Of a stretch of 64,000 nucleotides of DNA, positions 1 to 64,000 are shown piece by piece; within the stretch, counting starts at the first letter, position 1; each line of letters begins with the position of its first letter. The translations under genes were made by a program, and so were the position numbers. This stretch comes from Candidatus Omnitrophota bacterium (lineage in GTDB: Bacteria > Omnitrophota > Gorgyraeia > 2-01-FULL-45-10), in assembly GCA_041650935.1 (NCBI GenBank), contig JBAZKH010000006.1:29505-93504 (forward strand), given 5' to 3'. The notes below the pieces were generated by a model. That model saw only the letters and a list, made by a program, of their open reading frames with translations, did not search any database and had not been told where the DNA came from.

Positions 1-103
1 GGATGAAGTAACTTTTCCAGTTCTTATCGATTATGCGAAAAAAAATAATTTTAATTTAAGCACCAGAGAAATATAAGAATAGTTTTATTAGAAAGCTCAA
101 ACA

Positions 104-2311
104 ATGAATTTTTATGGATTAACTAATTTAATTGCTGCTATAACGAATACTGTTATTGGCCTTTTTATATTGATAAAGGGTTATAAGATTAGGCTGTGCA
201 AGATTTGGGGAATATTTACTTTATGTGTTGCACTATATGGGTGGGGTGCGTATAAGGCATCAGGGGCTGATAGTTATGAGTCAGCTTTTTTTTGGTGGCA
301 AGTATCATATGTAGGCGTTATTATGTTGCCTGCATTATTTGTAGATTTTGTATACAGATTTTTAGAAATCAAACGTTCCTCTTTAGTTAAGGTCGTTTAT
401 ATTTTATGTTTTCTAATTTTAGCCACAGATATATTAAGCAAATCTCTATTTATCGGGCATGTTAGCTTGAAGTTTAATAACTCAAAATGGTTTACTCCGG
501 CGTGGTGGGTATATCCTCCGGGTCCATTGCACATTTTCCACACGCTTGTTCTTTATTTTGGGGTGCTAACTTACTCGGTTATTAAGCTTATTCGTGCCTA
601 TAAAAACTCAAATTCCTTAAAGCAAATTCAGATCAGATATTTTGTTATTGCAATGATTTTAGGTTTTGCCGGAGGTGGTACTTCATATCTTCCTTGCCTT
701 AATATTAATGTTTATCCTTTATTCAATTTGACCGTTCCTATTTACACATTTATTATTGCCTACGCGATCATAAGACACCGCTTAATGGATATAGAAGTTA
801 TTATAAAGAAGACTCTTGTTTTTGCAGGTCTTTTTGCAGCAGCATTGACTGTGTTTATTTTGCCTCTCTTGCTTATTCAGGAATTTGTGTTATCGCGCAT
901 GAGCTTCGGTGGGAGAATTCTAAGCCTTAGCGTTAGTGCAGTTTTCATAATTCTTACACTAGAACCTCTCAAAAATTTTCTTATAAGAGTTACTGATAAA
1001 TATCTCTTTCAGAAAAAATACGATTATAACCAGACCATGACGCCTTATCTAGATAAGATAGTGACGGTGTCAAACCTTGAGGAAATCATCCCGGAGGGCG
1101 AGGAGATTTTGACGAAGACCCTGCATCCTGAAATCTCGGCTATTTTGTTATTAGATCAAGACAAAGATAAATATATCAAGTATAGCCCTAAAGGCGAAAA
1201 TAACGCTTTGGTTATTGCAAACAGTTCTCAGATCGTTGCTTATTTAAAGTCCGTAAAAAATATCTTATCTATTGAAAACGACAATGACAAGAAGATGAGC
1301 GAAGAGATAAAGCAGGAGATGCTTAGTCTTAAAGCCGCCTTAGCCATACCCCTGATGCTACGCGATGACCTGATAGGTATTATGGTTTTAGGCAAGAAGA
1401 AGTCTGATGAATATTATACGCACGATGATTTGAGTATACTTACGGGCTTGGCCCGTACGCAGGCTATCGCCATAAAGAACGCCCAGCTTACTAAGCAGAT
1501 TGCTCAAGCTAGCGAGAAAAAGGGTGTCGATAAGACCTCGATAGGCGCTGCTCATCAAATGAAAAATATTCTGGCCGAGATTAAAGTTGATACCGAAGCT
1601 ATGTACTTTGACGTTGCATATAGATATCCCAATCCAGATAATGTGACATTGGAACAGGCGAAATCTTTCATGATTTTCACAAAGGAGAAACTGGCAAAGG
1701 TATTAAGACAAACCGACAAAGGAACTGGCGCTCTTGACGCAATTCTATATCCGGCCAGAGCAAGGGATGATTTCGCATTAGTCGACATTCCTTCGGTTAT
1801 AAAACAGGCTATAACATCGTCGTCCCAGATAAAATCGAAATCCTTCTTGCAAGAAAATATTCCTGCTCCCGTTGTGACGAATAGTATCCATGAAAACTTC
1901 CCCAAGATAGTGGGTAATGAAAAGCTATTGGAGCAGACCTTCCAAAACCTTATAAATAATTCCTTTGACGCCATTTTTGCTTTATATAAGCGTATGAAAC
2001 CAGAAGCTTCCTATCTAGGCAAAATAACTGCTACAGCTAAAGATGAAGGGGATAAAATAACTATTAGTATTGAAGATAATGGTCTTGGCATGGATGATGA
2101 GACAAAAGAAAAGTTATTTGGCGGATTCTATACCACAAAATCGGCCGGGAGGGCAGGCCATGGCGCCGGACTGTATATTATGCAAGATTGGATTAACCAG
2201 CACAAGGGCAGGATCTCGTTTAAAACAGAATGGGGTAAAGGCACCACTTTTACGATAGAACTTCCAAAAACACAGGAGGGTTTCAATGGCTCTAAAAATG
2301 GTAATACTTGA
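104..2311 (+). CDS. Sensor histidine kinase, N-terminal multi-TM (7TM-like) sensor, GAF-like middle, C-terminal HisKA/HATPase_c
   Basis: N-terminus has hydrophobic helices in series. H-box-like AAHQMKN. C-terminal GLGMDDETKEKLFGGFYTTK...GAGLYIM...GTTFTIELP is a typical HATPase_c G1/G2 region. The stop overlaps the downstream receiver gene. Confidence 0.8.
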   Translation: MNFYGLTNLIAAITNTVIGLFILIKGYKIRLCKIWGIFTLCVALYGWGAYKASGADSYESAFFWWQVSYVGVIMLPALFVDFVYRFLEIKRSSLVKVVYILCFLILATDILSKSLFIGHVSLKFNNSKWFTPAWWVYPPGPLHIFHTLVLYFGVLTYSVIKLIRAYKNSNSLKQIQIRYFVIAMILGFAGGGTSYLPCLNINVYPLFNLTVPIYTFIIAYAIIRHRLMDIEVIIKKTLVFAGLFAAALTVFILPLLLIQEFVLSRMSFGGRILSLSVSAVFIILTLEPLKNFLIRVTDKYLFQKKYDYNQTMTPYLDKIVTVSNLEEIIPEGEEILTKTLHPEISAILLLDQDKDKYIKYSPKGENNALVIANSSQIVAYLKSVKNILSIENDNDKKMSEEIKQEMLSLKAALAIPLMLRDDLIGIMVLGKKKSDEYYTHDDLSILTGLARTQAIAIKNAQLTKQIAQASEKKGVDKTSIGAAHQMKNILAEIKVDTEAMYFDVAYRYPNPDNVTLEQAKSFMIFTKEKLAKVLRQTDKGTGALDAILYPARARDDFALVDIPSVIKQAITSSSQIKSKSFLQENIPAPVVTNSIHENFPKIVGNEKLLEQTFQNLINNSFDAIFALYKRMKPEASYLGKITATAKDEGDKITISIEDNGLGMDDETKEKLFGGFYTTKSAGRAGHGAGLYIMQDWINQHKGRISFKTEWGKGTTFTIELPKTQEGFNGSKNGNT

Positions 2312-2663
2312 AGATGAGGTCGGGTTGCGTGATAGCTTAAGAGATTTTTTTAAATCCGTCGGCCACACAGTATTCGCAACGGCAAGGGGTGACGAAGCTT
2401 TAGTAATGGTGGAGAAAGAATCACCGCATGTCATATTATGCGATCTACATCTGGAGGGTTCTCCAATAACGGGCATAGAAGTTTTAAAGCAGACGAGTCA
2501 GAAGCACCCGAACACTAAGGTCATAATTATGACTGGTTACGGCAAAGAAGAAGGCATAGTGAACGTCTGCAATCAATACAATCCTTATATGTTTTTGGGA
2601 AAGCCCGTAAGCATTATTAAGATTCAGGAGGCGTTGTCGGAAATAGAAAAGAATCTAAAATAA
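2286..2663 (+). CDS. Response regulator, receiver domain only (CheY-like)
   Basis: MVILEDEVGLRDSL...VILCDLHLEG...KVIIMTGYG matches the receiver fold with a phospho-acceptor Asp. It overlaps the upstream kinase gene, so the two are translationally coupled. Confidence 0.8.
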   Translation: MALKMVILEDEVGLRDSLRDFFKSVGHTVFATARGDEALVMVEKESPHVILCDLHLEGSPITGIEVLKQTSQKHPNTKVIIMTGYGKEEGIVNVCNQYNPYMFLGKPVSIIKIQEALSEIEKNLK

Positions 2664-2677
2664 AAAAGGGGATATCT

Positions 2678-2932
2678 ATGTGCAAAAACATAAATGAGGC
2701 GATGTCTATAGGTGTATCTCATCAACTGAAAAATAGCAGGGTCTGTATACAAGTAGATTTAGATATGCTTAAGCATCGTGTTGAGTGCTTACGCAATACT
2801 CCTTTGAAGGAGCACTATGAGGAAATTCAAAAAGACATCGATAAAATAGAAAAAGGGATATTGCTTATGGGGCAAACATTTAAAGCGCTTATGGGCCTGT
2901 CTATTGAGGATACAGGTAAACATGATAAATGA
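2678..2932 (+). CDS. Small hypothetical protein with H-box-like motif (SHQLKN), possible phosphotransfer/HisKA-like fragment
   Basis: GVSHQLKNSRVCIQVDLDML resembles the H-box AAHQMKNILAEIKVD of the upstream kinase. Confidence 0.3.
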   Translation: MCKNINEAMSIGVSHQLKNSRVCIQVDLDMLKHRVECLRNTPLKEHYEEIQKDIDKIEKGILLMGQTFKALMGLSIEDTGKHDK

Positions 2933-3380
2933 GAAACTTCATGTGTTGTTTCATGATCTAACGGGCGCAATAGGAGGCATTAATACTTTGTCGCAGATAT
3001 GCGCTGCATATATTACACAATTTAATCTTGAAAAACTAGAAGGGAAATTTAAAAACGAAATAACAAAGAACTTGAAGAATCTCTTGGCTTATCGCAAATC
3101 CGTTGGCGAAAAATTCAACCTCGTGATGGATACCTTGATTGAAATTGGCGAGCGAGACATCGCCGTAGCGCTGCAGAAGGATGTTTTGCAGGAAGTTGAA
3201 AAAATAAAGGACTTGGAAGCGGGAACCGACCTGCTATATAGCAGGCTTTTAAAAGATGATACCAAGGATAATTTATACTGTTTTTCTAAGGAGGTATCCG
3301 AATTTAAGACGGTATGCGATTCTATGATGAAAATCATAACAGACTGTAGGAATAAGCTTACCGTTTTAGGAAAATATTAG
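2904..3380 (+). CDS. Hypothetical protein with H-box-like motif (LFHDLTGAIGG)
   Basis: FHDLTGAIGGIN resembles the HisKA H-box (HELRTPL type). It overlaps the previous ORF. Confidence 0.3.
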   Translation: MRIQVNMINEKLHVLFHDLTGAIGGINTLSQICAAYITQFNLEKLEGKFKNEITKNLKNLLAYRKSVGEKFNLVMDTLIEIGERDIAVALQKDVLQEVEKIKDLEAGTDLLYSRLLKDDTKDNLYCFSKEVSEFKTVCDSMMKIITDCRNKLTVLGKY

Positions 3381-3445
3381 GGGAGGGGGCTTATATCTAT
3401 GTTTACAAAAGGAAAAGATAGTAAAGACAGTAGTCGCACAATTGG

Positions 3446-4102
3446 TTGTCAAATAAGATTATGGCAAAATCACTATTAGATAATAAAAAGAAAAAACGGA
3501 TAGGGTTGTTCCAGCTCTGGAACGAAATATTCATTGCTAGGAAGCTTGTTCGCGAGATAGAAGAAACAAAGCAAGAAATGGGGAAGAACTTCATGGCTCT
3601 TAAAGGACTTTCCGATCCTGTCGCGCGGTTGAAATGCTTGGAGGAAGCAGAAAAGGCTTTTAACAAAGGGAAGGCCTTGATGTATGAAATGAAAGACCGA
3701 CAAGTGCGCCTCCCTAACTATAAGGGACAAGAAGATCCAGCCTTAGAGTCAGAGCTTGAAGACTGGGGTGCATATATTTCTGGGCTTCGAATAATAAACA
3801 AGATCGCGGTTGAAGGGTATCTTCATGGAGACGCAATCGAGAAGTGGTCAGAGCTTCTTACCTGGTTTGGTTTTGACAATCCAAAGGTCGCAATGTCATT
3901 TACAATGAGAAAGCTTTGGAAAATAATTATTATAAGAGATCCTATATGCCGTCAGCTAGATGACCTGCCGCCTCTTATAATAAAAAGGCAACATGCGATA
4001 AGAAGAATATTACAACAGATGGGAGGCAAGTTCTATTATAAGGCTTCGCCTTCCTTTGGCGGAACAATAGTAACAGTTATGATACCTACTAATGAGGGAT
4101 AG
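3446..4102 (+). CDS. Hypothetical protein with degenerate GHKL/HATPase_c-like C-terminus
   Basis: The C-terminal QQMGGKFYYKASPSFGGTIVTVMIP parallels the G2-box/terminal strand of the two full kinases (GTTFTIELP, GTTFTLVF). Confidence 0.35.
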   Translation: MSNKIMAKSLLDNKKKKRIGLFQLWNEIFIARKLVREIEETKQEMGKNFMALKGLSDPVARLKCLEEAEKAFNKGKALMYEMKDRQVRLPNYKGQEDPALESELEDWGAYISGLRIINKIAVEGYLHGDAIEKWSELLTWFGFDNPKVAMSFTMRKLWKIIIIRDPICRQLDDLPPLIIKRQHAIRRILQQMGGKFYYKASPSFGGTIVTVMIPTNEG

Positions 4103-4125
4103 GTTATAGTCTACGGAAATATTGT

Positions 4126-4476
4126 ATGGAAAAGAAACCAAAAAAGTTTGTAAGTGCCGATGATCTTGAATGGCGCGAACTTAATCGCCGAGTAGGATCG
4201 TGTTCTAGGAAGGGCGATTGGCTGGGTGTAAGGTTGGCTTATGAAGACATGATTAAAATTTACAAACGTGAAAGCCAGGACTACTCGCATATAACAGAAT
4301 CCATAGAAAAAATAAATCAGAAAGCAAAGGAAGAAGCTAAATTTAAGAATATAAGCTGTCTTGTTATGCTGTTTATCTTCTGGTTTATCGGTTATTTTCT
4401 TATCTGGAAACCTATAGCATATATGGCAAAATCCTCTTCAACCCCTAATAAGTCCGATACTTCACATCGTCATTAG
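4126..4476 (+). CDS. Hypothetical membrane-anchored protein
   Basis: One predicted TM helix (LVMLFIFWFIGYFLIW) after a charged N-terminal domain. Confidence 0.3.
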   Translation: MEKKPKKFVSADDLEWRELNRRVGSCSRKGDWLGVRLAYEDMIKIYKRESQDYSHITESIEKINQKAKEEAKFKNISCLVMLFIFWFIGYFLIWKPIAYMAKSSSTPNKSDTSHRH

Positions 4477-4523
4477 CTGCAATAACGTCCGACTTAATTT
4501 TACAAGCCAAAATGGCATAGTTG

Positions 4524-4532
4524 TGATATAAT
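4524..4532 (+). promoter_or_regulatory. Extended -10 promoter element TGaTATAAT upstream of the 4571 ORF
   Basis: TGATATAAT at 4524-4532. A TTTACA -35-like hexamer at 4499-4504 sits at non-optimal 22-nt spacing. Confidence 0.35.
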
Positions 4533-4570
4533 CCGTATCCCTTGTTTTTCATCTATGCTCTGCCGCAATT

Positions 4571-4933
4571 ATGCCTAAATTAAAGAGTGTTAGAAATGTA
4601 ATCATTTTAGTCATGCTCGGCATCTGGACGCTGATTTTGGCGACGCCTTTTTCCGAAATCTTGGGTATTGTTCCGGACGGTTCAAGGGAAAGCGAGCAGG
4701 TCTTAGATGAGCTTATGTCGACGCCTTTCGACATAGCCGAGAAAACATTAAAAGAGTATTCCTGTGGGGTACAATTAAAATCTTCGCTTCAAAATACATG
4801 CGCTTTTTCGCAAACCCACAATTTCAATAACGAATCAATATCATGCAGCGCTGAATCGAAACCATTCCGCGAGAATTCAGTGTTTCGCGTCATGCCCAAG
4901 CTTTTTCAGTTATTCTCTGTTTACCGCTTTTGA
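4571..4933 (+). CDS. Hypothetical protein with N-terminal signal-anchor
   Basis: Hydrophobic N-terminus VIILVMLGIWTLILA. No recognisable domain. Confidence 0.3.
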   Translation: MPKLKSVRNVIILVMLGIWTLILATPFSEILGIVPDGSRESEQVLDELMSTPFDIAEKTLKEYSCGVQLKSSLQNTCAFSQTHNFNNESISCSAESKPFRENSVFRVMPKLFQLFSVYRF

Positions 4934-5295
4934 TTCTCTTCTTTTCAGAAACTCTCTAACCGTTAAGAAATTATTTTCTTTATCAATCCGTTAGTTTAAT
5001 TTTAAGACGGCTCTTATAAAGAACCCTTTGTCCTTACTTACAGAGGGCTTGCCGTAATAAAACATAATCCCATTTTACATAGCGGAATCCTTTATTGATG
5101 AGAGGATTCCGTTTTTCTATCTGTATCGGTTCAGAAAGGAGCCTGTGGTATATGGAGAACTGTCTTTTTAAATATCGTAGATCCTGTTCTCCTTTCACCA
5201 TACAGATTTCTTCAAAGTATCTGGCTCGTTCCTTGTACAAACCTCCGTGAAAAGATTCCCGATATGATTTCGATGTAAAGTGTTAACTCAAATGT

Positions 5296-5898
5296 TTGGC
5301 TCAAGGACCCTCTGATGCGAAAGGCGATTACCGCCGAGCTTGGCCGTTCGGGAATCTTTTCGAGGAGTGGGAAGTTGCGACAGCCAGAAGTCTTGTCGGC
5401 GAGTTCTGCGGCAAATGGAGCCTGTTAAAACGAGAAGGGTTTGAGGATTTATTACAAGAATGTCTCACGCACTGGTATTTCGCGAAAGACAAGTACGATC
5501 CAAAAGACAAAGCGTCAATGAAGACATTCATGCGGCGAGTCACAAGGAACAAGCTCGCTGACATTGTTAAAAGAATATACAGCGAGAAGAGAAAAGCCCT
5601 GCACGAAGCGGTCCCCCTCGATGAGTCCATTTTAACTGACAAGGAAGAAAGCGATCTTAGTGTCGAAAGCGACGCTTTGAAAAATATCTCATCCACCGAT
5701 TTAAACGCATCCCTCCGAAAAGCATTTCAAAAATTATCCCCGAAACAAAAGAAACTCTGCAAGCTTCTTTACGAAGAAGGCCTGAATATCAACGAGGCGA
5801 GCAAGTATTTTAAGACGCATCGAAGGACTGTCTACAAAGAAGTCGCTCGTATTCGGGAAATCTTCGAAAAAGAAGGCCTCAGGGATTACCTCAAATAA
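5296..5898 (+). CDS. Sigma-70 family (ECF-like) sigma factor, probably prophage-encoded
   Basis: Region-2-like DLLQECLTHWYFAKDKYDPKDKASMKTFMRRVTRNKLADIVK and region-4-like LSPKQKKLCKLLYEEGLNINEASKYFKTHRRTVYKEVARIREIFEK (HTH). The true start may be internal. Confidence 0.5.
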   Translation: MAQGPSDAKGDYRRAWPFGNLFEEWEVATARSLVGEFCGKWSLLKREGFEDLLQECLTHWYFAKDKYDPKDKASMKTFMRRVTRNKLADIVKRIYSEKRKALHEAVPLDESILTDKEESDLSVESDALKNISSTDLNASLRKAFQKLSPKQKKLCKLLYEEGLNINEASKYFKTHRRTVYKEVARIREIFEKEGLRDYLK

Positions 5899-5933
5899 TT
5901 TATTTTCAAAAAATCGGGCACAAATTCCAAAGG

Positions 5934-6236
5934 GTGTCGTATATGTATGATGGAGGCAAAATAGCAATGGCTTGTGCTCTAAAATTCAAGTTCAAAAAAG
6001 GCATCACCAAAAAACTGATCGAAAGTCAAATTGCGATCGCTGTTGTCACGGCTGAGTGCATGTTCGGCCAGGCGAAGGTTCGTCTTAACGCGGGCTATGT
6101 CGTATCGAAGAACAGGGCCGTGATCGATGTATCGAATAAGGTGGGCGAGTACATCGCGCAAGTTTTTACCGGGCTTATAACGCGCCAGATCGGCGAAGAT
6201 AAATTTACCGTTGATAGAGTGAAGACTAAGGGTTGA
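5934..6236 (+). CDS. Hypothetical protein
   Basis: An ORF only. A competing minus-strand ORF at 5979-6368 overlaps it, so which strand is real is uncertain. Confidence 0.2.
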   Translation: MSYMYDGGKIAMACALKFKFKKGITKKLIESQIAIAVVTAECMFGQAKVRLNAGYVVSKNRAVIDVSNKVGEYIAQVFTGLITRQIGEDKFTVDRVKTKG

Positions 6237-6352
6237 GTTATGAAAGTCATAAAGAGCTTGAAAAAAGTCTACAAGAACATGCACCCCTATTACCGCAGCA
6301 GGATGTTGAGAGCCAACTGTAAAATTCCTAAAAGAAAGAGCAAAAAGAATGT

Positions 6353-7272
6353 ATGAAATTCCTATCACTTTGTTCCGGTTGCGGAGGCATGGATCTCGGT
6401 ATAGAAAAGGCGGGCTTTAGATGCGTGGGCCAAGTAGAAATAATGCCGTATGCTTTAAAAGTCTTGAAGAAGAACTGGCCAAGCGTTCCAAAACATACGG
6501 ACGTCTTGACCTTATTGCGTTCGGCTTCCCTTGTCAGGATATATCGAACGCGAACCCGAAAGGAAAGGGTCTTAAGGGCGAGAAGAGCAATATCTTCTTC
6601 GAGTGTATGCGTGTTACGAGACTACTTGTGCCTACTTGGTTACTCATTGAAAACGTACCCCGACTCCTTTCAATTAACGAGGGCCGGGACTTTGCGCTTG
6701 TCCTCGAAAACCTTTCCAAAAGCGGGTACGGGTATTCATGGAGAGTTCTGGACAGTCAATACTTCGGAGTGGCCCAACGCCGCAAACGTCTCTTCATTGT
6801 CGGACGTTTTGGAGGAGCGTGTCCACCCGAAATATTATTTGAGCAGGCGTGCGGTCGCCGGCATGATCCAGCGCTCGAAGAAATGGGGCCGAGGGGGCTA
6901 TGTATTTCTACTAAGTGCGGGGACGGGCAGGACCCGACGGCTGAGACGTTTATCGCTTCAACGATTCGAGTCAATCGTGACGGGCAGGGAAGCCCTTTCA
7001 ACTTCGGGGGAGAGAATATCGTCGCGCATACGATCGGCGCGGGACAGCGAGGAAACGCTACCTTTATATGGCAAGACACTCATATTGCGCAAGCTAACTC
7101 CCACGGAAAAAGAAGCTCTGCAAGGGCTACCAAAGGATTGGACGCTCGCAGAGGAATCTTAATCGGTAATGCCGTAACTGTTCAGGTGGCAGAATGGATC
7201 GCAAAAAGGATCTATGACTACGAGAGAAAGAACGGGCTTATTAATGCAAGGGTTTCAGTATCTGGAGAATAA
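6353..7272 (+). pseudogene. DNA (cytosine-5) methyltransferase (Dcm family) disrupted by at least three frameshifts
   Basis: All canonical C5-MTase motifs are present but split over two reading frames.
- Motif I LCSGCGGMDLG lies in frame A (6353-).
- Motifs IV FGFPCQDIS, VI LIENVPRLL and VIII QRRKRLFIVG lie in frame B (6421-).
- Motif IX RKLTPTEKEALQGLPKDW is back in frame A (about 7084-7150).
- Motif X GNAVTVQVAEWIAKRI is again in frame B (7165-).
Frame switches fall near 6490-6510, about 7083 and about 7155. Confidence 0.65.
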
Positions 7273-7666
7273 CTTCTTTAACCTGTGTAAGACTCGCAAT
7301 ATTTATAAGATTTCGCAACTACTTCTTATCTATCTTCGAGGTCTTTATTATTATTTCGGGAAGCCCGCTTTTTACTGGAAGGATGAGCGCGTTATGCAGC
7401 ATCTAGGCATATCAAAGAATACGTTAAGGGACGCCCGTAATATCTTAAGAGAACGCGGCGCTATCGACTTTCAAACATTCTTAGGCAGAGGCAGGGCCGT
7501 TAAGTATCTTATCCTAAAGACTGAGCTTGCTCCTGAATTAAAAGGGTCAAAAATTAACCCTTTTGTGGATAACTCGAGAAAAGGGTCAGAATTTGAACGA
7601 AAAGGGTCAGATATTGACCCTTTAGGTCGTGCTCAAAAGGGTCAGAATTTGACCCCCAAGATATAA
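7214..7666 (+). CDS. HTH-domain protein, phage replication-initiator/organizer-like (HTH_36-like), iterons embedded in 3' end
   Basis: YLRGLYYYFGKPAFYWKDERVMQHLGISKNTLRDARNILRERGAIDF is a typical initiator-type winged HTH. The C-terminus is encoded by an iterated DNA repeat (KGS-x repeats). Real start possibly ATG 7244. Confidence 0.45.
   Translation: MTTRERTGLLMQGFQYLENNFFNLCKTRNIYKISQLLLIYLRGLYYYFGKPAFYWKDERVMQHLGISKNTLRDARNILRERGAIDFQTFLGRGRAVKYLILKTELAPELKGSKINPFVDNSRKGSEFERKGSDIDPLGRAQKGQNLTPKI
7541..7658 (+). repeat. Four iterons of AAAGGGTCA-N5-9-TGACCCTTT-like palindromes (putative replication origin / initiator binding array)
   Basis: Copy 1 at 7541-7564: AAAGGGTcaaaaattaACCCTTTT. 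Copy 2 at 7579-7596: AAAAGGGTCAGAATTTGA. Copy 3 at 7600-7623: AAAGGGTCAgatatTGACCCTTT, a perfect 9/5/9 palindrome. Copy 4 at 7636-7658: AAAAGGGTCAGAATTTGACCCCC. Confidence 0.6.
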
Positions 7667-7696
7667 GAGATATATATAACAGTAGAGTTATGGCTT

Positions 7697-8431
7697 GTGG
7701 ATAAGTCTATGGTTGAAGCTCAAACATTAAAAGCGTCAGTAAGGTTATCCCCAGAGTGGGAAGCGAAACTCGATAAGCTCTACGATCTAGGCGTAAGGCG
7801 GTTAAAAAGAGCGAGAAAAACCTTTTTTAGGAAATCGGATATTATCGTAACCGCATGGGACGCTCGATTATATCAGATCATCGAAAACGAACGGCGCAAA
7901 GTCTCGGGTAAAAATAGTCTTTGGGACAGGAAGCTTCGTAACCTAGTCGCAGGATGGAATATCTGGTATTACCAACTCTTGGGACATCCGCCGGTTTTGG
8001 TTAAGACGATTTATCGAAAACATAGCGATTGGCAATCGAGATTTTCTTATATGCTTAGGCGTTATTATCAAGAGCATAAACAGTATGGATGGGATAGAAA
8101 GTTCGATACGCTGCGAAAATGCTGGGCTGATACTGGAAAACAAATCAAAGGAGGAATAGGTTTTATGGACAAGACTATGCCGAATGAAAGGATAGGAATA
8201 ATCGAGTTAAGACAGATGCTTGTAAAGCAAGACCTTCGCTGCGCTCTGTCAGGAAGGGATCTTACTGCGTCCAACTGTTCTTTGGATCATATCGTGCCGC
8301 TGTCAAGAGGAGGCGTTCACACGAAAGAGAACGCACAACTCGTATGCGATGAGGTGAATAGAGCAAAGGGTATGATGACCGAGAGCGAGTTTATTGAGCT
8401 ATGCCAAGATGTTATCAAATGGAAAAAATAA
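7697..8431 (+). CDS. HNH endonuclease domain protein (phage, packaging-associated type)
   Basis: C-terminal LRCALSGRDLTASNCSLDHIVPLSRGGVHTKENAQLVCDEVNRAKG is an HNH motif (DH..N..N). Encoded upstream of the terminase genes. Confidence 0.7.
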   Translation: MDKSMVEAQTLKASVRLSPEWEAKLDKLYDLGVRRLKRARKTFFRKSDIIVTAWDARLYQIIENERRKVSGKNSLWDRKLRNLVAGWNIWYYQLLGHPPVLVKTIYRKHSDWQSRFSYMLRRYYQEHKQYGWDRKFDTLRKCWADTGKQIKGGIGFMDKTMPNERIGIIELRQMLVKQDLRCALSGRDLTASNCSLDHIVPLSRGGVHTKENAQLVCDEVNRAKGMMTESEFIELCQDVIKWKK

Positions 8432-8623
8432 ACAAGGGAGCGGGTCCTTACCGGCGCCCAGTGCGGGTCGGGCGAGGCGCGGCCTGTCAGTGATTACAGG
8501 ACAAAAAAACCGTGTCCGTGTCCCGACTTTTGAGGACCCCCGAGATCTCGTCACAAAAGGGGCAAAGAACCGCAATTAGCTGTGAATAAATGGGTTATGT
8601 CGGTAATTTAAGGAGAAAAGGGA

Positions 8624-9916
8624 GTGGCTAAGGTTAAGATAAATCATGAAATCAGGGACATTTTACTTAAAGACTTGTCCCCGGCACCATATAATCCGCG
8701 CGATATCTCTAACGAGGCCTTGTCGGGCCTGCGGCACAGTCTCGAGAAGTTCGGTTACCTGGACCTTCTCGTAGTAAACAAGCGAACGATGCATATTGTC
8801 TCGGGCCACCAACGCTACAAGATTCTTAAAGACGAAGGCGTGGAGTCGGTGCCCGTGCTTCTTGTGGACGTTGATGAGCTCTTAGAGCAGGCGATGAACG
8901 TTACTCTGAACAATCAGGAGATATCGGGTATCTGGACGAGCATGCTCTTTCCGATACTGGAGCGCCTGAGGCGGGAAATGCCGGAGGACTACAGCAGTTT
9001 AAGGCTTAGGAACCTGCGGGACTCGGTATCCAAGCTCGAACCCGAGAACTTAGGCACAGGCAAGACGCTTCCCGATGATATCCCCGAACCGCCCGAACCT
9101 ATTACTAAGCTAGGCGACCTGTGGATACTCGGAGAACACCGCCTTTTGTGCGGGGATTCGACAAAAGAGGAAGATGTCGCTCGTCTTATGAACGGCGAGA
9201 AGGCGGCTTTGTTCGCTACCGACCCTCCATATTGCGTGGACTACACAGGCGACAACCGCCCCGGCGCCGGCAAGGATTGGTCAAGCGTATATCACGAGAT
9301 CGACATTCCCGATGCAAAGGTGTTTTTGAAGAGTTTTTTGCAGATAGGCCTGAAATTCATAAAAGAGCATACGGCTATCTACGTCTGGCATGCCTCTAAG
9401 CGAAAGAGCTTAATCGAGACTATCTGCGATGAGCTCGGCATCCTCATTCATCAGGAGATCATCTGGGTTAAGCCCTGCACGATCCTTACCTATTCGTTTT
9501 ATTCTTGGAGGCACGAGCCGTGTTTACTCATGTGGGTTCGGGGCTTCAAACCGCCTTATAAGCCCGAAGACAAATCAATCGGCACCGTTTGGAGGATCGA
9601 TCTTTTAAGAAGAGGCGATCCGACAACTCCCGACTACTACACCGATGTGTGGGAAGTCGACTGGGAAGGTAAGAAGCGCAACACCGGCCTTAAGCACCCC
9701 ACCGTAAAACCGACCGAGGTATTCGCGATCCCCATGCGAGTTCATACCTCGGTTGGTGATATCTGCTATGAGCCGTTCTCGGGCTCGGGCAGTCAGATTA
9801 TAGCGGGCGAGCGCGTTAACAGGCGCGTCTATGCAATGGAGATAGAGCCGGTGTTCTGCGACGTGGCGGTGAAACGTTGGGAAGACTTTACTGGAAGAAA
9901 GGCGGTCAAGACTTAG
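8624..9916 (+). CDS. ParB-like nuclease domain fused to beta-class DNA methyltransferase (N6-adenine or N4-cytosine)
   Basis: N-terminal ParB/Srx motif: PYNPRDIS...HIVSGHQRYKILKDEGVESVPVLLVD. DPPY motif in ALFATDPPYCVDY. Motif I FxGxG in EPFSGSGSQ at the C-terminus. The order IV then I marks a beta-class MTase. Confidence 0.8.
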   Translation: MAKVKINHEIRDILLKDLSPAPYNPRDISNEALSGLRHSLEKFGYLDLLVVNKRTMHIVSGHQRYKILKDEGVESVPVLLVDVDELLEQAMNVTLNNQEISGIWTSMLFPILERLRREMPEDYSSLRLRNLRDSVSKLEPENLGTGKTLPDDIPEPPEPITKLGDLWILGEHRLLCGDSTKEEDVARLMNGEKAALFATDPPYCVDYTGDNRPGAGKDWSSVYHEIDIPDAKVFLKSFLQIGLKFIKEHTAIYVWHASKRKSLIETICDELGILIHQEIIWVKPCTILTYSFYSWRHEPCLLMWVRGFKPPYKPEDKSIGTVWRIDLLRRGDPTTPDYYTDVWEVDWEGKKRNTGLKHPTVKPTEVFAIPMRVHTSVGDICYEPFSGSGSQIIAGERVNRRVYAMEIEPVFCDVAVKRWEDFTGRKAVKT

Positions 9917-10543
9917 GTGGCGGAAGAAAGCAGCAATCTAATAAAGTTAGCCAGGAAGAAGCGGCATATTCATCTTGTCGAGAAACTCGGCAAAGGATCG
10001 CTCAGTCAAAAGGAAATGGACGAGCTCGCCGGTTACGAGAAAGAGGTCGAAGGGCAGGTGCCGGTCCTCGCTGACGGAACTGTGGATCTTGAGACGATCG
10101 CCATCTATCTTGAGAAGTCGGTTAAAAGCATCAGGCGTTATGTAGATGCAGGGATGCCTGCCGTAAAGAGCCCGGCAGGCGAGATATTGAGATTCAAGGT
10201 TTCGGATGCGTTCAAATGGTTTTATTCGCGCGAGGGCTATGACGACGGGTCAAGAACCAAGTGGGATATCGAGTACCGCAAGAATAAGGCCAAGCTCTCC
10301 GAGATCGAACTCAAAGAAAAAGAGCGTGAGCTCATTCCGTACGAAGAACACGTTACTATCTTAAAAAATCAGATTCGGGGCATAAAGGCGGGCTTCTTAA
10401 GGTTACCGAAATATATCGCGCCGAGGCTTTATCAGCAGGAGCCTAAGGTCATCTGCGAAATGCTCGATAATGAGCTTCGTTATGTAATAGGACAGTTTTC
10501 GGGGAGTTATCATGCCGCTCAAAGTAAGCAAAAAAATTCTTAA
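9917..10543 (+). CDS. Putative terminase small subunit
   Basis: Sits directly upstream of and overlaps the large terminase gene. Small, basic and HTH-like. No strong motif. Confidence 0.4.
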   Translation: MAEESSNLIKLARKKRHIHLVEKLGKGSLSQKEMDELAGYEKEVEGQVPVLADGTVDLETIAIYLEKSVKSIRRYVDAGMPAVKSPAGEILRFKVSDAFKWFYSREGYDDGSRTKWDIEYRKNKAKLSEIELKEKERELIPYEEHVTILKNQIRGIKAGFLRLPKYIAPRLYQQEPKVICEMLDNELRYVIGQFSGSYHAAQSKQKNS

Positions 10544-12350
10544 AACGGTAAAGCCGTATATCCGGGACGAATGGTCTTTGCCCGACAAAATATCGGTATC
10601 CGACTGGGCGGACCTGAACAGGAGATTAGACGTGAAGACTTCGGCCGAGCCGGGCCAGTGGAATACATCCAGGACGCCTTACTTAAAGGGCATCATGGAT
10701 GCGTTCTCGGATCCTTTCGTGGAAGAGATAACCGTCATGTCGGCATCGCAGGTCGGTAAGACCGAAGCGATGTATAACATGCTCGGCTTCTTGATCGATC
10801 AGGACCCCGGGCCTACGCTCATGGTTCTTCCGAGGATAGACGACGCAAGGAGTATTTCGACGAACAGGGTTTTGCCGATGATACAATCAAGCCCTTGCCT
10901 TATGCGTTATATCCCGCAAAATTCGGACGAAATCACAAAGCTCGAGTATCATTTCGATCGCATGATCCTTTATTTCGCAGGATCCAACTCGCCGTCTGAT
11001 CTCGCTTCACGGCCTATAAGATATTTGTTTTTAGATGAAGTCGACAAATATCCGAAATTCTCGGGCCGTGAAGCAGATCCGATAAAACTGGCATCCGAGA
11101 GGCAGAAGACCTTCTGGAATAAGAAGACCGTCAAAGTCTCGACTCCTACGACAAGAGACGGTTATATTTACCGTGAATACGAAAAATCGGACATGTCAAG
11201 ATTTCACGTTCCTTGTCCTCATTGCGGTAAGCTACAGACCCTCGCATTTGGCCAGATTAAGTGGCCCAAGGAGGAGTCGGGCCCCGAGACCATAAAAAAC
11301 GACAAGCTCGCATGGTACGAGTGTATCGAATGTAAGGGCAGGATCGATGATAATCAAAAATCGAGAATGATGCTTCAAGGCAAATGGATCCCCGAAGTTA
11401 AAACCCGCACCAAGCACAAGGGCTTTTGGATTAATTCGCTATATTCGCCGTGGCTTACTTGGAGCGATATAGCGGCCGAATTCTTAAGATCTAAGGATTA
11501 CATAGAACTGCTCATGAACTTCGTCAACTCATGGCTTGCCGAGGTATGGGAAGAAAAGATCGAAGAGACGACAATCGATAAACTGCGCACCCTGGCGCGC
11601 GACTACGAGGAAGGATCGGTGCCGGATGATTGCCTGGTTCTTACGGCCGGGGTCGACGTTCAGAAGGATCACTTCTATTACGCCATAAGAGGGTGGGGTT
11701 ATTATGAGGAGTCGTGGCTTGTCCGGGCCGGCCGGTGCGAATACTGGGACGATATAGTCGACATCATCTTTAAGACCGAATATAAGAGGTCGTCCTCGGA
11801 AGAAGCATTATCGGTCTATATGTCCTGTGTCGATTCGGGGTTTAAGACCGACGAAGTGTACAGATTCTGCCGTCATTGGGCCGACAAGACCAAGGCCGTG
11901 AAGGGGCAGGAGGAGATATCGGGCGGAAGGTTCTACCGCGCCACGAAGATTGATATAAACTCGCGAACCGGCTCCGTGATCCCCGGAGGCCTCGTTCTCT
12001 GGAATATCAACACCAACCAATATAAGGACAAGCTGAATCGTCTTATTACCTCAAAGGACCCTGTTAAGTGGCATATCTTCCGAAATCCAACGGACGAATA
12101 TCTCAATCAAATGTCATCGGAGCATAAGATCCTGATTCGCAATAAGACTACGGGCAGGGCAAGAGAACTTTGGCAGAAAAAGAAAGAAGCGATCGCAAAT
12201 CACTTTCTTGATGCGGAGGTTTACGCACTTGCCGCGGCCGATATCATAAGGGCCTTAAATATAAGAAAAGACGACTCTAAGAGAGTTTACAAAAAAGAAG
12301 CGGCGAATAAAGAATCATGGATCAGGCGAAGAGAAGGAACATGGTTATAG
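10512..12350 (+). CDS. Terminase large subunit, lambda gpA family
   Basis: N-terminal ATPase with SASQVGKTE Walker-A-like motif. Central Cys4 zinc finger CPHCGK...CIECKG, typical of gpA-type terminases. 612 aa. Confidence 0.85.
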   Translation: MPLKVSKKILKTVKPYIRDEWSLPDKISVSDWADLNRRLDVKTSAEPGQWNTSRTPYLKGIMDAFSDPFVEEITVMSASQVGKTEAMYNMLGFLIDQDPGPTLMVLPRIDDARSISTNRVLPMIQSSPCLMRYIPQNSDEITKLEYHFDRMILYFAGSNSPSDLASRPIRYLFLDEVDKYPKFSGREADPIKLASERQKTFWNKKTVKVSTPTTRDGYIYREYEKSDMSRFHVPCPHCGKLQTLAFGQIKWPKEESGPETIKNDKLAWYECIECKGRIDDNQKSRMMLQGKWIPEVKTRTKHKGFWINSLYSPWLTWSDIAAEFLRSKDYIELLMNFVNSWLAEVWEEKIEETTIDKLRTLARDYEEGSVPDDCLVLTAGVDVQKDHFYYAIRGWGYYEESWLVRAGRCEYWDDIVDIIFKTEYKRSSSEEALSVYMSCVDSGFKTDEVYRFCRHWADKTKAVKGQEEISGGRFYRATKIDINSRTGSVIPGGLVLWNINTNQYKDKLNRLITSKDPVKWHIFRNPTDEYLNQMSSEHKILIRNKTTGRARELWQKKKEAIANHFLDAEVYALAAADIIRALNIRKDDSKRVYKKEAANKESWIRRREGTWL

Positions 12351-12351
12351 A

Positions 12352-12582
12352 ATGGCTCGGTGGCTTGAGAGGCGAGAGGGATGGCTTAAAAATGTATCGC
12401 ATGGCGATCGCCCCTCTAATAACGAAATCAAGAAGAGCGAAGACTACGGCGTTAAATATGTCCCTCTTAAGTGCCCTAAGTGCGGATCGAAAAAAGTCAG
12501 GTGTTACGCGACGTATCTTCCGACGAGATATCATACTTGTAAGAGTTGCGGGCATAAATTTAAGTCAATAGAAGAGGATTAA
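12352..12582 (+). CDS. Small zinc-ribbon protein
   Basis: CPKCGSKK...CKSCGH Cys4 motif. Confidence 0.35.
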   Translation: MARWLERREGWLKNVSHGDRPSNNEIKKSEDYGVKYVPLKCPKCGSKKVRCYATYLPTRYHTCKSCGHKFKSIEED

Positions 12583-12639
12583 GTGAAAAATACCGATTTT
12601 TGTTTTGTAGTAACGACCTACTTGTTAATTTCAGGATTT

Positions 12640-12666
12640 ATACTATTCTTAAGTTAAGAATAGTAT
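12640..12666. repeat. Perfect 13/1/13 palindrome ATACTATTCTTAA-G-TTAAGAATAGTAT
   Basis: Seen directly in the sequence, in the intergenic region between the terminase module and the head genes. A possible operator or cos-associated site. Confidence 0.5.
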
Positions 12667-12710
12667 AGAAACCGAGGGGGCGGCCACCTCTTCGGCATTA
12701 TCCAGTAAAA

Positions 12711-12746
12711 ACCCGATTCCTTAGCTAAGGGGGAATCGGGTTTTTT
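12711..12746 (+). terminator. Rho-independent terminator
   Basis: Stem CCCGATTCC (12712-12720) pairs with GGAATCGGG (12732-12740) around an 11-nt loop, followed by TTTTTT. Confidence 0.6.
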
Positions 12747-12747
12747 A

Positions 12748-12984
12748 TTGGACAGGAGAAATCAGATGCCGGCACCGACAAAACAGGAAATGCTGGACGC
12801 AGTTGAAAACGCCATACACGCAAAGATGACGGGAGGCGCGGTTCAGTCTTACTCGATCTCCGGCCGCAACATCCAGTATTACAGTCTGGACGAGTTAAGG
12901 CGCCTGCGTGATCAGTTACGTCAGGAGATCGCGGCCGGTAAATCCGGCGGCACCACATACGCGAGGTTCGATAATCCGCAATGA
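12748..12984 (+). CDS. Head-to-tail joining protein gpW-like
   Basis: AIHAKMTGGAVQSYSISGRNIQYYSLDELRRLRDQLRQEIA parallels lambda W (LHDLMTGKRVATV...GRRVEF...L.KYI.EL). Lies between terminase and portal as in lambda. Confidence 0.55.
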   Translation: MDRRNQMPAPTKQEMLDAVENAIHAKMTGGAVQSYSISGRNIQYYSLDELRRLRDQLRQEIAAGKSGGTTYARFDNPQ

Positions 12985-14570
12985 CCAAAGAAAAGACTTT
13001 TATAGAAAAGTTATCGGGCGCATTCGACAAGGCGATATCGGTCTTTTCGCCGAAGGCGGGATTCAGGCGAAGGATGTATCGCGAGGCGATTAAGCTCTCC
13101 GAATCATTCACCGCTTATAAGGGCGCTTCGAGGTCACGCTTAAGGTCGAACTGGCTTCCGGGTCACGGATCCGCGGACGAGGACCTCTTGCCCGAGTTGT
13201 CGGACATAAGAGAGCGATCACGCGATCTAAACCGTAACGACGCCCATGCTTCAGGGATAACCGGCACTATGACTGTCAATGTCGTGGGGTCGGGGATCCG
13301 GCCTCAGTCAAGGATCGATAAGGAAGCTATCGGAATTGAGGAGCCTGTTCAAAGTGCGTTTCAAAAGCAGGCCGAGAAATGTTTTAAGAGATGGATTCCT
13401 TTCGCGGACGCGGGCGAGCGCATGGACTTCTACGAGATGCAGAATCTTATAGACAGGCAGATCCTTGAAAACGGCGAAGCGATCATTATGCCGCTTATGC
13501 TGCCTGACAAAGACAGGCCTTATGCGCTTGCGCTCCAGGCGGTCGAATCAGACCGGCTTGATACGCCCCCGGAGCTAAGAGGCGATAAGTCGGTAAGGTC
13601 AGGCGTAAGGGTAGGAGAAAGAGGCGAGCCGCTATCGTATTTCATAAGGAAGTCTCACCCCGGCGATTACAGATTCACGAAAGGCGAAGACAGGACTTTT
13701 ATCGAATACCCGGCCAAGAACGAATACGGCCGTAAGAATATCTTTCATCTCTATTACGTTCAGCGCTCGGGTCAAACAAGAGGGGTGCCGTTCTTCGCGC
13801 CCGTTCTCACGTATTTTAAGGACCTGTCGGAATACGCGGAAGCCGAGCTCGTGGCAGCCAGGATCGCAGCGTGTTTTTCGTTATTTATAACGAGTGAAGG
13901 ATCAAGTGATATCAGTCTTAATTCAGGACTTGATCGAAACTCCGCGGGCCAACTGATAGAAGGCTTAGAACCGGGCATGATTAAGCACCTGCTCCCCGGC
14001 GAAGATATAACGAGCTTTAACCCGCAGCGCCCGGGGGCCACGTTCGAGCCGTTTGTGGAGCGTATCTTAAAAGCTATATCGGCGGCTTTAGGACTTCCGT
14101 ACGAGCTCGTGGCCAAAGACTTCTCGAAGACGAACTACTCGAGCGCGCGGGCAGCGTTACTCGAGGCAAGACGCTATTTCAAGATGAGGCAGGAGTGGCT
14201 TGCCCGAAAACTCTGTCAGCCGGTCTGGGGAATGCTCTTGGAAGAGGCGTATCTAAAGGGCGAGCTTAAAGCGGATACCTTCTATGAGAAGAAAGAATAC
14301 TGGACGGGCGCATCATGGATCGCTCCCGGGTGGGAGTGGGTGGATCCTTTGAAAGAAGCGCAGGCAGCGGAAGTCGGCTTAAAGAACGGCATTATCACTT
14401 ATTCGGACCTTTACGCATCCGAGGGCAAGGACTGGGAAGAAAGTCTAGAGCAGAGAAAGCGCGAACAAGACAAAATCAAAGAATTAGGGTTGGAGGAGGT
14501 AATAAACAATGACACCAAAGCGAAAAACCAAACGGCGGGAGAAGTTCCGCAGGACACTCAGAATAACTAG
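12981..14570 (+). CDS. Portal protein, lambda (gpB) family
   Basis: 529 aa, directly after the W-like gene and before the protease, matching lambda A-W-B-C order. Confidence 0.75.
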   Translation: MTKEKTFIEKLSGAFDKAISVFSPKAGFRRRMYREAIKLSESFTAYKGASRSRLRSNWLPGHGSADEDLLPELSDIRERSRDLNRNDAHASGITGTMTVNVVGSGIRPQSRIDKEAIGIEEPVQSAFQKQAEKCFKRWIPFADAGERMDFYEMQNLIDRQILENGEAIIMPLMLPDKDRPYALALQAVESDRLDTPPELRGDKSVRSGVRVGERGEPLSYFIRKSHPGDYRFTKGEDRTFIEYPAKNEYGRKNIFHLYYVQRSGQTRGVPFFAPVLTYFKDLSEYAEAELVAARIAACFSLFITSEGSSDISLNSGLDRNSAGQLIEGLEPGMIKHLLPGEDITSFNPQRPGATFEPFVERILKAISAALGLPYELVAKDFSKTNYSSARAALLEARRYFKMRQEWLARKLCQPVWGMLLEEAYLKGELKADTFYEKKEYWTGASWIAPGWEWVDPLKEAQAAEVGLKNGIITYSDLYASEGKDWEESLEQRKREQDKIKELGLEEVINNDTKAKNQTAGEVPQDTQNN

Positions 14571-14626
14571 CGGTACCGAGATGGCCATGCCGAAGGAAGT
14601 TGATGTTGAGATAGAAGAGCGAAAGG

Positions 14627-15760
14627 ATGTCGAAAATGGCAAGTAAGGATATTTTGTTCAGGACTGATATCGCAAGGGGCGGTGCAAGGGTTGACCGTAA
14701 GACGGAAGTTATATCGGGTTTCGCGGTCGTAACGAAAGGCGTTACCAAAGACGAAAGGGGGGAGTTTGACGATGATGCATTAGACAAAGTGATTGAGCTC
14801 GGGAAAAAGTCGAAGATGGGAGTCAAATCGAGATTCGGGCATCCGAACATGTCGAATACGGCGCTCGGGACATTTTTGGGAAGGGTGAATAACTTTAAGA
14901 AAGACGGCGATATCGTTCGGGCCGATCTTCACATCGATCCTACGGCTCACAAGACGCCTGACGGTGACTTGGCCGATTATGTTATGAGCCTTGCCGAATC
15001 AGACCCGGAGGCATTCGGCTCGTCCATGGTCATTCACTGGGATGAAGAGTATCGCAGGGAAAAAGACGGGACGCTTTCAAAGGATAAAAACGGCAAGGAC
15101 CTGCCGCCCCTTATCAGGGTCAAGAAGCTCAATTCCGTAGATATCGTGGACGATCCCGCGGCCAATGACGGGCTATTCGGTGTGCCGTTCTTCTCGGGCA
15201 CAGTCAAGCCGTCGGCCGAGATGTCGGCTTTTCTGGACAGGTTCCTGGAAGAGCCTCTTGCGGTCGAGAAGATGATCTCGTTTTTGGAGAAGTACAGGGT
15301 TAACCGTGAATATAGAGAAAAAGCAGCACTAAAAGAAGGAGGAGGACAAATGTTGGAAGAATTGACAGTAGAGCAGTTGAAGAAAGAGAAACCCGATGTG
15401 TACAACTCAGTATTCGCGCTCGGGTCTGAGGAAGGCACGAAGAAGGGTTTTGAGGACGGAAAGACGAAGGAGCGCGAAAGGGCCGCATCTATTCTTAAGA
15501 AGTCGAAGGGCTTCAAGGATATGACGGACCTTGCGATCGATGCGGTCGAAAAGGGCCAGACCCTTGATCAGGCGACGATCGTTTTTCAGGACAAGCAACT
15601 GGAGGGCTTAAAGAAGGCCACGCCGGCAAGCCCCGGTCCTGACACGGAAGAGGGCAAGGATAAGGGGAAGACCCACCTTGAAAGGGCGCGGGCCTATAAG
15701 GCAGAGAACAAGTGCTCGATGACGGCGGCTTTGAAGGCCACCGCGGAGAAGAGGAAGTAG
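14627..15760 (+). CDS. Prohead protease (HK97/U35-like) fused to scaffold-like C-terminal region
   Basis: ISGFAVVTKGVTKDERGEFDDDAL and SRFGHPNMSNTALGTFLGRV resemble HK97-family protease motifs. The C-terminal half is charged and coiled-coil-like (EELTVEQLKKEKPD...KERERAASILKK). Confidence 0.5.
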   Translation: MSKMASKDILFRTDIARGGARVDRKTEVISGFAVVTKGVTKDERGEFDDDALDKVIELGKKSKMGVKSRFGHPNMSNTALGTFLGRVNNFKKDGDIVRADLHIDPTAHKTPDGDLADYVMSLAESDPEAFGSSMVIHWDEEYRREKDGTLSKDKNGKDLPPLIRVKKLNSVDIVDDPAANDGLFGVPFFSGTVKPSAEMSAFLDRFLEEPLAVEKMISFLEKYRVNREYREKAALKEGGGQMLEELTVEQLKKEKPDVYNSVFALGSEEGTKKGFEDGKTKERERAASILKKSKGFKDMTDLAIDAVEKGQTLDQATIVFQDKQLEGLKKATPASPGPDTEEGKDKGKTHLERARAYKAENKCSMTAALKATAEKRK

Positions 15761-15788
15761 TTCAATCTTAAGAGAAGGGGGATAAGAG

Positions 15789-16142
15789 ATGTCTCAGTTT
15801 AATATCGGATCAAAAGCTTTTACGGCGGGAGTGGTGCTCGAGCCTTACCGCAGGGTTAAGTTATCGACCGGGAGCGGATCTCAGGTCGAATACGCGGGCG
15901 CGGGCGAGGATTTTATCGGCTTTACCGCGGCCAAGGCGGATCAGGGTGCGTCCGTCTCGGTGGATTTGAGGACGAGCGGCAGGACCTTTAAGATGACGGC
16001 GGCCGGCATTATCGCGGCCGGAGGAGTTTTCTACGGGGCAGCTGACGGCAAGATCTCGGCCACCGTGTCGGGCTCTATACAGGGCAAGGTCCTCGAGGGC
16101 TCAGGCGCGGACGGGGAGATAGTCGAAGGGTTAACGGTCTAA
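15789..16142 (+). CDS. Putative head decoration protein (gpD-like position)
   Basis: 117 aa, Gly/Ala-rich, located between protease/scaffold and major capsid as in lambda. Confidence 0.35.
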   Translation: MSQFNIGSKAFTAGVVLEPYRRVKLSTGSGSQVEYAGAGEDFIGFTAAKADQGASVSVDLRTSGRTFKMTAAGIIAAGGVFYGAADGKISATVSGSIQGKVLEGSGADGEIVEGLTV

Positions 16143-16176
16143 TAAAACGCAACGCATAAGAAAGGGAGGATAAGAG

Positions 16177-17136
16177 ATGGGAGTTGATTATCAGGGTTCC
16201 AGAGCGGTACCGAGGTTAGAGCTCGGAGAAGCATCGCTGGAATACATCGAGCAACAGGACGAATTCATCGGGACGAGGGTTCTCCCGATATTCGAGACGA
16301 AGAAGAAGGCGAGTATATTCCCCGCCATCACTAGGGAAGTAATAACCCGGGAAGCTGACACGAGACGCGCCCCGCGCGGTAACTACAACCGTGACGGCAT
16401 CCAGGCCAAGGACAGGCAGTACGCCTGCGAAGAGTTCGGCCTTGAAGGGCCGCTCGACGACTCGGAGCGATCGCTCTATGCGACCGATTTCGATGCGGAG
16501 CTTACCACCGTGCAGATCGTGACCCGCAGGGTCCTGCAGGGTCAAGAGAGGAGGATCGCGGCCAAGATCTTCAACACGACCACCTTTACAGGAAGCGCCC
16601 TGTACACGGATTATTCGGCGGCTCCGTGGGATAACATATCCTCGAAGGTCATAGGCCAGGTGAGAGCGGCCAGGGAAAAGGTGAGGCAGAATACGGGTAT
16701 CGATCCGCAGGCCCTTATCTGCTCCAAGGCCAATATCGACAGGCTCCTAGACAATACGGACATCAAGGACGCGATTAAGTATGTAGCCCGGCTTACCGAA
16801 GCCGAGATACTTAACGCATTGGCCGATATCCTCGGGATAAAGCAGATACTGGTCGGTAAAGGTATCTATAACTCGGCCAAGGAAGGCAAGGTCTTCGCAT
16901 CGGCCGACATCTGGAACGACGATTACGCGATGCTCGCCGTGATCGACGCAAGCCAGAGACTGTCGAGCCCGTCCTTGGGAAGGACCTTCCTCTGGACGTT
17001 AGACTCGCCGGATAACGCGACCGTCGAGCAGTACCGGGACGACGCGGCAAGGAGCGATATATTCAGGGTTCGTCAGCACGTTGACGAGCACATAATCGAT
17101 CCTTATTTCGCGCATCTTCTGAAAGTAGACGCTTAA
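16177..17136 (+). CDS. Major capsid protein (lambda gpE-like)
   Basis: 319 aa, in the position of E. Followed by a stable hairpin. Confidence 0.55.
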   Translation: MGVDYQGSRAVPRLELGEASLEYIEQQDEFIGTRVLPIFETKKKASIFPAITREVITREADTRRAPRGNYNRDGIQAKDRQYACEEFGLEGPLDDSERSLYATDFDAELTTVQIVTRRVLQGQERRIAAKIFNTTTFTGSALYTDYSAAPWDNISSKVIGQVRAAREKVRQNTGIDPQALICSKANIDRLLDNTDIKDAIKYVARLTEAEILNALADILGIKQILVGKGIYNSAKEGKVFASADIWNDDYAMLAVIDASQRLSSPSLGRTFLWTLDSPDNATVEQYRDDAARSDIFRVRQHVDEHIIDPYFAHLLKVDA

Positions 17137-17202
17137 AAGGGGAGCGTAACGGATGCCGGGGGCGGTTTATTTTGACCGCTCCCGGATATCCAAAAGGCAA
17201 GT

Positions 17203-17550
17203 ATGTCATTAAAGCAGGGTTTAAGCCAGGACATCATAAATTGTTTCTTAAATACGGACGAGTTCGCCGAAGCGATTATCTATACTCCGAAAGGCGGATC
17301 CGCGAAAGAAATCAAGGCCATCGTAAATCGAAAGAGGATCGAGCCGGCTAACGAGGATTCAAACCGTTCTCTTTATAAAGAAGTCGAGATTATTATCGCA
17401 AATGATCCTACGCACGGGGTATCGTCTATCAACAAAGGTCAGGATGAAGTAAGTCTGCCCGAGGTCATGGGCGGGCCCGCCATATCATGGGTCGTTGTCG
17501 ATATTGTAAATCAGGATGACGGAGCATGGCAGTTGCTCCTGCAGAAATAA
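17203..17550 (+). CDS. Head-tail connector / head completion protein (putative)
   Basis: Position and size only. Confidence 0.3.
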   Translation: MSLKQGLSQDIINCFLNTDEFAEAIIYTPKGGSAKEIKAIVNRKRIEPANEDSNRSLYKEVEIIIANDPTHGVSSINKGQDEVSLPEVMGGPAISWVVVDIVNQDDGAWQLLLQK

Positions 17551-18163
17551 ACGTATGAACGAACTCACAGTCGAGATAAACACAAAGAATTTGGAAGCGG
17601 CGCTCCGGTTGTTTCCGAAAGAGCTTAAGTACGAGATAGCCGATGGCATGGATCATATCTCGAAGAGGTTTCTTGTCCGTTTCAGGCAAACCCGTCTTCA
17701 GGGACCTCCCGGGGTAAAAGGTCGTCCTCACGGAATATTTACATATTTTAAGAGGGTATGTCTTGTCTCGCAGGATATCGAAGGAATGGGCATGGTCATA
17801 TATTCGGAGTCAAAGATTGCGCGCCTGCACGAAGAAGGCGGGGTCGTCACGAATCCGGGAGGAAGAAATCTCGCCGTGCCTCTATCGAGAAGAACCGAGA
17901 TGTTTGTCGGGGGCGAATACCCGGGCAGGTTAAAGGCGCGGTATAAAGAGCCCTCTCTTATAAGAGGTATAAAGCCGATCCTCTTAAACGGAAAATGGTA
18001 TCTCGCGCGGGTCTTGAAGAAATTAAGGACGCCCCTGTTTATATTGAAGAATCAGATCCGCGTTAAGCCGAGGCTCGGCTTTTATGGAACGTGGGACAGC
18101 ATGCAAAACGAGCGCATAGAGATTCTTAATAAGTCGATCGAAAAGGCGTTAAGGACGATATGA
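17516..18163 (+). CDS. Tail completion / head-tail joining protein (putative)
   Basis: Position only. Probable real start near 17555 (MNELTV). Confidence 0.3.
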   Translation: MTEHGSCSCRNKRMNELTVEINTKNLEAALRLFPKELKYEIADGMDHISKRFLVRFRQTRLQGPPGVKGRPHGIFTYFKRVCLVSQDIEGMGMVIYSESKIARLHEEGGVVTNPGGRNLAVPLSRRTEMFVGGEYPGRLKARYKEPSLIRGIKPILLNGKWYLARVLKKLRTPLFILKNQIRVKPRLGFYGTWDSMQNERIEILNKSIEKALRTI

Positions 18164-18618
18164 CAGTTAGAGAAAGCATACTCGAAAACATCAAATCAAC
18201 TCTCGAAACAATCCGAATCGCAAACGGTTACGCAAACGATATCGCGAGCGTCCAGCGGTGGCTTCAAAAAGGCAATGTCTTCAGATCGGTTCCCTGCATA
18301 ATCATTAACGCCGGGCCCGAAGAGATAGAGCAAACCCCGAACCCGCTTGTCACCTGCAGATTCACCGTATATCTCGACGTTTTTATAAGACAGGAAGAGA
18401 CGGACACCGTATCAACCGATGCGTTACTCAATAGTCTTTTAGGCGATATCGAAAAGGCTTTGATGGTCGATTACAAAAGAGGCGGGTTTGCCGAGAATAC
18501 CAATGTCAAAAGCAACATGACGTTCGAGGCTGTCGAGGGCCAGCCGAACGCAGGCATCGTCGTGGAGCTTGAAATTATCTATCAGCACCTTATAACCAAC
18601 CCGGAAGTCGCGGGGTAA
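18160..18618 (+). CDS. Tail terminator-like protein (putative)
   Basis: Position upstream of the major tail gene. 152 aa. Confidence 0.3.
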   Translation: MTVRESILENIKSTLETIRIANGYANDIASVQRWLQKGNVFRSVPCIIINAGPEEIEQTPNPLVTCRFTVYLDVFIRQEETDTVSTDALLNSLLGDIEKALMVDYKRGGFAENTNVKSNMTFEAVEGQPNAGIVVELEIIYQHLITNPEVAG

Positions 18619-18633
18619 AAAGGAGGATTACCG

Positions 18634-19779
18634 ATGTTAAGTGTTAAAAGACAGATTGCAGCGAAAATAGAGGCCTCGGAAGGAGTTGCGGAAACATTGG
18701 TGGCCGCAGACGCGAAGATCCTGGCGTTCGATCCGAAAGTAAGTTTCGAGCCGGAGAGACTCGATCAAACGGCATCGCCTTCGTCATTATCGAAGCGGGC
18801 GAAACTTACGGGCAGGATCCCCGCTAATTTCGCTTACGCTATTAACTTAAGAGGCTCAGGTACGCTCGGGACGGCGCCCGAATGGGCGAAACTCTTAAGG
18901 TCCTGCGGGGTTCTAGAGTCAGCTCTAAAGTCGATCACGATAGGAGCCATAACCGGCGGTCCTTTTCAGCACGGAGAGCAGGTAACGGGGGGCACCTCTG
19001 GCGGTAAAGGAAGAGTCGTCATTGAGACCGCGACCGGCACCACGATTCTTTATTATGTCGTGGTAAGCGGTGTAATCCAAACAGGCGAGGTTCTTACAGG
19101 TTCTATTTCGGCTGCTACAGCAACGACAGGATCGGCTCCGCAGGCAGCGGGACTTGAATATAAGCTCACATGCGACGAGCTTCTCGTTCCGTCATTAACG
19201 ATGGCCTCTTATGAGGACGGCGTAATGAAGAAACTTCGAGGCGCGAGAGGAAACGCTGTCTTTAACTTCAAGGCCGGAGAACCCTGCAAGATTAACTTTA
19301 CGCACAAGGGCGTTAAGGAATCCGTATCGGATGCCGCGATGCTTTCGATCACGCAGGAGCAGACGAAAGGGCCGATATTCCAGAACGCATCGCTTGTAAT
19401 AGGCGCCTATGCGGCGAGGATCGGCGAACTTACTCTAGACATCGGAAACAAGATGTCGGAGGACGACGACGCCAACGCGGTGCTTGGCATCAGGTGTTTT
19501 TCGATAGGAGACAGGGAGCCTGTCGGGACGATGAATCCGAGGATGGTTTTGGGATCGGTAAACGACTTTTTCGGTCACTGGTTTTCGGATACCGAGAAGA
19601 AGCTCGATTTTACGATAGGATCCGTCGCCGGCAACAAGTTCAGGTTCTATATGCCTAAGATCCAGTATGACAAGATCGAGGATGAGACGCGCGACGGCAT
19701 AGCGCTCGCCAATATCTCGTTTACGCTTAATCAGAACCTGGAGTCGGGCGACGATGAGCTGACAATACTCGCATTATAA
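18634..19779 (+). CDS. Major tail protein (putative)
   Basis: 381 aa, immediately upstream of the G/GT chaperone pair and the tape measure. Confidence 0.45.
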   Translation: MLSVKRQIAAKIEASEGVAETLVAADAKILAFDPKVSFEPERLDQTASPSSLSKRAKLTGRIPANFAYAINLRGSGTLGTAPEWAKLLRSCGVLESALKSITIGAITGGPFQHGEQVTGGTSGGKGRVVIETATGTTILYYVVVSGVIQTGEVLTGSISAATATTGSAPQAAGLEYKLTCDELLVPSLTMASYEDGVMKKLRGARGNAVFNFKAGEPCKINFTHKGVKESVSDAAMLSITQEQTKGPIFQNASLVIGAYAARIGELTLDIGNKMSEDDDANAVLGIRCFSIGDREPVGTMNPRMVLGSVNDFFGHWFSDTEKKLDFTIGSVAGNKFRFYMPKIQYDKIEDETRDGIALANISFTLNQNLESGDDELTILAL

Positions 19780-19798
19780 AAGAGGAGGAAATAAGACC

Positions 19799-20224
19799 AT
19801 GATTACGGGAATAAACATTTACGAGACGCGGGCCTACAAGTCAAAGCTGGACCCGGACAAGAATAATCCCACCGTTTTTCACATAGGCATGCTCGATCCG
19901 TTCCTAAGGGCTCATATCGATGATGAGGTGACGAGCCTTGAAGTGAGCTCCAAAAACCCTGACGACAAGGCAAAGGCCAATATCTGCGCCTCTAAAAGGA
20001 ATCTCCTTGCGGTAAGGTTCGGTCTTAAGGGGTTAGAGAACTTCCTTGACCCGAGGACAAAAGAGCCGGTTAAGTTCGACACCATATCGATATCGGTAAA
20101 CGGCAAGAACTATAACGGTGTGTCCGAACCGATTCTCGCCATGCTCGGCAAGCTCCTTATGGACGAGCTCGCCGAGGTAATTCTAAAAGAGAACGCAATC
20201 AGTGAGGAAGAGCGAAAAAACTGA
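19799..20224 (+). CDS. Tail assembly chaperone G-like
   Basis: 141 aa. A slippery heptamer sits just before its stop. Followed by a -1 frame ORF and the tape measure. Confidence 0.5.
   Translation: MITGINIYETRAYKSKLDPDKNNPTVFHIGMLDPFLRAHIDDEVTSLEVSSKNPDDKAKANICASKRNLLAVRFGLKGLENFLDPRTKEPVKFDTISISVNGKNYNGVSEPILAMLGKLLMDELAEVILKENAISEEERKN
20215..20221 (+). other. Programmed -1 ribosomal frameshift slippery site A-AAA-AAC (G/GT type)
   Basis: The heptamer AAAAAAC in the G frame (…cga aaa aac tga) lies 1 nt before the stop. A -1 slip reads aaa aaa ctg ata ttg gcg…, which is the frame of ORF 20227-20544. Confidence 0.55.
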
Positions 20225-20226
20225 TA

Positions 20227-20544
20227 TTGGCGGTCTGGCTTACGAAACTCAAGCTAGACTGCCGGGCCTGCTCCGATCCCGAAAAAATCGAGCGAGGATG
20301 CGAGAAAGATTCGCCCATACAGGGCGCGTGGAAATTGGGCGACTGGGAATTTGAAAGATGTCCTTTAAAGATCGTAACGAGGGAAAGCTTAGACTACGTC
20401 CGGGCCTATATATTTTTTCAAAACGGATATCTTCCGCACGCGGGCGGGTGGACGGATCAGTCGGCAAAGTTTATAGACGCGGTGGAAATCATAGAGAACG
20501 AGATTTCAAAAATCAGGGAAGAGGCTGAAAAGAATGCCCACTAA
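20227..20544 (+). CDS. T-portion of tail assembly chaperone GT (expressed by -1 frameshift from 19799)
   Basis: In the -1 frame relative to G. Ends overlapping the tape measure start. Confidence 0.45.
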   Translation: MAVWLTKLKLDCRACSDPEKIERGCEKDSPIQGAWKLGDWEFERCPLKIVTRESLDYVRAYIFFQNGYLPHAGGWTDQSAKFIDAVEIIENEISKIREEAEKNAH

Positions 20545-22129
20545 CAGAGAACTCGAAATCATAATGAAGTTAAAAGACGAAGTGTCGAAGAAACTCCAGG
20601 GTGTTGAAGGGGCCTTCATGAGATTTGGCAACGGCATGGTGGCATTCTCCGGCAAAATGCGGGAGGTGGCAGGATCTATAAAGCAGGTTTCGCGGAACAT
20701 GGTACTTATAGGGGGCATTATAACGGGAGGGTTCGCAGTTGCCATAAAGACGGCCTCGCAGTATTCGGGCGACGTCGACCGGGCCGTTAAGAGCATGAAT
20801 TTAAGTTTTATAAGGCTTCAGGTTTCAATCGCTTCTGCCGTTGTGCCGGTCTTAAACGCTCTGGCCAACATAGTCTCGAATCTTGTCGGGTGGTTTAACT
20901 CGCTTGATAAGAATACGAGAAATTTTGTCCTTCAGGCGGTCTTTGCGACAGGAATTATCCTCACCCTGGCCGGAGGCTTCGGAAGGATGCTCGCAAGTCT
21001 CATTCAGATTATAGCCGTGCTCCCTTTAGCCGCCGGAAACCTCTTAAGATTCGTCGCCATGCATCCTTATGTCTTGGGTATTGTGGCGGGCCTCGCGGCC
21101 ATGGCCGGCATATTGGCTGTTCTTATTATCTTCTGGGACAGGCTTCGAGGGATCGTTCAGCCGTTCATAACGACCTTGGAGATAGCGCTTAACGCTATAT
21201 TTTCGCTGGCAAATCTCATCTCTTCGAGTATATGGGCGTTATTCGAGGTGATCCTCAATGCTATTTCATGGACGCTTGATAAGATTAATAAACTGCCGCT
21301 TCCTAAGAAGTGGCACGACGCACTTAATGACGCAAAGAACGCGGTCAGCGGTTTTTCGGCCGAGATCGATAAAGTAAGGCTCGACAGCCTCGAGATGGCA
21401 TTGGCTCACCTGGAGCTTGCCTGGGACGGATTCACAAAAGGGACCTCGGCAGCCGGCGATGAGCTGGACAAACTTCACGCGGCATTTAAAAACATGAAAT
21501 TAGGATTTAAGGATATATGGAAGGATTTGACGAAGACCCCGCCTATTGAGGGTATATCAAAGTGGGCGAGTCTTGTTGAGCAGACCGTAAAGCGTCTTGC
21601 CGACGCCATGTCGCAGTCGCTCGGTAACTTCTTCTATAACGTCCTTACGCAACAGATAACGAGCGCCAAAGACGCATTTATCGAGTTCGGCAATTCAGTC
21701 TTAAGGATCCTTACGGATGTTCTCGCGCGCCTGATCCTCGAAATTACTCTCGCTCAAACTATCCGTCAGCTTACGGGGATCGCTTCTTTCTCATTCTTTC
21801 ATAAGGGCGGGGTGGTAAGAAGGGCCCATGCGGGGTTTTTGGCGAGCGATGAGGTTCCGATCATAGCGCAGGCGGGCGAGGGCGTAATAACTAAAAAGGG
21901 AGTCAGGGCCTTGGGCGGTCCTGAGGGTCTTTCAAGACTTAACAGGGGCGAGGCGCCCGGATCAAGTGCCCTTACTATAAACCCGACTGTTGTTATACAG
22001 GCCTTTGACGCCCAGTCGGGCGCAGATTATGTTGTCAAGAATAAGGACAGGATCGGCCAGGCGGTCGTGGAAGGGATATTAAAAAATAAAGTGATGCTTC
22101 GGAAAACAATCAGTAAATACTGCACATAA
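20534..22129 (+). CDS. Tail tape measure protein
   Basis: 531 aa, hydrophobic/Gly-Ala-rich segments (MVLIGGIITGGFAVAIKTA, ILTLAGGFGRMLASL), located after the G/GT pair. Confidence 0.6.
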   Translation: MPTNRELEIIMKLKDEVSKKLQGVEGAFMRFGNGMVAFSGKMREVAGSIKQVSRNMVLIGGIITGGFAVAIKTASQYSGDVDRAVKSMNLSFIRLQVSIASAVVPVLNALANIVSNLVGWFNSLDKNTRNFVLQAVFATGIILTLAGGFGRMLASLIQIIAVLPLAAGNLLRFVAMHPYVLGIVAGLAAMAGILAVLIIFWDRLRGIVQPFITTLEIALNAIFSLANLISSSIWALFEVILNAISWTLDKINKLPLPKKWHDALNDAKNAVSGFSAEIDKVRLDSLEMALAHLELAWDGFTKGTSAAGDELDKLHAAFKNMKLGFKDIWKDLTKTPPIEGISKWASLVEQTVKRLADAMSQSLGNFFYNVLTQQITSAKDAFIEFGNSVLRILTDVLARLILEITLAQTIRQLTGIASFSFFHKGGVVRRAHAGFLASDEVPIIAQAGEGVITKKGVRALGGPEGLSRLNRGEAPGSSALTINPTVVIQAFDAQSGADYVVKNKDRIGQAVVEGILKNKVMLRKTISKYCT

Positions 22130-22134
22130 AATTT

Positions 22135-22713
22135 ATGGAAATATTCGACGAAAAACCCGGCTTTGTTTATTTGGAAGATATCGAGTATTCGACGCTCATA
22201 AACGAGGCCGAATCAGGTAAAGAGAAACGCCGTAATAAATGGCCGGAGGGTTGCGCCAAGAGGACCTTCAAGCTTACCTATAAGACGATAACACAGACGC
22301 GTTACAGTTCAATCCTGCAGTTCTTTAACGATCGATCCGGCATGAAAGAGGCCTTTTACTGGGAGAACTTTAATGAAAGCCCCATATCAAAGATTTATCC
22401 GTCGGGTATAGTTGTCGATCCCGATTACCAAGGCCAGGACACGACCAATTTAAGGAATTATCCGATTATCCAATACAGCGAAACTATCTATGACGATGCG
22501 GTCGCGCTTACGCGCGGGGTGCATTATTCGATCGTAGACCTGACAGGCGAGATAACGTGGCTTATAAAACCGTCTAACGGATCCGTGATAACGGCGGACT
22601 ACCGTTTTTACAGAGTTGTGAGGTTTGATAACGACAAGTTGTCGCCGGAGAGAATAGCGTTCGAGAAGTATAACTTAGAGCTTTTATTAAAAGAGATTGA
22701 GCCGAGGATGTAA
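22135..22713 (+). CDS. Minor tail protein (gpM-like position)
   Basis: Position after the tape measure. Confidence 0.35.
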   Translation: MEIFDEKPGFVYLEDIEYSTLINEAESGKEKRRNKWPEGCAKRTFKLTYKTITQTRYSSILQFFNDRSGMKEAFYWENFNESPISKIYPSGIVVDPDYQGQDTTNLRNYPIIQYSETIYDDAVALTRGVHYSIVDLTGEITWLIKPSNGSVITADYRFYRVVRFDNDKLSPERIAFEKYNLELLLKEIEPRM

Positions 22714-23591
22714 TGACTAGACCCCTGTCGCCTAATACCATTACGGAAAAGAATAAACCCGAGTCGGAAGATATTTTGAGCTTCGTAGATATCTTCCTGG
22801 AAGGCGAGACATTACATTTCGTGAATAACGCTGTAAACCTCAACTTCTTCGACCTCGATGGAAATCCCGCACTCTATCAGGGACTTAAGATGACGCGCGA
22901 GAAGAAAGAGGACTCGATGGATATGGAGATACAGACCGTGTCTGCAGGATTAGATAACGTCGATCGTGGTATGTCCAGTTACATCGCATCGAAAGATTTC
23001 AGGGATCGCCGTATCGTGATACGGGCCTGTTTTCGTAATCTCATATCGGACGGCGCTAACGCATGGAAGGTATTTGACGGGTTTATAGATAAGCCGAATA
23101 TCTCGGAACATGATTTTACGATCGAGCTTGTACCGCGCCTCGGCCGGGGGACGCTTAACTCGAAGATAGGCGTAAAACAGCAACTTCCCTGCAGGCTTCC
23201 TTTCGCAGGCGCAAAGTGCGCTTACGGCAAGGATCCGGAGGTCCTTAAAGACGAAAAGACAGCCCAGATCGTAGATTCGGGGACAACCGGCTACATTGTC
23301 GACAGCGCCCGGATCGAAGCGGACGATTACTGGAACTTCGGGTTTGTGACGTTCGCTCTCGATACATTGACCGTTGCGTTAAGGGGTATTACTCGCATGA
23401 TAAACGACTTTGTATCGGCCGAATGTAAGATTCATTTTAAGATTGCGCTTCATATCGCACCCCAGGCCGGCGATACATACAAGATAGAGCGCGGATGCGA
23501 CCTTACGCTCGATAGTTGTCAGAATAAGTTTAATAACGACGTAAATTACGGGGGCATTCATACTCTGCCGGCAACGATGGTGAGGACATGA
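22713..23591 (+). CDS. Minor tail protein L-like (with C-terminal Cys cluster)
   Basis: Four Cys in CRLPFAGAKC...GCDLTLDSC, reminiscent of the Fe-S cluster of gpL. In the correct position. Confidence 0.45.
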   Translation: MTRPLSPNTITEKNKPESEDILSFVDIFLEGETLHFVNNAVNLNFFDLDGNPALYQGLKMTREKKEDSMDMEIQTVSAGLDNVDRGMSSYIASKDFRDRRIVIRACFRNLISDGANAWKVFDGFIDKPNISEHDFTIELVPRLGRGTLNSKIGVKQQLPCRLPFAGAKCAYGKDPEVLKDEKTAQIVDSGTTGYIVDSARIEADDYWNFGFVTFALDTLTVALRGITRMINDFVSAECKIHFKIALHIAPQAGDTYKIERGCDLTLDSCQNKFNNDVNYGGIHTLPATMVRT

Positions 23592-26500
23592 CGAAATTAT
23601 CAGTACCGCAAAAATATATCGGCATACCTTTCAAAGAGAACGGAGACAGCTTTGACGGGGCCGATTGTCTTAATCTCGCGAAACTCTACGCCGAAAACGA
23701 ACTCGGCGTAAAGGTTACGAGGATGCCGGCAGATATAAATGAGGCTCAAGATAAGCGCACAAAGTATTTAAGTCTTTTAGAAGAAATCCCTCTATCCGAT
23801 ATTATCCCCGGGGACGTCCTGTTTTTCTCATTTAAGGACAGATGGCATTGCGGAATGTATGTCGGGTATAACAAGGTCCTTCATACGATAAGGCCCCTGT
23901 TTTCAGGCAGAAAATCCCGTAGCATGATATCGCCTATAAGGGACGAGTGGCGAAGGTCCTACATAGGTGCAATAAGGACTAAGGGAAAGACGGAAGTGAC
24001 TGTGCCGGATGCGGGCGATCTGGGAGTCGTGGCCATCGTGATCGCAATTATAGGCACGATATATTCGGTCTACACGGCAATAACGGCTCCCAAGCCCAAT
24101 TTTGGCAATGACCTTGCAAGCCCTAAATACGGCACGAAGTATGGTTTTGACGCTATATCGAACACCATATCGAACGAGCTCATATATCCGCTTCCTTTCG
24201 GCCGTAATAAATACGGCGGTAACATTATCTGGAACAAGAAAGACGGCGATAATATCCACATGTTTCTGCTTCTCGGTATCGGGAAGATTAACTCGATATC
24301 GGATGTCAGAGTCAACGACATCCCCATAGAGGAGCTTCCCGGGTGCTCTTATACGGCGTATTTGGGTACGCCCGATCAGGTTGTCGATCCCAGGGCCGGC
24401 GGAGAGGTCAAGGGGCTTCGTAATATAGCATACTTGGCCGTGACCTTGGTGCCGTCCGAAAAACTCCCTGGAGGAGATCCGACCGTAACCTGCATTTACG
24501 AGGGTTTTCTCATGAAGACCTGGACTGGATCCATTTGGACAGGTGAGAACTATTCCCGAAATCCCGCGGCCTGCTTAAGAAAACTCTTAATAATTCCTCG
24601 AGAAGACGGCGGGGCCGGTGTGAGCGAATCAGAGCTCGACGACGCATCGTTCGGCGAGTGCTACGACAGGTGCAAGATTCTATTAGATGATGGAGACGAG
24701 GGTTTGAGTGAGCGTCATTTATTCGACTTCGTGTTCGATGCCGAGAGACCGATCCATGACGCTATTATGGAAATTCTGCAACCCTACGGCATGTACCTGG
24801 TAGTGGGCGAAAAGATAAGTCTTAAGATGTTAAAGCCGGACGATTCCGTCTATGACTTCGACATGGACAATATCAAAGAGGGTTCTTTTAAGTATTATTA
24901 CGCCTCGAAGAACGACTCGCTTAATGACGTAACCGTTAAATACGGGGATCCCGAGCAGAACGATGTCGCGATAGACGCAAAATCCGTCGACCTATACGAC
25001 CAGATTAAGACCGGGGCCGTTCGTAAGGGCGAGTATATGTTTTTAGGCCTGTCGAGATTTGCCGAGGCCTCGCGCAGGGCCGAGTTCATAAAGAATGAGA
25101 CGAACGTAAACATAATATTCGCCGAATTTGATATGGATATAGACGCACTTCATTGCGCGGTCGGGGATGTCGTAACCGTAAGCCACGATCTTACCGGCTG
25201 GAACAGAAAACCTTTCCGTATCATAAAGATAACCGAGGAAAGCGATTTTACCCGCCATGCCGTATTAAAAGAGGAGAACTCCTCGATATATAACGATGCT
25301 TTCGGATCCGTTATAGCATCGCTTGATTACGGATCGCCTCCGAATCCTTACAGGCCTGTCTCGGACGTTACGGGCCTTGTTACCCAGGAGAGCGCCTATT
25401 ATCTGCATAAGGACGGCACGGTGGGAACAGATATCGTCATATCGTGGAACGCACCGGCCGATGCCTCGAAGCAGTTCTTAAAATATTATCAGATTGAACT
25501 AAAAAAAGGATCGGCGGGCTACAAAACGATAGGCTTTACCTCCGGCAGTAACTTTACGATTTACAGCGTGGAAGCTGAGATCACCTATAACGTCAGAATT
25601 AAAACAGTTTCGATTAATGATGTCTTGTCGGACGGCGTTGTCTCAAGTCCTCTTACGGTCCTCGGAAAACTTGCCGCACCTTCCAATGTGACCGGCTTTG
25701 AAGCATATCAGGAAGGCAACCTTTTAAAGTTCAGTTGGAACGCCATTCCCGATGCGGACCTTGCGCGCTACGTCATAAAGAAAGGATCGGAATGGGGAAC
25801 GGGCCAGACGATAGCCGAGCTTATCGATACGACCGAATTCATGTATCCGGTAGGAGAGACCGGCGTTGTCACGTTTATGATTAAGGCCGTCGATACTTCA
25901 GGCAATGAATCAGCGGCCCCGGGGATCGATACCATAACGATCGTGCCGCCTCCCGAGATGAATTTCATTAACACGTTCGATCCATGGAGCGTTAACCACG
26001 AATATAAATTATCGAACCTTGAACTCGTAAAACGAAGCGACTACAGCCCTGATTATGTCAGGAGCGTATTTGCGCTCATGACAAGCGTAACGTGGGAGGA
26101 TAGAGAGGCCGAGGCAAAGACTTGGGAACAGCAGGAATCTGACTTGGGCCTTATATTAGACGAGCCGGTTAAGTCCTCGGGTTATTACGAGATGGTCACG
26201 CCCTTGGACCTTGAGACGATATTTGAGTTTAAGATATTTACGGATGTCCTTTATAAGAACGTATCCGGAGGAACTCTCGCCGTACAGATTTCAATAAGCG
26301 AAGACGGTGTTAATTACTCGAGCTTTACCGCCATAAACGCGAATGCCACTTACCGCGCAAGATACCTAAAGTTTAAATTTACTCTTTCCGCGACCGATAC
26401 CAATAAGAATGTCTATTTTTACGCCTGTTCTATTTTCGTGAACGCTCCATCCATAAGAGTAGCGTGGGCCAGAGACGTGGCTATTCCCGTGGGAGGCAAG

Positions 26501-26683
26501 ACCGTGATATTCGGAGTGGGGCTCAGTTTTCCGCCGAGAGTCAATACGGCGATTATTAACGGCATAAAAGGAATAGTCGTAATAAGCAATAAAACAAAGG
26601 ATCAGATGGATGTCAGGGTGTATGACCTTACGGGTTCCGCGATAGGCACCGCAGAGATCGACTGGGAGGCGAGAGGCTATTAA
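23588..26683 (+). CDS. Tail tip / host specificity protein: N-terminal NlpC/P60 (gpK-like) domain fused to a gpJ-like region with fibronectin type III domains
   Basis: N-terminal DCLNLAKLY...GDVLFF...HCGMYVG...VLH carries an NlpC/P60 Cys-His signature. FN3-like YQIELKKGSAGYKTIGFTSGSNFTIYSVEAEITYNVRIKTVS. 1031 aa. Confidence 0.6.
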   Translation: MTKLSVPQKYIGIPFKENGDSFDGADCLNLAKLYAENELGVKVTRMPADINEAQDKRTKYLSLLEEIPLSDIIPGDVLFFSFKDRWHCGMYVGYNKVLHTIRPLFSGRKSRSMISPIRDEWRRSYIGAIRTKGKTEVTVPDAGDLGVVAIVIAIIGTIYSVYTAITAPKPNFGNDLASPKYGTKYGFDAISNTISNELIYPLPFGRNKYGGNIIWNKKDGDNIHMFLLLGIGKINSISDVRVNDIPIEELPGCSYTAYLGTPDQVVDPRAGGEVKGLRNIAYLAVTLVPSEKLPGGDPTVTCIYEGFLMKTWTGSIWTGENYSRNPAACLRKLLIIPREDGGAGVSESELDDASFGECYDRCKILLDDGDEGLSERHLFDFVFDAERPIHDAIMEILQPYGMYLVVGEKISLKMLKPDDSVYDFDMDNIKEGSFKYYYASKNDSLNDVTVKYGDPEQNDVAIDAKSVDLYDQIKTGAVRKGEYMFLGLSRFAEASRRAEFIKNETNVNIIFAEFDMDIDALHCAVGDVVTVSHDLTGWNRKPFRIIKITEESDFTRHAVLKEENSSIYNDAFGSVIASLDYGSPPNPYRPVSDVTGLVTQESAYYLHKDGTVGTDIVISWNAPADASKQFLKYYQIELKKGSAGYKTIGFTSGSNFTIYSVEAEITYNVRIKTVSINDVLSDGVVSSPLTVLGKLAAPSNVTGFEAYQEGNLLKFSWNAIPDADLARYVIKKGSEWGTGQTIAELIDTTEFMYPVGETGVVTFMIKAVDTSGNESAAPGIDTITIVPPPEMNFINTFDPWSVNHEYKLSNLELVKRSDYSPDYVRSVFALMTSVTWEDREAEAKTWEQQESDLGLILDEPVKSSGYYEMVTPLDLETIFEFKIFTDVLYKNVSGGTLAVQISISEDGVNYSSFTAINANATYRARYLKFKFTLSATDTNKNVYFYACSIFVNAPSIRVAWARDVAIPVGGKTVIFGVGLSFPPRVNTAIINGIKGIVVISNKTKDQMDVRVYDLTGSAIGTAEIDWEARGY

Positions 26684-26698
26684 ATGGAAGGATATTGC

Positions 26699-26824
26699 AT
26701 GACGTGCCAAAAGATTATGACGATGAAAGACGTCCGGGCCAAGACCTTGAAGAATAAAGATAAGATCTACGAGGGCAAGTGCGAAACTTGCGGCACCGCA
26801 ATTTATAAGAAGCGAGGTAACTAA
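26699..26824 (+). CDS. Small zinc-ribbon peptide (41 aa)
   Basis: MTCQ...GKCETCG. Its stop overlaps the start of the tail fibre gene (TAATG). Confidence 0.25.
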   Translation: MTCQKIMTMKDVRAKTLKNKDKIYEGKCETCGTAIYKKRGN

Positions 26825-27864
26825 TGGAAAGACATTATTTCGACGAGAACCAACCGCAAGGATCCATGTCGCTCATGAATCTGCGAAATTCATTAAGAGC
26901 GCTCTTCCAGGGCGATATTATGCCGCTTCGGCCGAGAGCAAGCTTTGTCCTGGACGATATGGAATACCCTACCGATTCGCAGGCTCAAAGCGTTTGGTCG
27001 GGAGCCGGATGCACGGTTACCCATTCATCGACCAAACAAGAGGGAAACTTCGCCCTGCAGGTTGTGATCGACGCGACGACCAACAGGCAGGTTACGAAGA
27101 TAAAGTCACTCGATCTCTCGGCTTTTAAAGAGATCCTTGTGTGGGAGAGGTGCTCGGGCGCGTCTCAGGCATTCAGGTTCTTTTTAGAGGATGCATCGGG
27201 CCATGTGAGCTACTGGCTTCTTACGAGCCACGCTACGGCCGGTACATGGAAGCAGGATATTTTAAATCTCGCGGCACCTGATGGGAACAACGGAACACCT
27301 GCCGTTTTATCGAACATCACGGATTATGGATTTTATCAACTCCCGGCAAGTCAGACCTTTATATTCGATACGATCAAAGCACGTTGCGGGATGAGTGTGG
27401 CGATAGATTCCTGCGAGATAGGAAGTTTCTATAAGCAGGCGTATATCGGGGGCCAGCCGATATCGATGACCGCAAAAGCATCGCCTGCCATTACGGCGCC
27501 CGCGGCAAACCCGAGGATCGATATCCTCGTGGTCAATTCGGCCGGGACCTTGGCATGGATCGCGGGTGCGGAGGCAGCGAATCCGGTTCCTAACTGGGCC
27601 GGTATTCCGTCAGCTCGTATTCCGATATGCCTTGTCTATTGCAAGACCACCATGGCGAAGGTAGTTGACTATGAGGATAAAGACGCGAATCCAAACGAAG
27701 GCTTTATATACAGCGATATAAGGCCTCTTTACTGGGCTGCGGTGAGTAACTTATCGGCCTTATCGGATGTCTCGATATCGGGCCTGGCCAATAACCATGT
27801 GCTTCGGTATAACTCAACGTCGGGCAAGTGGGAGAATAAAACCCCGCGGGCCGTTTACGCTTAA
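26824..27864 (+). CDS. Tail fibre / receptor-binding protein (putative)
   Basis: Position after the tail tip. Beta-rich sequence. No specific motif. Confidence 0.35.
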   Translation: MERHYFDENQPQGSMSLMNLRNSLRALFQGDIMPLRPRASFVLDDMEYPTDSQAQSVWSGAGCTVTHSSTKQEGNFALQVVIDATTNRQVTKIKSLDLSAFKEILVWERCSGASQAFRFFLEDASGHVSYWLLTSHATAGTWKQDILNLAAPDGNNGTPAVLSNITDYGFYQLPASQTFIFDTIKARCGMSVAIDSCEIGSFYKQAYIGGQPISMTAKASPAITAPAANPRIDILVVNSAGTLAWIAGAEAANPVPNWAGIPSARIPICLVYCKTTMAKVVDYEDKDANPNEGFIYSDIRPLYWAAVSNLSALSDVSISGLANNHVLRYNSTSGKWENKTPRAVYA

Positions 27865-27874
27865 AAGGTGAAAG

Positions 27875-28438
27875 ATGGGCAATTACGTTTCAGGAGCACC
27901 GAAGGATTCAGGCGGTAATCCGATCCCAGTTACCTGGACGGATGATCCGCTCGAGCAGGATACGACAGAGACCAAGAAACAGCACCTCGTCGAGATGAGG
28001 GCGGCCCTGCAGGCCTTGGACGGCCACTATCACGTCTTTAATGGGAACAACTCGCAAAGCGAGCTCCCGGACGTAGCCGTGTCGTGGCTTGTGCCGAGCG
28101 CGAATATCGTAATCGATGAGACGTTTGTCGCGGCACAGCACATAAACGAGATAATAGGTTTTATAAAGAACTTTGTCGGGCATTACCATTACGTTCCGGG
28201 ATACGGTGTAAACTCGACAACTTATTCGCCGAGCTTCAGTTTTGAGGACGATCCTGTCGGTGCCGATGTTACCTGGATCAAGGCAAGCGCCCACGAGGAG
28301 CTGAGGACGCATTTGGAAAGTCTGGCGGGTCATACGCATTCTGTATGCTGCGAGTGCGAATGCACCTGTACTTGTACCTGCGAGTGCACATGCGCGTGTA
28401 CCTGCACCTGCGAATGCCGGTGCGACGGGGAGATGTAA
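27875..28438 (+). CDS. Fibre-like protein with three helix+GHxH repeats and a C-terminal (Cys-X)13 tail, candidate substrate of the downstream radical SAM enzymes
   Basis: Three repeats ending GHYHVF, GHYHYV and GHTHSV. The C-terminus is CCECECTCTCTCECTCACTCTCECRCDGEM, i.e. 13 alternating Cys. An AAGGTGA RBS precedes the ATG. Its stop lies immediately before the rSAM start. Confidence 0.5.
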   Translation: MGNYVSGAPKDSGGNPIPVTWTDDPLEQDTTETKKQHLVEMRAALQALDGHYHVFNGNNSQSELPDVAVSWLVPSANIVIDETFVAAQHINEIIGFIKNFVGHYHYVPGYGVNSTTYSPSFSFEDDPVGADVTWIKASAHEELRTHLESLAGHTHSVCCECECTCTCTCECTCACTCTCECRCDGEM

Positions 28439-28440
28439 AG

Positions 28441-29550
28441 ATGAACTCTTGTTATTTAATGATGACGAACCGCTGCAATATGAACTGCTCTTACTGTTAC
28501 GAGAGGAAGTTTTTCAGGGGCAATCTGAAAGACATATCCGAAGAGACGGCAAAACAGGCGGTCGACTTCTTGGTCGCTAGTCATAAGCCGGGCAATAAGG
28601 CACGTCCTAATGAGGATATCAATATCTGTTATTTCGGGGGAGAACCTACATTAAACTGGGAGGTTCTTAAAAAGAACATCGTATATGTGCGCTCGATCGA
28701 AAAAGAAAAGAAGTTAAAGTTCGGCTTGTATCTTTTAACGAACGCAAAAGAGTTGCCTAAGGACGAGAAGGAGTTCTTTGGGGTCCTTCGAGATAACGGC
28801 GTAAAGATGCAGGTGTCCTTGGACGGCTGCAAGGAAGCCCATGACTCGACAAGAGGTCATTTCGACGTGATCGTAAAGAATACTCGAAAGATAATCGAAA
28901 ATCTTAATCGGCACATAATCGTGAGGATGACCGTTACGCCGGCTAATATCAGGCACGCTTATTCAAGCTTCAGAGCCATGGCGGAGCTCTCATGCACGGT
29001 CAACATGGTGCCGATCGTAGAGGAAGAGTGGACTAGTGATGCGATCGCCATAGCCAAGGAAGAATTCAAAAAGATTATGAATTACTATCAGAAGCTCTCG
29101 CGCATTAAGCCGGTAAAGTTTAACGTGGCCGAGAACTGTATTGACGGAGGATTCAGGCATTGTCAGACAGGAGCTTCCATGGTTTCGATTACCGTGGACG
29201 GCATCGTATATCCGTGTCACAGATTTCAGTTTCACCCCCAGCCGGAGAAAAACTGGAAGATGGGGGATGTGTTTAAAGGCGTGGAGCGATATCCGAATTT
29301 TAACGGCATATTCGCGAAGTGTTATTCGTGCGAGACCAATATCTGCCACCCATGTCCGTCCGCTTTTATCTTAAAGAACAGCGGCCGGGCCCCGGACTAT
29401 TACTGCAAATGGAATAAGGAGATCGAGGAGCTCGTAAGACCGCAGGCCTCGGAGGTAAGAAGCTATAACGAAAAAGAAGTCTACACGAAGAAACTCGATC
29501 TCATATTGGAAGGGTTGGGAGAAATACAGAAGTGCGTAAAAAAATCTTAA
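28441..29550 (+). CDS. Radical SAM enzyme with C-terminal SPASM domain (peptide-maturase/anSME-like)
   Basis: CNMNCSYCY (CxxxCxxC) near the N-terminus. SPASM-like C-terminal Cys array C(IDGGFRH)C...YPC...CYSCETNICHPCPSAF...YYC. The listed ORF start at 28345 is a spurious extension through the Cys-codon repeat. Confidence 0.8.
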   Translation: MNSCYLMMTNRCNMNCSYCYERKFFRGNLKDISEETAKQAVDFLVASHKPGNKARPNEDINICYFGGEPTLNWEVLKKNIVYVRSIEKEKKLKFGLYLLTNAKELPKDEKEFFGVLRDNGVKMQVSLDGCKEAHDSTRGHFDVIVKNTRKIIENLNRHIIVRMTVTPANIRHAYSSFRAMAELSCTVNMVPIVEEEWTSDAIAIAKEEFKKIMNYYQKLSRIKPVKFNVAENCIDGGFRHCQTGASMVSITVDGIVYPCHRFQFHPQPEKNWKMGDVFKGVERYPNFNGIFAKCYSCETNICHPCPSAFILKNSGRAPDYYCKWNKEIEELVRPQASEVRSYNEKEVYTKKLDLILEGLGEIQKCVKKS

Positions 29551-30821
29551 TAGTAAATCCTCCTGTCTTTACGCCGAAGCCGTGGAATAGCGTGGAAAAT
29601 GGCTCCATGGGGCCTTATGTCTTGGCTTCGTATTTGAGAGCCAACGGCGAGGAGGTTGCGCTGTTCGATTTTCTTACGGGAAGGAGGGGACTTGACGGAT
29701 GGGAAGATGTAAAGGTGGAAAGGGTCGCAAGGGCCGGTAATTACCTGGAGGAGCACCTTCAGAAGCGAATATATTATGCCGGCGCAAGTGAAAGGCACTA
29801 TATCGATTACCTTAAGGCCTACAAGCCGGATGAGGTATGGGTGTCGTGCCTTTTCACTTTCTACTGGGAAGGGGTCAAGTTTGTCTACGATGCCACAAGA
29901 GACTTTAACCCTTTAATCAAAATAAAACTGGGCGGTAACTATCCGACGCTTTGCCCGAGTCATGCGAGAGAGAACTTTCCGTGCGCGGATATAGTGGTTT
30001 CGGATCCGTGCGATATGAAGAGGTTTCAGAATATCGATATCGGGTTATACAGGGCTATCCCGCGGATGTTTCCGATACTTACCTCCGTGGGGTGTCCTTT
30101 CTCATGCGCATGGTGCGCGGTGCCTAAGCTTGAAGGCAGTACCATGAAGTTTAAAGATTCTTATGATGTGGTTTCGGATATCGAGGAAAAGTACCATTAC
30201 GGCATCAAGTCCTTCAGATTCATCGATTCTCACCTCCTGGCCGACTACGAGACGCATTTTAAGATAATCCTGGAAGAGCTTATAAAGAAGCCGTGGCGGG
30301 CCGAGCTTCATTCTTACGGAGGGCTTAATCCTCTTTATATAACGCAAGGCATACTCGAGCTCATGGCCGAGGCGGGATTTGTCAGGATCCAGCTTCCTAT
30401 CGAGACGATCAATGAAAATATACTGGAAAACAATAAGAGGGCCGTTTCGGCGATGAGGTGGGCGCTTGCAGTATGGAAACTTCGCAGGATTAAGAATTTT
30501 GAGATTACAAGCTATGTCTTATGCGGTATCCCGGGCCAGACTATTAAGGATATTTATAGGACGATCAATTTTGTAGAGGATCACGGCGTTACACCTGTGC
30601 CGTTATTTTTTACGCCTATACCCGGAACCCGATATGAGGACACAAGGCCTCTCGAGGACCTGCATCCGTACCTATTTCCTTACGCGTCAGGCGAGATGCC
30701 GGCTTCGGAACTTGAAAGAATACAGTCGAATTACTATACCGGGGGTATTCATGTTTCGGAAGCGATAACGGGGCCCAAGACCGTCTACGAGTCAGGGCCC
30801 GCGGTAAAGGTGGCAAGATGA
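29532..30821 (+). CDS. B12-binding domain radical SAM enzyme (class B, possible methyltransferase)
   Basis: N-terminal Rossmann-like B12-binding region (KILIVNPPVF...GPYVLASYLRANGEEVALFD). rSAM motif GCPFSCAWC (Cx3Cx2C). Overlaps the upstream rSAM gene. Confidence 0.75.
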   Translation: MRKKILIVNPPVFTPKPWNSVENGSMGPYVLASYLRANGEEVALFDFLTGRRGLDGWEDVKVERVARAGNYLEEHLQKRIYYAGASERHYIDYLKAYKPDEVWVSCLFTFYWEGVKFVYDATRDFNPLIKIKLGGNYPTLCPSHARENFPCADIVVSDPCDMKRFQNIDIGLYRAIPRMFPILTSVGCPFSCAWCAVPKLEGSTMKFKDSYDVVSDIEEKYHYGIKSFRFIDSHLLADYETHFKIILEELIKKPWRAELHSYGGLNPLYITQGILELMAEAGFVRIQLPIETINENILENNKRAVSAMRWALAVWKLRRIKNFEITSYVLCGIPGQTIKDIYRTINFVEDHGVTPVPLFFTPIPGTRYEDTRPLEDLHPYLFPYASGEMPASELERIQSNYYTGGIHVSEAITGPKTVYESGPAVKVAR

Positions 30822-31144
30822 TTCCTGTATGCCCGGAGTGCTCTAAGTTCGGAGATCCGACAAAGCTTTACATTGAGGGGACGAAATTAGTCTGTAAGGG
30901 TTGCGGTTTCGTGTATCCGAGCGAGTTCAAAGAAGAGGATGGGATGATTCTTTCAAAGGGCATAATAGAGCTTAATCCGAAGCCGGACTCGATCATGTAT
31001 GTGAAGGTTATAGATATGAAGGATCCGTCACGGCAGAGTTGCGAGGTTATAGAAACCTTGCCTCTCGTTCCTATTTTAAACGGCAGGGCCGTTAAATCCT
31101 ACACTGTGCGGGCCCGCTATGAGCTTGAGGTTTATTATGAATGA
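30818..31144 (+). CDS. Small zinc-ribbon protein, paralog family member 1
   Basis: CPEC...CKGC ribbon. C-terminal GRAVKSYTVRARYELEVYYE module shared with ORFs 31667 and 31854. Confidence 0.4.
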   Translation: MIPVCPECSKFGDPTKLYIEGTKLVCKGCGFVYPSEFKEEDGMILSKGIIELNPKPDSIMYVKVIDMKDPSRQSCEVIETLPLVPILNGRAVKSYTVRARYELEVYYE

Positions 31145-31679
31145 GAAGTCATCCTTTTGGGATGTCGTAAAAGCTCTAGGGCTAACGGAAGAAGATATCG
31201 TCATGGAATATAAGGCGTGGTTTATGTGGCACAACAGGACAAAGCCGGATCTGGTGCTGACGCTACTCATGGACTGGCGGTTCAGGGCCCTTTCAAAGGC
31301 GCGGTTCTATCTCGAGGTCATCTTAAAGACAAAGGATAAGAGGGCCGAGTTATTCGATATGCGTGAGTTCGAGAAGGCGCTTAACGAAGAGGTGACCGTA
31401 TACAGGGGTAACGCCGGGGTATTCAATCCCGCATACGAGGAGAAGTTTCATTTTGTGGCGATGACGGCCTCGTTCGATACGGCTCTAATGTTTGCCAAGT
31501 ATCCGGATGCCAAGGCAACGCATTTGCCGGCGCCTCCCGAACATAAGCAGTACTGGGTTATAGGGGTGACATTGCCCTTAAAAAACATCATGGCATACAG
31601 GGACCTGTCCGATCTCGAGGTCTGGATCGGAAAAGAATATTACAAAAACGCGAAGGTGCTTGTTCAATGCGGCGTATAG
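31119..31679 (+). CDS. Hypothetical protein
   Basis: 186 aa, no recognisable motif. Embedded in the operon. Confidence 0.3.
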   Translation: MSLRFIMNEKSSFWDVVKALGLTEEDIVMEYKAWFMWHNRTKPDLVLTLLMDWRFRALSKARFYLEVILKTKDKRAELFDMREFEKALNEEVTVYRGNAGVFNPAYEEKFHFVAMTASFDTALMFAKYPDAKATHLPAPPEHKQYWVIGVTLPLKNIMAYRDLSDLEVWIGKEYYKNAKVLVQCGV

Positions 31680-31852
31680 AGTTTATCGCTAGCCCGGAAA
31701 CAAGGCTTGAAATTCAGGAGACGGATAAGGATAAGAATATCCTGATCTGCCCGGCTCAAAAGTTAGAGAGGCATCCTTATATCGGAGGAAGGGCCGTAAA
31801 ACAGTACAAGGTAAAAATAGAATACGAAGCGATACCGCTTATCGGAGGTTAA
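31667..31852 (+). CDS. Small protein, paralog family member 2 (C-terminal module only)
   Basis: GRAVKQYKVKIEYEAIPL shared module. Confidence 0.35.
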   Translation: MRRIEFIASPETRLEIQETDKDKNILICPAQKLERHPYIGGRAVKQYKVKIEYEAIPLIGG

Positions 31853-31853
31853 T

Positions 31854-32183
31854 ATGATGGAATGCCCCAGGTGCGAAGAAAAGATTAAGCTCGTAAAAAC
31901 AGGCAGCGAGCTCGTATGCCCTAACTGCAAGTACGTTGATCCGAAACCCGCGCCCGCGGGCGACAGTTTCGTTGTGGCGGAGAAAACCGTATCTTTCGAG
32001 TGCGGGCCCGAAGACGTAATCAATCTCTTTAAAGACGTTGTGGTGCCGGGCGAAAAAGAGAATAAAGGGTTTTCGCGCGAGTTCGTATTAAAGCAGGTCC
32101 TTGAAAAAGAGCCGTTCGTGGGATCGGCAAAGGTGAAGAAATATTTGGTCGAGGCGCAGTATAAAGTTACGGCAATAGTATAA
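31854..32183 (+). CDS. Small zinc-ribbon protein, paralog family member 3
   Basis: CPRC...CPNC ribbon. C-terminal GSAKVKKYLVEAQYKVTAIV module. Confidence 0.4.
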   Translation: MMECPRCEEKIKLVKTGSELVCPNCKYVDPKPAPAGDSFVVAEKTVSFECGPEDVINLFKDVVVPGEKENKGFSREFVLKQVLEKEPFVGSAKVKKYLVEAQYKVTAIV

Positions 32184-32204
32184 AAAACGAAAGGAGAAAA
32201 GGTT

Positions 32205-32498
32205 ATGGGTAAAGAAGTTATCGGTTTTGAGGAGGTCACGGTAGATGACACGGTTAAGGTTCTCACGGCTTCCATCTATGCCCCGGCGCAGGGCCGGCAG
32301 GCCTCCAGGGCCATGATTACGGTTGAAGGCGGGAATATACGCTACAGGGTAGACGGTGGAAACCCCACATCCGCGTCCGGGCATCTTGCCACGGAAGGCG
32401 ATATTTTCGCGCTTGAGTCTATCTACGAAATAAAGAATTTCAAGGCGACTAGGGTCAGTACCGCATCGGGAAAGCTAGTAGTCAGTTACGAAGAGTGA
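32205..32498 (+). CDS. Hypothetical protein
   Basis: 97 aa ORF with a good RBS (AAAGGAGAAAAGG). Confidence 0.3.
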   Translation: MGKEVIGFEEVTVDDTVKVLTASIYAPAQGRQASRAMITVEGGNIRYRVDGGNPTSASGHLATEGDIFALESIYEIKNFKATRVSTASGKLVVSYEE

Positions 32499-32516
32499 GA
32501 AAGGGGAAATTTTATT

Positions 32517-33023
32517 ATGCTGTTTTTCCGAATAGTAAAATTTATAAGAGGCGTCCTGAAGACGGGGCAGACATACTCTAATCATCAGTATGACGACGGC
32601 TATTATCAGAAAGGCCTCCCGAAATACAACGACAGGTTTGTAGATAATCAGGACGGTACCATAACCGATAAGATCACCGGGCTTATGTGGGTAAAAGAAG
32701 TCTCGGCGTTGGGAGCGCCTTTTAATGCCGTCATGAACTGGGAGAGCGCCCTCAATAACTGCGAGAGCCTTGTTTACGCGGGGCATTCCGACTGGAGGGC
32801 TCCGAATATCAATGAAATACAAACTCTCATCGACTTCGGGAGGGCTAACCCTTCGATAAACACGGTCTTCTTCCCGAATACTCCGTGGGAGGGATTCTGG
32901 TCTAGTTCAGCTCTCTCGACTAACGGCTGGTTGGTCTGGTGCATATCTTTTGCGGACGGTTACAGATTTAATACGGGTCAGGACAGCAATTATTACGTCC
33001 GCCCCGTAAGGAATGCGTTTTAA
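32517..33023 (+). CDS. DUF1566 (Lcl C-terminal domain-like) protein, tail fibre-associated
   Basis: DKITGLMWVKE...WESALNNCESL...HSDWRAPNINEIQTL is the characteristic DUF1566 signature. Confidence 0.55.
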   Translation: MLFFRIVKFIRGVLKTGQTYSNHQYDDGYYQKGLPKYNDRFVDNQDGTITDKITGLMWVKEVSALGAPFNAVMNWESALNNCESLVYAGHSDWRAPNINEIQTLIDFGRANPSINTVFFPNTPWEGFWSSSALSTNGWLVWCISFADGYRFNTGQDSNYYVRPVRNAF

Positions 33024-33031
33024 GCTGACAA

Positions 33032-33343
33032 ATGGGAGTGATAATTATGCGGAGTGCTAGAAGATTAAACGGCAGGTGGACGAGATTTATTACTCCCATC
33101 CTTGTCACGATCGCAATATTCATGCTCGGCAATATCACGATGCAGATCTCGAAACTGGATGAGAAGATATTTCATCATATCTCGAATGCCGAGATCCACG
33201 CGCCGAGGACGCAGTTCGTCTCAAAGGCGGAGTTCGACGTCCAATGCAAGTTTGTTGAGCGCGAGAACGATCGCATCGTAAGGGCGATAGAGGATCTTCG
33301 CTGCGACATAAAGGGAAAGTTTGATGGAAGAGAAGAGCGTTAA
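33032..33343 (+). CDS. Small membrane protein (holin/spanin-like candidate)
   Basis: Single TM (ITPILVTIAIFMLGNI) followed by a charged coiled-coil tail. Confidence 0.3.
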   Translation: MGVIIMRSARRLNGRWTRFITPILVTIAIFMLGNITMQISKLDEKIFHHISNAEIHAPRTQFVSKAEFDVQCKFVERENDRIVRAIEDLRCDIKGKFDGREER

Positions 33344-33507
33344 AATCGTCTTGGAGATGGATGTCCATGCGTACAAGAAGATTGCTTTTACCATAAAGGA
33401 TCACAAGGGCATGCTTTTTAAGCTGAAAATTAACGACCTGATAAGAAAGGACCTTGTCAGGGACATGGATATCATAAAGAGGATCCTGGAAGCTTCAGAG
33501 GTTAAAG

Positions 33508-33828
33508 ATGGCAGACGCTGAAAAGTTCGACATATTCAAGTTTTTCGGAAGCTTCGCTCAGATGCTTCCGTGGGTCAAGACCTTAAGGTACACCTTAGGT
33601 ATCTTAGGAGTCGGTTTTATCGGTTTAACAATCTACAGAGCATATTTCATGCCTACCAAAAGAGAGGTAACCCAGATCGTGGCCGAGGCGGGTTCCCGTG
33701 TCAGTTTGATTAGGAGGGAGGACAAAAGGGGAATTACCGTTACGCCGTTTATCGAAGGTTACGGCTTCGCAGAATCCGACAAAAGGACAGGTGCCGGTGC
33801 AAAAGCTGGCATAAGGATCGACTTCTAA
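33508..33828 (+). CDS. Small membrane protein
   Basis: Single TM (LGILGVGFIGLTIY). Confidence 0.3.
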   Translation: MADAEKFDIFKFFGSFAQMLPWVKTLRYTLGILGVGFIGLTIYRAYFMPTKREVTQIVAEAGSRVSLIRREDKRGITVTPFIEGYGFAESDKRTGAGAKAGIRIDF

Positions 33829-33900
33829 AACCTCGCAGAAACTCCTTGCAATCCCCGCAAGATACGGTAACCTTGCCCCAAGTTAAGGGGGTGATATCGA

Positions 33901-34251
33901 ATGACCAAGAAAGAGTCGAGAAAAATTCTCATGGATATTCATGAGAAGCATTACGGCAAGAATGGCTCGATTAAGAACAAGAAAGCGAAAAAGACCGCCG
34001 AGGATCGCAAGATCGCGGAGGCGGTTTCTCCGGTACTCGCCAATAAGAGCCGCAACGACCTTATGCTCGAGGCAAAAGCCAAGGGCATAAAAAACTTCCG
34101 CATCCTTAATAAGGCGGAGCTTTACAAGGTCCTCGATCCGGCTACGATTCAGCAGGAAATAGACGGCATTGTAAGCGACGCCGTTATAAGGTGGAAGTCA
34201 GGGTGGTCGAAGAATAAGACCGCCGGCAAGAAAGAGGAAGGCCAGAAATGA
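33901..34251 (+). CDS. Rho_N-like (SAP-like) small basic protein
   Basis: SRNDLMLEAKAKGIKNFRILNKAELYKVLD resembles the Rho termination factor N-terminal helix-extended-helix motif. Confidence 0.35.
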   Translation: MTKKESRKILMDIHEKHYGKNGSIKNKKAKKTAEDRKIAEAVSPVLANKSRNDLMLEAKAKGIKNFRILNKAELYKVLDPATIQQEIDGIVSDAVIRWKSGWSKNKTAGKKEEGQK

Positions 34252-36464
34252 AATACGAAGACAGGGAGCTTTTAGGTCGCATCATTCACTATTATCACAC
34301 ACGCCTGTTTGACGAGCAAAGGGCCCATGAATATTTAAAGAAGACGGGTCTTAGTAATCAGGAGACGTGTATACAGTTTAAGTTGGGATTCACCGGGGGT
34401 CTTGCAAGCGCCGTTCCGGACGATCCCGAGACGCTGAACAAGCTTAAACGGCTGGGGATACTCGGTGAGGACTTAAACGAGACGCTCCCTGATTCGCTCG
34501 TAGTTCCGATAAGAAGCGAGGGCAAGACTTACGCGAGCGTCATGGGTATAAGCTTAGCGGATAACAAGGAGAAGTTTCTGCCCGGGAACGAAGCCCTGTT
34601 TAATATGGAAGCGCTTAAGGCATCCAAAGAGATATATCTTACGGATTCGATCCTGAACGCGCTTCTACTATATACGATAGGGTTGCGCGAGACGGCATCG
34701 GTAATAGGGGAGGCTATTACCGATGTCCATCTCAAGCTTTTCGAGAAGTTTCAGACGAAATCGGTAACGCTTCTTGTTTCCGGTAATAATCTTCAGCGGT
34801 TTTCCAAGAAGATTAAGTCTCAAGGCATCGCCGTGGGCTATATCGATATCGATCCGAAGTCGCTTCCCCGGCTTATGCTGGAAGGCCTTAAGAAGGACTA
34901 TTGTTTAAGTCTGGTAAAAGAGCCGGAGATTAACCCGGCCGAGCCCATTATAGAGGAAAGGGGCGAGGAGATATTCTACGAGTTTGAGGACAGGCGTTAC
35001 AGGATAAGGAGACTGGATCCCTTCAGGCTCGATGCCTTAAGGGTAAATCTTAAAGCCACGCATCAGAACCTGTGGCATCTCGATACGATCGATCTATACG
35101 CCGAGCGGCAGAGGCGTAATTTCGTAATGATGGCAAGGAAGCTTATCAGGCTCGATCAGGGTTTTCTTTTTCAGGATATATTGAAGATAACCGAGGACCT
35201 GGAGGATAGGCAGGCAAAAATAATATTAGAGAAGAAGGAGAAGTTTCAGGAGATGCCGCCTCACGAGAAAGACGAGGCGATGACGTTCTTAAGGAGTGAC
35301 GATATCGTATCCGAAATATTGAAAGACTACGCCGGTCTCGGGATCGTGGGCGAAGAGACGAATATTCTCACAGGCTATTTTACGCTTATTTCCCGAAAGC
35401 TCGATCATCCGCTCTCAGTCATTCTTTGCGGGTCTAACGTATCGGGCAAGGATGCTTTAAAGGATGCGCTTCTTGATACGGTGCCGGAGGCCGATATCGA
35501 ACGCTTCACGAAACTTTCGCCTCAGGTGCTCTTTTACAGGGATGAGCTCTCGCTTCAGCACAGGATCCTTGCGATAGACGACGAGGGGTCGCTTAAGGAA
35601 CTTAACGCTATCCTTACCAGTCTTCAAAATAAGGGCCTGTCGTATTCGGTTACGCATAAAAGCCCCGAAACGGGCAAGCTTAGGAGCCACGATTATAAGG
35701 TAAAAGGGCCGGTGTCGGTTTTGGCGAGCGTATCCGATACGAAACTCATTAAAAATTTATCTGCCCGATTTATCGTACTGAAAGTGGACGAATCCAGGGA
35801 TCAGACGAAGAAGATTCTCTCAAAGCAACGTGAGGACGATACTCTTCAGGGGATATTGAAGGATAAAAAGGGCGAAGCGATAAGGCGCAAGCACCGTAAC
35901 GCGCAAAGGCTTCTTAAATCCTTAAAAGTCGTTAATCCCTACGCTAAGGACCTTGAAGGCGCGGATGGTCTGCCGGATGCCCGGAGCATGCAACCGAAGT
36001 ACTTAAGTCTTATTAAGGCGATATGCCTCTTAAGACAGTGTCATAAGGAGATTAAGCGCATAGAGGATTCGGAAGAGGAATATATAGAGGTGGACCCGAC
36101 CGATATCGAGATCGCAAACGACGTTATGGCCGGGATGCTTAAGTCGGCGCAACCTCTTTCGGAAGAGGCAGAAAAGGCCTTAAGGGATATCGAGGACCTC
36201 ATTGCCGAGAAATCAGGCGTCCATAACGCGTCAAAAGAGGGCATTGCGTTCACTATTAAAGAGCTGGCCGCATTCTCGCACCTATCCGATTACAGGGCGC
36301 GTTCCGTGACAGATGAGTTGGCCGAATCGGGCAGGATCGAGCTTGTGGCAGGATCCAACGGCAAGACGATGCAATATAGCCTCTCGGGGCCGGACAGGAA
36401 CGTTATACCAGAGCTTTTGAAACCTTTTGAAAATCAGGTCAAAAGGTCTGGCGTTCGTAAGTAG
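34248..36464 (+). CDS. Phage replication protein, DnaG-like (degenerate Toprim) N-terminal domain plus P-loop helicase-like C-terminal region
   Basis: LVVPIRSEGKTYASVMGISL...KFLPGNEALFNMEAL parallels the DnaG catalytic core (FPIrd.Grvigf...KYlNsPet.lf.K...Lyg). Later GSNVSGKD is P-loop-like. 738 aa. Confidence 0.45.
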   Translation: MKYEDRELLGRIIHYYHTRLFDEQRAHEYLKKTGLSNQETCIQFKLGFTGGLASAVPDDPETLNKLKRLGILGEDLNETLPDSLVVPIRSEGKTYASVMGISLADNKEKFLPGNEALFNMEALKASKEIYLTDSILNALLLYTIGLRETASVIGEAITDVHLKLFEKFQTKSVTLLVSGNNLQRFSKKIKSQGIAVGYIDIDPKSLPRLMLEGLKKDYCLSLVKEPEINPAEPIIEERGEEIFYEFEDRRYRIRRLDPFRLDALRVNLKATHQNLWHLDTIDLYAERQRRNFVMMARKLIRLDQGFLFQDILKITEDLEDRQAKIILEKKEKFQEMPPHEKDEAMTFLRSDDIVSEILKDYAGLGIVGEETNILTGYFTLISRKLDHPLSVILCGSNVSGKDALKDALLDTVPEADIERFTKLSPQVLFYRDELSLQHRILAIDDEGSLKELNAILTSLQNKGLSYSVTHKSPETGKLRSHDYKVKGPVSVLASVSDTKLIKNLSARFIVLKVDESRDQTKKILSKQREDDTLQGILKDKKGEAIRRKHRNAQRLLKSLKVVNPYAKDLEGADGLPDARSMQPKYLSLIKAICLLRQCHKEIKRIEDSEEEYIEVDPTDIEIANDVMAGMLKSAQPLSEEAEKALRDIEDLIAEKSGVHNASKEGIAFTIKELAAFSHLSDYRARSVTDELAESGRIELVAGSNGKTMQYSLSGPDRNVIPELLKPFENQVKRSGVRK

Positions 36465-36510
36465 CTATATACAGGTAAGATAGAGAAGTAGACATTAACC
36501 TTTTGAGCTT

Positions 36511-37494
36511 TTGATGGAAAATCACGTTAAAGAGTTAGGCATAAAAGAACTGGCGGATTTTAAGCTGTATTTTAAGCTGCAAGGCTACGCCGATGGCAGC
36601 ATCCATCAATACGTCACCTATATGAAAGAATTTCTGCAGTATATAAAGGAAAAATCGATAGAGAAGTTGTCCGAGGTTACGCCGGAGGTAATATCCAAAT
36701 ATCAGCTGTATCTATCCACTGTTAAGCGCAAGCGCCCGGACAAAAAGAACCTGTCGATGATAACGCAGATCCATAAGATTGTGGCGATAATGCACTTCTT
36801 CAGATTTTTGGTAAGAGAGAAAAACTATCTATACGATCCCACGAGCCACATCAAGCTAAGAACCCCTCCGAGAAAGCGCGTCAGGGAGGTATTGTCCAAG
36901 AAGGAGATGTTAAGGCTCTTAAACGCCCCCAACCCCGAAACTCCTTTGGGGTTACGGGATAAGGCGTTACTGGAGCTGTATTATTCCTGCGGCATAAGGA
37001 ATACCGAATCGAGGATGCTTACGGTAAAAGACGCTGACCTCGAGAATAGACTCGTAAGGATCCGGTTTCCGAAAGGCGGAGGAGATCAGGGAGGAGATCA
37101 GACAGTACCTATCGGAAGGATCGCAGCATTGTATATAGACGAATATATAAGAAATGCCAGGCCGAAGCTCCTTAAAAACGATTTGGAAGAGACGCTGTTT
37201 CTGTCCAAGAACGGCAAGCCCTTAAGTGACGGCATGCCGGCGCATATAGTCCAGAAATACGCCGCAATCGCCAAGATTAATCGGAAAACAGACGCTCATA
37301 CTTTAAGGCATACGTGCGGAACTCATTTATATGATAACGGCGCTGATATAAGGTGCATTCAGGAACTACTCCGTCACAAGTCATTGGATACAACCCAGAT
37401 TTACATCGACGTCAAGGCCACGAAGTTGCGCAAGGTCTTGGAGAAGACCCATCCCAGGGAAAGGGGAATAGTATATGCTCCCGCTATTGAATGA
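36511..37494 (+). CDS. Tyrosine recombinase (integrase family), trio member 1
   Basis: HTLRHTCGTHLYDNGADIRCIQELLRHKSLDTTQIYIDV carries the R-HxxR-H-Y catalytic signature. Confidence 0.85.
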   Translation: MMENHVKELGIKELADFKLYFKLQGYADGSIHQYVTYMKEFLQYIKEKSIEKLSEVTPEVISKYQLYLSTVKRKRPDKKNLSMITQIHKIVAIMHFFRFLVREKNYLYDPTSHIKLRTPPRKRVREVLSKKEMLRLLNAPNPETPLGLRDKALLELYYSCGIRNTESRMLTVKDADLENRLVRIRFPKGGGDQGGDQTVPIGRIAALYIDEYIRNARPKLLKNDLEETLFLSKNGKPLSDGMPAHIVQKYAAIAKINRKTDAHTLRHTCGTHLYDNGADIRCIQELLRHKSLDTTQIYIDVKATKLRKVLEKTHPRERGIVYAPAIE

Positions 37495-38425
37495 GTTTAA
37501 GGACGGGCTCGAAAAGGAAGGCCTTCGTCAGTGCACGATCGAGAATATGGTAAGGCACGTTAATTTTTTCGCGAAATACTACAAGTCTTTCGATATGAGA
37601 AAGGTCTCGAGTAAAGATATCAAAAAATTCAAAATATACATCATGCTGGAGCATATTACCGAGAAAGGCAAAAATAAAGGCAAGAAGATATGCGTCGAAT
37701 ATGTCATATCCATACTATGTTCTTTGATGAAATACTTCAAATTTTTGGCGCAGAGAAGACATATATTTTTCGATCCGACGCTTGACTTGGAATTCCCGAA
37801 GAAGAATCCGCATTTTCCGGATTATATACCGAGCGAAAAAGATGTGCAGGAGCTGTTGCAAAAGCCGGATACGAATACTTACTGGGGGATAAGGGACAGG
37901 CTCTTATTTGAGCTTGCCTATACCTGTCCGCTACGAAACCAAGAACTTGGACGACTATGCATTCAGGATATCGATATGAAGGATAGATACATTTATCCGA
38001 AAAGAGAAAAAGGCGGGTATGAGTGCGGCATACCGATAACGGATTCTACGCATCAAATTTTGGAGAAATATCTTTCGATATCGCGCCCCCGGCTTTTGAA
38101 AGGAGCAAAAACCCCCACGATGACCGATAGATTGTTTATAACTATATACGGTGGTCCCTTCAAGAAGACTACCATAGACGATATATTCGCAAAATACCGG
38201 GGAGATAAGAGGATACATCCTCACTTGATGAGGCATGCCTGCGCCGTCCATATGCTGAAAGGCGGGGCAAGGATAAGGGATATTCAGGTTCTGTTGGGCC
38301 ACAGGCGACTGACCTCGACCAATCGCTATACTCGCCTGACAGCCAACGATATTAAAGACATACAAGATAAATATCATCCAAGGGAGAGGAGTGCTAGACG
38401 TGCTGCCGCTGTTGGACGAATTTAA
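37475..38425 (+). CDS. Tyrosine recombinase, trio member 2
   Basis: HPHLMRHACAVHMLKGGARIRDIQVLLGHRRLTSTNRYTRL. Overlaps member 1 by 20 nt. Confidence 0.85.
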   Translation: MLPLLNEFKDGLEKEGLRQCTIENMVRHVNFFAKYYKSFDMRKVSSKDIKKFKIYIMLEHITEKGKNKGKKICVEYVISILCSLMKYFKFLAQRRHIFFDPTLDLEFPKKNPHFPDYIPSEKDVQELLQKPDTNTYWGIRDRLLFELAYTCPLRNQELGRLCIQDIDMKDRYIYPKREKGGYECGIPITDSTHQILEKYLSISRPRLLKGAKTPTMTDRLFITIYGGPFKKTTIDDIFAKYRGDKRIHPHLMRHACAVHMLKGGARIRDIQVLLGHRRLTSTNRYTRLTANDIKDIQDKYHPRERSARRAAAVGRI

Positions 38426-40247
38426 GCAGAAGTTATTAAAGGAACACAAGCTTATAACTATGACCAACACGATAAGTATATGCTTTATGCTGGAAGACTG
38501 GTATGGGTCAGACCGCATGGAGAAGATAACATGCGAAGACCTTGATCGATTCAAAAAATATCTTATGACAGAATACATTACGCGTACTGGCGGGCATTAT
38601 CATCTTTCAACCATCGTAGCGAGGTTCGAAGGGCTAAAGAAATATTTTGCGTTTTTGATGGAGAAGAAATATATATCGAAGGACCCCATGTGCGGTCTTG
38701 AGTTCCCGAAGACAAAACCGCAACTGCCACCGTGGCTGCCTACAGAGAAAGAAGTCCGTGAGCTTATAAATAAAGTCGACGCAAGCTCGCCTCAGGGCTC
38801 GTCCGATAAGGCGGTAATCGCACTAATGTCGATCATGCCGTTAAAGAATAAGGAAGTGGGGCCACTTACGGTAGACCAGGTGGACATAGAGAATAGATGC
38901 GTATATCCTATAAAAGGATCGAAAGAGCTCGCGATACCGATGCCCGATCCTATCTTTGAAATACTGAATAAGTATATTACGAAGGATCGTTATCATATAG
39001 TCAAGTGGCTTAAAGCCCCGACAGACTTACTTTTCGTAAGCAGGCTCGGGACGGCGTTCTTTGAGTCAACGCTGAATAATATATTCTCTAGATATAACAG
39101 ATATGCTCCGCGCGAGAAGCGCATATATCCGTATCTTATGCGGCCGGCTACGGCCAACCATATGCGAAAAAGGGGAATGAAACTCGAGGACATCCATAAG
39201 ATCTTGGGCGTAAAATACAGAACCGTCGGTACCTATACAACTCTTGCCAGAAATGAAATAAGGGCGGAAGAGGAAAGATACGTGGCAAAGATACCTTTGT
39301 TCAAGGAGTTTAAAGAGAAACTCGTAAAAGACGAGTTATCCCCGAACATGATTCACAACGCTTTGAAGGCGATCATATTCTTTGCCAAGTATTTAAAGAG
39401 CGATGATATGAAAAAGATCACCCCTGCCGATATCGGAAGGTGCAAAAATTATGTTTTAAACGAGTATATTACCATCGAGAATAGAAAATTAACCGAACAA
39501 GAGGTGGCTTTGAGGTTGCGTGCTTTAAAGACATATTTCAATTTTCTTGCGGAGAGCAGGTATCTTTCGTCAGATCCGGCTGTAGATATAAAGATTCCGG
39601 ACGTCCCTCCTCGCATAAATTGGTATCGGCCGACAGATGAAGCTATAGAAGAGTTCGCATCTAGACCTGATCCGTATACATACGTAGGCATGCGAGATGC
39701 TGTGATAATACGATTGTGGCACCTTACCGCGTTAAAACCCAATGAGCATATGGATCTAAAAGTGCAAGATATAGATTTGAATAAGAAAGTGCTTTATGTG
39801 CCAGGGCCAAGACGTCGCACCTTGAAATTGGATGATAAAACATATAAGGCCGTCGAGCGATATCTTACCAAATCCAGGCCTGTATTCTTGAAGAAAGCCA
39901 AGGAGCCTACCGATAAGTTATTTATGAATGAATGGGGAGGTCCTCTTGCTCTATGTAGTATGTATGATATATTTTGGAAATATAAGGGCGACAGGAAGAT
40001 TAAACCATGCATTTCAAGGCATGCGAGGGCTCTCAAAATGTTTCGTGACGGCTCCAGCGCCGAAGAAGTTAAAAAGGCCTTAGGTTTTAGATCTATTAGA
40101 TCGTGCCAAGCTTATAAAGCGATGGTTGCGAAGGATGTAACTGGTTTCTATAAGAAGGATCGCTTTGAGGAGAAGGTCAGGCTTATTAGACGAGAAAAAC
40201 CCGCTTACCATTCAGATAATTCCAATCTTGTAACACTTCCCAAGTAG
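38391..40247 (+). CDS. Tandem double tyrosine-recombinase-fold protein, trio member 3
   Basis: Two successive recombinase modules: YPYLMRPATANHM...ILGV...GTY and ISRHARALKMF...ALGF...CQAY. Both lack the second conserved His. 618 aa. Overlaps member 2 by 35 nt. Confidence 0.65.
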   Translation: MLDVLPLLDEFKQKLLKEHKLITMTNTISICFMLEDWYGSDRMEKITCEDLDRFKKYLMTEYITRTGGHYHLSTIVARFEGLKKYFAFLMEKKYISKDPMCGLEFPKTKPQLPPWLPTEKEVRELINKVDASSPQGSSDKAVIALMSIMPLKNKEVGPLTVDQVDIENRCVYPIKGSKELAIPMPDPIFEILNKYITKDRYHIVKWLKAPTDLLFVSRLGTAFFESTLNNIFSRYNRYAPREKRIYPYLMRPATANHMRKRGMKLEDIHKILGVKYRTVGTYTTLARNEIRAEEERYVAKIPLFKEFKEKLVKDELSPNMIHNALKAIIFFAKYLKSDDMKKITPADIGRCKNYVLNEYITIENRKLTEQEVALRLRALKTYFNFLAESRYLSSDPAVDIKIPDVPPRINWYRPTDEAIEEFASRPDPYTYVGMRDAVIIRLWHLTALKPNEHMDLKVQDIDLNKKVLYVPGPRRRTLKLDDKTYKAVERYLTKSRPVFLKKAKEPTDKLFMNEWGGPLALCSMYDIFWKYKGDRKIKPCISRHARALKMFRDGSSAEEVKKALGFRSIRSCQAYKAMVAKDVTGFYKKDRFEEKVRLIRREKPAYHSDNSNLVTLPK

Positions 40248-40343
40248 TAAATTCAAACCTTATAAAAAATCGATAATACCGTCTTGTTAGAATTTGGGTA
40301 CTGGTGTCTCTATGCCTATTAAGCCTCCGTAATACCGTTTGGC

Positions 40344-42443
40344 ATGGATACTTTGATAAATGCCGGCATAAACGGTATAGTAGATGGCGAAAACCTTCCG
40401 ACACAGATTGAGGCTCTTGCCATGGCCTTTCAAACCCAGATAACATCAAAAGTTACGGCCGAAGTTATCTCTTTTAGTATAAAGCAAGCGGGAGAATTAT
40501 TAGGCGTGTCTCCCGCCCTGAGTTCGTATCTGGCGTCGGCAGGCACGGCGATCTCATCGTCATTTATAAAGAATAGTTTTCTTTCGCAATTCGACCTGTC
40601 CAATTTTGTAAAAGATGCTTTCAATAGCACGATAGTTTCGGTAGACGTGGATTTACTTGAAAACATAAACCCCGCATTCTCTGCCTTAAAGTCCGCGGGA
40701 TTAATGGGTGCCATCGAAAATATACTTGATGCCGGAGGTGTTTTTGAAGGGGCGTTCAGTATTCTTAGTAAAATAGTTCCTTCCGCTTTCAAGACGACAG
40801 GTGATTTAGTTACGGGCTTCTTTGGCGGGGCGAAGACTTTTATAGAACTTGTAACCGACTCAGGTCCGCTTGCGGCCATGAATAGCGCTCTTAATTCATT
40901 ATTTACAAGGCAAACTATCGAAACTGTGGCGGCCCAAGGCGGCGTGGAAGAGTTGCCTGTTGAGACAATATTCCTAAACGGTAAGGTTGCCCAAAAGATA
41001 ACCTTAAATGATAATGCGGCGCTATACATGGATGAAAACGGCGACCTGATATCGGTAGAAGAGAATGGTGTCACATGCACAGGTCCATTTGCCTGGACGC
41101 CCGAAGACGGGCTTAAATTAAGAAGCGGCACTGTATCGGGAAGTATGGAGACAGGCTATAACATATGGGCCGAAATAGATGACGGCTCGGCCCGGCATAT
41201 TGAAATACAGAACGCGGACGGCGAGGAGATTGTAACGATAGACCCGGAGACTACCGGCAAAACTATAGATTTGAGTACGATGTCCGTTCAGACTGTGCCG
41301 GAATTCAATTTTACCGTTCTGAACGCGATAATATCTTTTGCGAATATCTATATAGCCAAGATAAATCAGGACTTTGTGGAATCGATAACTCAAAAAGTTG
41401 CCGCCATTTCCGCCGGCTCACTATTTGGTGAGTCAAATAAATTCCTGTATACCCTGGCGAATGGTATATGTAATACTGAAATCGATCCAAATACGCCACC
41501 TCAATATATAAAAAACTTAGAGCAAGATATGGTAAATCGTGGCAATGGTGATATATCGATTAGCGACATTATCCCGGTAATACTTTATAAAGGAATGACA
41601 GAATCGTCGGACTTTAATACAGTCCTCGATGTCATTAAATGGGTAGCGGAGTCGCAAGGGGTGTATAAAGATAGCCTTACCGAAAAAGCCCGGGCTGATT
41701 TAGTCGCGTACTTTGTCGCGCATCCCTCGGAATGGAACAGGCCTATAGTGGCAATGGGATATTCTGGTGGTCTCATGCCTTTAGTTGAAGCTATGTCCTC
41801 GTCGGTGTATAATGTTAAGACGCTGGTAGGGTTAGGTGCTGCAACAGCGTATATAAAGAAAGACCTAATCCCTATTCTGTGCGACCTTACTAATTATGTC
41901 TCCAACAGAAAGGCAGACGCTGTCAGGTTTGTTCTGGAAAAACTGAATATCGGACAGCAGCTTATAAACCAGTTTGTAGAATATGTTCGTACGTATGATT
42001 CTACAAGTACGGTTATTTCAAATTCCGCAAAAGAAATTATTAAAGAAATACTGAACGTAACCGGATTGGACGAAATGACATTTCCATTCCTGGCGCAATC
42101 AAAGACCGACCTTATAGTTAACGTTTGGGGTACAAAAGACATGCTTTATGAAGTCGGCATAGCCGGGCAGAGGACGAATCTCTGCGGCAAAAACACTTAT
42201 AACATAGAGATTGTTGGTGCAACTCACTTTGACTACATGAGACGTGATGCCTTAGATGCTAAAAACCCGCCCGATACATGGAATAATACAGTGGCGAGTT
42301 TTGTGGCGGATTTAATAATAGCAAGTGAAGATAGTTATAATCTAGACAAGTTTTTAACGAAAAAAATATCGGAAGGTCTTTTGTATATGGACTATGCAAG
42401 AGGCGTATATGTTGTCCGACTTCCAGGGTGTGATATATGCTAG
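40344..42443 (+). CDS. Large protein with C-terminal GxSxG alpha/beta-hydrolase (lipase/esterase-like) region, possible lipase effector
   Basis: GYSGGLMPLVEAM (GxSxG), with a downstream ATHFDYM His candidate. No signal peptide. Confidence 0.4.
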   Translation: MDTLINAGINGIVDGENLPTQIEALAMAFQTQITSKVTAEVISFSIKQAGELLGVSPALSSYLASAGTAISSSFIKNSFLSQFDLSNFVKDAFNSTIVSVDVDLLENINPAFSALKSAGLMGAIENILDAGGVFEGAFSILSKIVPSAFKTTGDLVTGFFGGAKTFIELVTDSGPLAAMNSALNSLFTRQTIETVAAQGGVEELPVETIFLNGKVAQKITLNDNAALYMDENGDLISVEENGVTCTGPFAWTPEDGLKLRSGTVSGSMETGYNIWAEIDDGSARHIEIQNADGEEIVTIDPETTGKTIDLSTMSVQTVPEFNFTVLNAIISFANIYIAKINQDFVESITQKVAAISAGSLFGESNKFLYTLANGICNTEIDPNTPPQYIKNLEQDMVNRGNGDISISDIIPVILYKGMTESSDFNTVLDVIKWVAESQGVYKDSLTEKARADLVAYFVAHPSEWNRPIVAMGYSGGLMPLVEAMSSSVYNVKTLVGLGAATAYIKKDLIPILCDLTNYVSNRKADAVRFVLEKLNIGQQLINQFVEYVRTYDSTSTVISNSAKEIIKEILNVTGLDEMTFPFLAQSKTDLIVNVWGTKDMLYEVGIAGQRTNLCGKNTYNIEIVGATHFDYMRRDALDAKNPPDTWNNTVASFVADLIIASEDSYNLDKFLTKKISEGLLYMDYARGVYVVRLPGCDIC

Positions 42444-43201
42444 CAAGGATTCTATCTGTTATAGTGATAACAGTATTGTCATCTTCCAGCTTATTTTGTG
42501 AAGAAACATTACCATCTAGAATTGATAATGCCACTCAAAAAATTATAAAAAGAACAAATCTTGAGCGGGAAGGGCGTCTTTATGCAAAACAAGGCTTATA
42601 TGACGAGGCACTCGCGAAGTATAAAGCGGCCATGGATCCTTCCTTGCTTAATTATGACCATGAAGTATCTACGGCTAAGTGGTCTATCGAAGAAATTTAT
42701 AAGCGACAAGGGAAATTTGAGCAAGCTCTAGAAATGGTGAACGATAAGTTAAAAACTTTTAAGGCTCAAACTCCCAATGATAATATATTTACAGGAAACG
42801 ACGAGCTTGGTAAGGAACGCCTCGAACTTTTGGCGCTTATAAAAGCTCGTGACACTAAAAATAAAAAACCCATTTATGAATATATAGATTATATAAAAAC
42901 AAAATCGAAATATGCGAAATTACTTCCACCAAAAGGTTATATTACAGGGGGAAGCGATGTACTTATAGATAACCTAATCCACCTCTACGACTACCTTCAC
43001 GACTACGATGCCGGTATCGCTTTTATGGATGAAATAATCAAATACCACACCCAGCATAAGGACAAAAACCACAGGTCTGCTCATGCCAAAGATGTCAAAG
43101 AATACATCCGCGTCAAAAAGGCCTGGGAACTTGACAAAAAAACCGGCCAGCATGGACATTTGCAAGGTGTGATCCGAACCTCCGATGTAATATCGTGGTG
43201 A
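42437..43201 (+). CDS. Secreted TPR-like protein, putative cognate immunity protein
   Basis: N-terminal signal peptide (MLARILSVIVITVLSSSSLFC). Start overlaps the stop of the upstream gene by 7 nt. Confidence 0.35.
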   Translation: MLARILSVIVITVLSSSSLFCEETLPSRIDNATQKIIKRTNLEREGRLYAKQGLYDEALAKYKAAMDPSLLNYDHEVSTAKWSIEEIYKRQGKFEQALEMVNDKLKTFKAQTPNDNIFTGNDELGKERLELLALIKARDTKNKKPIYEYIDYIKTKSKYAKLLPPKGYITGGSDVLIDNLIHLYDYLHDYDAGIAFMDEIIKYHTQHKDKNHRSAHAKDVKEYIRVKKAWELDKKTGQHGHLQGVIRTSDVISW

Positions 43202-43228
43202 CGCAGATATAACGAGTCATGCAAAAAC

Positions 43229-43253
43229 GCCACAAACCCCTTGTGGCATTTTT
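43229..43253 (+). terminator. Rho-independent terminator GCCACAA-ACCCC-TTGTGGC + ATTTTT
   Basis: Perfect 7-bp stem, 5-nt loop and a T-run, immediately after the 42437-43201 stop. Confidence 0.6.
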
Positions 43254-43334
43254 GAAATTGACATAGCTATATCTAGGTAGTATTTGTCAAGGCTTATCCA
43301 AGTAGATAGTTTAAAAGGACACTATACGTTCATT

Positions 43335-43358
43335 TCCACAACCCCTTGTGGCATTTTT
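43335..43358 (+). terminator. Second copy of the same hairpin, CCACAA-CCCC-TTGTGG + CATTTTT
   Basis: Near-identical repeat 106 nt downstream of the first. Confidence 0.45.
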
Positions 43359-43643
43359 ATACCGGGTTAGCTTGTTTTTCCTCAAAAAGTAGGGTATAAT
43401 TATAATTTATCCGATTTACATATGTTATTAATTGGCTCAATAGACATTGTTAAAGGGTAATAACATATGATAGCATGCTTTTATGGAAGAAAGCATGACG
43501 GTTTTTAACGAAGTCATGGATTATCTCAAGATATACAAGATTATCGAGCAGGAAGCTTGTGGATTTTGTTGCAAAAGAATGTCTTATGCATGGGTTGGTT
43601 AAAAAATAAGGTGTAGAGACGGTATGCGGAGAGGTATTTTAGC

Positions 43644-44879
43644 ATGAAGAAACGAGTTGTTATAACAGGTGTGGGTGCTATTGCTTCCAATAGTATTGGT
43701 ATAGATGAATTTTGGGATGCTCTTAAAGCTGGTAAGAGTGGTATTAAAAAAATAACCAGTTTTGATACGAAACAATTCCCGACAAAAGTTGCCGGGGAGA
43801 TTACCGACTTTAACCCGGAAAAATTCCTTGATCTTAAACAGGCAAGAAGGATGGATAGGTTTGTTCAATTCGCAGTTTCGGTAGCGAAGATGGCGGTTAA
43901 AGATTCCGGCTTAAACATAAAAGAGGAAGATTCTAAGCGTATTGGAGTTATTACAGGCACTGCTACAGCCGGTCAGGGTTGGGTATTCACGCAATACGAA
44001 ATATTCCGGTCAAAGGGGTATAAAAGACTCAATCCTTTTACGGCAGCTTCGACCTTCCCTAACGCATCATCTTCTCAAATATCTCTTGAGTTCAAAATTA
44101 ACGGTCCAAGCGAGACATTCTCAACCGGCTGTGCCTCTGGTGGTATTGCTATGGGTCATGCACTTGAGCTAATCCGGAACAATAAGATTGATATTGCGAT
44201 TGTTGTAGGAAGTGAAGCATTGCTTTATGCGCCGATATTTGGAACATATTGTGTTGCTCGAATTATGTCAACCAAAGACGGGAGCATAATAAAAACACCT
44301 GCGCCTTTTGATAAAAATAGAGACGGCATGGTGTTAGCTGAAGGTGCCGGTTGCATAATTTTAGAAAGTCTTGATCATGCGAAAAAACGCAAAGCCCAAA
44401 TGTATGCAGAGTTTATCGGATGGGGTGAAACATGCGATGCATATCATATAATATCAACCGAACCCCACGGAAAAGAAGCAGAGCGCGCTATCCTGATGGC
44501 TATAGAAGATAGCGGTATAAAGCTAGACGATATTAATTATGTAAAGATGCATGGCATAGGTGATTCCGTTAACGATAAGATTGAAACGCAGGTTATGAAA
44601 CGAGTTTTCGGGAAAAAGGCTTATGATATTCCTATGACATCGATCAAGTCTATGATAGGGCATACCCAAGGTGCCTGCAGCGTTCTAGAGACGGTTTCAA
44701 CTGTTCTTGCGATGAAAAATAGTATGATTCCACCCACGATTAATTATGAGACGCCGGATCCCGAATGTGACTTAGACTATGTACCAAATAATGCCAGGTC
44801 TTATAAGATAAGTTGTGCTTTGATAAACACCTTTGGATTTGGCGGAAAAAACGTATCGCTAATCATTAAAAAAATATGA
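43644..44879 (+). CDS. Beta-ketoacyl-ACP synthase (KAS II / FabF-like)
   Basis: Active-site Cys in FSTGCASGGIAMGHA. His motifs HGIGD and GHTQGA. Terminal GFGGKN. Confidence 0.85.
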   Translation: MKKRVVITGVGAIASNSIGIDEFWDALKAGKSGIKKITSFDTKQFPTKVAGEITDFNPEKFLDLKQARRMDRFVQFAVSVAKMAVKDSGLNIKEEDSKRIGVITGTATAGQGWVFTQYEIFRSKGYKRLNPFTAASTFPNASSSQISLEFKINGPSETFSTGCASGGIAMGHALELIRNNKIDIAIVVGSEALLYAPIFGTYCVARIMSTKDGSIIKTPAPFDKNRDGMVLAEGAGCIILESLDHAKKRKAQMYAEFIGWGETCDAYHIISTEPHGKEAERAILMAIEDSGIKLDDINYVKMHGIGDSVNDKIETQVMKRVFGKKAYDIPMTSIKSMIGHTQGACSVLETVSTVLAMKNSMIPPTINYETPDPECDLDYVPNNARSYKISCALINTFGFGGKNVSLIIKKI

Positions 44880-46219
44880 AAATACTACTTATAAGGCCAT
44901 CAAGCTATGATGGCGTAGGCAAATTAAGGCGTTTCAAAAAAGCGTATATGCCTTTTTTGACGCTTCCACTTATCAAGGCATTAACGCCTAAAAATGTTGA
45001 AATAAGGCTTATAGACGAATATCTTGACGAAGTGGATTTTAAGGCACAGCCTGACTGTGTAGGAATCACAGGTTTAACTTCGAACATAAAAAGAAGCTAT
45101 GAGATAGCGAATAAGTTTAGAAGTAAAGGTGTAAGGGTAGTCTTGGGTGGCCACCACGTTACTGCATTACCTGATGAAGCGTTGCAACATGCTGATGCAG
45201 TAGTTATTGGCGAGGCTGAAAATGTTTGGGAAGATTTGATAAATGATTTATATAGCAAAAAACTAAAAAGAATCTACTCATGCGATACACTTTTTGATTT
45301 GAAAAATTCAATAATTCCTGACTATTCATCAATTGATCTAAAAAGGTATTTAAGCGCGCCATTTGCCAGAGGTCCTCTTTTTCCAATTCAGGCCACAAGA
45401 GGATGTCCCTTTGATTGCGAGTTTTGTTCTGTCGCATCTTTTTTTAAAGGCACATTTCGTACTAAACCTGTTAGTTTAATTTTAAAAGAAATAAAGCAAC
45501 TTCGAGCCACATATTACTTTTTTGTAGATGATAACATAATTGGTAATCCTTCCTACGCAAAGGAGTTGTTTGCTGCTCTGGTACCTTTAAAGATCCACTG
45601 GATAGGGCAATTTAGTACTACCATTCTCAAATTCCCAGAATTAGTCGAATTGGCGGGTAAGAGTGGGTGTACATCTGCATATATAGGGATAGAAAATTTA
45701 TCAGATAAAAATTTAAAAAGCGTAAAAAAAATTAATAAGATAAATGAATATTCTGATCTTTTAAATATGCTAAACAGAAATGGCATAAAGCCTTTTGTCA
45801 GTATGATACTCGGGATGGAAGATGATGATAAGGATGTATTTATACGTAATCTTGATTTTTTGATAAAAAATAAGGCAGGCAAAGCGTATTTCTATATTTT
45901 AACACCTTTCCCAGGGACCCCTCTTTTTGAAAGAATGAATAAGGAAAATAAAATAATAACTAAAGACTGGAATTGTTACGACGGATCTCGGGCTGTATTT
46001 AAACATAGTAGACTATCTTGTAAAGAGTTGGAAGACGGCTTGTGGTATTCGTACAGAAGATTTTTTTCGTTGTCCCAAATATTTAAAAGAAATTTTACAT
46101 ACTTATTTAAGAATCCATTGATGTATTTGGTGTTACTGTTTTATGATATGTATTTCCATAGTGCCATTTTAAAAAATACCCACCCCTTGAGCGAAGGGGG
46201 TAAGCATAGGATAAATTAA
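44876..46219 (+). CDS. B12-binding domain radical SAM enzyme
   Basis: N-terminal B12-binding fold (KILLIRPSSYDG...VGITGLTS...VVLGGHHVT). rSAM motif GCPFDCEFC. Overlaps the KAS gene. Confidence 0.8.
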   Translation: MKILLIRPSSYDGVGKLRRFKKAYMPFLTLPLIKALTPKNVEIRLIDEYLDEVDFKAQPDCVGITGLTSNIKRSYEIANKFRSKGVRVVLGGHHVTALPDEALQHADAVVIGEAENVWEDLINDLYSKKLKRIYSCDTLFDLKNSIIPDYSSIDLKRYLSAPFARGPLFPIQATRGCPFDCEFCSVASFFKGTFRTKPVSLILKEIKQLRATYYFFVDDNIIGNPSYAKELFAALVPLKIHWIGQFSTTILKFPELVELAGKSGCTSAYIGIENLSDKNLKSVKKINKINEYSDLLNMLNRNGIKPFVSMILGMEDDDKDVFIRNLDFLIKNKAGKAYFYILTPFPGTPLFERMNKENKIITKDWNCYDGSRAVFKHSRLSCKELEDGLWYSYRRFFSLSQIFKRNFTYLFKNPLMYLVLLFYDMYFHSAILKNTHPLSEGGKHRIN

Positions 46220-46222
46220 ATC

Positions 46223-46786
46223 ATGTTGTTATGTGATATGGTATTTTTAATTTTTAGTATTCTACTCTGTGCTTATATCATTATAGACTTTATACTGAAT
46301 ATTAAGAATGAATGGCAGGAGAAAATAATTTTTCGGTGGAGTCAACCGCTAGCTATTGCATTGCTGGTAGTAATCGTAATAAGTACTGTATCCGAACGGT
46401 ATATTGCTAAGAGAGATATCAATTATGTAATATCGTTGGTAGGTATCATATTGTTTTTAACAGCCTTTTTGTTACGTATTTGGTCAAAAAAAAGCTTAGG
46501 ACAATATTATAGCTCGCATATCCAAGTAAAAAATAATCATCGCATTGTAGAGAATGGGCCTTACAAAATAATGCGGCATCCTTATTATTTCAGTATCATT
46601 ATCGGCGCCCTAAGTTTCCCCCTAATAGTGAATGCGTATTTTTCATTTTGTCTCGCTCTTATTACTATTGTTCCGCTCATTGTAATTAGGTGTTACATAG
46701 AAGAAGCAATGTTATTGCAAAGATTCGGAAACCAATATCGGAAATATATGGAAAAGACAAAGCTATTTTCTAATAGAGAGAATTAA
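46223..46786 (+). CDS. ICMT/PEMT-family integral membrane methyltransferase
   Basis: Multi-TM protein with the diagnostic NGPYKIMRHPYYFS motif. Confidence 0.6.
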   Translation: MLLCDMVFLIFSILLCAYIIIDFILNIKNEWQEKIIFRWSQPLAIALLVVIVISTVSERYIAKRDINYVISLVGIILFLTAFLLRIWSKKSLGQYYSSHIQVKNNHRIVENGPYKIMRHPYYFSIIIGALSFPLIVNAYFSFCLALITIVPLIVIRCYIEEAMLLQRFGNQYRKYMEKTKLFSNREN

Positions 46787-48861
46787 TGAATTATTACATC
46801 ATTTCCAGCTTAGCCATCATATTATGCGGTTTTGTTTTAGCGGCCTTTGTATTATTCAAAAACATGAAGGGGCTTATCAGCAAGCTATTTGTTTTTTGGA
46901 CAATGAGCGGTGTAGTTTGGGGTTTTGGATTGTATAAATTATTTACCGCCAATTTTCATAATGAGGCACTATTTTGGGGTAAGTTCTCTCATGCCGGTGC
47001 AATCTTTATTCCAGCCTTCTTCTTGCATCTTGTTTACTCCTTAACAAATAAAAAAGCACAAAAAATAGTATTTATAGGATATGCCATTAGTTGTACGTTA
47101 TTGTTGTGTGATTTCACGCCATTATTTATAAAGGATGTAGTAGCAAAGCTGAATTTCAAATATTATTATGTTCCCAACATAGCTTATCATTTCTTTACAT
47201 TATATTTCTTTTCAGGAATAACGTATGCTCATTATGTAGCGTATAAACAATTTCGTCTCGAAAGTGGGTTAAAACGTAAGCAACTCAAATGTTTTTTAAT
47301 AGCTTTTGTTCCCGCTTTTTTCGGTGGCTTTACAACATTTTTATTGGTTTATAACATTCCTATCCCCCCAATAGGATTAATCTTAATACCCCCATATACC
47401 ATTATAATCGCATACGCAATCGTGCGTCACCAACTAATGGACATCGAAGTCATAATAAAGAAGACCCTTGTCTTTGCGACGCTATTTACGCTGGTCTTCG
47501 GTATCTTTGTCGGAGTAGCGCTTCTATTACAGCATGTTATCGGCGCCGGCAACAACCTGTTAGGCTTTGCCATAAGCTCTCTTATTATCGTCTTCACCGT
47601 CCGGCCGCTTGAGATATTTCTTATAAAAATCACCGATCGCTATCTATTCCAAAAGAAATACGACTATAAGCATCTCATAAGGGAATTTATGGATGAGTTA
47701 AGGACGATGGTCCTGAATACTGCCGGCATAGCGCAGTCAACGATAGATTTTCTCAATACCTCTATCCGTCCCACGATTGCCGCGGTCTTTTTGTATAATA
47801 AATTTACGAATAAATACGATCTTATAACTTCCAGCGATTTTAAAGAGAAAGATTTTAAGATAGCAAATGATTCAATGACTATCAAAGCATTAGGCGAGAC
47901 CGGCAAGATCATAAAAATAAACGATGACAAGCTGATCTCTTTGAAAGAACGGGATCAATTCATAGTGTTAGGTATCGGATTAATAATCCCCCTTTTAATA
48001 CATAAAGAATTGATAGGCCTTCTTTGCTTGGGGAAGAAAAAATCAGATGAAGATTATGCGGAAGAAGATATTGAAACATTATCCGGCCTGTCGGGCGCTT
48101 TAGCGATCTCGCTTAATAATGCTCAACTTTTTGACGAAAGGGCTGACGCGGAGAAGAGGGCGCTCGTTGGCACAATTGCGACAGGCATTAATCACGAGAT
48201 TGGCAACCCTCTTAATATAATAACGATAAAACTCGACACTTTCAGGATATTGGCAAAAGAAGGTTTACTCGCCCATAAGACTAAAGAAGAAATAATAGAC
48301 GAAGTCGATAAGATGACAAAGATCTGTCTCGATAGCACCCAGAGGATCGCCGAAATAACAAAGCAGGTAGCCGAGTTTGCCAAACCGGATAAGAAACTGA
48401 TTTTCGACAAGGTCAATGTTAATGAAACTATCGATGAAACTATAGTTTTTCTTAAGCATGGAATGATTCTGGATGCCGGGAAGATCGAAAAAAATATTTT
48501 GTGCGATCCTGTTTACGCGATAGCGGACAGGGGCCAGCTAAAGCAGATCCTTTTTAACCTGATTAAGAATGCTTCTCACGCGATCGATAATGAAACCGGT
48601 AGAATAGTGGTAAGCGTTGACAGGAATAACGTGGGAGAGATTATCATTAAAATTACTGACAATGGTCATGGGATGCCGAAAAATGTTTTAGAGAAGGTAT
48701 TCACGCCATTTTTTACAACTAAAGAACCGGGAAAAGGCACCGGACTTGGCCTTGCCCTGGTGAAAATTATGATAGATAGAAACAACGCCAAAATTAAAGT
48801 TGAAAGCGAGGAGGGGGAGGGGACAACCTTTACCCTGGTTTTTAAGGGAGGCCTATTATGA
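46786..48861 (+). CDS. Sensor histidine kinase, paralog of ORF 104-2311 (7TM-like N-terminus, GAF-like middle, HisKA/HATPase_c)
   Basis: Shares VRHQLMDIEVIIKKTLVFATLF and ITDRYLFQKKYDY blocks with the first kinase. H-box INHEIGNPL. C-terminal GHGMP...GKGTGLGLALV...GTTFTLVF. Confidence 0.8.
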   Translation: MNYYIISSLAIILCGFVLAAFVLFKNMKGLISKLFVFWTMSGVVWGFGLYKLFTANFHNEALFWGKFSHAGAIFIPAFFLHLVYSLTNKKAQKIVFIGYAISCTLLLCDFTPLFIKDVVAKLNFKYYYVPNIAYHFFTLYFFSGITYAHYVAYKQFRLESGLKRKQLKCFLIAFVPAFFGGFTTFLLVYNIPIPPIGLILIPPYTIIIAYAIVRHQLMDIEVIIKKTLVFATLFTLVFGIFVGVALLLQHVIGAGNNLLGFAISSLIIVFTVRPLEIFLIKITDRYLFQKKYDYKHLIREFMDELRTMVLNTAGIAQSTIDFLNTSIRPTIAAVFLYNKFTNKYDLITSSDFKEKDFKIANDSMTIKALGETGKIIKINDDKLISLKERDQFIVLGIGLIIPLLIHKELIGLLCLGKKKSDEDYAEEDIETLSGLSGALAISLNNAQLFDERADAEKRALVGTIATGINHEIGNPLNIITIKLDTFRILAKEGLLAHKTKEEIIDEVDKMTKICLDSTQRIAEITKQVAEFAKPDKKLIFDKVNVNETIDETIVFLKHGMILDAGKIEKNILCDPVYAIADRGQLKQILFNLIKNASHAIDNETGRIVVSVDRNNVGEIIIKITDNGHGMPKNVLEKVFTPFFTTKEPGKGTGLGLALVKIMIDRNNAKIKVESEEGEGTTFTLVFKGGLL

Positions 48862-49220
48862 GTAAAAAAATTCTCATATTGGATGATGAAGGCGAATATT
48901 TAGTCTCTTTAGGCAATTTTTTACAAGAATTCAAATTTGCGGTTTGCATAACAATGACAACCACGCAGGCGCTCGAGACTATCAAGCTCGATAAGCCGGA
49001 CCTGGTATTATTCGATTATAAATTACCGGATATGGACGGCGACCATTTTCTTAAAAAGGCCAAGGAACTTAGCCCGTCAACTTCTTATATATTAATCACG
49101 GCATGGAATGACCCCGTCATCTTAGAAAGATTCAAAAAAATGGGCGTAAAAGAAGTGATTGTAAAACCTATTAATCTCGAAGAGCTTCTAAAAAGCATTA
49201 ACATTATCCTTAAAGAGTAA
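48858..49220 (+). CDS. Response regulator, receiver domain only
   Basis: KILILDDEG...LVLFDYKLPDMDG...YILITAW. Coupled to the upstream kinase. Confidence 0.75.
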   Translation: MSKKILILDDEGEYLVSLGNFLQEFKFAVCITMTTTQALETIKLDKPDLVLFDYKLPDMDGDHFLKKAKELSPSTSYILITAWNDPVILERFKKMGVKEVIVKPINLEELLKSINIILKE

Positions 49221-49245
49221 ATTCCTGATATGGTACAGTTTTTCA

Positions 49246-52200
49246 TTGACAATTGCTAAAAAAAGCGTATACTTTTTTACAATAAATATGACGCGTAATT
49301 CCCTGATCAAAAACTTCGCGCTTGCATTTTTATTTACCACCCTTATAATTTATGCCAATCCGGCATATGCCGCCAATCGTTCCCCCGCAGTAGGTGTAAT
49401 TACTCCCGATAATGGCACGTCGGCCCCGACACAGCGTGTAACATTTACGACCAGCTATTCCGATCCCGACGGCGCAAGCGATATAAGCCTTGCGCACCTT
49501 CTTATTAATACTACAGCAACCCCGCAAAATTGTTTCGCGGCCTACTACGACAATAAGCTCAATAAGCTTTATTTTGCAAACGATAAGGGTGTTATGGTAG
49601 GAGGGTATACTCCGGGTTCGTCCAGAACGATATCGAATTCGTATTGTAAACTCGAATGCTCTAAGACGGTGGTTGCCAAAACCGCCAATACCATTACCGT
49701 AACCTGGATGGTGGTCTTTAAACGGTCGTTCTCGGGGACGATCTATGACGCCTATCTGAAGGTAAACGATAAACAGAATGCTTCCACCGGCTGGGTCAAA
49801 AAGGGTGCATGGGCTGTAAATTTCCCGCCCAAGGTTGGCACGCTTAGTCCATCAAGGGGGACTTCCGTGCCGGGTCAAGAGATAATTATCTCTTCCAAGT
49901 ATCGGGATCGCGATAAAGGCGATAATATAAAACTTGCCTACCTGTTAATAAACACTTCGACCGAATGTCGGAATTGCCCGGCCGTATACTACGACAATAG
50001 CGCGAATAAGCTCTACATGTTGAATGATCAGGGAGACACAAGTGTCGGAGGCTTTGCCCCGGGATCTTCCAATATTATCGAAAATTCTTATTGCAAGCTT
50101 AATTGTTCCGCTACGCAAGTTACCAAGTTCAGCACCAATATGACCGTAAAATGGGACGTGACTTTTAAGCACCTTTTTGCCGGCAAGACTTACGACGTTT
50201 ATTTAAAGGCGGTCGATAAGACAGACTCTTCAACGGGCTGGGTTAAGAAGGGTGTGCGGATGGTGAAGGTTACGGATACAGTTGCGCCCGTTGGCAAGGT
50301 TGTGATAAATAGCGGAGCCGAATATACCAATACTGCAGCGACGAATCTGAAGCTATCGGCACAGGATAATTCCGGCGGGTCAGGGCTTTCTCAGATGCGG
50401 TTTTCGAACGATGACGTCAATTGGTCCTCTCCAGAAGCATATGCCACTACGAAGACGTGGATGTTGTCGTCCGGCGACGGGAATAAGACGGTCTATGTTA
50501 AGTTTTCTGACCTTGCAGGCAATTGGTCGAGTGCCTATTCCGATTCGATAAAACTCGATACCATACCGCCGCGTGTGATTATAACCAGCCCGCAGGATGG
50601 CGCTATTGTTACTGTCCCCGATCTTACCGTGAGTTATACATCCGACGGTGTTTCGAAGACAAAACAGCTTACGCTTCTGGAAGGCGATAATCTTATAACG
50701 ATAACAGAGACAGATCAGGCGGGGAATATCGGTACGGCATCGATGCATGTAAGGTTAAATACGGTCCCGCCGATACCTATAACCGACGTTAATGTTTCAC
50801 CAGGCATCATCTCGCCTAATGGAGACGGAAAAGCGGATACCGCCACTATCAACGCTACTGCCGGCATCCCTTGCGACTACACGATCACGATAAAAAACTC
50901 CTCTGGCACACCCGTAAAGACATTCCAAGGCCACAGTGCTACAGGAGCTATCTCCCGTGTCTGGGACGGTAAGAACGGATCGGGCGCCACTCAACCCGAA
51001 GGCACATATACCTACTATATAGACGTCACCGACGGGGTAAGCACAGCCCACACTGTTCCGCAAGCCATATATATCGATATTACTTCCCCTCAGGCAAGTG
51101 TCGTAGCTCCGTTAGCGGGCAATATCTCAGGAACTGTTCCTATAAAGGTCCTCGCAAATGACAGCCGGTGGAGGCAGGGTGATTGGAGCGCCGCCACATT
51201 ATACTACGGTCAGGGTTCAAGCCCTTCGCAGTGGATCATGCTAAATCGTTCTTATCTTCCGCTTGTTCTGGATAACGAAGGCCAGGCACCCGTGTTGTAC
51301 AGTTGGGATACCACAACTCTCGCAAACGGCGACTATGTTATAAAGTGGGTGGTTGTCGATGCTGCCGATAACGTTACGACTGTCAATGTGCCTGTAACAG
51401 TAACCAACGCCGGCCCTGACATAGCCAACCTCACCGTCGCCCCGAACCCGTTCTCGCCCGACGGAAGCGGGACGTGGATAGACCTTACGACCGGTGAGGT
51501 CTTCCAGGATCCAGGCCCGAACCGCGTCCTGGATGACATTGCGGCTATATCGTTCAATGTCTCAACCCACAGCTTCTTCAACATACGCGTGCTCGATTCT
51601 TCGGATAATCTAGTCAAACAACTTGTTTATAGCGCTCTCTATCCCGACTCCGCAACCCATAAGATCGAATTACAATGGGATGGCCGTAACGATAGCGGCG
51701 CATTAGTGCCTAATGGCCAGTACAAACTTGTTGTGAACGGGGGAAGTGTCCAGAAGGAAAAGTCTATCAACATAACTGTCGACAAAATGCCGTTTATCAC
51801 CGTTGCCAATATAGCCCCGAATCCTTTTTCACCAGATGGCGATGGTACCGACGAAGTTACCGCCATCTCTTACAATATTTCCGAAATATCGTATGTTACA
51901 GTCGAAATTTATAATCAGCAAAATTCTTTGGTTCGTACCCTGGTCAATCGTGAGCTGTTCCCGGCTGGAGATCATCTTCATATCTGGGATGGTAAAGACG
52001 CCCAGGGCGCAGCTATTCCAGAGGGTAGATATACAATAAAGATTAGCGCCCAGGCTCAAACCGGAAACGATGCTGAACCTGTCTATCTGAACGTAGGCGT
52101 CCTCTTCATTTCCAACATACATATCTCGACAGATAGTATAAATCCTTACGTGGGCGATACGGTCAGCATAATTTATCAGATGGCAAAGAGCAGTGTCCTC

Positions 52201-53034
52201 ACCATAAAGGTTTACGATCCGTCAAATTCCCCGGTGCGGACTCTTATATCGAACCAGAGCCGGCAGGCAGGGGCTCATTCCGAAGTTTGGAACGGCAGAG
52301 ATAACGCAAATCAGATCGTGAATGATGGACCGTACTACTTCGTGATTGAAGATAGCGCAAGCGGCCTGCCTCAGGTAATTTACGACCCGCGCGGGACAGG
52401 AGGAAAGGATATTTCGAAAAGCATAAATTTTGCTGCCTCTAATTTTAATCCGCTGCTCAACCAGTTTTGTATTATGAATTATAATCTGCCCCAGGCCGCC
52501 AGGATCAATATCAAAGTCCGCAGTGAGAGGTTCAGCGGCCCTGCCATCAAGGTGATAAGGTACGAGGAGCCGACCGCGCACGGTATCCATCAGGCTACCT
52601 GGGACGGCAGGGATGAATCCGGCAACTTTGTCGATATGAGATCATTCACATTCGGCCTTTGGGGGTATACACTCGATGAGAATTCTGTCATAGTCTGCGG
52701 CGGCAGGCCCGTCATAAGCGATCTAAACGTAAGCCCGGTACGGTTCAGCCCATATGTCAATCCTTATAGCACGAATGCTTCCCAGGCAACCGTATCGTTT
52801 AATCTCTCGAAGCTTGCGGACGTCACGATAAATATTTATAATTCCAAAGGTAATTTAGTGCGCGCGCTGGTGACTAATCAGGCAAGCGCTCAGGGCGCCA
52901 ATGCCTTTGTGTGGGACGGCAAAGATAACTCCGGGAACCTTGTCCCTAACGACTATTACAGGATAATGGTCCAGGCCGGTAAGAATGGTAACTATTCGGA
53001 AACGTGTACGGCGCATAGCGAAATATGTTATTAA
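49246..53034 (+). CDS. Giant secreted surface protein with duplicated N-terminal modules and multiple FlgD-Ig-like repeats
   Basis: Signal peptide present. Two homologous N-terminal modules, each ...SDPDGASDISLAHLLINT...YYDNKLNKLYF... Repeated NPFSPDGDG...(V/I)YN...LVRTL Ig-like units. Confidence 0.5.
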   Translation: MTIAKKSVYFFTINMTRNSLIKNFALAFLFTTLIIYANPAYAANRSPAVGVITPDNGTSAPTQRVTFTTSYSDPDGASDISLAHLLINTTATPQNCFAAYYDNKLNKLYFANDKGVMVGGYTPGSSRTISNSYCKLECSKTVVAKTANTITVTWMVVFKRSFSGTIYDAYLKVNDKQNASTGWVKKGAWAVNFPPKVGTLSPSRGTSVPGQEIIISSKYRDRDKGDNIKLAYLLINTSTECRNCPAVYYDNSANKLYMLNDQGDTSVGGFAPGSSNIIENSYCKLNCSATQVTKFSTNMTVKWDVTFKHLFAGKTYDVYLKAVDKTDSSTGWVKKGVRMVKVTDTVAPVGKVVINSGAEYTNTAATNLKLSAQDNSGGSGLSQMRFSNDDVNWSSPEAYATTKTWMLSSGDGNKTVYVKFSDLAGNWSSAYSDSIKLDTIPPRVIITSPQDGAIVTVPDLTVSYTSDGVSKTKQLTLLEGDNLITITETDQAGNIGTASMHVRLNTVPPIPITDVNVSPGIISPNGDGKADTATINATAGIPCDYTITIKNSSGTPVKTFQGHSATGAISRVWDGKNGSGATQPEGTYTYYIDVTDGVSTAHTVPQAIYIDITSPQASVVAPLAGNISGTVPIKVLANDSRWRQGDWSAATLYYGQGSSPSQWIMLNRSYLPLVLDNEGQAPVLYSWDTTTLANGDYVIKWVVVDAADNVTTVNVPVTVTNAGPDIANLTVAPNPFSPDGSGTWIDLTTGEVFQDPGPNRVLDDIAAISFNVSTHSFFNIRVLDSSDNLVKQLVYSALYPDSATHKIELQWDGRNDSGALVPNGQYKLVVNGGSVQKEKSINITVDKMPFITVANIAPNPFSPDGDGTDEVTAISYNISEISYVTVEIYNQQNSLVRTLVNRELFPAGDHLHIWDGKDAQGAAIPEGRYTIKISAQAQTGNDAEPVYLNVGVLFISNIHISTDSINPYVGDTVSIIYQMAKSSVLTIKVYDPSNSPVRTLISNQSRQAGAHSEVWNGRDNANQIVNDGPYYFVIEDSASGLPQVIYDPRGTGGKDISKSINFAASNFNPLLNQFCIMNYNLPQAARINIKVRSERFSGPAIKVIRYEEPTAHGIHQATWDGRDESGNFVDMRSFTFGLWGYTLDENSVIVCGGRPVISDLNVSPVRFSPYVNPYSTNASQATVSFNLSKLADVTINIYNSKGNLVRALVTNQASAQGANAFVWDGKDNSGNLVPNDYYRIMVQAGKNGNYSETCTAHSEICY

Positions 53035-53049
53035 GACAAGAGGACGAAG

Positions 53050-53466
53050 ATGATTAAAAGAATTGTTCTGACCCTGTTTCTCGTAAGCGCGTTTACCGTT
53101 TTCGCCTCGGCGGCGGAAAAATTGCCTAAGAATGCGGTAAACGTAAAATTGGTATTTCCCGCCGCCGCTAATACCGCAATGAGGGCGCCGGCGCCCATAG
53201 CGGAACCGCAGGAGATAGCCGGGCAGGTCTTCGTCGATTTTGTGCCGCACCCGGAGGGCGTTGAGAAGGACAGATACCTTGTGGAATATTTTTTAGACGA
53301 CCAGCTTATTTATAAAACTACGGCAAGCGGAACGTTTAAATATACGCTGGATACCGCGAAATACGAAAACGGCCGGCATAAACTCATAGTAAACTTCTGG
53401 GATGATTCAGGCCCGTCGGCTATCGGTGTACGGGAAGTAGTGATAAATAATAAGTCGGGGGCGTAG
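53050..53466 (+). CDS. Small secreted protein
   Basis: Signal peptide (MIKRIVLTLFLVSAFTVFASA). Sits immediately upstream of the Rhs gene. Confidence 0.3.
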   Translation: MIKRIVLTLFLVSAFTVFASAAEKLPKNAVNVKLVFPAAANTAMRAPAPIAEPQEIAGQVFVDFVPHPEGVEKDRYLVEYFLDDQLIYKTTASGTFKYTLDTAKYENGRHKLIVNFWDDSGPSAIGVREVVINNKSGA

Positions 53467-53467
53467 A

Positions 53468-56400
53468 ATGAAAAGAGCGCGTTCAAAAATATCGGCCGGC
53501 ATTGCGCTAGTATTCTTCGCGGCCAATCTGTTTTTACCCTCCAACTCATTCGCAGAACTACCATGCTGGAACGATAGCTGGCTCGCCTCTGCTACAGGCG
53601 GGGTTGCCGGCGCTACCGGGGCTCAAAAAGGCGATTTCAACAAGAAGGGCTGCACGAAGGCCGGCGATCCGGTCGACGTCGCTAACGGCTGTTACTCCTA
53701 CCGGATCCAGGACGCTATTATCCCGTCACGCGGCCTAAATCTCGAGATAACGCGTTACTACAACTCTCTCGATATATACGAAGGCCCGTTCGGCATCGGC
53801 TGGAGCCATAACTACAACATATTCCTGCTGCCGACTTCAGACGGAAACGAGGTGTATGTCATAAGACGTAACGCCGACGGCTCCAAAGATAAATTCCTTC
53901 GAAATCCCGACGGGTCATACGCCGCGCCTGCCGGCTGTTACGACACTCTTACAAAGGACATGTCGGGCTACACCATCCGTGATAAGCATGGTTCAAGGCA
54001 GGCCTTTAGCCTGGACGGAAAACTTATGTATGTTTCCGATAGAAATTCGAACAGGATTTATTTTGAGTACGATCCGGCGACCGGAGTCTTAAAGAAAGCC
54101 GCCGATTCTCTCGGCAGGTGCTTCGAATTCACTTACAATTCGAGCCACAAAGTAACTTCGATAAAAGATCATACCGGCCGCGTAAATAGCTACGGCTATG
54201 ACGGCGCCGGCAATATGACCACACACACCGGACCTGGGACCGATGGCTATCCTGCCGGCCTTACGACGGGCTATTCCTACGATAGCCAGCACAGGATAGA
54301 ATCGATCACCGATCCTAAGGGGCAGACATATCTATCGATAGTCTACAATGACGACGGCCGGGTATGGCGTCTCACCTACGGCGCGGGCGTATATGTCTTC
54401 GCCTATCAGGCCAACCTAACCATATTAACCGACCCAAGGGGCAATGTCGTAGAATATGTGCTGAACCCCGATGGCACGGTCAAGGCTAAGAAACAGAACG
54501 GCCGCCAGACAAGGTACGAATACAATGCGGCCAGGGAACGTGTGAAAGTCTTCCATCCGAGGGGTAACTGGGTCAAATATGCCTATGACGATAAGGGCAA
54601 TATCCTTGAGGTCAGGGAGAAGATGATAAACGCTCCTGACGTCGAAGACGCGGCAAACGATATTTTGACAAGATTCGCTTATGAACCGGACTTTAATTTT
54701 ATAAAGACCGTTACCGACCCGATGGGCAATGTGACATCTTATACTTATGATGGGGCAGGTAACTTAAAAAAGATCACTTACCCGCAGGTGAACGGCGCGG
54801 TGCCGATAGTCGAATTAAGTTACAATACCTACGGCCAGCTCGAAACCGTTACCGACCCTAACAGTATAGTGGCCAAATACACCTATTATCCCGACTCGTG
54901 GTATTTAAATAAGATAATATGCGATTACGGCACGGGAAGGTTTAATTACACGACCGAGTACGCATATGACCAGGCCGGCAACGTCGCTTCGATTAAAGAC
55001 CCGCAAGGTTACACGACTACCTTCCAGCATAACGCGCTTAACCAGGTTACGAGATCGATCGCGCCTGCGCCCTTTAGCTATGTTACAAAATATTTCTACG
55101 ACAAGACCGGTAACGTCGCAAGGGCGGAGCGGCAGACAAACGATAACGGAACGGCATGGCAGATCACAGTCTACAGATACAATATCGCGGACAAGCTCGA
55201 GACGGTCACCGATAACCTCGGCAACGTCACTACCTTCGGCTACGACGAAAATTATAACCGCACTTCCGCGCGTGACGCGGAATTGAAGATCACAACCTAT
55301 TTTTACGAGGAGAGAGACCTTCTCTGGAAGGTGATAGACGCCGAAGGCAATACTACAGAGTACGCATATGATGAGAACGGCAACTTAAAAGAAGTTAAAG
55401 ACCCATCAGGCAACCTTACCGTATATACCTACGACGACTTCGACCGGCTGACGAAAACCACGTATGCCGATAGTTCAGCAGAAGAGTATATTTATGATAC
55501 TAACTCGAACATTACTTATAAGACGTTGCCCGATGCAAAGATCGTCTATTATGAATACGATGCCCTCAACAGGCTTATCGGGAAAGGGTTTTCCCCGAAG
55601 TGGGTACTTCCTTCGAGTATAGTTACATACGGCTACGATACCGCTTCGCGATTAACCGATGTCGTGGCTTCGGCCGGTACGACCCATTACGGTTACGACA
55701 ACCTCAATCGCGTTACCAATATAACGTACCCGGATACAAAGCAAGTCTCCTATGAATACGACGCCAATTCTAATCGTACGAAGTTTGTCTACCCTGACGC
55801 AAGTTTTATAACGTACGAATACGACCACCTAAACAGGTTGAGCGCGATAAAAGACGCCTCATCCCAGCCGGTAGTCAGATACTCTTACGACGCCTTATCG
55901 AGACGCGCGAAGACGACCTACGCTAACAGCACCGAGATCGCTTACTCCTATGACGGCCTGAATCGTCTCGAAGAGATCGCCAGCCATAAGACCGGTGAAC
56001 CGGCCAATATTTCGCAGTATTCCTACACATACGATAAGGCAGGCAACCGTAAAACGATGACGGCTTCGGAAGGCGTCCACAGTTACACCTACGACGATAT
56101 CTACCAGTTAAAGACAGCGAGCTATCCCGGCGGATACTTTTTGCCAAGCGTGGCTTTTGACTATGACGCGGCAGGTAATCGTACTTCAAGTACTGGAGAC
56201 GCAGTAATAAGCTATGTCCCGAATAGCCTCAACCAGTACGCCTCGGTTGGCGGTGTAAACTATTCCTACGATCCTAATGGTAATCTTACAAATTCTGCCA
56301 CGAATACATACAGTTACGACTATGAGAATAGACTTACCTCAGCTACCACGCCCAGCCATACAGCAAGCTATGGTTACGATGCGTTCGGCAGGCGTATCTC

Positions 56401-57244
56401 TAAGACGGTGGATGGGGTTACCACCACTTATCTTTACGACGGTGATGACATAATTGCTGAATATGATAGTTCAGGTAACCTTGTAACTAAATACGTCTAT
56501 GGAGATAGCATAGACGAGCCAGTCTGTATGATGACCGCTGGTAGCGGAGGTTTCAACCTCCGCTACTATCACTACGACGGTCTTGGTTCAGTAACAAATC
56601 TTACAGACTCAACTGGGGCGACAGTTGAGAGTTACTCCTACGATGTCTTTGGTAAGCCCAGTACAGTTTCAGCCGTGGGTAACAGGTATATGTTTACGGG
56701 GAGAGAATATGATGCGGAGACGGGATTATATCACTATCGGGCAAGAGCTTACTCGCCAGAGCTTGGGAGGTTTTTACAAACTGACCCGATTGGATATTGG
56801 GGCGGTATAAATCTTTATACTTACTGTGATAATAATCCTGTAAGTTATATTGACCCATTGGGGTTATTCGTTTTTGGAAAGCGTCCTTTGGAAGGGAAGC
56901 CTTGGTTTGATAATGCTTCTGATAATAGAGCAGATGATTACTTGAATACGGAACTCTCTCACGAGCACGGATTCTTTGAAGATGGCTCTGGGGAAAATGT
57001 TGGATTCGGCCCAAAAGGACGTTTCTCAGAAGACCCGATGGGTAAAGGATATAGATATGGCACCGAGCATTATGATGACGAACTTATGCGGGAAGCTTTG
57101 AAAAATGTAAAAGACGGCAAGTATTCTAATTGGCCTTGGAGTAAGAACAACTGTCAAGACTGGGCAGAACGGTTGCGTAGAGAATATGAAAGACTGAAGA
57201 AAGAAAAAGAGAGAAACCAAACCAAGTGCAAAGGTAAAAAATAA
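53468..57244 (+). CDS. Rhs/YD-repeat polymorphic toxin with C-terminal variable toxin domain
   Basis: Signal peptide, many YD repeats (YEYDANSNRT, YSYDALSRR, ...). The RHS core ends YRARAYSPELGRFLQTDPIGYWGGINLYTYCDNNPVSYIDPLGL, followed by a roughly 125-aa unique C-terminal domain. Confidence 0.85.
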   Translation: MKRARSKISAGIALVFFAANLFLPSNSFAELPCWNDSWLASATGGVAGATGAQKGDFNKKGCTKAGDPVDVANGCYSYRIQDAIIPSRGLNLEITRYYNSLDIYEGPFGIGWSHNYNIFLLPTSDGNEVYVIRRNADGSKDKFLRNPDGSYAAPAGCYDTLTKDMSGYTIRDKHGSRQAFSLDGKLMYVSDRNSNRIYFEYDPATGVLKKAADSLGRCFEFTYNSSHKVTSIKDHTGRVNSYGYDGAGNMTTHTGPGTDGYPAGLTTGYSYDSQHRIESITDPKGQTYLSIVYNDDGRVWRLTYGAGVYVFAYQANLTILTDPRGNVVEYVLNPDGTVKAKKQNGRQTRYEYNAARERVKVFHPRGNWVKYAYDDKGNILEVREKMINAPDVEDAANDILTRFAYEPDFNFIKTVTDPMGNVTSYTYDGAGNLKKITYPQVNGAVPIVELSYNTYGQLETVTDPNSIVAKYTYYPDSWYLNKIICDYGTGRFNYTTEYAYDQAGNVASIKDPQGYTTTFQHNALNQVTRSIAPAPFSYVTKYFYDKTGNVARAERQTNDNGTAWQITVYRYNIADKLETVTDNLGNVTTFGYDENYNRTSARDAELKITTYFYEERDLLWKVIDAEGNTTEYAYDENGNLKEVKDPSGNLTVYTYDDFDRLTKTTYADSSAEEYIYDTNSNITYKTLPDAKIVYYEYDALNRLIGKGFSPKWVLPSSIVTYGYDTASRLTDVVASAGTTHYGYDNLNRVTNITYPDTKQVSYEYDANSNRTKFVYPDASFITYEYDHLNRLSAIKDASSQPVVRYSYDALSRRAKTTYANSTEIAYSYDGLNRLEEIASHKTGEPANISQYSYTYDKAGNRKTMTASEGVHSYTYDDIYQLKTASYPGGYFLPSVAFDYDAAGNRTSSTGDAVISYVPNSLNQYASVGGVNYSYDPNGNLTNSATNTYSYDYENRLTSATTPSHTASYGYDAFGRRISKTVDGVTTTYLYDGDDIIAEYDSSGNLVTKYVYGDSIDEPVCMMTAGSGGFNLRYYHYDGLGSVTNLTDSTGATVESYSYDVFGKPSTVSAVGNRYMFTGREYDAETGLYHYRARAYSPELGRFLQTDPIGYWGGINLYTYCDNNPVSYIDPLGLFVFGKRPLEGKPWFDNASDNRADDYLNTELSHEHGFFEDGSGENVGFGPKGRFSEDPMGKGYRYGTEHYDDELMREALKNVKDGKYSNWPWSKNNCQDWAERLRREYERLKKEKERNQTKCKGKK

Positions 57245-57323
57245 GCGGAAGAAGTAATATAGTTTACAACTTATTCTTTAAGAGATGCGGACGGGTGCGT
57301 GATAAAAAAGAGAGGATGGGAAT

Positions 57324-57932
57324 ATGGTGGTGATGGGTATCGTATTATTACTTATTTTGGTTATATTAGTCGTGATAGTTGTAAAGGCTCCATTACCTTT
57401 GTGGGGGAAAATAGGTTTTTTATTAGTTCTTGTTGTTAGTATTTTCCTTGTAAAGGCCATAAGGGGATTTTTACCTTTACCAATAGGTATACGGCACCTT
57501 GTCAACTTAACGATACAACCAAAGGATTTATATACACCCATAATAACGGACGAGTTTCTGTTTTACGAAAAAGGTTATACTAAAACATACCCTTTAATAG
57601 CCAGGCATCTTGATATTTATGAGTTAGGATTTTTAAGTTGGGAAAATATCATCCCATCAAAGTATAGATTTGATGGAAAGCTACAGGCAGATTTTTTCTG
57701 GAAAGACCAGTTGTTATTCTCCAAGGTAATAACTTCAATCAATAGTGGTGTATATGCTGAAAAAGATATGGCACACTATAAGGAGGTTTCCCTGCTAAAG
57801 TTTGACATACCATTAGAGGGGAAATATGCGAAGAACATTAGCGTTAGAATAACTGTTTTAGAGCCAGCATTAGAATTAAAAGCATACAAAGATTCTGTTA
57901 AGTTTTATGTAGCTGTGAGTTCAACTCCCTAA
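57324..57932 (+). CDS. Putative Rhs immunity protein (membrane-anchored)
   Basis: Immediately downstream of the toxin CT. N-terminal TM helix. Confidence 0.4.
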   Translation: MVVMGIVLLLILVILVVIVVKAPLPLWGKIGFLLVLVVSIFLVKAIRGFLPLPIGIRHLVNLTIQPKDLYTPIITDEFLFYEKGYTKTYPLIARHLDIYELGFLSWENIIPSKYRFDGKLQADFFWKDQLLFSKVITSINSGVYAEKDMAHYKEVSLLKFDIPLEGKYAKNISVRITVLEPALELKAYKDSVKFYVAVSSTP

Positions 57933-57948
57933 ATATAGAGGAAATAGG

Positions 57949-57973
57949 TGCCATCCCAGAAGGTGCCACCCTT
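57949..57973 (+). repeat. REP-like element copy 1 (GGTGCCATCCCAGAAGGTGCCACCC)
   Basis: Identical 25-mer at 59287-59311 and as reverse complement at 60019-60043. All three are preceded by GAAATA. Confidence 0.7.
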
Positions 57974-58095
57974 GTAGCACAGTTCTTTGACAGCCTCCTT
58001 CCTATGACGGCGATGACATAATCGCTGAATATGATGCGTCAGGTAACCTCGTAACTAAATACGTCTATGGTGATAGTATAGACGAGCCAATAAGG

Positions 58096-58923
58096 ATGGA
58101 GAAAGGAGGGCAGAGTTACTATTATCATTCGGATGGGTTGGGGTCGGTAACTAACCTTACTGACTCAACTGGAGCAACTGCTGAAAGCTATTCCTATGAT
58201 GTCTTTGGCAAACCTAGCACTACCTCTGCTATCGGTAATCGCTATATGTTTACAGGCAGGGAATACGATGCTGAGACGGGGTTATACCATTACAGAGAAC
58301 GTAGTTACTCACCACAGATAGGACGCTTCCTCCAGAGAGATCCGCTACAGATAGACGATGAGAATACATACAGCTATTGCAGTAATGACCCCATCAACTA
58401 TATAGACCCGCATGGACTTCAAATGGTTTCCATAGGCACTTCTGAAGGACCAGTCTGGACACCGCCTCCAGGGCTTGGACCAACCTGGGCACCTCCTCCA
58501 GGCATAACAATACCTCCTGGGGGCTTGCCTGGAAGCGGGATATTGTATAACACGGCGGGTGGTGCATTAGGTGCAGGTGCTTTAACAGGCGCAGCTACAG
58601 TAGGCGGTTTTGCCGTGAGCAATCCGAAAATTACTCTTCATGGAAGTCAAGATTCAGATAGCGGTGTTTCAAAGATGGGAATAGTGCAGAGGGTTAGAGA
58701 CTGGTGGAACAATTTATGGAACAAGAATAATCAGAAGAAACCACCTGGTAAAAATGTGTGGTGGGATGAAAAACGAAAAAGATGGGTAGATGACGAGTAT
58801 GTGTATACATGGGATAAAAAACCTCATAAAAAAAGAGGTGGAGGGTCGCATTGGGACAGAGGACCTTTAAAAGGCGGAAAGGGAGAATGGTCTCCAGACG
58901 GCGCAAGCTGGTATCCAAAATAG
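58096..58923 (+). CDS. Orphan rhs C-terminal cassette (RHS core fragment + alternative toxin domain)
   Basis: Nucleotide and protein homology to the 3' core of the main rhs gene begins at about 57997 (YDGDDIIAEYD...), with no start codon there. Contains DPINYIDPHGL followed by a distinct Pro/Gly-rich CT. Confidence 0.6.
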   Translation: MEKGGQSYYYHSDGLGSVTNLTDSTGATAESYSYDVFGKPSTTSAIGNRYMFTGREYDAETGLYHYRERSYSPQIGRFLQRDPLQIDDENTYSYCSNDPINYIDPHGLQMVSIGTSEGPVWTPPPGLGPTWAPPPGITIPPGGLPGSGILYNTAGGALGAGALTGAATVGGFAVSNPKITLHGSQDSDSGVSKMGIVQRVRDWWNNLWNKNNQKKPPGKNVWWDEKRKRWVDDEYVYTWDKKPHKKRGGGSHWDRGPLKGGKGEWSPDGASWYPK

Positions 58924-58935
58924 GGGTGAAGTGTT

Positions 58936-59274
58936 ATGTCTGATATTAAATGTTCCTGTGGAAGCAAAGATGTCTTTGCTTATGAATTGGTTAAATGTAA
59001 AAAATGCGGCAAAGTCATAAAAGATTTTTCAGAAGGACTGAAAAAGGGGTGGAAACTAAAAATAACTTATAATGAAGATAAATCTGGCGAAATATGGATA
59101 CGAGGCAACAAAAGCGGCTTGGAATTCTTGGCAAGCTGTTGCCTTGCCATAATAGGAAAAAATGACCCATCCGGACATATTCATCTTCAATGGCAAATGA
59201 ATAATTTGTTGCCAGGTTCAACAGAAACGCTTTTAGAATATTCTGATTACGCAGAGAATTATCAAGAGAAATAG
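58936..59274 (+). CDS. Putative immunity protein for the orphan toxin (zinc-ribbon)
   Basis: CSCGS...CKKCGK motif. Immediately downstream of the orphan CT. Confidence 0.4.
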   Translation: MSDIKCSCGSKDVFAYELVKCKKCGKVIKDFSEGLKKGWKLKITYNEDKSGEIWIRGNKSGLEFLASCCLAIIGKNDPSGHIHLQWQMNNLLPGSTETLLEYSDYAENYQEK

Positions 59275-59286
59275 GTAGTGGAAATA

Positions 59287-59311
59287 GGTGCCATCCCAGA
59301 AGGTGCCACCC
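59287..59311 (+). repeat. REP-like element copy 2
   Basis: Identical to copy 1. Located 120 nt upstream of the RAYT gene. Confidence 0.7.
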
Positions 59312-59431
59312 ATAGCATCATTCTGCTTAGCTAAAGTATTTTAAAATAATTTGCAACAAAATAGCCTCATTTTGCGTCTTTATATATGAGGGGATACGTT
59401 ATCCCCACTAGACGAAAAAGGAGGTATTTTT

Positions 59432-60019
59432 ATGGGTAGACCTAATAGGATCCTGGTAGATGGTGGAGTGTATCATATAATAAATCGGGGGCATAATAGA
59501 TATAAAGTTTTCAATTCGTTGGATGATTATAAGGCATATAAAGACATAATACGAAGATATAAGGAGGATTTTAAGTTCGATCTTTTTCATTATTGTCTCA
59601 TGCCCAACCACATACACCTGCTACTGAGAATATCTAGAGGTATTGAGCTTCCGCGTCTTATGCAAGCTATGACACAGGCATATGCAAAGCATTATAAGAA
59701 GCAATATAAGTTTATCGGTAACCTCTTCCAGGGCAGGTATAAGAGCCCATACATAGATAAAGACGAGTATCTATTAGAATGCGGCAGATATATTGAAAGA
59801 AATCCGCTGAGGGCTCATATGGTTAGCGACCTTTCGCAGTATAATTTTTCAAGTTATAATTTCTACGCTGGAGGCAAAAAAGATGATATAATTACTGAAA
59901 ATCCACTTTATAAAGCACTATCATCCGATCCTTCAATGCAGAAGCGACTATACAGAGAGTACCTATTGCAAGAAAGGCCATACGAAAATATTATAGATAA
60001 AGAATTCAAGATATCCTAG
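59432..60019 (+). CDS. REP-associated tyrosine transposase (RAYT, IS200/Y1 HUH family)
   Basis: HUH motif in YCLMPNHIHLLL. Catalytic Tyr context GNLFQGRYKSPYIDKD. About 195 aa. Flanked by inverted REP copies. Confidence 0.75.
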   Translation: MGRPNRILVDGGVYHIINRGHNRYKVFNSLDDYKAYKDIIRRYKEDFKFDLFHYCLMPNHIHLLLRISRGIELPRLMQAMTQAYAKHYKKQYKFIGNLFQGRYKSPYIDKDEYLLECGRYIERNPLRAHMVSDLSQYNFSSYNFYAGGKKDDIITENPLYKALSSDPSMQKRLYREYLLQERPYENIIDKEFKIS

Positions 60020-60043
60020 GGTGGCACCTTCTGGGATGGCACC
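60019..60043 (-). repeat. REP-like element copy 3 (inverted), overlapping the RAYT stop codon
   Basis: GGGTGGCACCTTCTGGGATGGCACC is the reverse complement of copies 1 and 2. Confidence 0.7.
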
Positions 60044-60428
60044 GTTTTTTTGGGGTGGAAATTTATAGAGACGCTTCCCGGTAACATCCGGAAAGCGCCT
60101 CTATTTTTTTATCTAACGGTTGCCGGTAATAGAGGCAGTTTATCCCTCACCTATAAAGACGCAAAAACCGGTCAATTTGTTGCAGTTATTTTGCGAAAAT
60201 TGACTATATGCCGGCCATGTGATATATTTTAGTCAGTTCTTTTCATAAGATACAAGCAGTACATTACCATAAAGCAGGGTTCGGCCTTGCTAACCGTTAA
60301 GTATGGTAGGGTGTAATGCTTTGCCCGAAAGGGTAAAGGGAGAATTGCAGCCTTATCGGATTTACTTAACGGTTGCCGGTAATGGATGTGCGCTCCCTTT
60401 TTTGTTTTTAACAAAGGTAAAATTTATG

Positions 60429-60457
60429 TTGACAAAAAATCAAATATATAATATACT
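60429..60457 (+). promoter_or_regulatory. Sigma-70-type promoter TTGACA-N17-TATACT
   Basis: TTGACA at 60429-60434 and TATACT at 60452-60457, upstream of the receiver gene. Confidence 0.55.
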
Positions 60458-60498
60458 CAGGTACCTTAACCCAAGTGCGAAGAAAGGGGCTATTCATA

Positions 60499-60882
60499 AT
60501 GCGCGAGAATAAGAGGAATGCTGTAATCCTGGTAGTCGATGACGAGAGGGAGGCGACGATGAGCTTAAGGGGTTTCTTTGCGGCCCTGGGCTATGATATG
60601 CTTACGGCCTTTGACGGCAAGGAGGCCCTGGAGATCATAGACTCGGGCAGGAGGATCGATCTTATCCTCCTCGATATCAGGATGCCCGGTATCGACGGTA
60701 TCCAGATATTAGAACACCTCCGGCAGACCGATTCCGGGACAAAGGTTATAGTGATCACCGCATATGATAAAGATGTGAAGGACGAGGTCGAGGGGCTCGG
60801 CGTAGACGGTTTCTTAACCAAGCCGATAGACTTGTCCAAACTGATCGACAATGTCCGCCGCGTGATCGATAGAAAGGAATAA
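60499..60882 (+). CDS. Response regulator, receiver domain only
   Basis: AVILVVDDERE...LILLDIRMPGIDG...KVIVITAYD. Probable ATG at 60499 with an AAAGGGG RBS. The listed ORF starts at 60475. Confidence 0.7.
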   Translation: MRENKRNAVILVVDDEREATMSLRGFFAALGYDMLTAFDGKEALEIIDSGRRIDLILLDIRMPGIDGIQILEHLRQTDSGTKVIVITAYDKDVKDEVEGLGVDGFLTKPIDLSKLIDNVRRVIDRKE

Positions 60883-60967
60883 AAAAATCTCGTTTATGGG
60901 AAAAAATAACCTCGATATAGGATTAATCGAAATAAAAACATCGCTACGCGAACGGATAAAGATTTAA

Positions 60968-61189
60968 TGGATAAACAATACGATTTCATTCGCTAGAGAT
61001 AAATACAGTAATCCGTCTATTTACTACATGGAATGGGCAGGTGATTGGAACTTGGTCTATCGAGATGAGGAAGAATTTAAATGTATTTTTAAAGAAGCCG
61101 GGTTTACTGATGATCAATTAAAGATTCAGTATGAACAGCAGGGGATAATGCAGTATATGATCGCCAGCGCGAAACCTGAAGAGATCTAA
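60968..61189 (+). pseudogene. Remnant 3' fragment of a class I SAM-methyltransferase-like gene
   Basis: Open frame without a plausible full-length start. Encodes ...EWAGDWNLVYRDEEEFKCIFKEAGFTDDQL..., typical of an MTase C-terminus. Confidence 0.25.
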
Positions 61190-61293
61190 TTCATAAAAAG
61201 CCAAAAGAAGTTCTCCGTCGCAGCCGACATTTAAATGTCGGCTACAATATCGTCGGGCAACTTCTCTATGCTAATCTATTACCGCAAGCTTCG

Positions 61294-61322
61294 TTGACAA
61301 AGTATACATTTTAGTGTATACT
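61294..61322 (+). promoter_or_regulatory. Promoter TTGACA-N17-TATACT with embedded GTATAC operator palindromes for the TA operon
   Basis: TTGACA at 61294-61299 and TATACT at 61317-61322. GTATAC at 61302-61307 and 61316-61321. Confidence 0.55.
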
Positions 61323-61342
61323 TCATTACGGAGGTGGGGAAG

Positions 61343-61615
61343 ATGACAAAAAGCGTGACGCTGAAGACACTGCGGCCCAGATTACCGCAAATCATCGATG
61401 AAATCGATTCGAAGATGGACAGGTTCATCGTGACCAGGCGAGGCAAACCCGTGGCCATGATAATGTCAGTCGATGATTACGAGAGCATCCTGGAGACTAT
61501 AGATATTCTTTCCGATAAGAAGCTCGTGAAGAAGATAAAGAAAGCGGAATCGGATATCCGTAAGGGCAGTGTAAAGGCGCTTGGTGAAGTTGAAGAGGAA
61601 TTAGGGCTTGTATAA
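61343..61615 (+). CDS. Phd/YefM-family antitoxin
   Basis: MTKSVTLKTLRPRLPQIIDEI...FIVTRRGKPVAMIMSVDDYESILETIDILSD. GGAGGTGGGG RBS. Confidence 0.8.
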   Translation: MTKSVTLKTLRPRLPQIIDEIDSKMDRFIVTRRGKPVAMIMSVDDYESILETIDILSDKKLVKKIKKAESDIRKGSVKALGEVEEELGLV

Positions 61616-61871
61616 GATAGCCTTAGCCAGACAGGCGGAAAAAGAATATAGGGACCTTTTCCGGAGAGAGAAGGTCATCTTCGTCCGCATAAGAAAAGCA
61701 ATCCACGCCATCGCCAAAGATCCGCGCCAGGGTAAAGCTCTTAAATTCGAGCTAAAGCGGCTGTGGTCTTACCGGGTCGGTCCATACCGCATAATCTACA
61801 GCATCGAACATTCTATCCTTACGGTCTATATTATCGATATCGGCCATCGCCGCGAGATATGCAGAGTGTAA
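61608..61871 (+). CDS. RelE/ParE-family toxin
   Basis: LKRLWSYRVGPYRIIYSIEHSILTVYIIDIGHRREI. Overlaps the antitoxin gene. Confidence 0.75.
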   Translation: MYKIALARQAEKEYRDLFRREKVIFVRIRKAIHAIAKDPRQGKALKFELKRLWSYRVGPYRIIYSIEHSILTVYIIDIGHRREICRV

Positions 61872-61942
61872 GAAAACAAGCGGCCTGTACCCAATTATGC
61901 TTGACCCGGCAGTCTGATAGTTATATACTTAAAATAACTCCT

Positions 61943-64000
61943 ATGCGAAAGCTATTAACCTTTCTGAATATTTGGCCTGTCCTTATCATTCTCTCTATAG
62001 TTCCATTCCTGTTTCCCGCGTCAGCCCAGGCAGACGAAGCGTCTTATATAATCGTTCACGTCCATAATCCCGAAGGTATTGAGATAGCGAGCATCCCTAA
62101 CGGGGTGGACACGGTAAGTTCCGACGGTTCTCAAGGCGCGGAAATTTACGACGGCGATAATTTTATCGCAGGCGGCGCTTACAATACCGGGACTCATTGT
62201 AAGCCTATCGAGATCTCATCCGGTTCCCATACCATAAAAGCCAAATTTAACGGTATGACTAAAGAAGAGGATGTCACCCTCGATCCGGGCCAGACAAAGA
62301 TAGTGGTATTTACCTTCCAGAGAACAAACCGCATAGATGATGTGGCGGGCTCTTTTCCTATGAATTACAACGATACCGTCTCCGCATCCGGATGGACCGA
62401 TGTTCACGCCGCGATCTGGGAAAATACCGATCTATATTCGATGGGCGGTGATTTTGACGTGATGTATTGCACTGCCAATATTTCGTTAACAGTTGCCGGT
62501 TCCGTTACTTCTTTAGGGGATAACCGGTTCCGGATGGAGCATCACATAGCGGCCGCGTCATCCTCTTTCGGCGACTCCCATCCGCCCGCACCAAATGTAG
62601 GATGGGGCTTTGTCGCGACCGGATTTTCGTTAATAAATAAAGTAAATTATCATATCGATCTTCCGCATACGTGCGATCGCTGGTTTATCCAGGGATGGGG
62701 GCTTATTTCGAAAACCGGATGCGCGAGCCTTGAGGACAGCGACGGCAACCAGACGGGGATAAGCAGTTTTCTCGAAGACGTGCCGGGGCATTATTATACG
62801 ATCTCCGTGCCTTACGGTATTTACCATATCCGGGCAGGTTTTAAGTTGAATGCCGGCCAGTATTGGAGGATGGGTTCGGTTATGGGCAATCCCGAACAGG
62901 AATACGTAACCCCCGGCTGCAGCCAGGACGTGGAGTTCCCGCGGTATGTAACGGACGTTCCTTACAACCTCTCCGGCGCAGGCCTTGGGAATCAGCTCAT
63001 CGTCGAAGGCGGGACAGATAAGGAATCCTACGGGATAAATGACGAGGTTAAAATTTCCTGCGTGGTTAAAGACGGGACCAGCGGCGAGATCTTATCCGCC
63101 GATACTATTATCGCGGAAATAACCCTGCCGGACGGTTCGAAAGAAGAAGTCTCGTTATCGGAAGTAGAGACCGGGAAGTATGAGGGCGCTTTTACCGGCA
63201 CATCCCAGGTAGGAAGTTATTCTATCGGCGTGGACGCAAAGAAAGCCGATTATGCCGATGGTACGAAAGAGATAGATTTCCCGGCTACTATGCTGGAAAT
63301 ATTGGACGGTTCCAGTTTTTCTTCCGGAGCTGAAATCTCCGATTCACCCGAAAAGCTCGTCTCTATTGACGGCATAAAGATGAAAGGCGTTGCGGCAGAC
63401 GGGGCGGCCAGGCTTCTTTTACGGATAAAGACGGGCGTTTCCGCGCAGGTGTCGCTTTCTCTGGAAGGCGGTACGGGTGACAAGTCGGAGGACGGTGTTC
63501 TTCGTTCCATAGACAGGAAAGAGAAGCAGGAGGGAAACTCCATCGAGGCGCATACCGTAAGCACAAGTAAAGGAGACATCGCATTTGCCATTTATCAGGC
63601 GCCGGTTAATTTTGTGCGCGGTCCTGACGATACGACGGCTCCTTTAAGATCGATGATGTTAAGGGTAGTGGTAAATAGTGACGACGCCTTGGCGCATTAT
63701 AACTTCCTGGAAGATATCAGGATCGCCAGGCCGCCCGTTGTTTTTATACATGGGATATGGTCGAGCCAGCTCTGCTGGCTTAATTTCGAGAACAAAGTCT
63801 ATGACGCTATCCCGGGTATCTACACTGTCATAGCCGATTATGAAGCCACGAATGCGGACTATTTTACCATCAACATGTGGGTCGTGCGCCAGTACCTTAA
63901 TAAAGCCAGGGCTGTGATGCGCGAGAGCGGTATCGCCATGGTTCGCGCCGATATAGTCGCTCATAGTATGGGCGGCATATTGTCGCGGCTATGGTCATGT
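61943..64000 (+). CDS. Secreted protein with C-terminal alpha/beta-hydrolase (lipase-like, GxSxG) domain, 3' partial (runs off the window)
   Basis: Signal peptide (MRKLLTFLNIWPVLIILSIVPFLFPASAQA). Hand translation shows no stops through 64000. VVFIHGIWSS...IVAHSMGGILSRL lipase signature near the end. Confidence 0.5.
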   Translation, partial: MRKLLTFLNIWPVLIILSIVPFLFPASAQADEASYIIVHVHNPEGIEIASIPNGVDTVSSDGSQGAEIYDGDNFIAGGAYNTGTHCKPIEISSGSHTIKAKFNGMTKEEDVTLDPGQTKIVVFTFQRTNRIDDVAGSFPMNYNDTVSASGWTDVHAAIWENTDLYSMGGDFDVMYCTANISLTVAGSVTSLGDNRFRMEHHIAAASSSFGDSHPPAPNVGWGFVATGFSLINKVNYHIDLPHTCDRWFIQGWGLISKTGCASLEDSDGNQTGISSFLEDVPGHYYTISVPYGIYHIRAGFKLNAGQYWRMGSVMGNPEQEYVTPGCSQDVEFPRYVTDVPYNLSGAGLGNQLIVEGGTDKESYGINDEVKISCVVKDGTSGEILSADTIIAEITLPDGSKEEVSLSEVETGKYEGAFTGTSQVGSYSIGVDAKKADYADGTKEIDFPATMLEILDGSSFSSGAEISDSPEKLVSIDGIKMKGVAADGAARLLLRIKTGVSAQVSLSLEGGTGDKSEDGVLRSIDRKEKQEGNSIEAHTVSTSKGDIAFAIYQAPVNFVRGPDDTTAPLRSMMLRVVVNSDDALAHYNFLEDIRIARPPVVFIHGIWSSQLCWLNFENKVYDAIPGIYTVIADYEATNADYFTINMWVVRQYLNKARAVMRESGIAMVRADIVAHSMGGILSRLWSC

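What the first reader, a model, noticed from the sequence alone, without database searches (positions are those of the whole stretch)
36511..40247. Recombinase trio: three overlapping tyrosine recombinase genes, the third a tandem double-recombinase fusion
- **Arrangement:** three consecutive same-strand tyrosine recombinases overlap by 20 and 35 nt. The first two carry complete R-HxxR-H-Y signatures.
- **Third gene:** 618 aa, containing two recombinase-fold modules back to back. Each retains the Arg/Tyr context but has the second conserved His replaced (V and F).
- **Resemblance:** this matches recombinase-in-trio (RIT) elements and Tn554 TnpA/TnpB (TnpB is about 630 aa), rather than a single phage integrase.
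- **Position:** at the right end of the prophage, where an integrase is expected.
- **Alternatives:** the prophage may use a multi-subunit recombinase for integration, or a RIT/Tn554-like element has inserted at the prophage end.
Basis: partly seen in the sequence, partly recalled or inferred. Interest (0 to 1): 0.6.

Follow-up and report, generated by a model that had tools for sequence, protein, structure and literature searches.

The report
Phage integrase trio with fused pseudo-recombinase
A prophage in a Candidatus Omnitrophota genome carries, at its very end, two intact Xer-like recombinase genes plus a third gene that fuses two degenerate copies of the second one; this looks like an undescribed multi-part integration module and is not a RIT or Tn554 transposon.

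Summary
Three co-oriented, overlapping tyrosine-recombinase (YR) genes lie at 36511-40247, and the third holds two complete recombinase modules.

**The fusion is genuine.** Full-length homologues (603-615 aa, 55-65% identity) exist in four other loci. Both modules are under purifying selection as strong as in gene B.

**The RIT/Tn554 reading fails direct tests.**
- Tn554 TnpB has a single catalytic domain and no similarity to C (E=1.6).
- RIT and Tn554 proteins form a distant outgroup.
- All four modules are Xer-like; the closest solved structure is XerD.

**Anatomy.**
- A and B carry the full R-K-H-R-H-Y catalytic set.
- Both C modules arose by duplication of a B-like gene. In every homologue they have Arg-I→Lys, His-II→Tyr/Phe/Lys/Cys and His-III→Val/Ile/Leu/Phe. 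Only Arg-II and Tyr remain.

**Context.**
- The block primase-A-B-C is conserved across mosaic phages.
- Variants exist with A+B only (plus an Xis-like HTH gene) and with a single-module C'.
- The phage/host junction (attR) lies about 70 nt after C, next to a truncated polymorphic-toxin-like host gene.

**Best reading.** A+B form a heteromeric integrase, and C is a probably non-catalytic DNA-binding accessory subunit.

**By-product.** Distant fused double recombinases with intact active sites occur in small primase-bearing elements inserted at the core/tip boundary of Rhs toxin genes.

The parts
34248..36464 (+). Primase-like gene (738 aa; PF27228 domain, weak DnaG similarity). It is always directly upstream of the recombinase genes.
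   Evidence: DNA and protein homology between the window and L001/L005/L011 begins exactly at this gene.
36511..37494 (+). Recombinase A: a Xer-like tyrosine recombinase with one core-binding and one catalytic domain and the full R-K-H-R-H-Y set. The likely start is ATG 36514.
   Evidence: best solved match XerD 1a0p, 1.2e-35. It is 72-73% identical in L001/L011/L135.
37475..38425 (+). Recombinase B: a second intact Xer-like tyrosine recombinase that overlaps A by 20 nt.
   Evidence: It is 57-61% identical in L001/L006/L011.
38391..39287 (+). Gene C, module 1 (likely start GTG 38400). A B-derived recombinase module with Arg-I→Lys, His-II→Tyr and His-III→Val. Arg-II, the beta-hairpin Lys and Tyr are kept.
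   Evidence: Purifying selection is shown.
39288..40247 (+). Gene C, module 2, joined to module 1 with no linker. It has Arg-I→Lys, His-II→Cys and His-III→Phe, and lacks the beta-hairpin Lys. Arg-II and Tyr are kept.
   Evidence: Its closest unfused relatives are P0007-P0010.
40250..40316 (+). Conserved non-coding end element of the phage (TCAAACCTTRT ... TCTTGTnAnAAT ... TACTGGTGTnnnTATGCC). It contains 2-3 direct CTTGT-N3-4-AAT repeats.
   Evidence: About 79% identical in L001. Also present in L005 and L011, there after variable cargo genes.
40296..40325 (+). Inferred attR core: conserved phage arm GGTACTGGTGT, central region CTCTATGC(C), then a host arm. Conservation between prophages stops after TATGCC.
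   Evidence: four-way comparison. Host-protein homology starts at 40323.
40344..43201 (+). Host DNA next to attR. The 699-aa gene equals the C-terminal two-thirds of a Peptidase_C39 polymorphic-toxin-like protein. It is followed by a 254-aa TPR gene.
   Evidence: The 699-aa protein is 48% identical to residues 334-1027 of P0160. The TPR protein is 59% identical to the gene that follows P0161 in the phage-free locus L023.
4570..4577 (+). Weak candidate attL core TATGCCTA, in the intergenic region before the 120-aa ORF 4571-4933. It is at chance level and unproven.
   Evidence: A second candidate, TCTCTATGCC, lies outside the window at position -3179 (L009 4535).

Best explanation
The three genes are the integration/excision module of a temperate siphovirus-like phage of a Candidatus Omnitrophota bacterium. 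They are not an inserted transposon.

**Proposed roles.**
- A and B are two different, catalytically complete Xer-type tyrosine recombinases.
- They are inferred to work as a XerC/XerD-like heteromeric enzyme on a simple core site at the phage end.
- Gene C was made by duplicating a B-like gene twice and fusing the copies head to tail.
- Both of its modules keep the fold, Arg-II and the tyrosine, but have lost Arg-I (now Lys) and both histidines.
- C is therefore most likely a non-cleaving or barely cleaving single-chain 'dimer'.
- It would bind DNA next to or within the attachment site and act as an architectural or directionality subunit.
- That is the position and possibly the role taken by a small Xis-like HTH protein in relatives that have only A and B.

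**Shown.**
- The gene anatomy and the residue pattern.
- The descent of C from B.
- Purifying selection on both C modules.
- Linkage to the primase gene.
- The junction to host DNA about 70 nt after C.

**Inferred.**
- The A+B heteromer.
- Loss of catalysis in C.
- The accessory role of C.
For: **The surrounding element is a prophage.**
- Terminase, portal, major head, tape measure and tail J genes are present.
- A, B and C are the only recombinases in the window.

**The block is conserved as a unit.**
- Primase-A-B-C occurs in the window, L001/L002, L005/L011 (an Omnitrophota MAG) and L006.
- Homology starts at the primase gene and ends at the end element.

**Sequence affinity and catalytic residues.**
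- A and B are Xer-like with full catalytic sets.
- The substitutions in C are identical in kind in all four homologues.

**C descends from B.** In the tree, B, C module 1 and C module 2 form one clade, and A sits with XerD.

**C is maintained by selection.** pN is 0.14-0.31 in the C modules versus 0.20-0.34 in B, with saturated synonymous sites.

**Variants show that C is an add-on.**
- L016 has primase-A-B followed by an HTH_17 protein and no C.
- The P0157 contig has A'-B-C' with a single degenerate module and the same 26-nt overlap.

**The junction is next to C.**
- The conserved phage element ends at 40316, and host-protein homology starts at 40323.
- The 699-aa and TPR proteins are 48% and 59% identical to a phage-free host cassette.
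- They are unrelated or only 26% identical to the genes at that place next to sister phages, whose own proteins are 55-73% identical.
Against: - No attL, attP or empty attB could be found, so integration by these proteins is not demonstrated. The two attL candidates are at chance level.
- The 5' third of the interrupted host gene was not found at the left end.
- Both C modules keep an invariant Tyr, Arg-II and a conservative Lys at Arg-I, so residual or altered catalysis cannot be excluded.
- The structure model of C was too poor to use (pLDDT 61).
- The conserved end element could be a promoter or operator and not a recombinase binding region, although the sigma-70 scan did not flag it.
Confidence: 0.6

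Rival explanations
1. One A, one B and one C form the synaptic tetramer, so each of the four positions is a different module reading a different half-site of attP and attB. Only A and B cleave, so one pair of strands is exchanged. The resulting Holliday junction is resolved by replication, which would explain the conserved neighbouring primase, or by host enzymes.
For: - There are exactly four modules in three genes, and a tyrosine-recombinase synapse has four protomers.
- C is a covalent pair.
- C keeps Tyr and Arg-II and is as conserved as B.
- Linkage to the primase is invariant.
- One-strand mechanisms are discussed for SE elements (PMC10214605).
Against: - Relatives with A+B only (L016) and with a single-module C' (P0157 contig) exist, so four modules are not required.
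- The zero-length linker between the C modules may not allow the geometry of two neighbouring protomers. This could not be tested because the model was poor.
Confidence: 0.15
2. A RIT-like or Tn554-like transposable element has inserted at the end of the prophage.
For: There are three co-oriented overlapping tyrosine recombinase genes, and the third has about the size of TnpB.
Against: - TnpB has one catalytic domain, and blastp against C gives E=1.6.
- RIT and Tn554 proteins are an outgroup.
- A has a single core-binding domain, whereas RitA has two (PMC8138268).
- C lacks the complete motif that all Rit proteins have (PMC3414803).
- There are no flanking inverted repeats.
- No TnpC/DUF6262 gene is present.
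- The block is collinear with the primase gene in phages only 55-73% identical.
Confidence: 0.03
3. The recombinases do not integrate the phage. They serve replication instead: Xer-like resolution of genome multimers of a plasmid-like or replicating prophage, encoded next to the primase.
For: - The closest known relatives by sequence are XerC/XerD multimer resolvases.
- Adjacency to the primase is constant.
Against: - The phage is inserted in the chromosome with host genes on both sides.
- No other integrase or transposase is present in it.
- The host junction lies directly beside gene C, the usual place for an integrase next to attP.
Confidence: 0.1
4. The 699-aa and TPR genes are phage cargo driven by a conserved phage promoter (the 70-nt element). 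The true prophage end would then lie after 43201, so gene C is about 3 kb from the end.
For: - The element always precedes a member of the same protein family.
- An independent assembly breaks its contigs at 43570-43585.
- No 5' half of the host gene was found.
Against: - The two proteins match a phage-free host cassette at 48% and 59% identity.
- They match the equivalents beside sister phages at 26% or less.
- Homology to the host protein begins within 7 nt of the end of the conserved element and upstream of the start codon.
- The contig break is one of several and is not specific.
Confidence: 0.12

Closest known systems
XerC/XerD (and archaeal XerA, XerH): chromosomal Xer-type 'simple' tyrosine recombinases
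   Same: - Closest by sequence. The best NCBIfam hits for all modules are XerC/XerD models, and the best solved structure is XerD 1a0p.
- One core-binding plus one catalytic domain per module, with no arm-binding domain.
- Two different paralogues are encoded side by side, which suggests a heteromeric enzyme.
   Different: - All scores are far below the curated XerC/XerD cut-offs, for example 229 bits for A against NF002331 (cut-off 371).
- The genes are phage-encoded, next to a primase and at a prophage end.
- A third gene with two degenerate fused modules has no Xer counterpart.
RIT (recombinase-in-trio) elements, RitA/RitB/RitC
   Same: Three adjacent, co-oriented, overlapping tyrosine recombinase genes, raising the same puzzle of how three genes serve a four-protomer reaction (PMC3414803).
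   Different: - RitA has two core-binding domains, RitC has an extra C-terminal helix, and all three keep the catalytic motif.
- RIT gene overlaps are 4-8 bp.
- RIT elements are about 3.5 kb, compact and multi-copy.
- Here A has one core-binding domain, C is a degenerate double, and overlaps are 20 and 26 nt.
- There are no terminal repeats, and the block is part of a phage.
- A RIT-type trio (L020) is a distant outgroup.
Tn554 TnpA/TnpB/TnpC
   Same: One ordinary and one roughly 630-aa tyrosine recombinase encoded in tandem.
   Different: - TnpB (L021) has one catalytic domain (residues 330-505), one SAM-like domain and unrelated extensions.
- It has no significant similarity to C.
- The TnpC (DUF6262) partner is absent here.
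GInt (GinA-D) and SE (IntA, Tfp, IntB, Srap) elements
   Same: Two catalytic tyrosine recombinases plus a recombinase-fold protein with a defective active site that is nevertheless required for recombination (PMC10214605). This is the best functional analogy for C.
   Different: - GinC/Tfp lack the catalytic tyrosine and the RHRY motif, and are single proteins of a different lineage. C keeps Tyr and Arg-II and is a tandem of two B-derived modules.
- No GinD/Srap-like fourth gene was identified.
- The hosts are Gamma/Betaproteobacteria, whereas this is a phage of Omnitrophota.
- No sequence comparison was run because no reference sequences were held.
Lambda-type phage integrase plus Xis
   Same: Located at the prophage end beside the attachment site, with a cargo ('moron') slot between the integrase gene and att. 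A relative (L016) has an Xis-like HTH_17 gene after B.
   Different: - No arm-binding domain.
- Three genes and four modules in place of one integrase.
- No Xis-like gene was found in the C-containing loci.

Membership tests
RIT element | Three adjacent, co-oriented, overlapping tyrosine recombinase genes | tested here: met
   The overlaps are 20 and 26-35 nt, versus the 4-8 bp typical of RITs.
RIT element | RitA with two sequential core-binding domains; RitC with an extra C-terminal helix (PMC8138268) | tested here: not met
   A is 327 aa with one SAM-like domain (residues 15-104) and one catalytic domain. The reference RIT-type first gene is 410 aa with an extra N-terminal region. The RitC helix was not examined.
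RIT element | Proteins fall into the RitA, RitB and RitC sequence families | tested here: not met
   Blastp bit scores against XerD exceed those against the L020 trio for all four modules. In the NJ tree the trio is an outgroup. Caveat: L020 was identified as RIT-type by architecture only, and there is one reference set.
RIT element | All three proteins keep the catalytic R..H..Y motif (PMC3414803 Table 1) | tested here: not met
   Both modules of C lack Arg-I, His-II and His-III.
RIT element | Compact, roughly 3.5-kb autonomous unit with terminal inverted repeats, found in varied contexts or multiple copies | tested here: not met
   There are no flanking inverted repeats. The block is always fused to the same primase gene and phage end element.
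Tn554 family | Large TnpB: a single recombinase module with a long unrelated N-terminal extension | tested here: not met
   TnpB has one PF00589 domain while C has two full modules. Blastp of C against TnpB gives E=1.6.
Tn554 family | TnpA-type recombinase (N-terminal beta-strands, inserted helix) by sequence affinity | tested here: not met
   A against TnpA gives 39.7 bits, versus 142 bits against XerD. TnpA is in the outgroup. The structural insertions were not examined.
Tn554 family | TnpC (DUF6262) gene after tnpB | tested here: not met
   The gene after C has no DUF6262 match. Real TnpC matches DUF6262.
XerC/XerD chromosome dimer resolvases | Score above the curated equivalog cut-offs | tested here: not met
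   The best hits are XerC/XerD models, but every hit is below its cut-off: A scores 229 bits against NF002331 (cut-off 371) and 209 against TIGR02225 XerD (cut-off 330); B scores 172 against NF002331; C scores 187 against TIGR02225 over two stretches.
XerC/XerD chromosome dimer resolvases | Two paralogues acting together on one dif-like site, each exchanging one strand pair | not testable with these tools
   This needs biochemistry. Only a candidate core (40296-40325) is inferred.
GInt / SE elements | Two catalytic recombinases plus a recombinase-fold protein lacking the catalytic motif | tested here: inconclusive
   The layout is analogous. However, C keeps Tyr and Arg-II, and no GinC/Tfp sequence was available for comparison.
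GInt / SE elements | Fourth small conserved gene (GinD/Srap) | not tested
   No reference sequence was held. No conserved small gene follows C in the five loci.
Phage integration module (functional class) | Recombinase gene(s) adjacent to the phage/host junction of an integrated prophage, and the only recombinases in it | tested here: met
Phage integration module (functional class) | Matching attL/attR cores, or an attP/attB pair | tested here: inconclusive
   attR is located. Only chance-level attL candidates were found, and no empty site or attP form.

The most novel reading that the evidence does not exclude
The three genes encode a complete hetero-tetramer of four different recombinase modules (A, B, C-module 1, C-module 2), one for each half-site of attP and attB.

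- Only A and B would be catalytic, so the phage would integrate and excise by exchanging a single pair of strands.
- The junction would be resolved by replication started by the invariably linked primase.
- The system would target a defined position inside polymorphic-toxin genes, paralleling the fused double recombinases found at the Rhs core/tip boundary.
- Such a system would swap or displace toxin C-terminal domains by site-specific recombination.
Probability: 0.12. Interest if true: 0.85.

Novelty: new variant of a known kind. Interest (0 to 1): 0.6.

Why it matters
**What is unusual.** Tyrosine recombinases normally work as tetramers of one protein or, for XerC/XerD, of two. Here a phage keeps two intact paralogues plus a conserved, selected, single-chain tandem of two active-site-degenerate paralogues.
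- I found no such architecture in 50,697 phage records or 72,556 plasmid records.
- Twelve phrase queries for tandem, fused or double tyrosine recombinases found no paper describing such a fusion.

**What it offers.**
- A natural series for asking how pseudo-enzyme subunits are recruited into recombination machines: A+B, then A+B+single C', then A+B+fused C.
- A possible explanation of what a 'third' recombinase does in trio systems such as RIT and GInt, which is still unexplained.

**The related discovery.** Intact fused double recombinases sit in small primase-bearing elements at the core/tip boundary of Rhs toxin genes. This suggests a site-specific route for the long-noted C-terminal displacement of polymorphic toxins. 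Single-chain heterodimeric integrases could also interest genome engineers.

Tried and rejected
- **Long att repeats.** I searched for direct or inverted repeats between the left 9 kb and the right end. Nothing was found beyond AT-rich chance matches.
- **tRNA targets.** None in the window.
- **Assembly breakpoints as att markers.** The breaks at 6478, 33759, 43570-85 and 50899 are too frequent to be informative.
- **Host genes without the prophage.** Exact-protein look-ups returned only the same two assemblies.
- **Viral collection scans.** Scans with the end-element motif, protein C, protein A, the 120-aa ORF and the sigma-like protein gave only chance motif hits. The one relative found (L135) ends in gene A.
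- **The metagenome scan.** It added only L016.
- **The upstream 3142-aa RHS/LamG/C39 gene as the missing 5' half.** Rejected. It continues homologous to full-length proteins well past the junction position and shares no core with attR.
- **My first reading of 'Arg-I→Ser' in module 1.** This was wrong. It concerned a non-catalytic upstream RD motif, and I corrected it against XerD R148.
- **AlphaFold model of C.** The four-sequence alignment gave pLDDT 61 and pTM 0.31, too poor for fold search, so it was not used.
- **An Xis-like HTH gene in C-containing loci.** None was found. The HTH_17 gene 2.6 kb left of the window is not similar to the one in L016.
- **Simple sigma-70 promoter reading of the end element.** Not supported by the scan.

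Full report
**1. The observation**

The three ORFs exist as described: A 36511-37494, B 37475-38425 and C 38391-40247, all on the + strand.
- Pfam finds the tyrosine-recombinase catalytic domain once in A, once in B and twice in C, each preceded by a SAM-like core-binding domain.
- A module profile built from single-module relatives covers C residues 4-299 and 300-604 end to end. C is therefore two complete modules with no linker.
- A six-frame scan shows these are the only tyrosine recombinases in the 64-kb window. No other recombinase was found among the remaining phage ORFs.
- The overlaps of 20 and 35 nt hold for the longest ORFs. A GGAGAGGAG ribosome-binding site and all three homologues indicate that C starts at GTG 38400. 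That gives 615 aa and a 26-nt overlap.

**2. The fusion is real and selected**

- A word-indexed search of 5.8 billion proteins found full-length relatives of 603-615 aa at 55-65% identity.
- An exhaustive HMMER search of 1.84 billion representatives found no further close relatives.
- In every locus that could be read, C follows B with a 26-nt overlap.
- Synonymous sites between loci are saturated. Non-synonymous divergence of both C modules (pN 0.14-0.31) is no higher than in B (0.20-0.34).
- Neither module is therefore decaying.

**3. Catalytic residues**

I aligned the modules to XerD.
- A and B in all loci have the full R-K-H-R-H-Y set.
- C module 1 has K-K-(Y/F/K)-R-V-Y.
- C module 2 has K-(none)-(C/Y)-R-(F/I/L/V)-Y.
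- The pattern is the same in kind in all four homologues.
- From established knowledge of Cre, lambda Int and XerC/D, Arg-I→Lys alone usually abolishes cleavage while leaving DNA binding and synapsis intact. With both histidines also gone, loss of catalysis is likely. The invariant Tyr keeps the question open.

**4. What it is not**

I fetched a genuine Tn554 and a RIT-type trio as references.
- The Tn554 (L021) has tnpA 361 aa, tnpB 630 aa and tnpC 125 aa, followed by ant(9)-Ia and ermA.
- The RIT-type trio (L020) has genes of 410, 451 and 334 aa with 4-bp overlaps.
- TnpB has a single catalytic domain (residues 330-505) and one SAM-like domain. This agrees with Van Houdt et al., who describe a long N-terminal extension without recognisable domains.
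- Blastp of C against TnpB gives E=1.6.
- Every module scores higher against XerD than against any RIT or Tn554 protein. In a neighbour-joining tree the RIT and Tn554 proteins form a distant outgroup.
- RitA's double core-binding domain is absent from A.
- There are no flanking inverted repeats.
- Curated collections of 50,697 phage records and 72,556 plasmids contain only single-module Xer-like hits at 27% identity or less, and none to Tn554.

**5. Origin of C and the variants**

- In the tree, A groups with XerD-like proteins.
- B, C module 1 and C module 2 form one clade. B is 34-40% identical to each C module, against 23-35% for A.
- Unfused proteins of about 300 aa (P0007-P0010) cluster with module 2 and already show degenerate sites.
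- One of them (P0157) lies in an A'-B-C' arrangement with the same 26-nt overlap.
- A further relative (L016) has primase-A-B followed by a 92-aa HTH_17 protein and no C.
- This gives a series: A+B (+Xis-like), then A+B+single degenerate C', then A+B+fused double C.
- A+B is thus the core, and C is a later, retained addition.

**6. Context**

- The window holds a siphovirus-type prophage with terminase, portal, major head, tape measure and tail J genes.
- It sits in a genome identified as Candidatus Omnitrophota, both by an identical annotated protein and by a related MAG.
- Homology with the related prophages starts exactly at the primase-like gene and ends at a 67-nt non-coding element right after C.
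- In L001 and L011 two or three unrelated cargo genes lie between C and that element.
- The DNA to the right of the element is host.
  - The 699-aa protein is 48% identical to residues 334-1027 of a 1027-aa Peptidase_C39 protein found in phage-free loci.
  - The next gene is 59% identical to that protein's downstream neighbour.
  - The equivalents beside sister phages are 26% identical or unrelated.
- Protein homology to the host gene begins at 40323, and conservation among phages ends at 40316.
- attR is therefore at about 40311-40322, roughly 70 nt after C.
- Its shape fits a Xer-type core: a conserved 11-nt arm GGTACTGGTGT, a central region nnnTATGC(C), then a variable host arm. This is inference.
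- In two further prophages with detectable homology to the long forms, the junction maps to roughly the same region of the host protein family.

**7. What remains open**

- I could not find attL, attP or an empty site.
- Two short matches to the junction are candidates: TATGCCTA at 4570 and TCTCTATGCC at window -3179. Each is about what chance predicts.
- The missing 5' third of the host gene was not found. The upstream 3142-aa paralogue is uninterrupted at that position.
- The target may be a naturally 5'-truncated 'orphan' cassette of a polymorphic-toxin locus.

**8. Mechanism proposed**

- A and B act as a heteromeric Xer-like integrase/excisionase on the core at the phage end.
- C is a single-chain pair of non-cleaving modules. 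It binds DNA at or beside the site and shapes or directs the reaction.
- The conserved element with its CTTGT-N-AAT direct repeats is a candidate binding site for C.
- The role of C would be analogous to GinC/Tfp in GInt/SE elements. It may replace the Xis-like protein of the A+B-only relatives.
- The main rival is that A, B and C together form one tetramer of four different modules, with only one strand pair exchanged.

**9. By-product**

- About 40 of the best 150 representatives are 600-710-aa proteins with two matched stretches.
- In the 14 that I examined, both modules are full length, are joined by a linker of about 35 aa, and nearly all carry intact catalytic sets.
- They are annotated only generically. 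They are not orthologous to C.
- They sit after a DnaG/Toprim primase that carries the same PF27228 domain, with a divergent cI-like repressor gene.
- In those elements the fused protein is the sole recombinase.
- In L017 three such elements lie in tandem. After each recombinase gene comes an ORF holding a 71-nt stretch that is 100% identical between the elements. It encodes GARYYDPKISMWISTDPALP, the end-of-core motif of Rhs toxins, and is followed by unrelated C-terminal tips and small genes.
- This looks like site-specific insertion at the Rhs core/tip boundary. The parallel with the window's attR, which lies beside a toxin-like gene, is suggestive only.

**10. Verdict**

- The RIT/Tn554 interpretation is rejected.
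- The 'multi-subunit phage recombinase' alternative is supported.
- Phrase searches of the held literature found no description of fused tandem tyrosine recombinases.
- I rate it a new variant of a known kind, with interest 0.6.

Noticed in passing
L017 1-17968 (= L018), L019 1-11922: Distant fused double tyrosine recombinases of about 650 aa, with both modules catalytically intact, are the only recombinase of roughly 8.5-kb elements (cI-like repressor, DnaG/Toprim primase, double recombinase). Three such elements lie in tandem in L017. Each is followed by an ORF with a 71-nt 100%-identical repeat (2163-2233 and 10528-10598) encoding the Rhs end-of-core motif GARYYDP...DP, followed by unrelated toxin tips. 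In L019 the element directly follows RHS genes. This suggests site-specific integration at the Rhs core/tip boundary.
   Followed up: partly
window 40344-43201; L009 1-3393 (window -7713 to -4321): The 699-aa gene is a 5'-truncated member of a Peptidase_C39 polymorphic-toxin-like family, and its 254-aa TPR neighbour belongs to the same host cassette. A 3142-aa RHS/Laminin_G/Peptidase_C39 paralogue with three small lipoprotein-like genes lies about 4 kb left of the window. The locus looks like a toxin locus with an orphan cassette.
   Followed up: partly
L001 11849-13270; L011 7858-10773; P0157 contig (no DNA): There is a variable cargo slot between gene C and the phage end element. One relative holds a methyltransferase, DsrE and rubrerythrin. 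Another holds a Schlafen/AlbA_2-ATPase protein and a TPR protein. A third has an AbiEii gene after C'. This may be a defence or moron hot spot.
   Followed up: no
window 43224-43253 and 43329-43358: Two copies of the same terminator-like hairpin (GCCACAA-ACCCC-TTGTGGC plus a T-run, with a 19-nt exact repeat) lie 105 nt apart, after the TPR gene.
   Followed up: no
window 43483-43608: A small ORF (about 40 aa, MEESMTVFNEVMDYLKIYKIIEQEACGFCCKRMSYAWVG) lies directly upstream of a ketoacyl synthase, a B12-binding radical SAM enzyme and a PEMT-like methyltransferase. It might be a modified-peptide precursor or just a leader.
   Followed up: no
window 104-2663 and 46786-49220: Paralogous HisKA_7TM/GAF histidine kinase plus response regulator pairs lie on both sides of the prophage. 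Each follows lipid-related genes (GMC oxidoreductase and epimerase on the left; FabF, radical SAM and PEMT on the right).
   Followed up: no
window 6353-7272: Two overlapping ORFs in different frames (6353-7162 and 6421-7272). The second matches only positions 56-160 of the C5 cytosine methylase profile, so the phage methylase gene may be frameshifted or truncated. An independent assembly also breaks at 6478.
   Followed up: no
window 28345-30821, 32517-33023 and 8624-9916: The prophage carries two radical SAM genes (one with a B12-binding domain), an Lcl_C-domain protein and a ParB-N6/N4 DNA methyltransferase fusion.
   Followed up: no
L009 5052-5216 (window -2662 to -2498): A 54-aa HTH_17 (excisionase-type) gene lies left of the window, just right of the 10-nt match to the attR junction (TCTCTATGCC at window -3179). 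It is not similar to the HTH_17 gene of L016. There could be a second, tandem integrated element between -3179 and about 4570.
   Followed up: partly

Follow-up and report, generated by a model that had tools for sequence, protein, structure and literature searches.

An acyl-chemistry cassette joined to the membrane sensor of a histidine kinase in Candidatus Omnitrophota

Introduction

What might a FabF-like ketosynthase, a B12-binding radical SAM enzyme and an integral-membrane methyltransferase make when they are encoded side by side, and what would detect their product? This arrangement is found in a 64,000-nt stretch, referred to below as the window, of a metagenome-assembled genome of Candidatus Omnitrophota. 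A sequence-only reading had proposed either a lipid-modifying pathway or, alternatively, the tailoring of a peptide encoded by a small open reading frame (ORF) in the leader. The key to understanding the locus turns out to be a histidine kinase and a receiver, both overlooked by that reading, which ended the operon too early, at 46786.

Operon layout and enzymes

The operon comprises the following parts:

43644-44879, + strand: FabF-like beta-ketoacyl-ACP synthase II (PF00109, PF02801, NF005589), first gene of the variable module
44876-46219, + strand: class B (B12-binding) radical SAM enzyme (PF02310, PF04055)
46223-46786, + strand: integral-membrane SAM methyltransferase of the ICMT/PEMT family (PF04140, PF04191)
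46786-47444, + strand: variable sensor segment of the kinase (codons 1 to some 210-220), HisKA_7TM (blastn to locus L003)
47403-48861, + strand: conserved transmitter part of the kinase with the last hydrophobic segments, GAF, DHp and ATPase (blastn to loci L176, L177 and L178; Pfam)
48858-49220, + strand: 120-aa stand-alone receiver, last gene of the operon (PF00072, 76.9 bits)

As gene order and junctions show, the ketosynthase, the B12-radical SAM enzyme, the ICMT-like methyltransferase, a HisKA_7TM/GAF histidine kinase and the receiver are laid out as a five-gene operon. The first two genes overlap by 4 nt (ATGA), as the sequence-only reading had it for all three enzyme genes, but the second and third are 3 nt apart. 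The methyltransferase stop then shares 1 nt with the start of the 691-aa kinase (TAATG), and kinase and receiver again share 4 nt (ATGA). Translational coupling from methyltransferase to kinase to receiver is predicted, and the operon continues past 46786. Between the radical SAM gene and the receiver gene, the sole terminator-like site on the + strand is a weak one within the kinase, while a strong promoter-like site (49246-49273) lies downstream of the receiver gene. The 39-aa small ORF, whose sequence was quoted correctly, and the three enzyme genes were confirmed as ORFs at the coordinates given here, and Pfam and NCBIfam domain matches confirmed the three enzyme identities.

The ketosynthase matches PF00109 (164.9 bits), PF02801 (112.6 bits) and the KAS II subfamily model NF005589 (457.6 bits, cut-off 387), and falls just under the cut-off of the fabF equivalog TIGR03150 (467.3 versus 493.75 bits). 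It is about 43% identical to Bacillus subtilis FabF (4LS5; 367 bits, E 9e-109), in alignment with which the Cys-His-His triad is kept (Cys in TGCASG, His in MHG and GHTQGA); HGIGD stands where an HGTST motif is usual. Since no gene for an ACP, a reductase or a dehydratase is present in the module, the ketosynthase would depend on the housekeeping fatty-acid machinery.

The radical SAM enzyme combines an N-terminal B12-binding domain (PF02310, 44.6 bits, cut-off 32.1) with a radical SAM domain (PF04055, 64.1 bits), and the CxxxCxxC cysteines C177, C181 and C184 are invariant in both alignments made (A1 and A2). None of the NCBIfam models is matched above cut-off: the model for ladderane-type lipid B12/radical SAM enzymes (TIGR04072) scores 81.1 versus 360 bits, and the RiPP models ApyD (NF050148, 98.2 versus 750 bits) and TIGR03975 (37.7 versus 281.85 bits) are far under theirs. 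Among solved structures even the best hits are weak, such as AprD4 (6FD2, E 1.6e-10). The enzyme belongs to an uncharacterized narrow clade; cobalamin binding and methyl transfer are its predicted activities. This clade has nine members (50-73% identity), and in eight of them a homologous kinase gene comes next after the radical SAM gene or after an intervening ICMT-like gene. Gene context was compared for eight members, the ninth being left out (window, L003, L004, L165/166, L167, L168-170, L171/172 and L173): six have a ketosynthase upstream and three an ICMT-like gene, and in L003 and L004 a FadL gene precedes the module. Across some 170 loci of the wider family (35-45% identity), lipid genes are recurrent neighbors, with a second B12-radical SAM enzyme at 30 loci, ketosynthases at 16, lipid A-type acyltransferases at 11, FabD-like proteins at 10 and PlsC-like proteins at 5. 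Together with the intact ketosynthase triad, these neighborhoods bear out the lipid-modification reading in a general sense.

The methyltransferase matches PF04140 (ICMT, 58.5 bits, cut-off 24) and PF04191 (PEMT, 49.7 bits), has four hydrophobic segments and aligns with Methanosarcina ICMT (4A2N, 52 bits) in the RHPxY and C-terminal EE motifs. Its score against the equivalog model for protein-S-isoprenylcysteine O-methyltransferase (NF040696) is below the cut-off (94.7 versus 160 bits).

A mosaic junction within the kinase

The kinase carries a HisKA_7TM sensor (PF16927, 40.4 bits, cut-off 28.6; residues 9-220) and an ATPase domain (PF02518 HATPase_c, 85.9 bits). By sequence comparison, the three enzyme genes and this membrane sensor are one 3.8-kb module that entered, by recombination, a conserved phosphorelay backbone of Omnitrophota. 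A single blastn alignment (3866 nt, 67% identity) joins window positions 43646-47444 to positions 894-4727 of L003, another metagenomic locus with the three-enzyme cassette, and spans the ketosynthase, the radical SAM enzyme, the methyltransferase and the sensor codons of the kinase. The alignments to the Omnitrophota loci L176, L177 and L178 begin only at 47403, 47406 and 47437, respectively, and extend to 49210-49219 at about 75% identity. The protein itself is split as well: over residues 1-200 it shares 67% identity with its L003 counterpart and 35-36% with those of L176-L178, whereas over residues 241-691 the values are 18% for L003 and 77-82% for L176-L178. The right-hand junction falls on a conserved AYAIV..LMDI motif. 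The receiver, which is without an output domain, is 87.5% identical to that of L178.

Sensor domains in general evolve faster than kinase cores. Among 28 backbone kinases, the median pairwise identity of about 25.5% for the sensor compares with 72% for the transmitter; the mean pairwise value, 22-36% over residues 1-200, steps up to 50-94% at residues 200-220. Radical SAM and sensor identities are correlated over seven loci (Mantel r = 0.71, p ~0.0008), a co-variation of which physical linkage by itself yields some part.

Alternative cassettes and a degenerate backbone copy

At the equivalent position, L176-L178 harbor unrelated, non-homologous acyl-chemistry cassettes:

L176: Methyltransf_20
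L177: Methyltransf_20 fused to an alpha-oxoamine synthase
L178: ACP and 4HBT thioesterase

Each is accompanied by its own, highly different sensor segment, as comparison of the kinases shows; between L177 and L178, identity is 91.6% for the transmitter and 23.9% for the sensor. All known cassettes represent acyl-thioester or methyl-transfer chemistry, although the cassette is known at only four backbone loci, compared with the 28 kinases in the identity comparison.

The backbone copy in the window is degenerate. Its upstream regulator, corresponding to a conserved response-regulator gene with a receiver domain and a C-terminal domain of unknown function (RR291), is truncated, and the HTH_17 gene, the two further receivers and the cupin gene of L176-L178 are missing, so the system may be decaying here. 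Two relics lie farther downstream:

60499-60870, + strand: relic of the 5' part of RR291 (aa 1-124), 17 kb downstream, 67-71% identical to RR291/RR292 of L176-L178
60980-61186, + strand: relic of the C-terminus (aa 293-361) of an L176-like Methyltransf_20 cassette gene (83% identity, E 2e-34)

Genes for RHS and other polymorphic toxins are found nearby in three genomes. The window showed neither an exosortase nor a PEP-CTERM protein, and PADLOC anti-phage defence models gave weak generic domain matches only.

Proposed function and rival explanations

That the enzymes and the membrane sensor of the kinase travel as one unit suggests a lipid-like product that is detected by the sensor. From this linkage and the mosaicism, we consider it an evenly poised proposition that these enzymes produce a lipid-like ligand for the sensor inherited with them. 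An acyl-ACP would be extended by the ketosynthase, an unactivated carbon of the chain would be tailored by the B12-radical SAM enzyme, with methylation as the simplest option, and a carboxylate or similar group may be capped by the membrane methyltransferase, where present. If the hydrophobic product is indeed the ligand of the 7TM sensor, enzymes and sensor would constitute a matched signal/receptor pair. The signal would probably be passed between cells, as with CqsA/CqsS or PhcB/PhcS, and different cassettes could give rise to different "dialects", as with agr and comQXP.

More tentative, and on balance doubtful, is the broader idea of plug-and-play cell-to-cell signalling in Omnitrophota, in which non-homologous acyl cassettes with their own 7TM sensors would be swapped into one phosphorelay to create chemically distinct dialects. 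The window variant would then represent a new autoinducer class, namely a fatty-acyl molecule that a FabF-type ketosynthase builds and that receives its tailoring from a B12-radical SAM enzyme and its cap from a membrane methyltransferase; the nearby RHS and polymorphic-toxin genes would suit a role in kin recognition.

The product might instead stay with its producer. The enzymes could remodel the cell's own membrane lipids, for example by oxygen-independent methyl branching, with the 7TM kinase monitoring the membrane, in the manner of DesK and the des desaturase, and no product being exchanged. The wider radical SAM family adjoins the membrane-lipid genes PlsC, lipid A acyltransferase, FabD and LolA, the pairing of FabF with a B12-radical SAM enzyme is known from anammox lipid clusters (PMC13459092), and both the ICMT-like enzyme and the sensor are, by their hydrophobic segments, membrane-located. 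Self-directed remodelling nevertheless poorly explains why non-homologous cassettes (ACP-thioesterase, methyltransferase-oxoamine synthase) occupy one slot with their own sensors, and it leaves unexplained the FadL-type outer-membrane channel for hydrophobic molecules encoded before the L003 and L004 modules. In the Des system, moreover, the enzyme under regulation is transcribed separately and is not placed upstream in the kinase operon. We regard remodelling as a rather unlikely account.

Conceivably, enzymes and sensor have no functional link at all, and the slot between regulator and kinase is a recombination hot spot that gathers unrelated cargo, the 5' end of the kinase gene being swept along because the crossover occurs at the conserved AYAIV..LMDI motif. 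The position of the right-hand junction on this very motif fits such a scenario, as does the abundance of mobile or decayed DNA in the window (three integrases, IS200, RHS and gene relics). What makes it improbable is that the chimera is an intact kinase with its frame preserved, that the cargo is all acyl or methyl chemistry and not random genes, and that the radical SAM enzyme adjoins such a kinase in two unrelated backbones (sigma-54 and receiver-only) with a transmitter identity of 18-29%.

Very improbable, in our estimation, is an action of the enzymes on a protein, for example the kinase sensor, so that co-variation would reflect the matching of enzyme and substrate. Some B12-radical SAM enzymes do methylate proteins, with a weak match here to the MCR glutamine C-methyltransferase model (63 bits), and ICMT enzymes work on protein C-termini. 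Yet no CaaX-type C-terminus was seen, and the catalytically intact FabF-type triad and the sister cassettes with ACP, thioesterase and oxoamine synthase favor an acyl small molecule.

The leader and the small open reading frame

The peptide-tailoring alternative depends on the region upstream of the ketosynthase gene, which contains the following features:

43395-43406, + strand: two adjacent TATAAT boxes (43395-43400 and 43401-43406), read from the sequence
43419-43469, no strand: perfect 12-nt inverted repeat CATATGTTATTA - 27 nt - TAATAACATATG (arms 43419-43430 and 43458-43469)
43460-43609, + strand: relic (pseudogene fragment) of the RR291 3' end, frame +2, one in-frame stop, found by tblastn
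43474-43481 and 43490-43497: perfect 8-nt inverted repeat CATGCTTT/AAAGCATG
43483-43602, + strand: 39-aa small ORF, frame +1, three Cys

The paired TATAAT boxes are a plausible candidate for the -10 element of the operon; the box that had been noted before exists, one base further on than given (43394-43399). In a consensus promoter scan no + strand promoter passes, because the -35 element is poor. Both inverted repeats described earlier are real and perfect. The 12-nt repeat, which has three matches at one mismatch or fewer in the window versus 0.4 expected, might serve as an operator, form an RNA hairpin or be a scar of recombination; it sits at the upstream border of the RR291 relic. The 8-nt repeat forms a hairpin (43474-43497) followed by a T-run. 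The leader RNA (43405-43650) folds better than 200 of 200 shuffles (z = -3.97), and the reported absence of a B12 riboswitch holds, as an Rfam search of 43000-43900 returned no riboswitch or other family at E <= 1.

The relic was recognized by tblastn with the RR291 proteins of L177 (aa 243-291, E 7e-7), L178 (aa 250-291, E 2e-6) and L176 (aa 273-292, E 8e-4). All three matches stop at the C-terminus of the query, which corresponds to window position 43606; the relic ends in ...SRKLVDFVAKECLMHGLVKK, followed by TAA at 43607-43609. Against 5.8 billion proteins, the small ORF matched only itself. No similar ORF occurs in any of ten syntenic loci (best Smith-Waterman score 32, null 95th percentile 35), an outcome that the sequence-only reading itself had named as refuting, and in L003 and L004 only 27-31 bp separate the FadL gene from the ketosynthase gene. 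The first ATG of the ORF lies in the loop of the 8-nt hairpin and the second in its 3' stem. GGAAGAA, previously taken for an RBS-like element, leaves just 3 nt to the second ATG and is too near to serve as a ribosome-binding site. We judge that the small ORF is not a gene but a reading frame that arose by chance across the decayed remains of the RR291 3' end.

With an orphan ORF that is missing from all syntenic loci, overlies a relic in another frame and has its start codons within a hairpin, with no acyltransferase, protease or exporter at the locus and with RiPP models far under cut-off, an acylated, radical SAM-methylated and ICMT-like carboxyl-methylated peptide is effectively refuted, even though a three-Cys ORF does exist, some B12-radical SAM enzymes are RiPP methylases (cf. 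the weak ApyD match) and agr and comQXPA operons carry a small precursor gene.

Comparison with known systems

In L004 and L168, genes for a sigma-54 response regulator, for polysaccharide chain length and for a tyrosine kinase come after the kinase gene, which recalls the PrsK/PrsR (XrtA/PEP-CTERM) regulators. Matches to the PrsK, PrsR and pepcterm_ChnLen models are partial and all under cut-off, with PrsK (TIGR02916, cut-off 300) at 129.9 bits for the window kinase, 165 for L004 and 158 for L168, and PrsR at 436-446 versus 503 bits. The membrane-fluidity circuit DesK/DesR-des ties a polytopic kinase to an acyl-chain-modifying enzyme, but differs in sensor family, enzyme, gene order and co-transcription; we know of no cassette swapping in the Des system. 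In anammox ladderane clusters, a FabF homologue and a B12-radical SAM enzyme are encoded together, with acyl-ACP as presumed substrate (PMC13459092). Unlike these TIGR04072-type clusters, the present locus has no amxACP, FabZ or desaturase-like gene, and its conserved partner is a histidine kinase.

For a sensor ligand made by the cassette, parallels are found in signalling. CqsA/CqsS and LqsA/LqsS mediate alpha-hydroxyketone signalling, and PhcB/PhcS/PhcR of Ralstonia responds to a 3-hydroxy fatty acid methyl ester, produced by the methyltransferase PhcB. In all of these, an acyl-chemistry enzyme is encoded beside a polytopic kinase that senses its hydrophobic product; here the same kinds of gene are neighbors, and such sensing is proposed. 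The L177 cassette even includes an alpha-oxoamine synthase, the family to which the autoinducer synthase CqsA belongs, although the fusion stays under the cut-off of the CqsA model NF005526 (241.9 versus 428 bits). The window itself has no oxoamine synthase, its methyltransferase is a membrane enzyme of the ICMT-like kind and bears no relation to PhcB, and FabF with a B12-radical SAM enzyme is, to our knowledge, not a known autoinducer synthase.

The architecture of the locus is that of the specificity ("pherotype") loci agr of Staphylococcus and comQXPA of Bacillus. In agr and comP, the variable region extends over the signal genes and the N-terminal sensor of the kinase. The polymorphism of com has been described (PMC4408185). 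At the present locus, biosynthetic genes likewise immediately precede, and run in the same direction as, a polytopic kinase and a regulator, and variable enzymes and sensor are combined with a conserved transmitter and regulator in incongruent relationships. While agr and comQXPA employ peptide signals and vary by allelic divergence within the same gene families, the Omnitrophota locus has no peptide, its alternatives are different enzyme classes and its sensor is of the HisKA_7TM type. Common to all is a hypervariable block, made up of signal-making genes (here putative) and the N-terminal membrane sensor of the kinase, that is set before a conserved transmitter and response regulator and whose variants are exchanged by recombination.

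The operon and its leader

The open reading frames named by a sequence-only reading of this stretch exist, and the families it assigned to the first three (FabF-like ketosynthase, B12-binding radical SAM enzyme and ICMT-like membrane methyltransferase, together referred to as the cassette) hold. The operon had been taken to end at 46786, but it continues via stop/start overlaps through a histidine kinase and a receiver gene to 49220. All five genes are intact, and the stretch is also present in two further assemblies (L001 and L002). The radical SAM protein has a 100% identical match in a metagenome-assembled genome of Candidatus Omnitrophota.

Genes of the operon (window positions)
43644-44879, FabF-like ketosynthase
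44876-46219, B12-binding radical SAM enzyme
46223-46786, ICMT/PEMT-family membrane methyltransferase
46786-48861, HisKA_7TM/GAF histidine kinase, 691 aa, start overlapping the methyltransferase stop
48858-49220, receiver, 120 aa, overlapped by the kinase gene

A repeat search recovered the inverted repeats described for the leader, whose RNA folding is unusually stable (z = -3.97). The TATAAT box is present, one base away from where it had been placed, at 43395-43400, and is directly followed by a second one at 43401-43406. An Rfam search of the leader gave no match, and hence no cobalamin riboswitch, as had been noted earlier. The preceding TPR gene stops at 43201, and between this stop and the TATAAT boxes sit two terminator-like hairpins (43229-43253 and 43336-43358), 105 nt apart, with an exact 19-nt repeat in common (AACCCCTTGTGGCATTTTT); the stretch between them could represent a small transcript or a duplicated terminator. 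At the other end of the operon, a strong promoter-like site (49246-49273, TTGACA-16-TATACT, 11/12 matches) directly follows the receiver gene and overlaps the TTG start of a mechanically delimited 1262-aa ORF. In L001, the gene caller placed the start of this gene at window position 49288, so that the gene probably forms a transcription unit of its own.

Conserved backbone and exchanged cassettes

A search with the sensor half of the kinase, i.e. its N-terminal HisKA_7TM part, returned more than 100 homologues, a number well above that of the radical SAM clade described below, and all of those with a source name are from Omnitrophota. A scan of viral contigs with the kinase alignment gave no match. 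The three closest kinases, from the Omnitrophota loci L176-L178, share a conserved backbone that comprises, in order, an HTH_17 gene (absent in L176), a 291-aa response regulator (RR291), a cassette, the kinase, a 120-aa receiver, two more receivers and, on the opposite strand, a cupin gene. The cassette, which adjoins the kinase on its upstream side, consists of a Methyltransf_20 protein in L176, of Methyltransf_20 fused to an alpha-oxoamine synthase in L177, and of an acyl carrier protein with a 4HBT thioesterase in L178. The synthase of L177 belongs to the family of serine palmitoyltransferase, BioF and the autoinducer synthase CqsA. Cassettes are known for four backbone loci only.

Three loci (L167, about 6099-6275; L177, 3790-3978; L178, 5176-5355) have the small HTH_17 gene (excisionase/MerR-like) a short way upstream of the module or of RR291. 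The gene is absent from the window; its product may be the transcription factor of the locus. The window also encodes a paralogous HisKA_7TM/GAF histidine kinase of 735 aa (104-2663, database protein P0238), which is followed by a receiver and is 36% identical to the operon kinase in its sensor region. Any cassette upstream of it would fall outside the window.

The operon kinase itself is a mosaic. Over residues 1-200 it is 67% identical to the kinase of L003, a metagenomic locus with the same three-enzyme cassette, and 35-36% identical to those of L176-L178 with their other cassettes; from residue 241 onwards, the values are 18% and 77-82%, respectively. At the DNA level, a single continuous alignment to L003 (window 43646-47444) runs from the ketosynthase start codon to kinase codon ~220, while homology to L176-L178 begins at 47403-47437 and extends through the receiver. 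The crossover falls on the motif AYAIV..LMDI, which is conserved in all these kinases. The kinases of L177 and L178, encoded beside different cassettes, are 91.6% identical in the transmitter, i.e. the remainder of the protein, and 23.9% in the sensor. Across 28 backbone kinases, mean pairwise identity is 22-36% within residues 1-200 and rises to 50-94% from residues 200-220 (median 25.5% for the sensor and 72% for the transmitter), with a sensor type common to a few pairs. The database kinase P0127 has a sensor 79% identical to that of L178. Among seven radical SAM loci, identity of the radical SAM enzyme is correlated with that of the sensor (Mantel r = 0.71, p about 0.0008).

Taken together, these comparisons show that the three enzyme genes and the part of the kinase gene that encodes the sensor behave as one exchangeable 3.8-kb module set in a conserved phosphorelay, with alternative modules that bring other acyl or methyl chemistry together with other sensors. 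This modular build of the locus is clear and testable, and was not expected.

The radical SAM clade and its neighbours

The radical SAM enzyme falls in a narrow clade, nine sequences being 50-73% identical to it, within a very large family at no more than 45% identity. Eight of the nine, all but the database protein P0006, were examined (the window, L003, L004, L165/166, L167, L168-170, L171/172 and L173). In all eight, a homologue of the window kinase is encoded by the next gene after the radical SAM gene, or after the ICMT-like gene where this is interposed. A ketosynthase gene lies upstream in six of them and an ICMT-like gene occurs in three, and the module is preceded by a gene for a FadL-type outer-membrane channel in L003 and L004. 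Wherever the contig extends, a response regulator follows the kinase; in L004, L165 and L168-170 it is of the sigma-54 type and precedes polysaccharide chain-length and tyrosine-kinase genes. PEP-CTERM-system models, PrsK/PrsR included, all scored under their cut-offs against the clade loci, and assignment to PrsK/PrsR was rejected on these scores. A ladderane-type identity of the radical SAM enzyme was likewise rejected, its score being under the cut-off.

When genomes and metagenomes were scanned with the radical SAM alignment, the matches listed were paralogues of 28-46% identity, the close clade not being among them. Among the matches listed, members of the wider family (35-45% identity) are mostly not located beside such kinases and have lipid genes as recurrent neighbours. 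The latter agrees with the known, as yet unexplained pairing of FabF with a B12-radical SAM enzyme in anammox lipid clusters (PMC13459092). A more distant relative (45% identity in the radical SAM enzyme) lies in another kinase-linked cluster (L174, 4462-14443), in the order FadL, alpha-oxoamine-type aminotransferase, DUF362, two B12-radical SAM enzymes, FemAB-like protein, histidine kinase and LuxR-type response regulator. This cluster may represent one more variation on the theme.

The small ORF and a decayed regulator gene

A 39-aa ORF in the leader (43483-43602) had been put forward as a possible RiPP precursor whose conservation with the three enzymes should be sought in syntenic loci. 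Nothing similar occurs upstream in 10 related loci (best score 32, null 95th percentile 35), and in the two closest syntenic ones there is no room for it, because 27-31 bp separate the end of the FadL-type gene from the ketosynthase. Queried with one additional in-frame upstream codon, the ORF matched only itself among 5.8 billion proteins, where it is annotated once, by JGI, as P0121. Its first ATG lies in the loop of a hairpin (43474-43497) with a T-run after it, and its second ATG in the stem of that hairpin. What settles the question is a homology of this DNA, read in frame +2, to the C-terminal end of RR291, the regulator that immediately precedes the kinase cassette in three related loci of Omnitrophota. 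All three tblastn matches of RR291 proteins (E 7e-7, 2e-6 and 8e-4) stop at the last residue of the query and at window 43606, followed by TAA; the relic match is broken by one in-frame stop. Before the terminal stop codon, the relic ends in ...SRKLVDFVAKECLMHGLVKK and its counterpart in L178 in ...NKKLADFVAKECIKQGLVKK.

Judged by this alignment, part of the leader is therefore a decayed gene end and the ORF a chance frame across it. The 39-aa ORF is not a gene, and P0121 should not be counted as one in annotation. A RiPP made from this orphan, relic-overlapping precursor was rejected. The idea fails on the enzyme side too, since models of RiPP radical SAM enzymes score far under their cut-offs, and very little weight is left for the RiPP or protein-modification readings.

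The backbone copy in the window is eroded: its RR291 is a relic, and it lacks the HTH_17 gene, two receivers and the cupin gene. A second relic set (60499-61186), 17 kb downstream, adjoins a toxin-antitoxin pair.

Second relic set and adjoining pair
60499-60870, relic of RR291, residues 1-124, 71% identity
60980-61186, relic of a Methyltransf_20 cassette gene, last 69 residues, 83% identity to L176
61334-61871, Phd/YefM-like and RelE/ParE-like pair, recognised by eye from translations

A single insertion as the history of both sets would not account for the C-terminal relic (43460-43609) lying upstream of the N-terminal one. Further upstream (34248-40247), a 738-aa protein with an MTBMA_p00010-like domain precedes three consecutive tyrosine recombinase genes (36511-37494, 37475-38425 and 38391-40247). 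Together with a 699-aa unknown and the TPR protein (40344-43201), these resemble a mobile island that cut short the regulator gene upstream.

Polymorphic-toxin genes adjoin the signalling locus in three genomes.

Toxin-related and neighbouring genes
Window 49246-60019: 1262-aa FlgD_ig/CHU_C protein; RHS/DUF6531 toxin, 53468-57244; Imm32, 58936-59274; IS200 transposase, 59432-60019
L177 1-2511: 2728-aa RHS/Peptidase_C39 protein
L173 298-708: Imm63 gene

They may link the signalling type to kin discrimination, or their position may be coincidence. PADLOC found no known defence system.

Proposed function

In the proposed pathway, the ketosynthase would extend an acyl-ACP, the radical SAM enzyme would methylate or otherwise tailor an unactivated carbon, and the membrane methyltransferase would cap a carboxylate. 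Given the mosaic with matched sensors, as at agr and comQXP, the simplest inference is that the hydrophobic product would serve as the ligand of its own sensor. Such a ligand/receptor pairing, with a signal probably exchanged between cells, is a proposal in which we place about even confidence. Conceivably, the product reports on the producer's own membrane only, as part of a self-monitoring lipid remodelling. This rather unlikely alternative draws on the lipid genes found around members of the wider radical SAM family and on the analogy to DesK, while FadL upstream in two loci, the diversity of cassettes and the precedents CqsA/CqsS and PhcB/PhcS favour an exchanged signal. Hitch-hiking of cassette and kinase without any functional link appears distinctly improbable. 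Should the locus have no role in signalling, its mosaic would still serve as a clean natural experiment, as it defines which part of the kinase matches which enzymes.

Comparison with known systems

The bacteria of the phylum Omnitrophota are very small and for the most part uncultured. Searches of the accessible literature turned up no account of signalling or quorum sensing in this phylum, no ligand assigned to HisKA_7TM sensors and, apart from a review of lipid radical SAM enzymes, no account of this locus or gene combination. If the exchanged-signal proposal is true, the locus would provide Omnitrophota with their first candidate for a system of chemical signalling. One clade of the COG1032-type B12-radical SAM enzymes, a very large and uncharacterised family, would gain a function, and a class of ligands would be suggested for HisKA_7TM sensor domains. 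The locus would also be a rare case in which signals diversify by exchange of whole enzyme classes plus the receptor sensor, as opposed to allelic drift of one synthase.

At agr and comQXP, the signal-making genes and the membrane sensor of the kinase co-vary, and the transmitter and regulator are conserved. The window locus has the same architecture as these specificity loci, the com polymorphism having been described in PMC4408185. It may be filed as a synthase/receptor specificity locus, but one that differs from the known examples in being lipid-type and in its non-homologous cassettes.

Follow-up and report, generated by a model that had tools for sequence, protein, structure and literature searches.

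RAYT-type transposase units with lineage-specific ends lie beside toxin–immunity cassettes in Omnitrophota

Results

The window, by which we mean the whole 64-kb stretch of Candidatus Omnitrophota DNA that was analyzed, contains a full Rhs toxin gene together with an orphan module that has its own immunity gene, followed by a small transposase gene. Three copies of a 25-mer, here called REP1 to REP3, punctuate this arrangement as follows.

53468–57244, + strand: primary Rhs toxin gene (1258 aa), with DUF6531, 13 RHS repeats, core, and C-terminal toxin CT1
57324–57932, + strand: putative immunity gene 1 (202 aa), hydrophobic N terminus, assigned by position only
57936–57971, + strand: REP1, solo left-end copy with an 11-nt outer flank (exact 25-mer match at 57947–57971)
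58003–58923, + strand: orphan rhs fragment, in which the 3′ portion of the core continues into another toxin domain, CT2
58936–59274, + strand: immunity gene 2 (112 aa), Imm32 (PF15566, 28.6 bits versus a cut-off of 27)
59276–59311, + strand: REP2, left end of the RAYT unit (25-mer at 59287–59311), with a left-end REP in every homologous unit
59312–59431, + strand: RAYT leader (...TATTTTAAAATAATTTGCAACAAAATAGCCTC.TTTTGCGTCTTTATATAT, a hairpin, then AAAGGAGG-N7-ATG), kept across RAYT lineages with different REPs
59432–60019, + strand: RAYT-type HUH/Y1 transposase gene (195 aa), identified by PF01797, motifs, and 4ER8
60019–60043, − strand: REP3, inverted right end of the RAYT unit, in the same place relative to the stop in homologous units
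60066–60115, + strand: strong hairpin and T-run outside the unit, likely the RAYT transcription terminator (109-nt segment at −41 kcal/mol, z −4.3)
60144–60192, − strand: partial inverted RAYT-leader copy (80% over 50 nt), probably what remains of a further unit

The primary Rhs protein matches RHS_repeat (E = 1.7e-81) and DUF6531 (E = 2.1e-15) and shares 55% identity with its Rhs counterpart in a related locus (L024). Its core ends in ...DPIGYWGGINLYTYCDNNPVSYIDPLGL, with the core motif ...DPIGY...IDPLGL visible in the translation. The product of immunity gene 1 matches no family in Pfam or NCBIfam. The orphan fragment matches TIGR03696 (Rhs_assc_core, E = 3.6e-25), and its core is homologous to positions 56435 to 56788 of the primary gene, with 74% identity over 302 nt (58003–58344), or 70.7% at the amino acid level against Rhs residues 990 to 1146. 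The alignment stops at residue 1146, and CT2 is unrelated to CT1. There is an in-frame stop in the orphan at 57988–57990, and the first ATG is at 58096.

The 25-mer, GGTGCCATCCCAGAAGGTGCCACCC, has three exact sites in the window, at 57947–57971 (+), 59287–59311 (+), and 60019–60043 (−), and no further match was found there with up to three mismatches allowed. The initial annotation had located the second and third copies exactly and placed the first at 57949, which is off by 2 nt. It had also pointed to a GAAATA in front of both + copies; the stretch that REP1 and REP2 have in common is even longer, extending over 36 nt (TAGnGGAAATA plus the 25-mer) with a single mismatch (97%), and 57931–57971 matches 59269–59311 at 93%. 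Just before REP2, there is a micro-duplication of GAAATAGGT, which contains the Imm32 stop codon. Spacing is tight throughout, with 14 nt between the stop codon of immunity gene 1 (57930–57932) and the first 25-mer, 31 nt from the end of REP1 to the start of rhs core homology (58003), and 12 nt from the end of the Imm32 gene (59274) to the second 25-mer, which bears out the proposal that REP1 and REP2 closely delimit the orphan module. As had been noted, the third copy overlaps the RAYT stop codon, by one base (TAG at 60017–60019). The 31 nt past REP1 resemble the leader past REP2 only weakly, and the BLAST match ends at the REP end. Therefore, REP1, if it is a truncated unit, would derive from a lineage with a different spacer.

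REP2, the conserved leader, the transposase gene, and the inverted REP3 make up a 757-nt unit (59287–60043). The 195-aa protein belongs to the RAYT-type Y1 HUH transposases. It matches PF01797 (E = 3e-18) and scores 71.1 bits with NF047646, the NCBI equivalog for REP-associated tyrosine transposases, which is below the cut-off of 80; the IS200 model performs far worse (27.6 bits). Residues H60-x-H62 and Y120, the latter within an RYIERNP motif, are invariant in 25 homologs. The best match in the PDB, both by profile (E = 1.3e-5) and by fold (E = 5e-9, target TM 0.77), is E. coli TnpA-REP (4ER8), with IS608 and ISDra2 scoring 0.57–0.70.

We compared 13 RAYT units in 11 Omnitrophota loci, which are not fully independent because they were picked by similarity to one RAYT. 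In all 13 units, a REP(+) precedes the start codon by 100–150 nt, and an inverted REP sits at the stop or shortly past it, confirming the view that the second and third copies form an inverted pair around a RAYT-type gene. Outside the two REPs, the sequence is unrelated between loci. The REP itself varies with the RAYT lineage, the versions being GGTGCC...GGTGCCACCC, GGGGCC...GGGGACACCC, GGGGACGGTCC...CCACCCC, and AGACGTCC...GGGGCACCC, and the identical 25-mer adjoins RAYTs of only 64–85% protein identity in genomes of differing context. REP2 and REP3 are the two ends of the unit and most likely the sites recognized by the enzyme. The gene is not single copy and vertically inherited, since divergent paralogs occur per locus or genome: two arrays (L017 and L019) each hold two divergent units (49% and 58% identical), and assembly GCA_041643015.1 has two RAYT paralogs. 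RAYTs that are 85% identical to each other occupy three unrelated contexts. Viral contigs yielded only two distant and uninformative relatives (33–34% identical).

Since every + copy lies just past a stop codon, we considered that the 25-mer might be a regulatory or structural repeat unrelated to the transposase, such as a terminator or an mRNA-stabilizing hairpin at gene 3′ ends, or a mere chance repeat. The bottom strand of the third copy does fold modestly as DNA (−7 kcal/mol, z −2.6), and a T-run follows. Against this, the top strand of the 25-mer reaches −3 kcal/mol (z ~0), both the DNA and the RNA folds of the first two copies are on par with shuffled sequence (z ~0), RNAalifold gave no consensus structure for 20 variants, and covariation for one specified hairpin was nowhere above shuffles across the same variants, though 78% of cells pair. 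No Rfam family matched in the window. A terminator scan returned four hits versus 2.6 expected, including a weak one at 59302–59319 that consists of the last 10 nt of REP2 and the next 8 nt, and none at REP1 or REP3, while the true terminator-like hairpin is located separately at 60066–60115. Chance is ruled out, with an expectation of zero and matches in none of 100 dinucleotide-preserving shuffles of the window. In addition, the repeat covaries with the RAYT lineage and always flanks a RAYT gene. We rejected a terminator or mRNA hairpin role on the folds, the covariation, and the terminator scan, and consider this whole class of explanations very improbable. The 25-mer reads better as two direct 10-nt half-sites, GGTGCCATCC and GGTGCCACCC, than as a hairpin. 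The labels "classic REP" and "REPIN-like" from the initial annotation accordingly do not hold, given the marginal hairpin, the direct half-sites, and the missing covariation, and also because the pair surrounds an entire gene instead of being a short doublet.

How common is the repeat? All three copies in the window lie within 2.1 kb of the RAYT gene, and in about 239 kb of nonredundant sequence (the 64-kb window plus related loci), essentially every copy has a RAYT no more than 6 kb away. Among 185,579 GTDB representative genomes, there is a single exact copy of the 25-mer, and its 21-mer core has three matches in a metagenome collection, one of which (L004) is coincidental and comes from a coding sequence for GTFWDGT. 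A bare solo 25-mer lies between a flavodoxin gene and dinB in L001, far from any toxin. Judging from the window, the related loci, and the database counts, copy number looks low. A high-copy generic REP scattered through the genome, which would have undone the proposed toxin link, was therefore rejected as far as the data allow, with three copies in the window and few database matches. De Bruijn contigs break inside REP1 and REP2, and many RAYT homologs are found on contigs of ~1 kb. Such breaks imply that the REP sequence is repeated and say nothing about repetition of the whole unit.

The association of RAYTs with toxin cassettes is real as a pattern. In 7 of the 11 loci (9 of 13 units), an Rhs or giant polymorphic-toxin gene lies directly upstream, and the units separate toxin/immunity cassettes. 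In these loci (the window, L010, L017 and L019 with two each, L020, L024, and L025), the RAYT follows the toxin gene and one or more small genes. The large proteins are true Rhs proteins in the window and L024 and otherwise belong to one homologous giant family, so that two unrelated polymorphic-toxin families, Rhs and giant YD/C39, border units or left-end stumps. Such stumps, in which the RAYT ORF is missing, are found repeatedly at the borders of cassettes (L007, L017, L024, and L025). The idea that the RAYT leader is a generic promoter was dropped, as the extra copies are stumps of RAYT units, one of them with 19 RAYT codons. In L017 and L025, toxin–antitoxin modules have replaced RAYT ORFs. 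No recognizable toxin lies beside the unit in three loci (L003, L007, and L011), and L022 is uncertain. The expectation that other copies would flank toxin cassettes thus held for cassette borders and for two toxin families, but not exclusively, as an RDD gene in L007 and a 270-aa gene in L024, neither of them a toxin gene, likewise lie between same-strand copies. A search of the accessible literature library found no paper connecting RAYTs with polymorphic-toxin cassettes, and the link of RAYTs to toxin-cassette borders in Omnitrophota appears to be undescribed so far.

Orphan genes start at a similar distance past a REP in two arrays, 31 nt in the window and ~35–40 nt in L017. Over its first 34 residues, the L017 orphan (555 aa) is 59% identical to the upstream giant protein, and the C-terminal domain of this orphan matches the C terminus of the L020 giant; the HEAT proteins that follow are 37% identical. 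Likewise, a 93-aa protein and TPR204 of L017 match the C terminus of the L019 giant and its TPR201. Cassettes of one type are followed by REPs of different types, depending on the genome (L017 compared with L019 and L020), a pattern that does not demonstrate long-term co-inheritance of cassette and unit. Simple synteny was rejected as the source of the toxin link, since a similar Phd/ParE pair (67% and 66% identical) is common to the window and L017 only; apart from this pair, the neighbors downstream of units differ. The possibility that the window descends from an L010-like state was likewise rejected: neither the giant protein nor the 90-aa gene of L010 is related to CT2 or Imm32.

Discussion

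The best joint explanation for these findings, about which we are evenly divided, is that the 25-mer is the lineage-specific end of a RAYT unit, that such units regularly border cassettes, and that the window was most likely shaped by serial cassette acquisition. Of this, the anatomy, the conservation of the unit, the change of its ends with the enzyme, and the link to toxin arrays are observations. REP1 is a third left-end copy, on the same strand, and marks the junction where the resident CT1/immunity-1 cassette gives way to the displaced CT2/Imm32 orphan. We infer the order of events as follows: 1) an ancestor would have had the order rhs-CT2-Imm32-REP-RAYT-REP, 2) a new segment, core-CT1-imm1-REP..., would have entered by recombination within the conserved rhs core, and 3) the incoming segment would have stopped just beyond its own REP. 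With its end at that point, CT2 would have been displaced downstream as an orphan between two identical same-strand REPs. The 36-nt direct repeat created in this way might serve as a substrate for deleting or reinserting the 1,340-nt orphan module, and a circular 1,340-nt product would join the Imm32 end, a REP, and TTGTAGCAC.... That cassettes moved together with the unit, or that REPs recombined at all, would be part of the same scenario.

The initial annotation had gone further by suggesting REP/RAYT-associated mobilization or recombination of toxin cassettes. The association stands, in 7 of 11 loci; nothing in these data shows mobilization by the transposase, and no alternative arrangement was found. 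In its strongest form, the RAYT enzyme itself would excise and integrate cassettes lying between two same-strand REPs, by cutting single-stranded DNA at REPs on the lagging-strand template, circularizing the cassette, and pasting it beside another REP. REP1-orphan-REP2 might then be a mobilizable cassette, by analogy with IS608 ends or integron attC sites. The ends on which Y1 enzymes act lie on one strand, as established for IS608 and ISDra2. Solo copies near a RAYT all share the strand of the left-end REP (REP1 in the window; L007, 11199; L017, 11705 and 11754; L024, 2328 and 4239; L022, 3767), and the G-rich strand is the RAYT sense strand in 11 of 11 loci. These biases are confounded, however, because nearly all genes of these loci are on one strand. 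REP1 and REP2 have their outer flank in common and not their inner flank, as expected of a site-specific join; tandem micro-duplications at the outer edge of REPs in several loci suggest repeated processing; discrete gene sets lie between direct REP pairs in four loci; and the catalytic residues are intact. Yet look-ups with the exact RAYT, immunity-1, and Imm32 proteins, whose only yield was this same arrangement and short de Bruijn contigs, recovered no empty site, deletion, circle junction, donor, or alternative arrangement. Active capture also leaves the universally conserved inverted right-end REP unexplained, and arrays of the L017 type hold two RAYT/REP types rather than one integrase-like enzyme for many cassettes. 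We therefore find active capture rather unlikely for this locus, and it is unlikely as well that Omnitrophota RAYTs in general are cassette-handling enzymes that cut single-stranded DNA at same-strand REPs and thereby capture, excise, or shuffle toxin–immunity and also toxin–antitoxin cassettes behind polymorphic-toxin genes.

The opposite possibility is that the orphan array arose first, by ordinary Rhs displacement, and that the RAYT unit and the solo REP landed later in its short intergenic gaps. Variable, weakly selected islands tolerate insertions, and the toxin link would reflect permissiveness instead of mechanism. Units do occur at the edges of non-toxin islands, in L007 between YjbQ and an RDD/holin-like islet within a nucleotide-biosynthesis cluster and in L011 beside an IS66/primase island, and the L001 solo copy at the flavodoxin gene and dinB is far from toxins. 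Toxin–antitoxin modules in place of RAYT ORFs (L017 and L025) are typical of the churn of variable regions, and because cassettes are tightly packed, any intergenic insertion falls within tens of nucleotides of a cassette end. On the other hand, adjacency to toxins in 7 of 11 loci would far exceed chance given one or a few such loci per genome, and it stays while all other neighbors change. Moreover, REP1 carries the 11-nt outer flank of REP2 and so looks like a unit-border copy, unlike the bare 25-mer of L001. For these reasons, we judge later insertion to be improbable.

The locus can be compared with several known systems. The REP/RAYT systems of Proteobacteria were reportedly described by Nunvar and colleagues in 2010 and by Bertels and Rainey in 2011, and the structure of E. 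coli TnpA-REP reportedly by Messing and colleagues in 2012. Shared with these systems are a small HUH/Y1 transposase, closest to TnpA-REP by profile and fold, and a gene between two inverted ~25-nt copies that are specific to the enzyme lineage. The Omnitrophota units differ in that 1) the repeat is not convincingly palindromic, 2) it is low copy as far as visible instead of being scattered outside genes in tens to hundreds of copies per genome, 3) there are several divergent paralogs per locus or genome instead of one vertically inherited copy, 4) the protein is under the NCBI RAYT cut-off, and 5) the units lie systematically at toxin-cassette borders. With IS200/IS605 elements (IS200, IS608, and ISDra2), they have in common the Y1 HUH fold and motifs, a size of ~0.7 kb, and strand-biased extra end copies. 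In contrast to those elements, which have different same-strand subterminal hairpins and no inverted repeats, our units carry one 25-mer at both ends, in inverted orientation, and we found, from one contig of the genome, no sign of multiple identical copies, nor of a defined target sequence.

On the toxin side, orphan arrays of Rhs/CDI systems and an H-rpt (ISAs1-type) element at the 3′ end of E. coli Rhs elements have reportedly been described (Jackson in 2009, Poole in 2011, and Koskiniemi in 2014 are said to be the sources). Our locus is similar in having a full rhs gene, then an orphan module with a core fragment and its own immunity gene, and a transposase-type gene that closes the array distally. 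However, H-rpt is a DDE insertion sequence, whereas the element here is a Y1/RAYT-type unit with conserved end repeats, and arrays of an unrelated family of giant toxins are interspersed with elements of this type as well. Finally, there is an analogy, and only that, to integron attC sites and IntI, in that short one-strand sites lie at cassette borders next to a gene for a catalytic-tyrosine enzyme acting on single-stranded DNA. Unlike in integrons, the enzyme belongs to a different superfamily, several enzyme genes occur per array, and there is neither a folded attC-like site nor a sign of site-specific cassette exchange.

Giant surface or toxin-like proteins are a known feature of the phylum Omnitrophota, and this locus joins two questions: what RAYT-type transposases are for and how orphan toxin–immunity arrays are assembled. 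The recurrent and tightly positioned link between units and cassettes offers a testable lead, with a short defined end, a small enzyme, and intact catalytic residues. Even if the enzyme is a passenger, its units mark cassette borders and account for the assembly breaks found there. If RAYTs do handle cassettes, this would be an integron-like cassette system built on HUH chemistry, which would provide a concrete function for a RAYT family and a mechanism for the formation of orphan arrays.

An exact 25-mer repeat at the Rhs toxin locus

The 25-mer GGTGCCATCCCAGAAGGTGCCACCC has three exact copies in the 64-kb window, all within 2.1 kb, and no fourth copy was found there allowing 3 mismatches. 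It had 0 matches in 100 shuffles. The repeat reported in the initial annotation is real, and its coordinates stand except for copy 1, which was off by 2 nt.

Genes and repeats of the locus (window positions)
53468-57244, Rhs toxin gene
57324-57932, 202-aa gene (putative immunity 1), no family match
57947-57971, + strand, REP1, exact 25-mer
58003, start of core homology of the orphan rhs fragment (TIGR03696, E 3.6e-25); first ATG at 58096
58936-59274, Imm32 gene (immunity 2)
59287-59311, + strand, REP2, exact 25-mer
59432-60019, PF01797 protein of 195 aa, whose stop codon shares one base with REP3
60019-60043, - strand, REP3, exact 25-mer
60066-60115, strong hairpin and T-run

Compared with residues 990-1146 of the Rhs toxin, the orphan fragment has 70.7% identity. 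REP1 lies 14 nt 3' of the 202-aa gene and 31 nt 5' of the orphan core homology, and REP2 lies 12 nt 3' of the Imm32 gene. Both + copies have 36 nt in common, TAGnGGAAATA followed by the 25-mer, at all but one position. Their shared outer flank measures 11-16 nt, and their inner sides are only weakly similar. A second short repeat, TAACGGTTGCCGGTAAT, follows the RAYT unit and precedes a response-regulator gene (exact at 60114-60130 and 60367-60383; 0 expected by chance), with a diverged third copy (~86%) ~2.1 kb further on, at 62480-62500.

REP2 and REP3 delimit a RAYT-type unit

The 195-aa protein of this Omnitrophota metagenome-assembled genome is, by sequence and predicted structure, a RAYT-type Y1 transposase. 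Its HUH motif (H60, H62) and Tyr120 in RYIERNP are invariant in 25 homologs. It scores 71.1 bits with the NCBI RAYT model (cut-off 80) and 27.6 bits with the IS200 model, and the best match of the family profile is E. coli TnpA-REP (4ER8). The latter is also the best match of the AlphaFold model (pLDDT 89.8), with E 5e-9 and a target TM of 0.77, versus 0.57-0.70 for IS608/ISDra2.

We took ten homologous proteins of 52-85% identity and compared their gene neighbourhoods with the window and one locus from a DNA search, making 13 units at 11 independent loci. A REP(+) lies ~100-150 nt upstream of the start in 13/13 units, each with an inverted REP at the stop codon or just past it, and the flanks beyond both REPs are unrelated among the 11 loci. 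The window unit therefore runs from REP2 to REP3 inclusive, at 59287-60043 (757 nt). End sequences vary with enzyme lineage, in four variants.

Variant 1, GGTGCCATCC-N5-GGTGCCACCC
Variant 2, GGGGCCATCC-N5-GGGGACACCC
Variant 3, GGGGACGGTCC-N4-GGTACCACCCC
Variant 4, AGACGTCC-N6-GGGGCACCC

Together with this lineage dependence, the identical 25-mer flanking RAYTs of only 64-85% protein identity points to a candidate recognition site under selection. In 11/11 loci the RAYT is encoded on the G-rich strand, which fits single-strand biology but is confounded by gene-strand bias.

The 25-mer is not a textbook REP

Unlike a textbook REP, the window 25-mer has two direct 10-nt half-sites, a marginal hairpin, an apparently low copy number, and multiple divergent paralogs of its enzyme (L017 and L019, two of the compared loci, each have two in their array, and one assembly has two). 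DNA folding gave -3 kcal/mol for the top strand (z ~0) and -7 kcal/mol for the bottom strand (z -2.6), RNA folds had z ~0, and neither consensus structure nor covariation was found across 20 REP variants. The "classic REP" resemblance drawn in the initial annotation is thus not borne out. A terminator role was rejected, the strong hairpin and T-run at 60066-60115 being separate. With this hairpin, the RNA folds and the shuffles all against it, a regulatory hairpin or chance repeat is very improbable.

Copy number looks low. A search of 185,579 representative genomes gave a single exact 25-mer, a solo copy with a flavodoxin gene on one side and dinB on the other. In ~239 kb of nonredundant sequence, made up of the window and the related loci, essentially all copies are no more than 6 kb from a RAYT. 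Its 21-mer core has three matches in the metagenome collection, one of which we rejected as a REP: on the higher-GC contig L004 (978-998), it is a chance coding match, encoding GTFWDGT on the reverse strand within an unrelated CDS. Overall, we regard the element as a divergent RAYT-type unit of seemingly low copy number.

RAYT units recur at toxin-cassette borders

Unexpectedly, the RAYT lies directly 3' of a polymorphic-toxin gene and small partner gene(s) in 7/11 loci (9/13 units). True Rhs proteins are found in the window and L024 (55% identical; core motif present in L024), and one homologous family of giants (2,100-4,400+ aa), in which RHS and C39 peptidase signals are faint, in L010, L017, L019, L020, and L025. 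Other neighbours differ, except that the window and L017 have similar Phd/ParE pairs (antitoxins 67% and toxins 66% identical), and therefore simple conserved synteny fails to explain the adjacency and was rejected. No toxin was found at L003 (unknown gene and tRNA), L007 (unit edging a small accessory islet within a nucleotide-biosynthesis cluster), or L011 (unit adjoining an IS66/primase island), and toxin status is uncertain at L022, where the neighbour is a 1,387-aa protein without family match. That units and REPs were inserted later, into permissive gaps, is unlikely in our estimation.

The giant loci behave like arrays of modules. In L017 the order is giant-CT_A, TPR311, RAYTa unit, 555-aa orphan, HEAT213, RAYTb unit, 93-aa fragment, TPR204, and two REPa stumps. 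The first 34 residues of the orphan are 59% identical to the upstream giant, and its C-terminal domain matches the L020 giant C-terminus; HEAT213 is 37% identical to HEAT208 of L020, and in L019 the giant C-terminus is matched by the 93-aa fragment and TPR201 by TPR204. The family behaves like a polymorphic-toxin system, with TPR/HEAT partners as putative cognates. Across the five giant loci, C-termini are variable, TPR/HEAT partner genes are present, and orphan C-terminal modules are shuffled between genomes. No RAYT link to Rhs or polymorphic toxins was described in the literature searched. Giant genes of Omnitrophota are the subject of two preprints, which note nearby transposases from other families, with no mention of IS200/RAYT-type units or cassette arrays and no description of giants as polymorphic-toxin-like.

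Solo copies and stumps

Extra copies near a RAYT all have the left-end REP strand, usually with part of the leader, the conserved ~100-nt stretch before the RAYT start. Window REP1 departs slightly from this pattern, resembling REP2 only weakly on the inner side. Unit stumps, consisting of a leader and in some cases a few RAYT codons, lie 5' of toxin-antitoxin modules in L017 and L025.

Solo copies and leaders without RAYT ORF
L007 11199, REP and ~40 nt; RAYT and RDD gene bracketed
L017 11705 and 11754, perfect 67-nt match with the RAYTa left end, 5,010 nt further downstream
L024 2328, tandem 118-nt duplication
L024 4239, 3' of a 270-aa gene
L022 3767-3791, REP-like 25-mer, 87% over 31 nt to L022's own REP
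Window 60144-60192, - strand, inverted leader stump
L017 11879-11962, leader
L025 12257-12357, 12927-12999, and 16546-16680, leaders

The L022 copy lies 6 kb upstream of the RAYT unit, within the called ORF of a glutaminyl-tRNA synthetase-like gene; it may be a coding coincidence, an artefact of gene calling, or a true insertion. From the leaders next to toxin-antitoxin modules, these modules apparently took the place of RAYT ORFs on at least two occasions. One L025 leader is still followed by 19 RAYT codons (MPRSKRIIYNGAIYHIVQR), ahead of a toxin-antitoxin promoter, in L025 also the ATG of a leader starts a 96-aa gene 5' of ParE, and the L017 leader continues directly into the Phd/ParE promoter. 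Phd/ParE-type modules share a promoter-like sequence, TTGACAAAGTATACATT(T/A)TAGTGTATACT (window 61293-61322; L017 11968-11998; L025 ~16697-16725), whose palindrome is probably an autoregulatory operator.

Tandem micro-duplications abut REP outer edges (window 59267-59289; L019 ~3850-3870; L025 ~9850-9866 and 10612-10640; L022 9852-9899 and 10593-10652; L017 11705-11776; L024 2318-2545). At the window REP2 edge, GAAATAGGT occurs twice, with the Imm32 stop codon inside; others are GAAATAGG x2, AAAATAGG x2, and GGTAAATC x3, and whole-REP doublets have periods of 35, 49, and 118 nt. Such duplications point to these ends having been broken and rejoined repeatedly, or to slippage there.

A possible left-end copy at a cassette seam

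We give about an even chance to the reading that REP2 and REP3 are RAYT-type unit ends, that REP1 is a left-end copy at a cassette seam, and that such units regularly border cassettes in the phylum. A new CT1/immunity cassette (CT, C-terminal toxin domain) would have displaced CT2/Imm32, with REP1 marking the resulting seam and the 36-nt direct repeat being a scar and possible recombination substrate. It is rather doubtful that the RAYT enzyme itself moves REP-bracketed cassettes. No alternative arrangement of the window locus was recovered, the SRR8542065 Logan contigs L016, L014, and L006 (window 51367-57969, 57942-59309, and 59284-61251, respectively) breaking inside REP1 and REP2, in line with de Bruijn-graph assembly of a repeat longer than k = 31. 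Of the proposed toxin-cassette link, the placement pattern stands, and cassette mobilisation by the RAYT is a hypothesis. In short-read assemblies such arrays will fragment, and orphan modules will part from their own loci. The recurrent placement of these units at toxin-cassette borders is a new, testable pattern.
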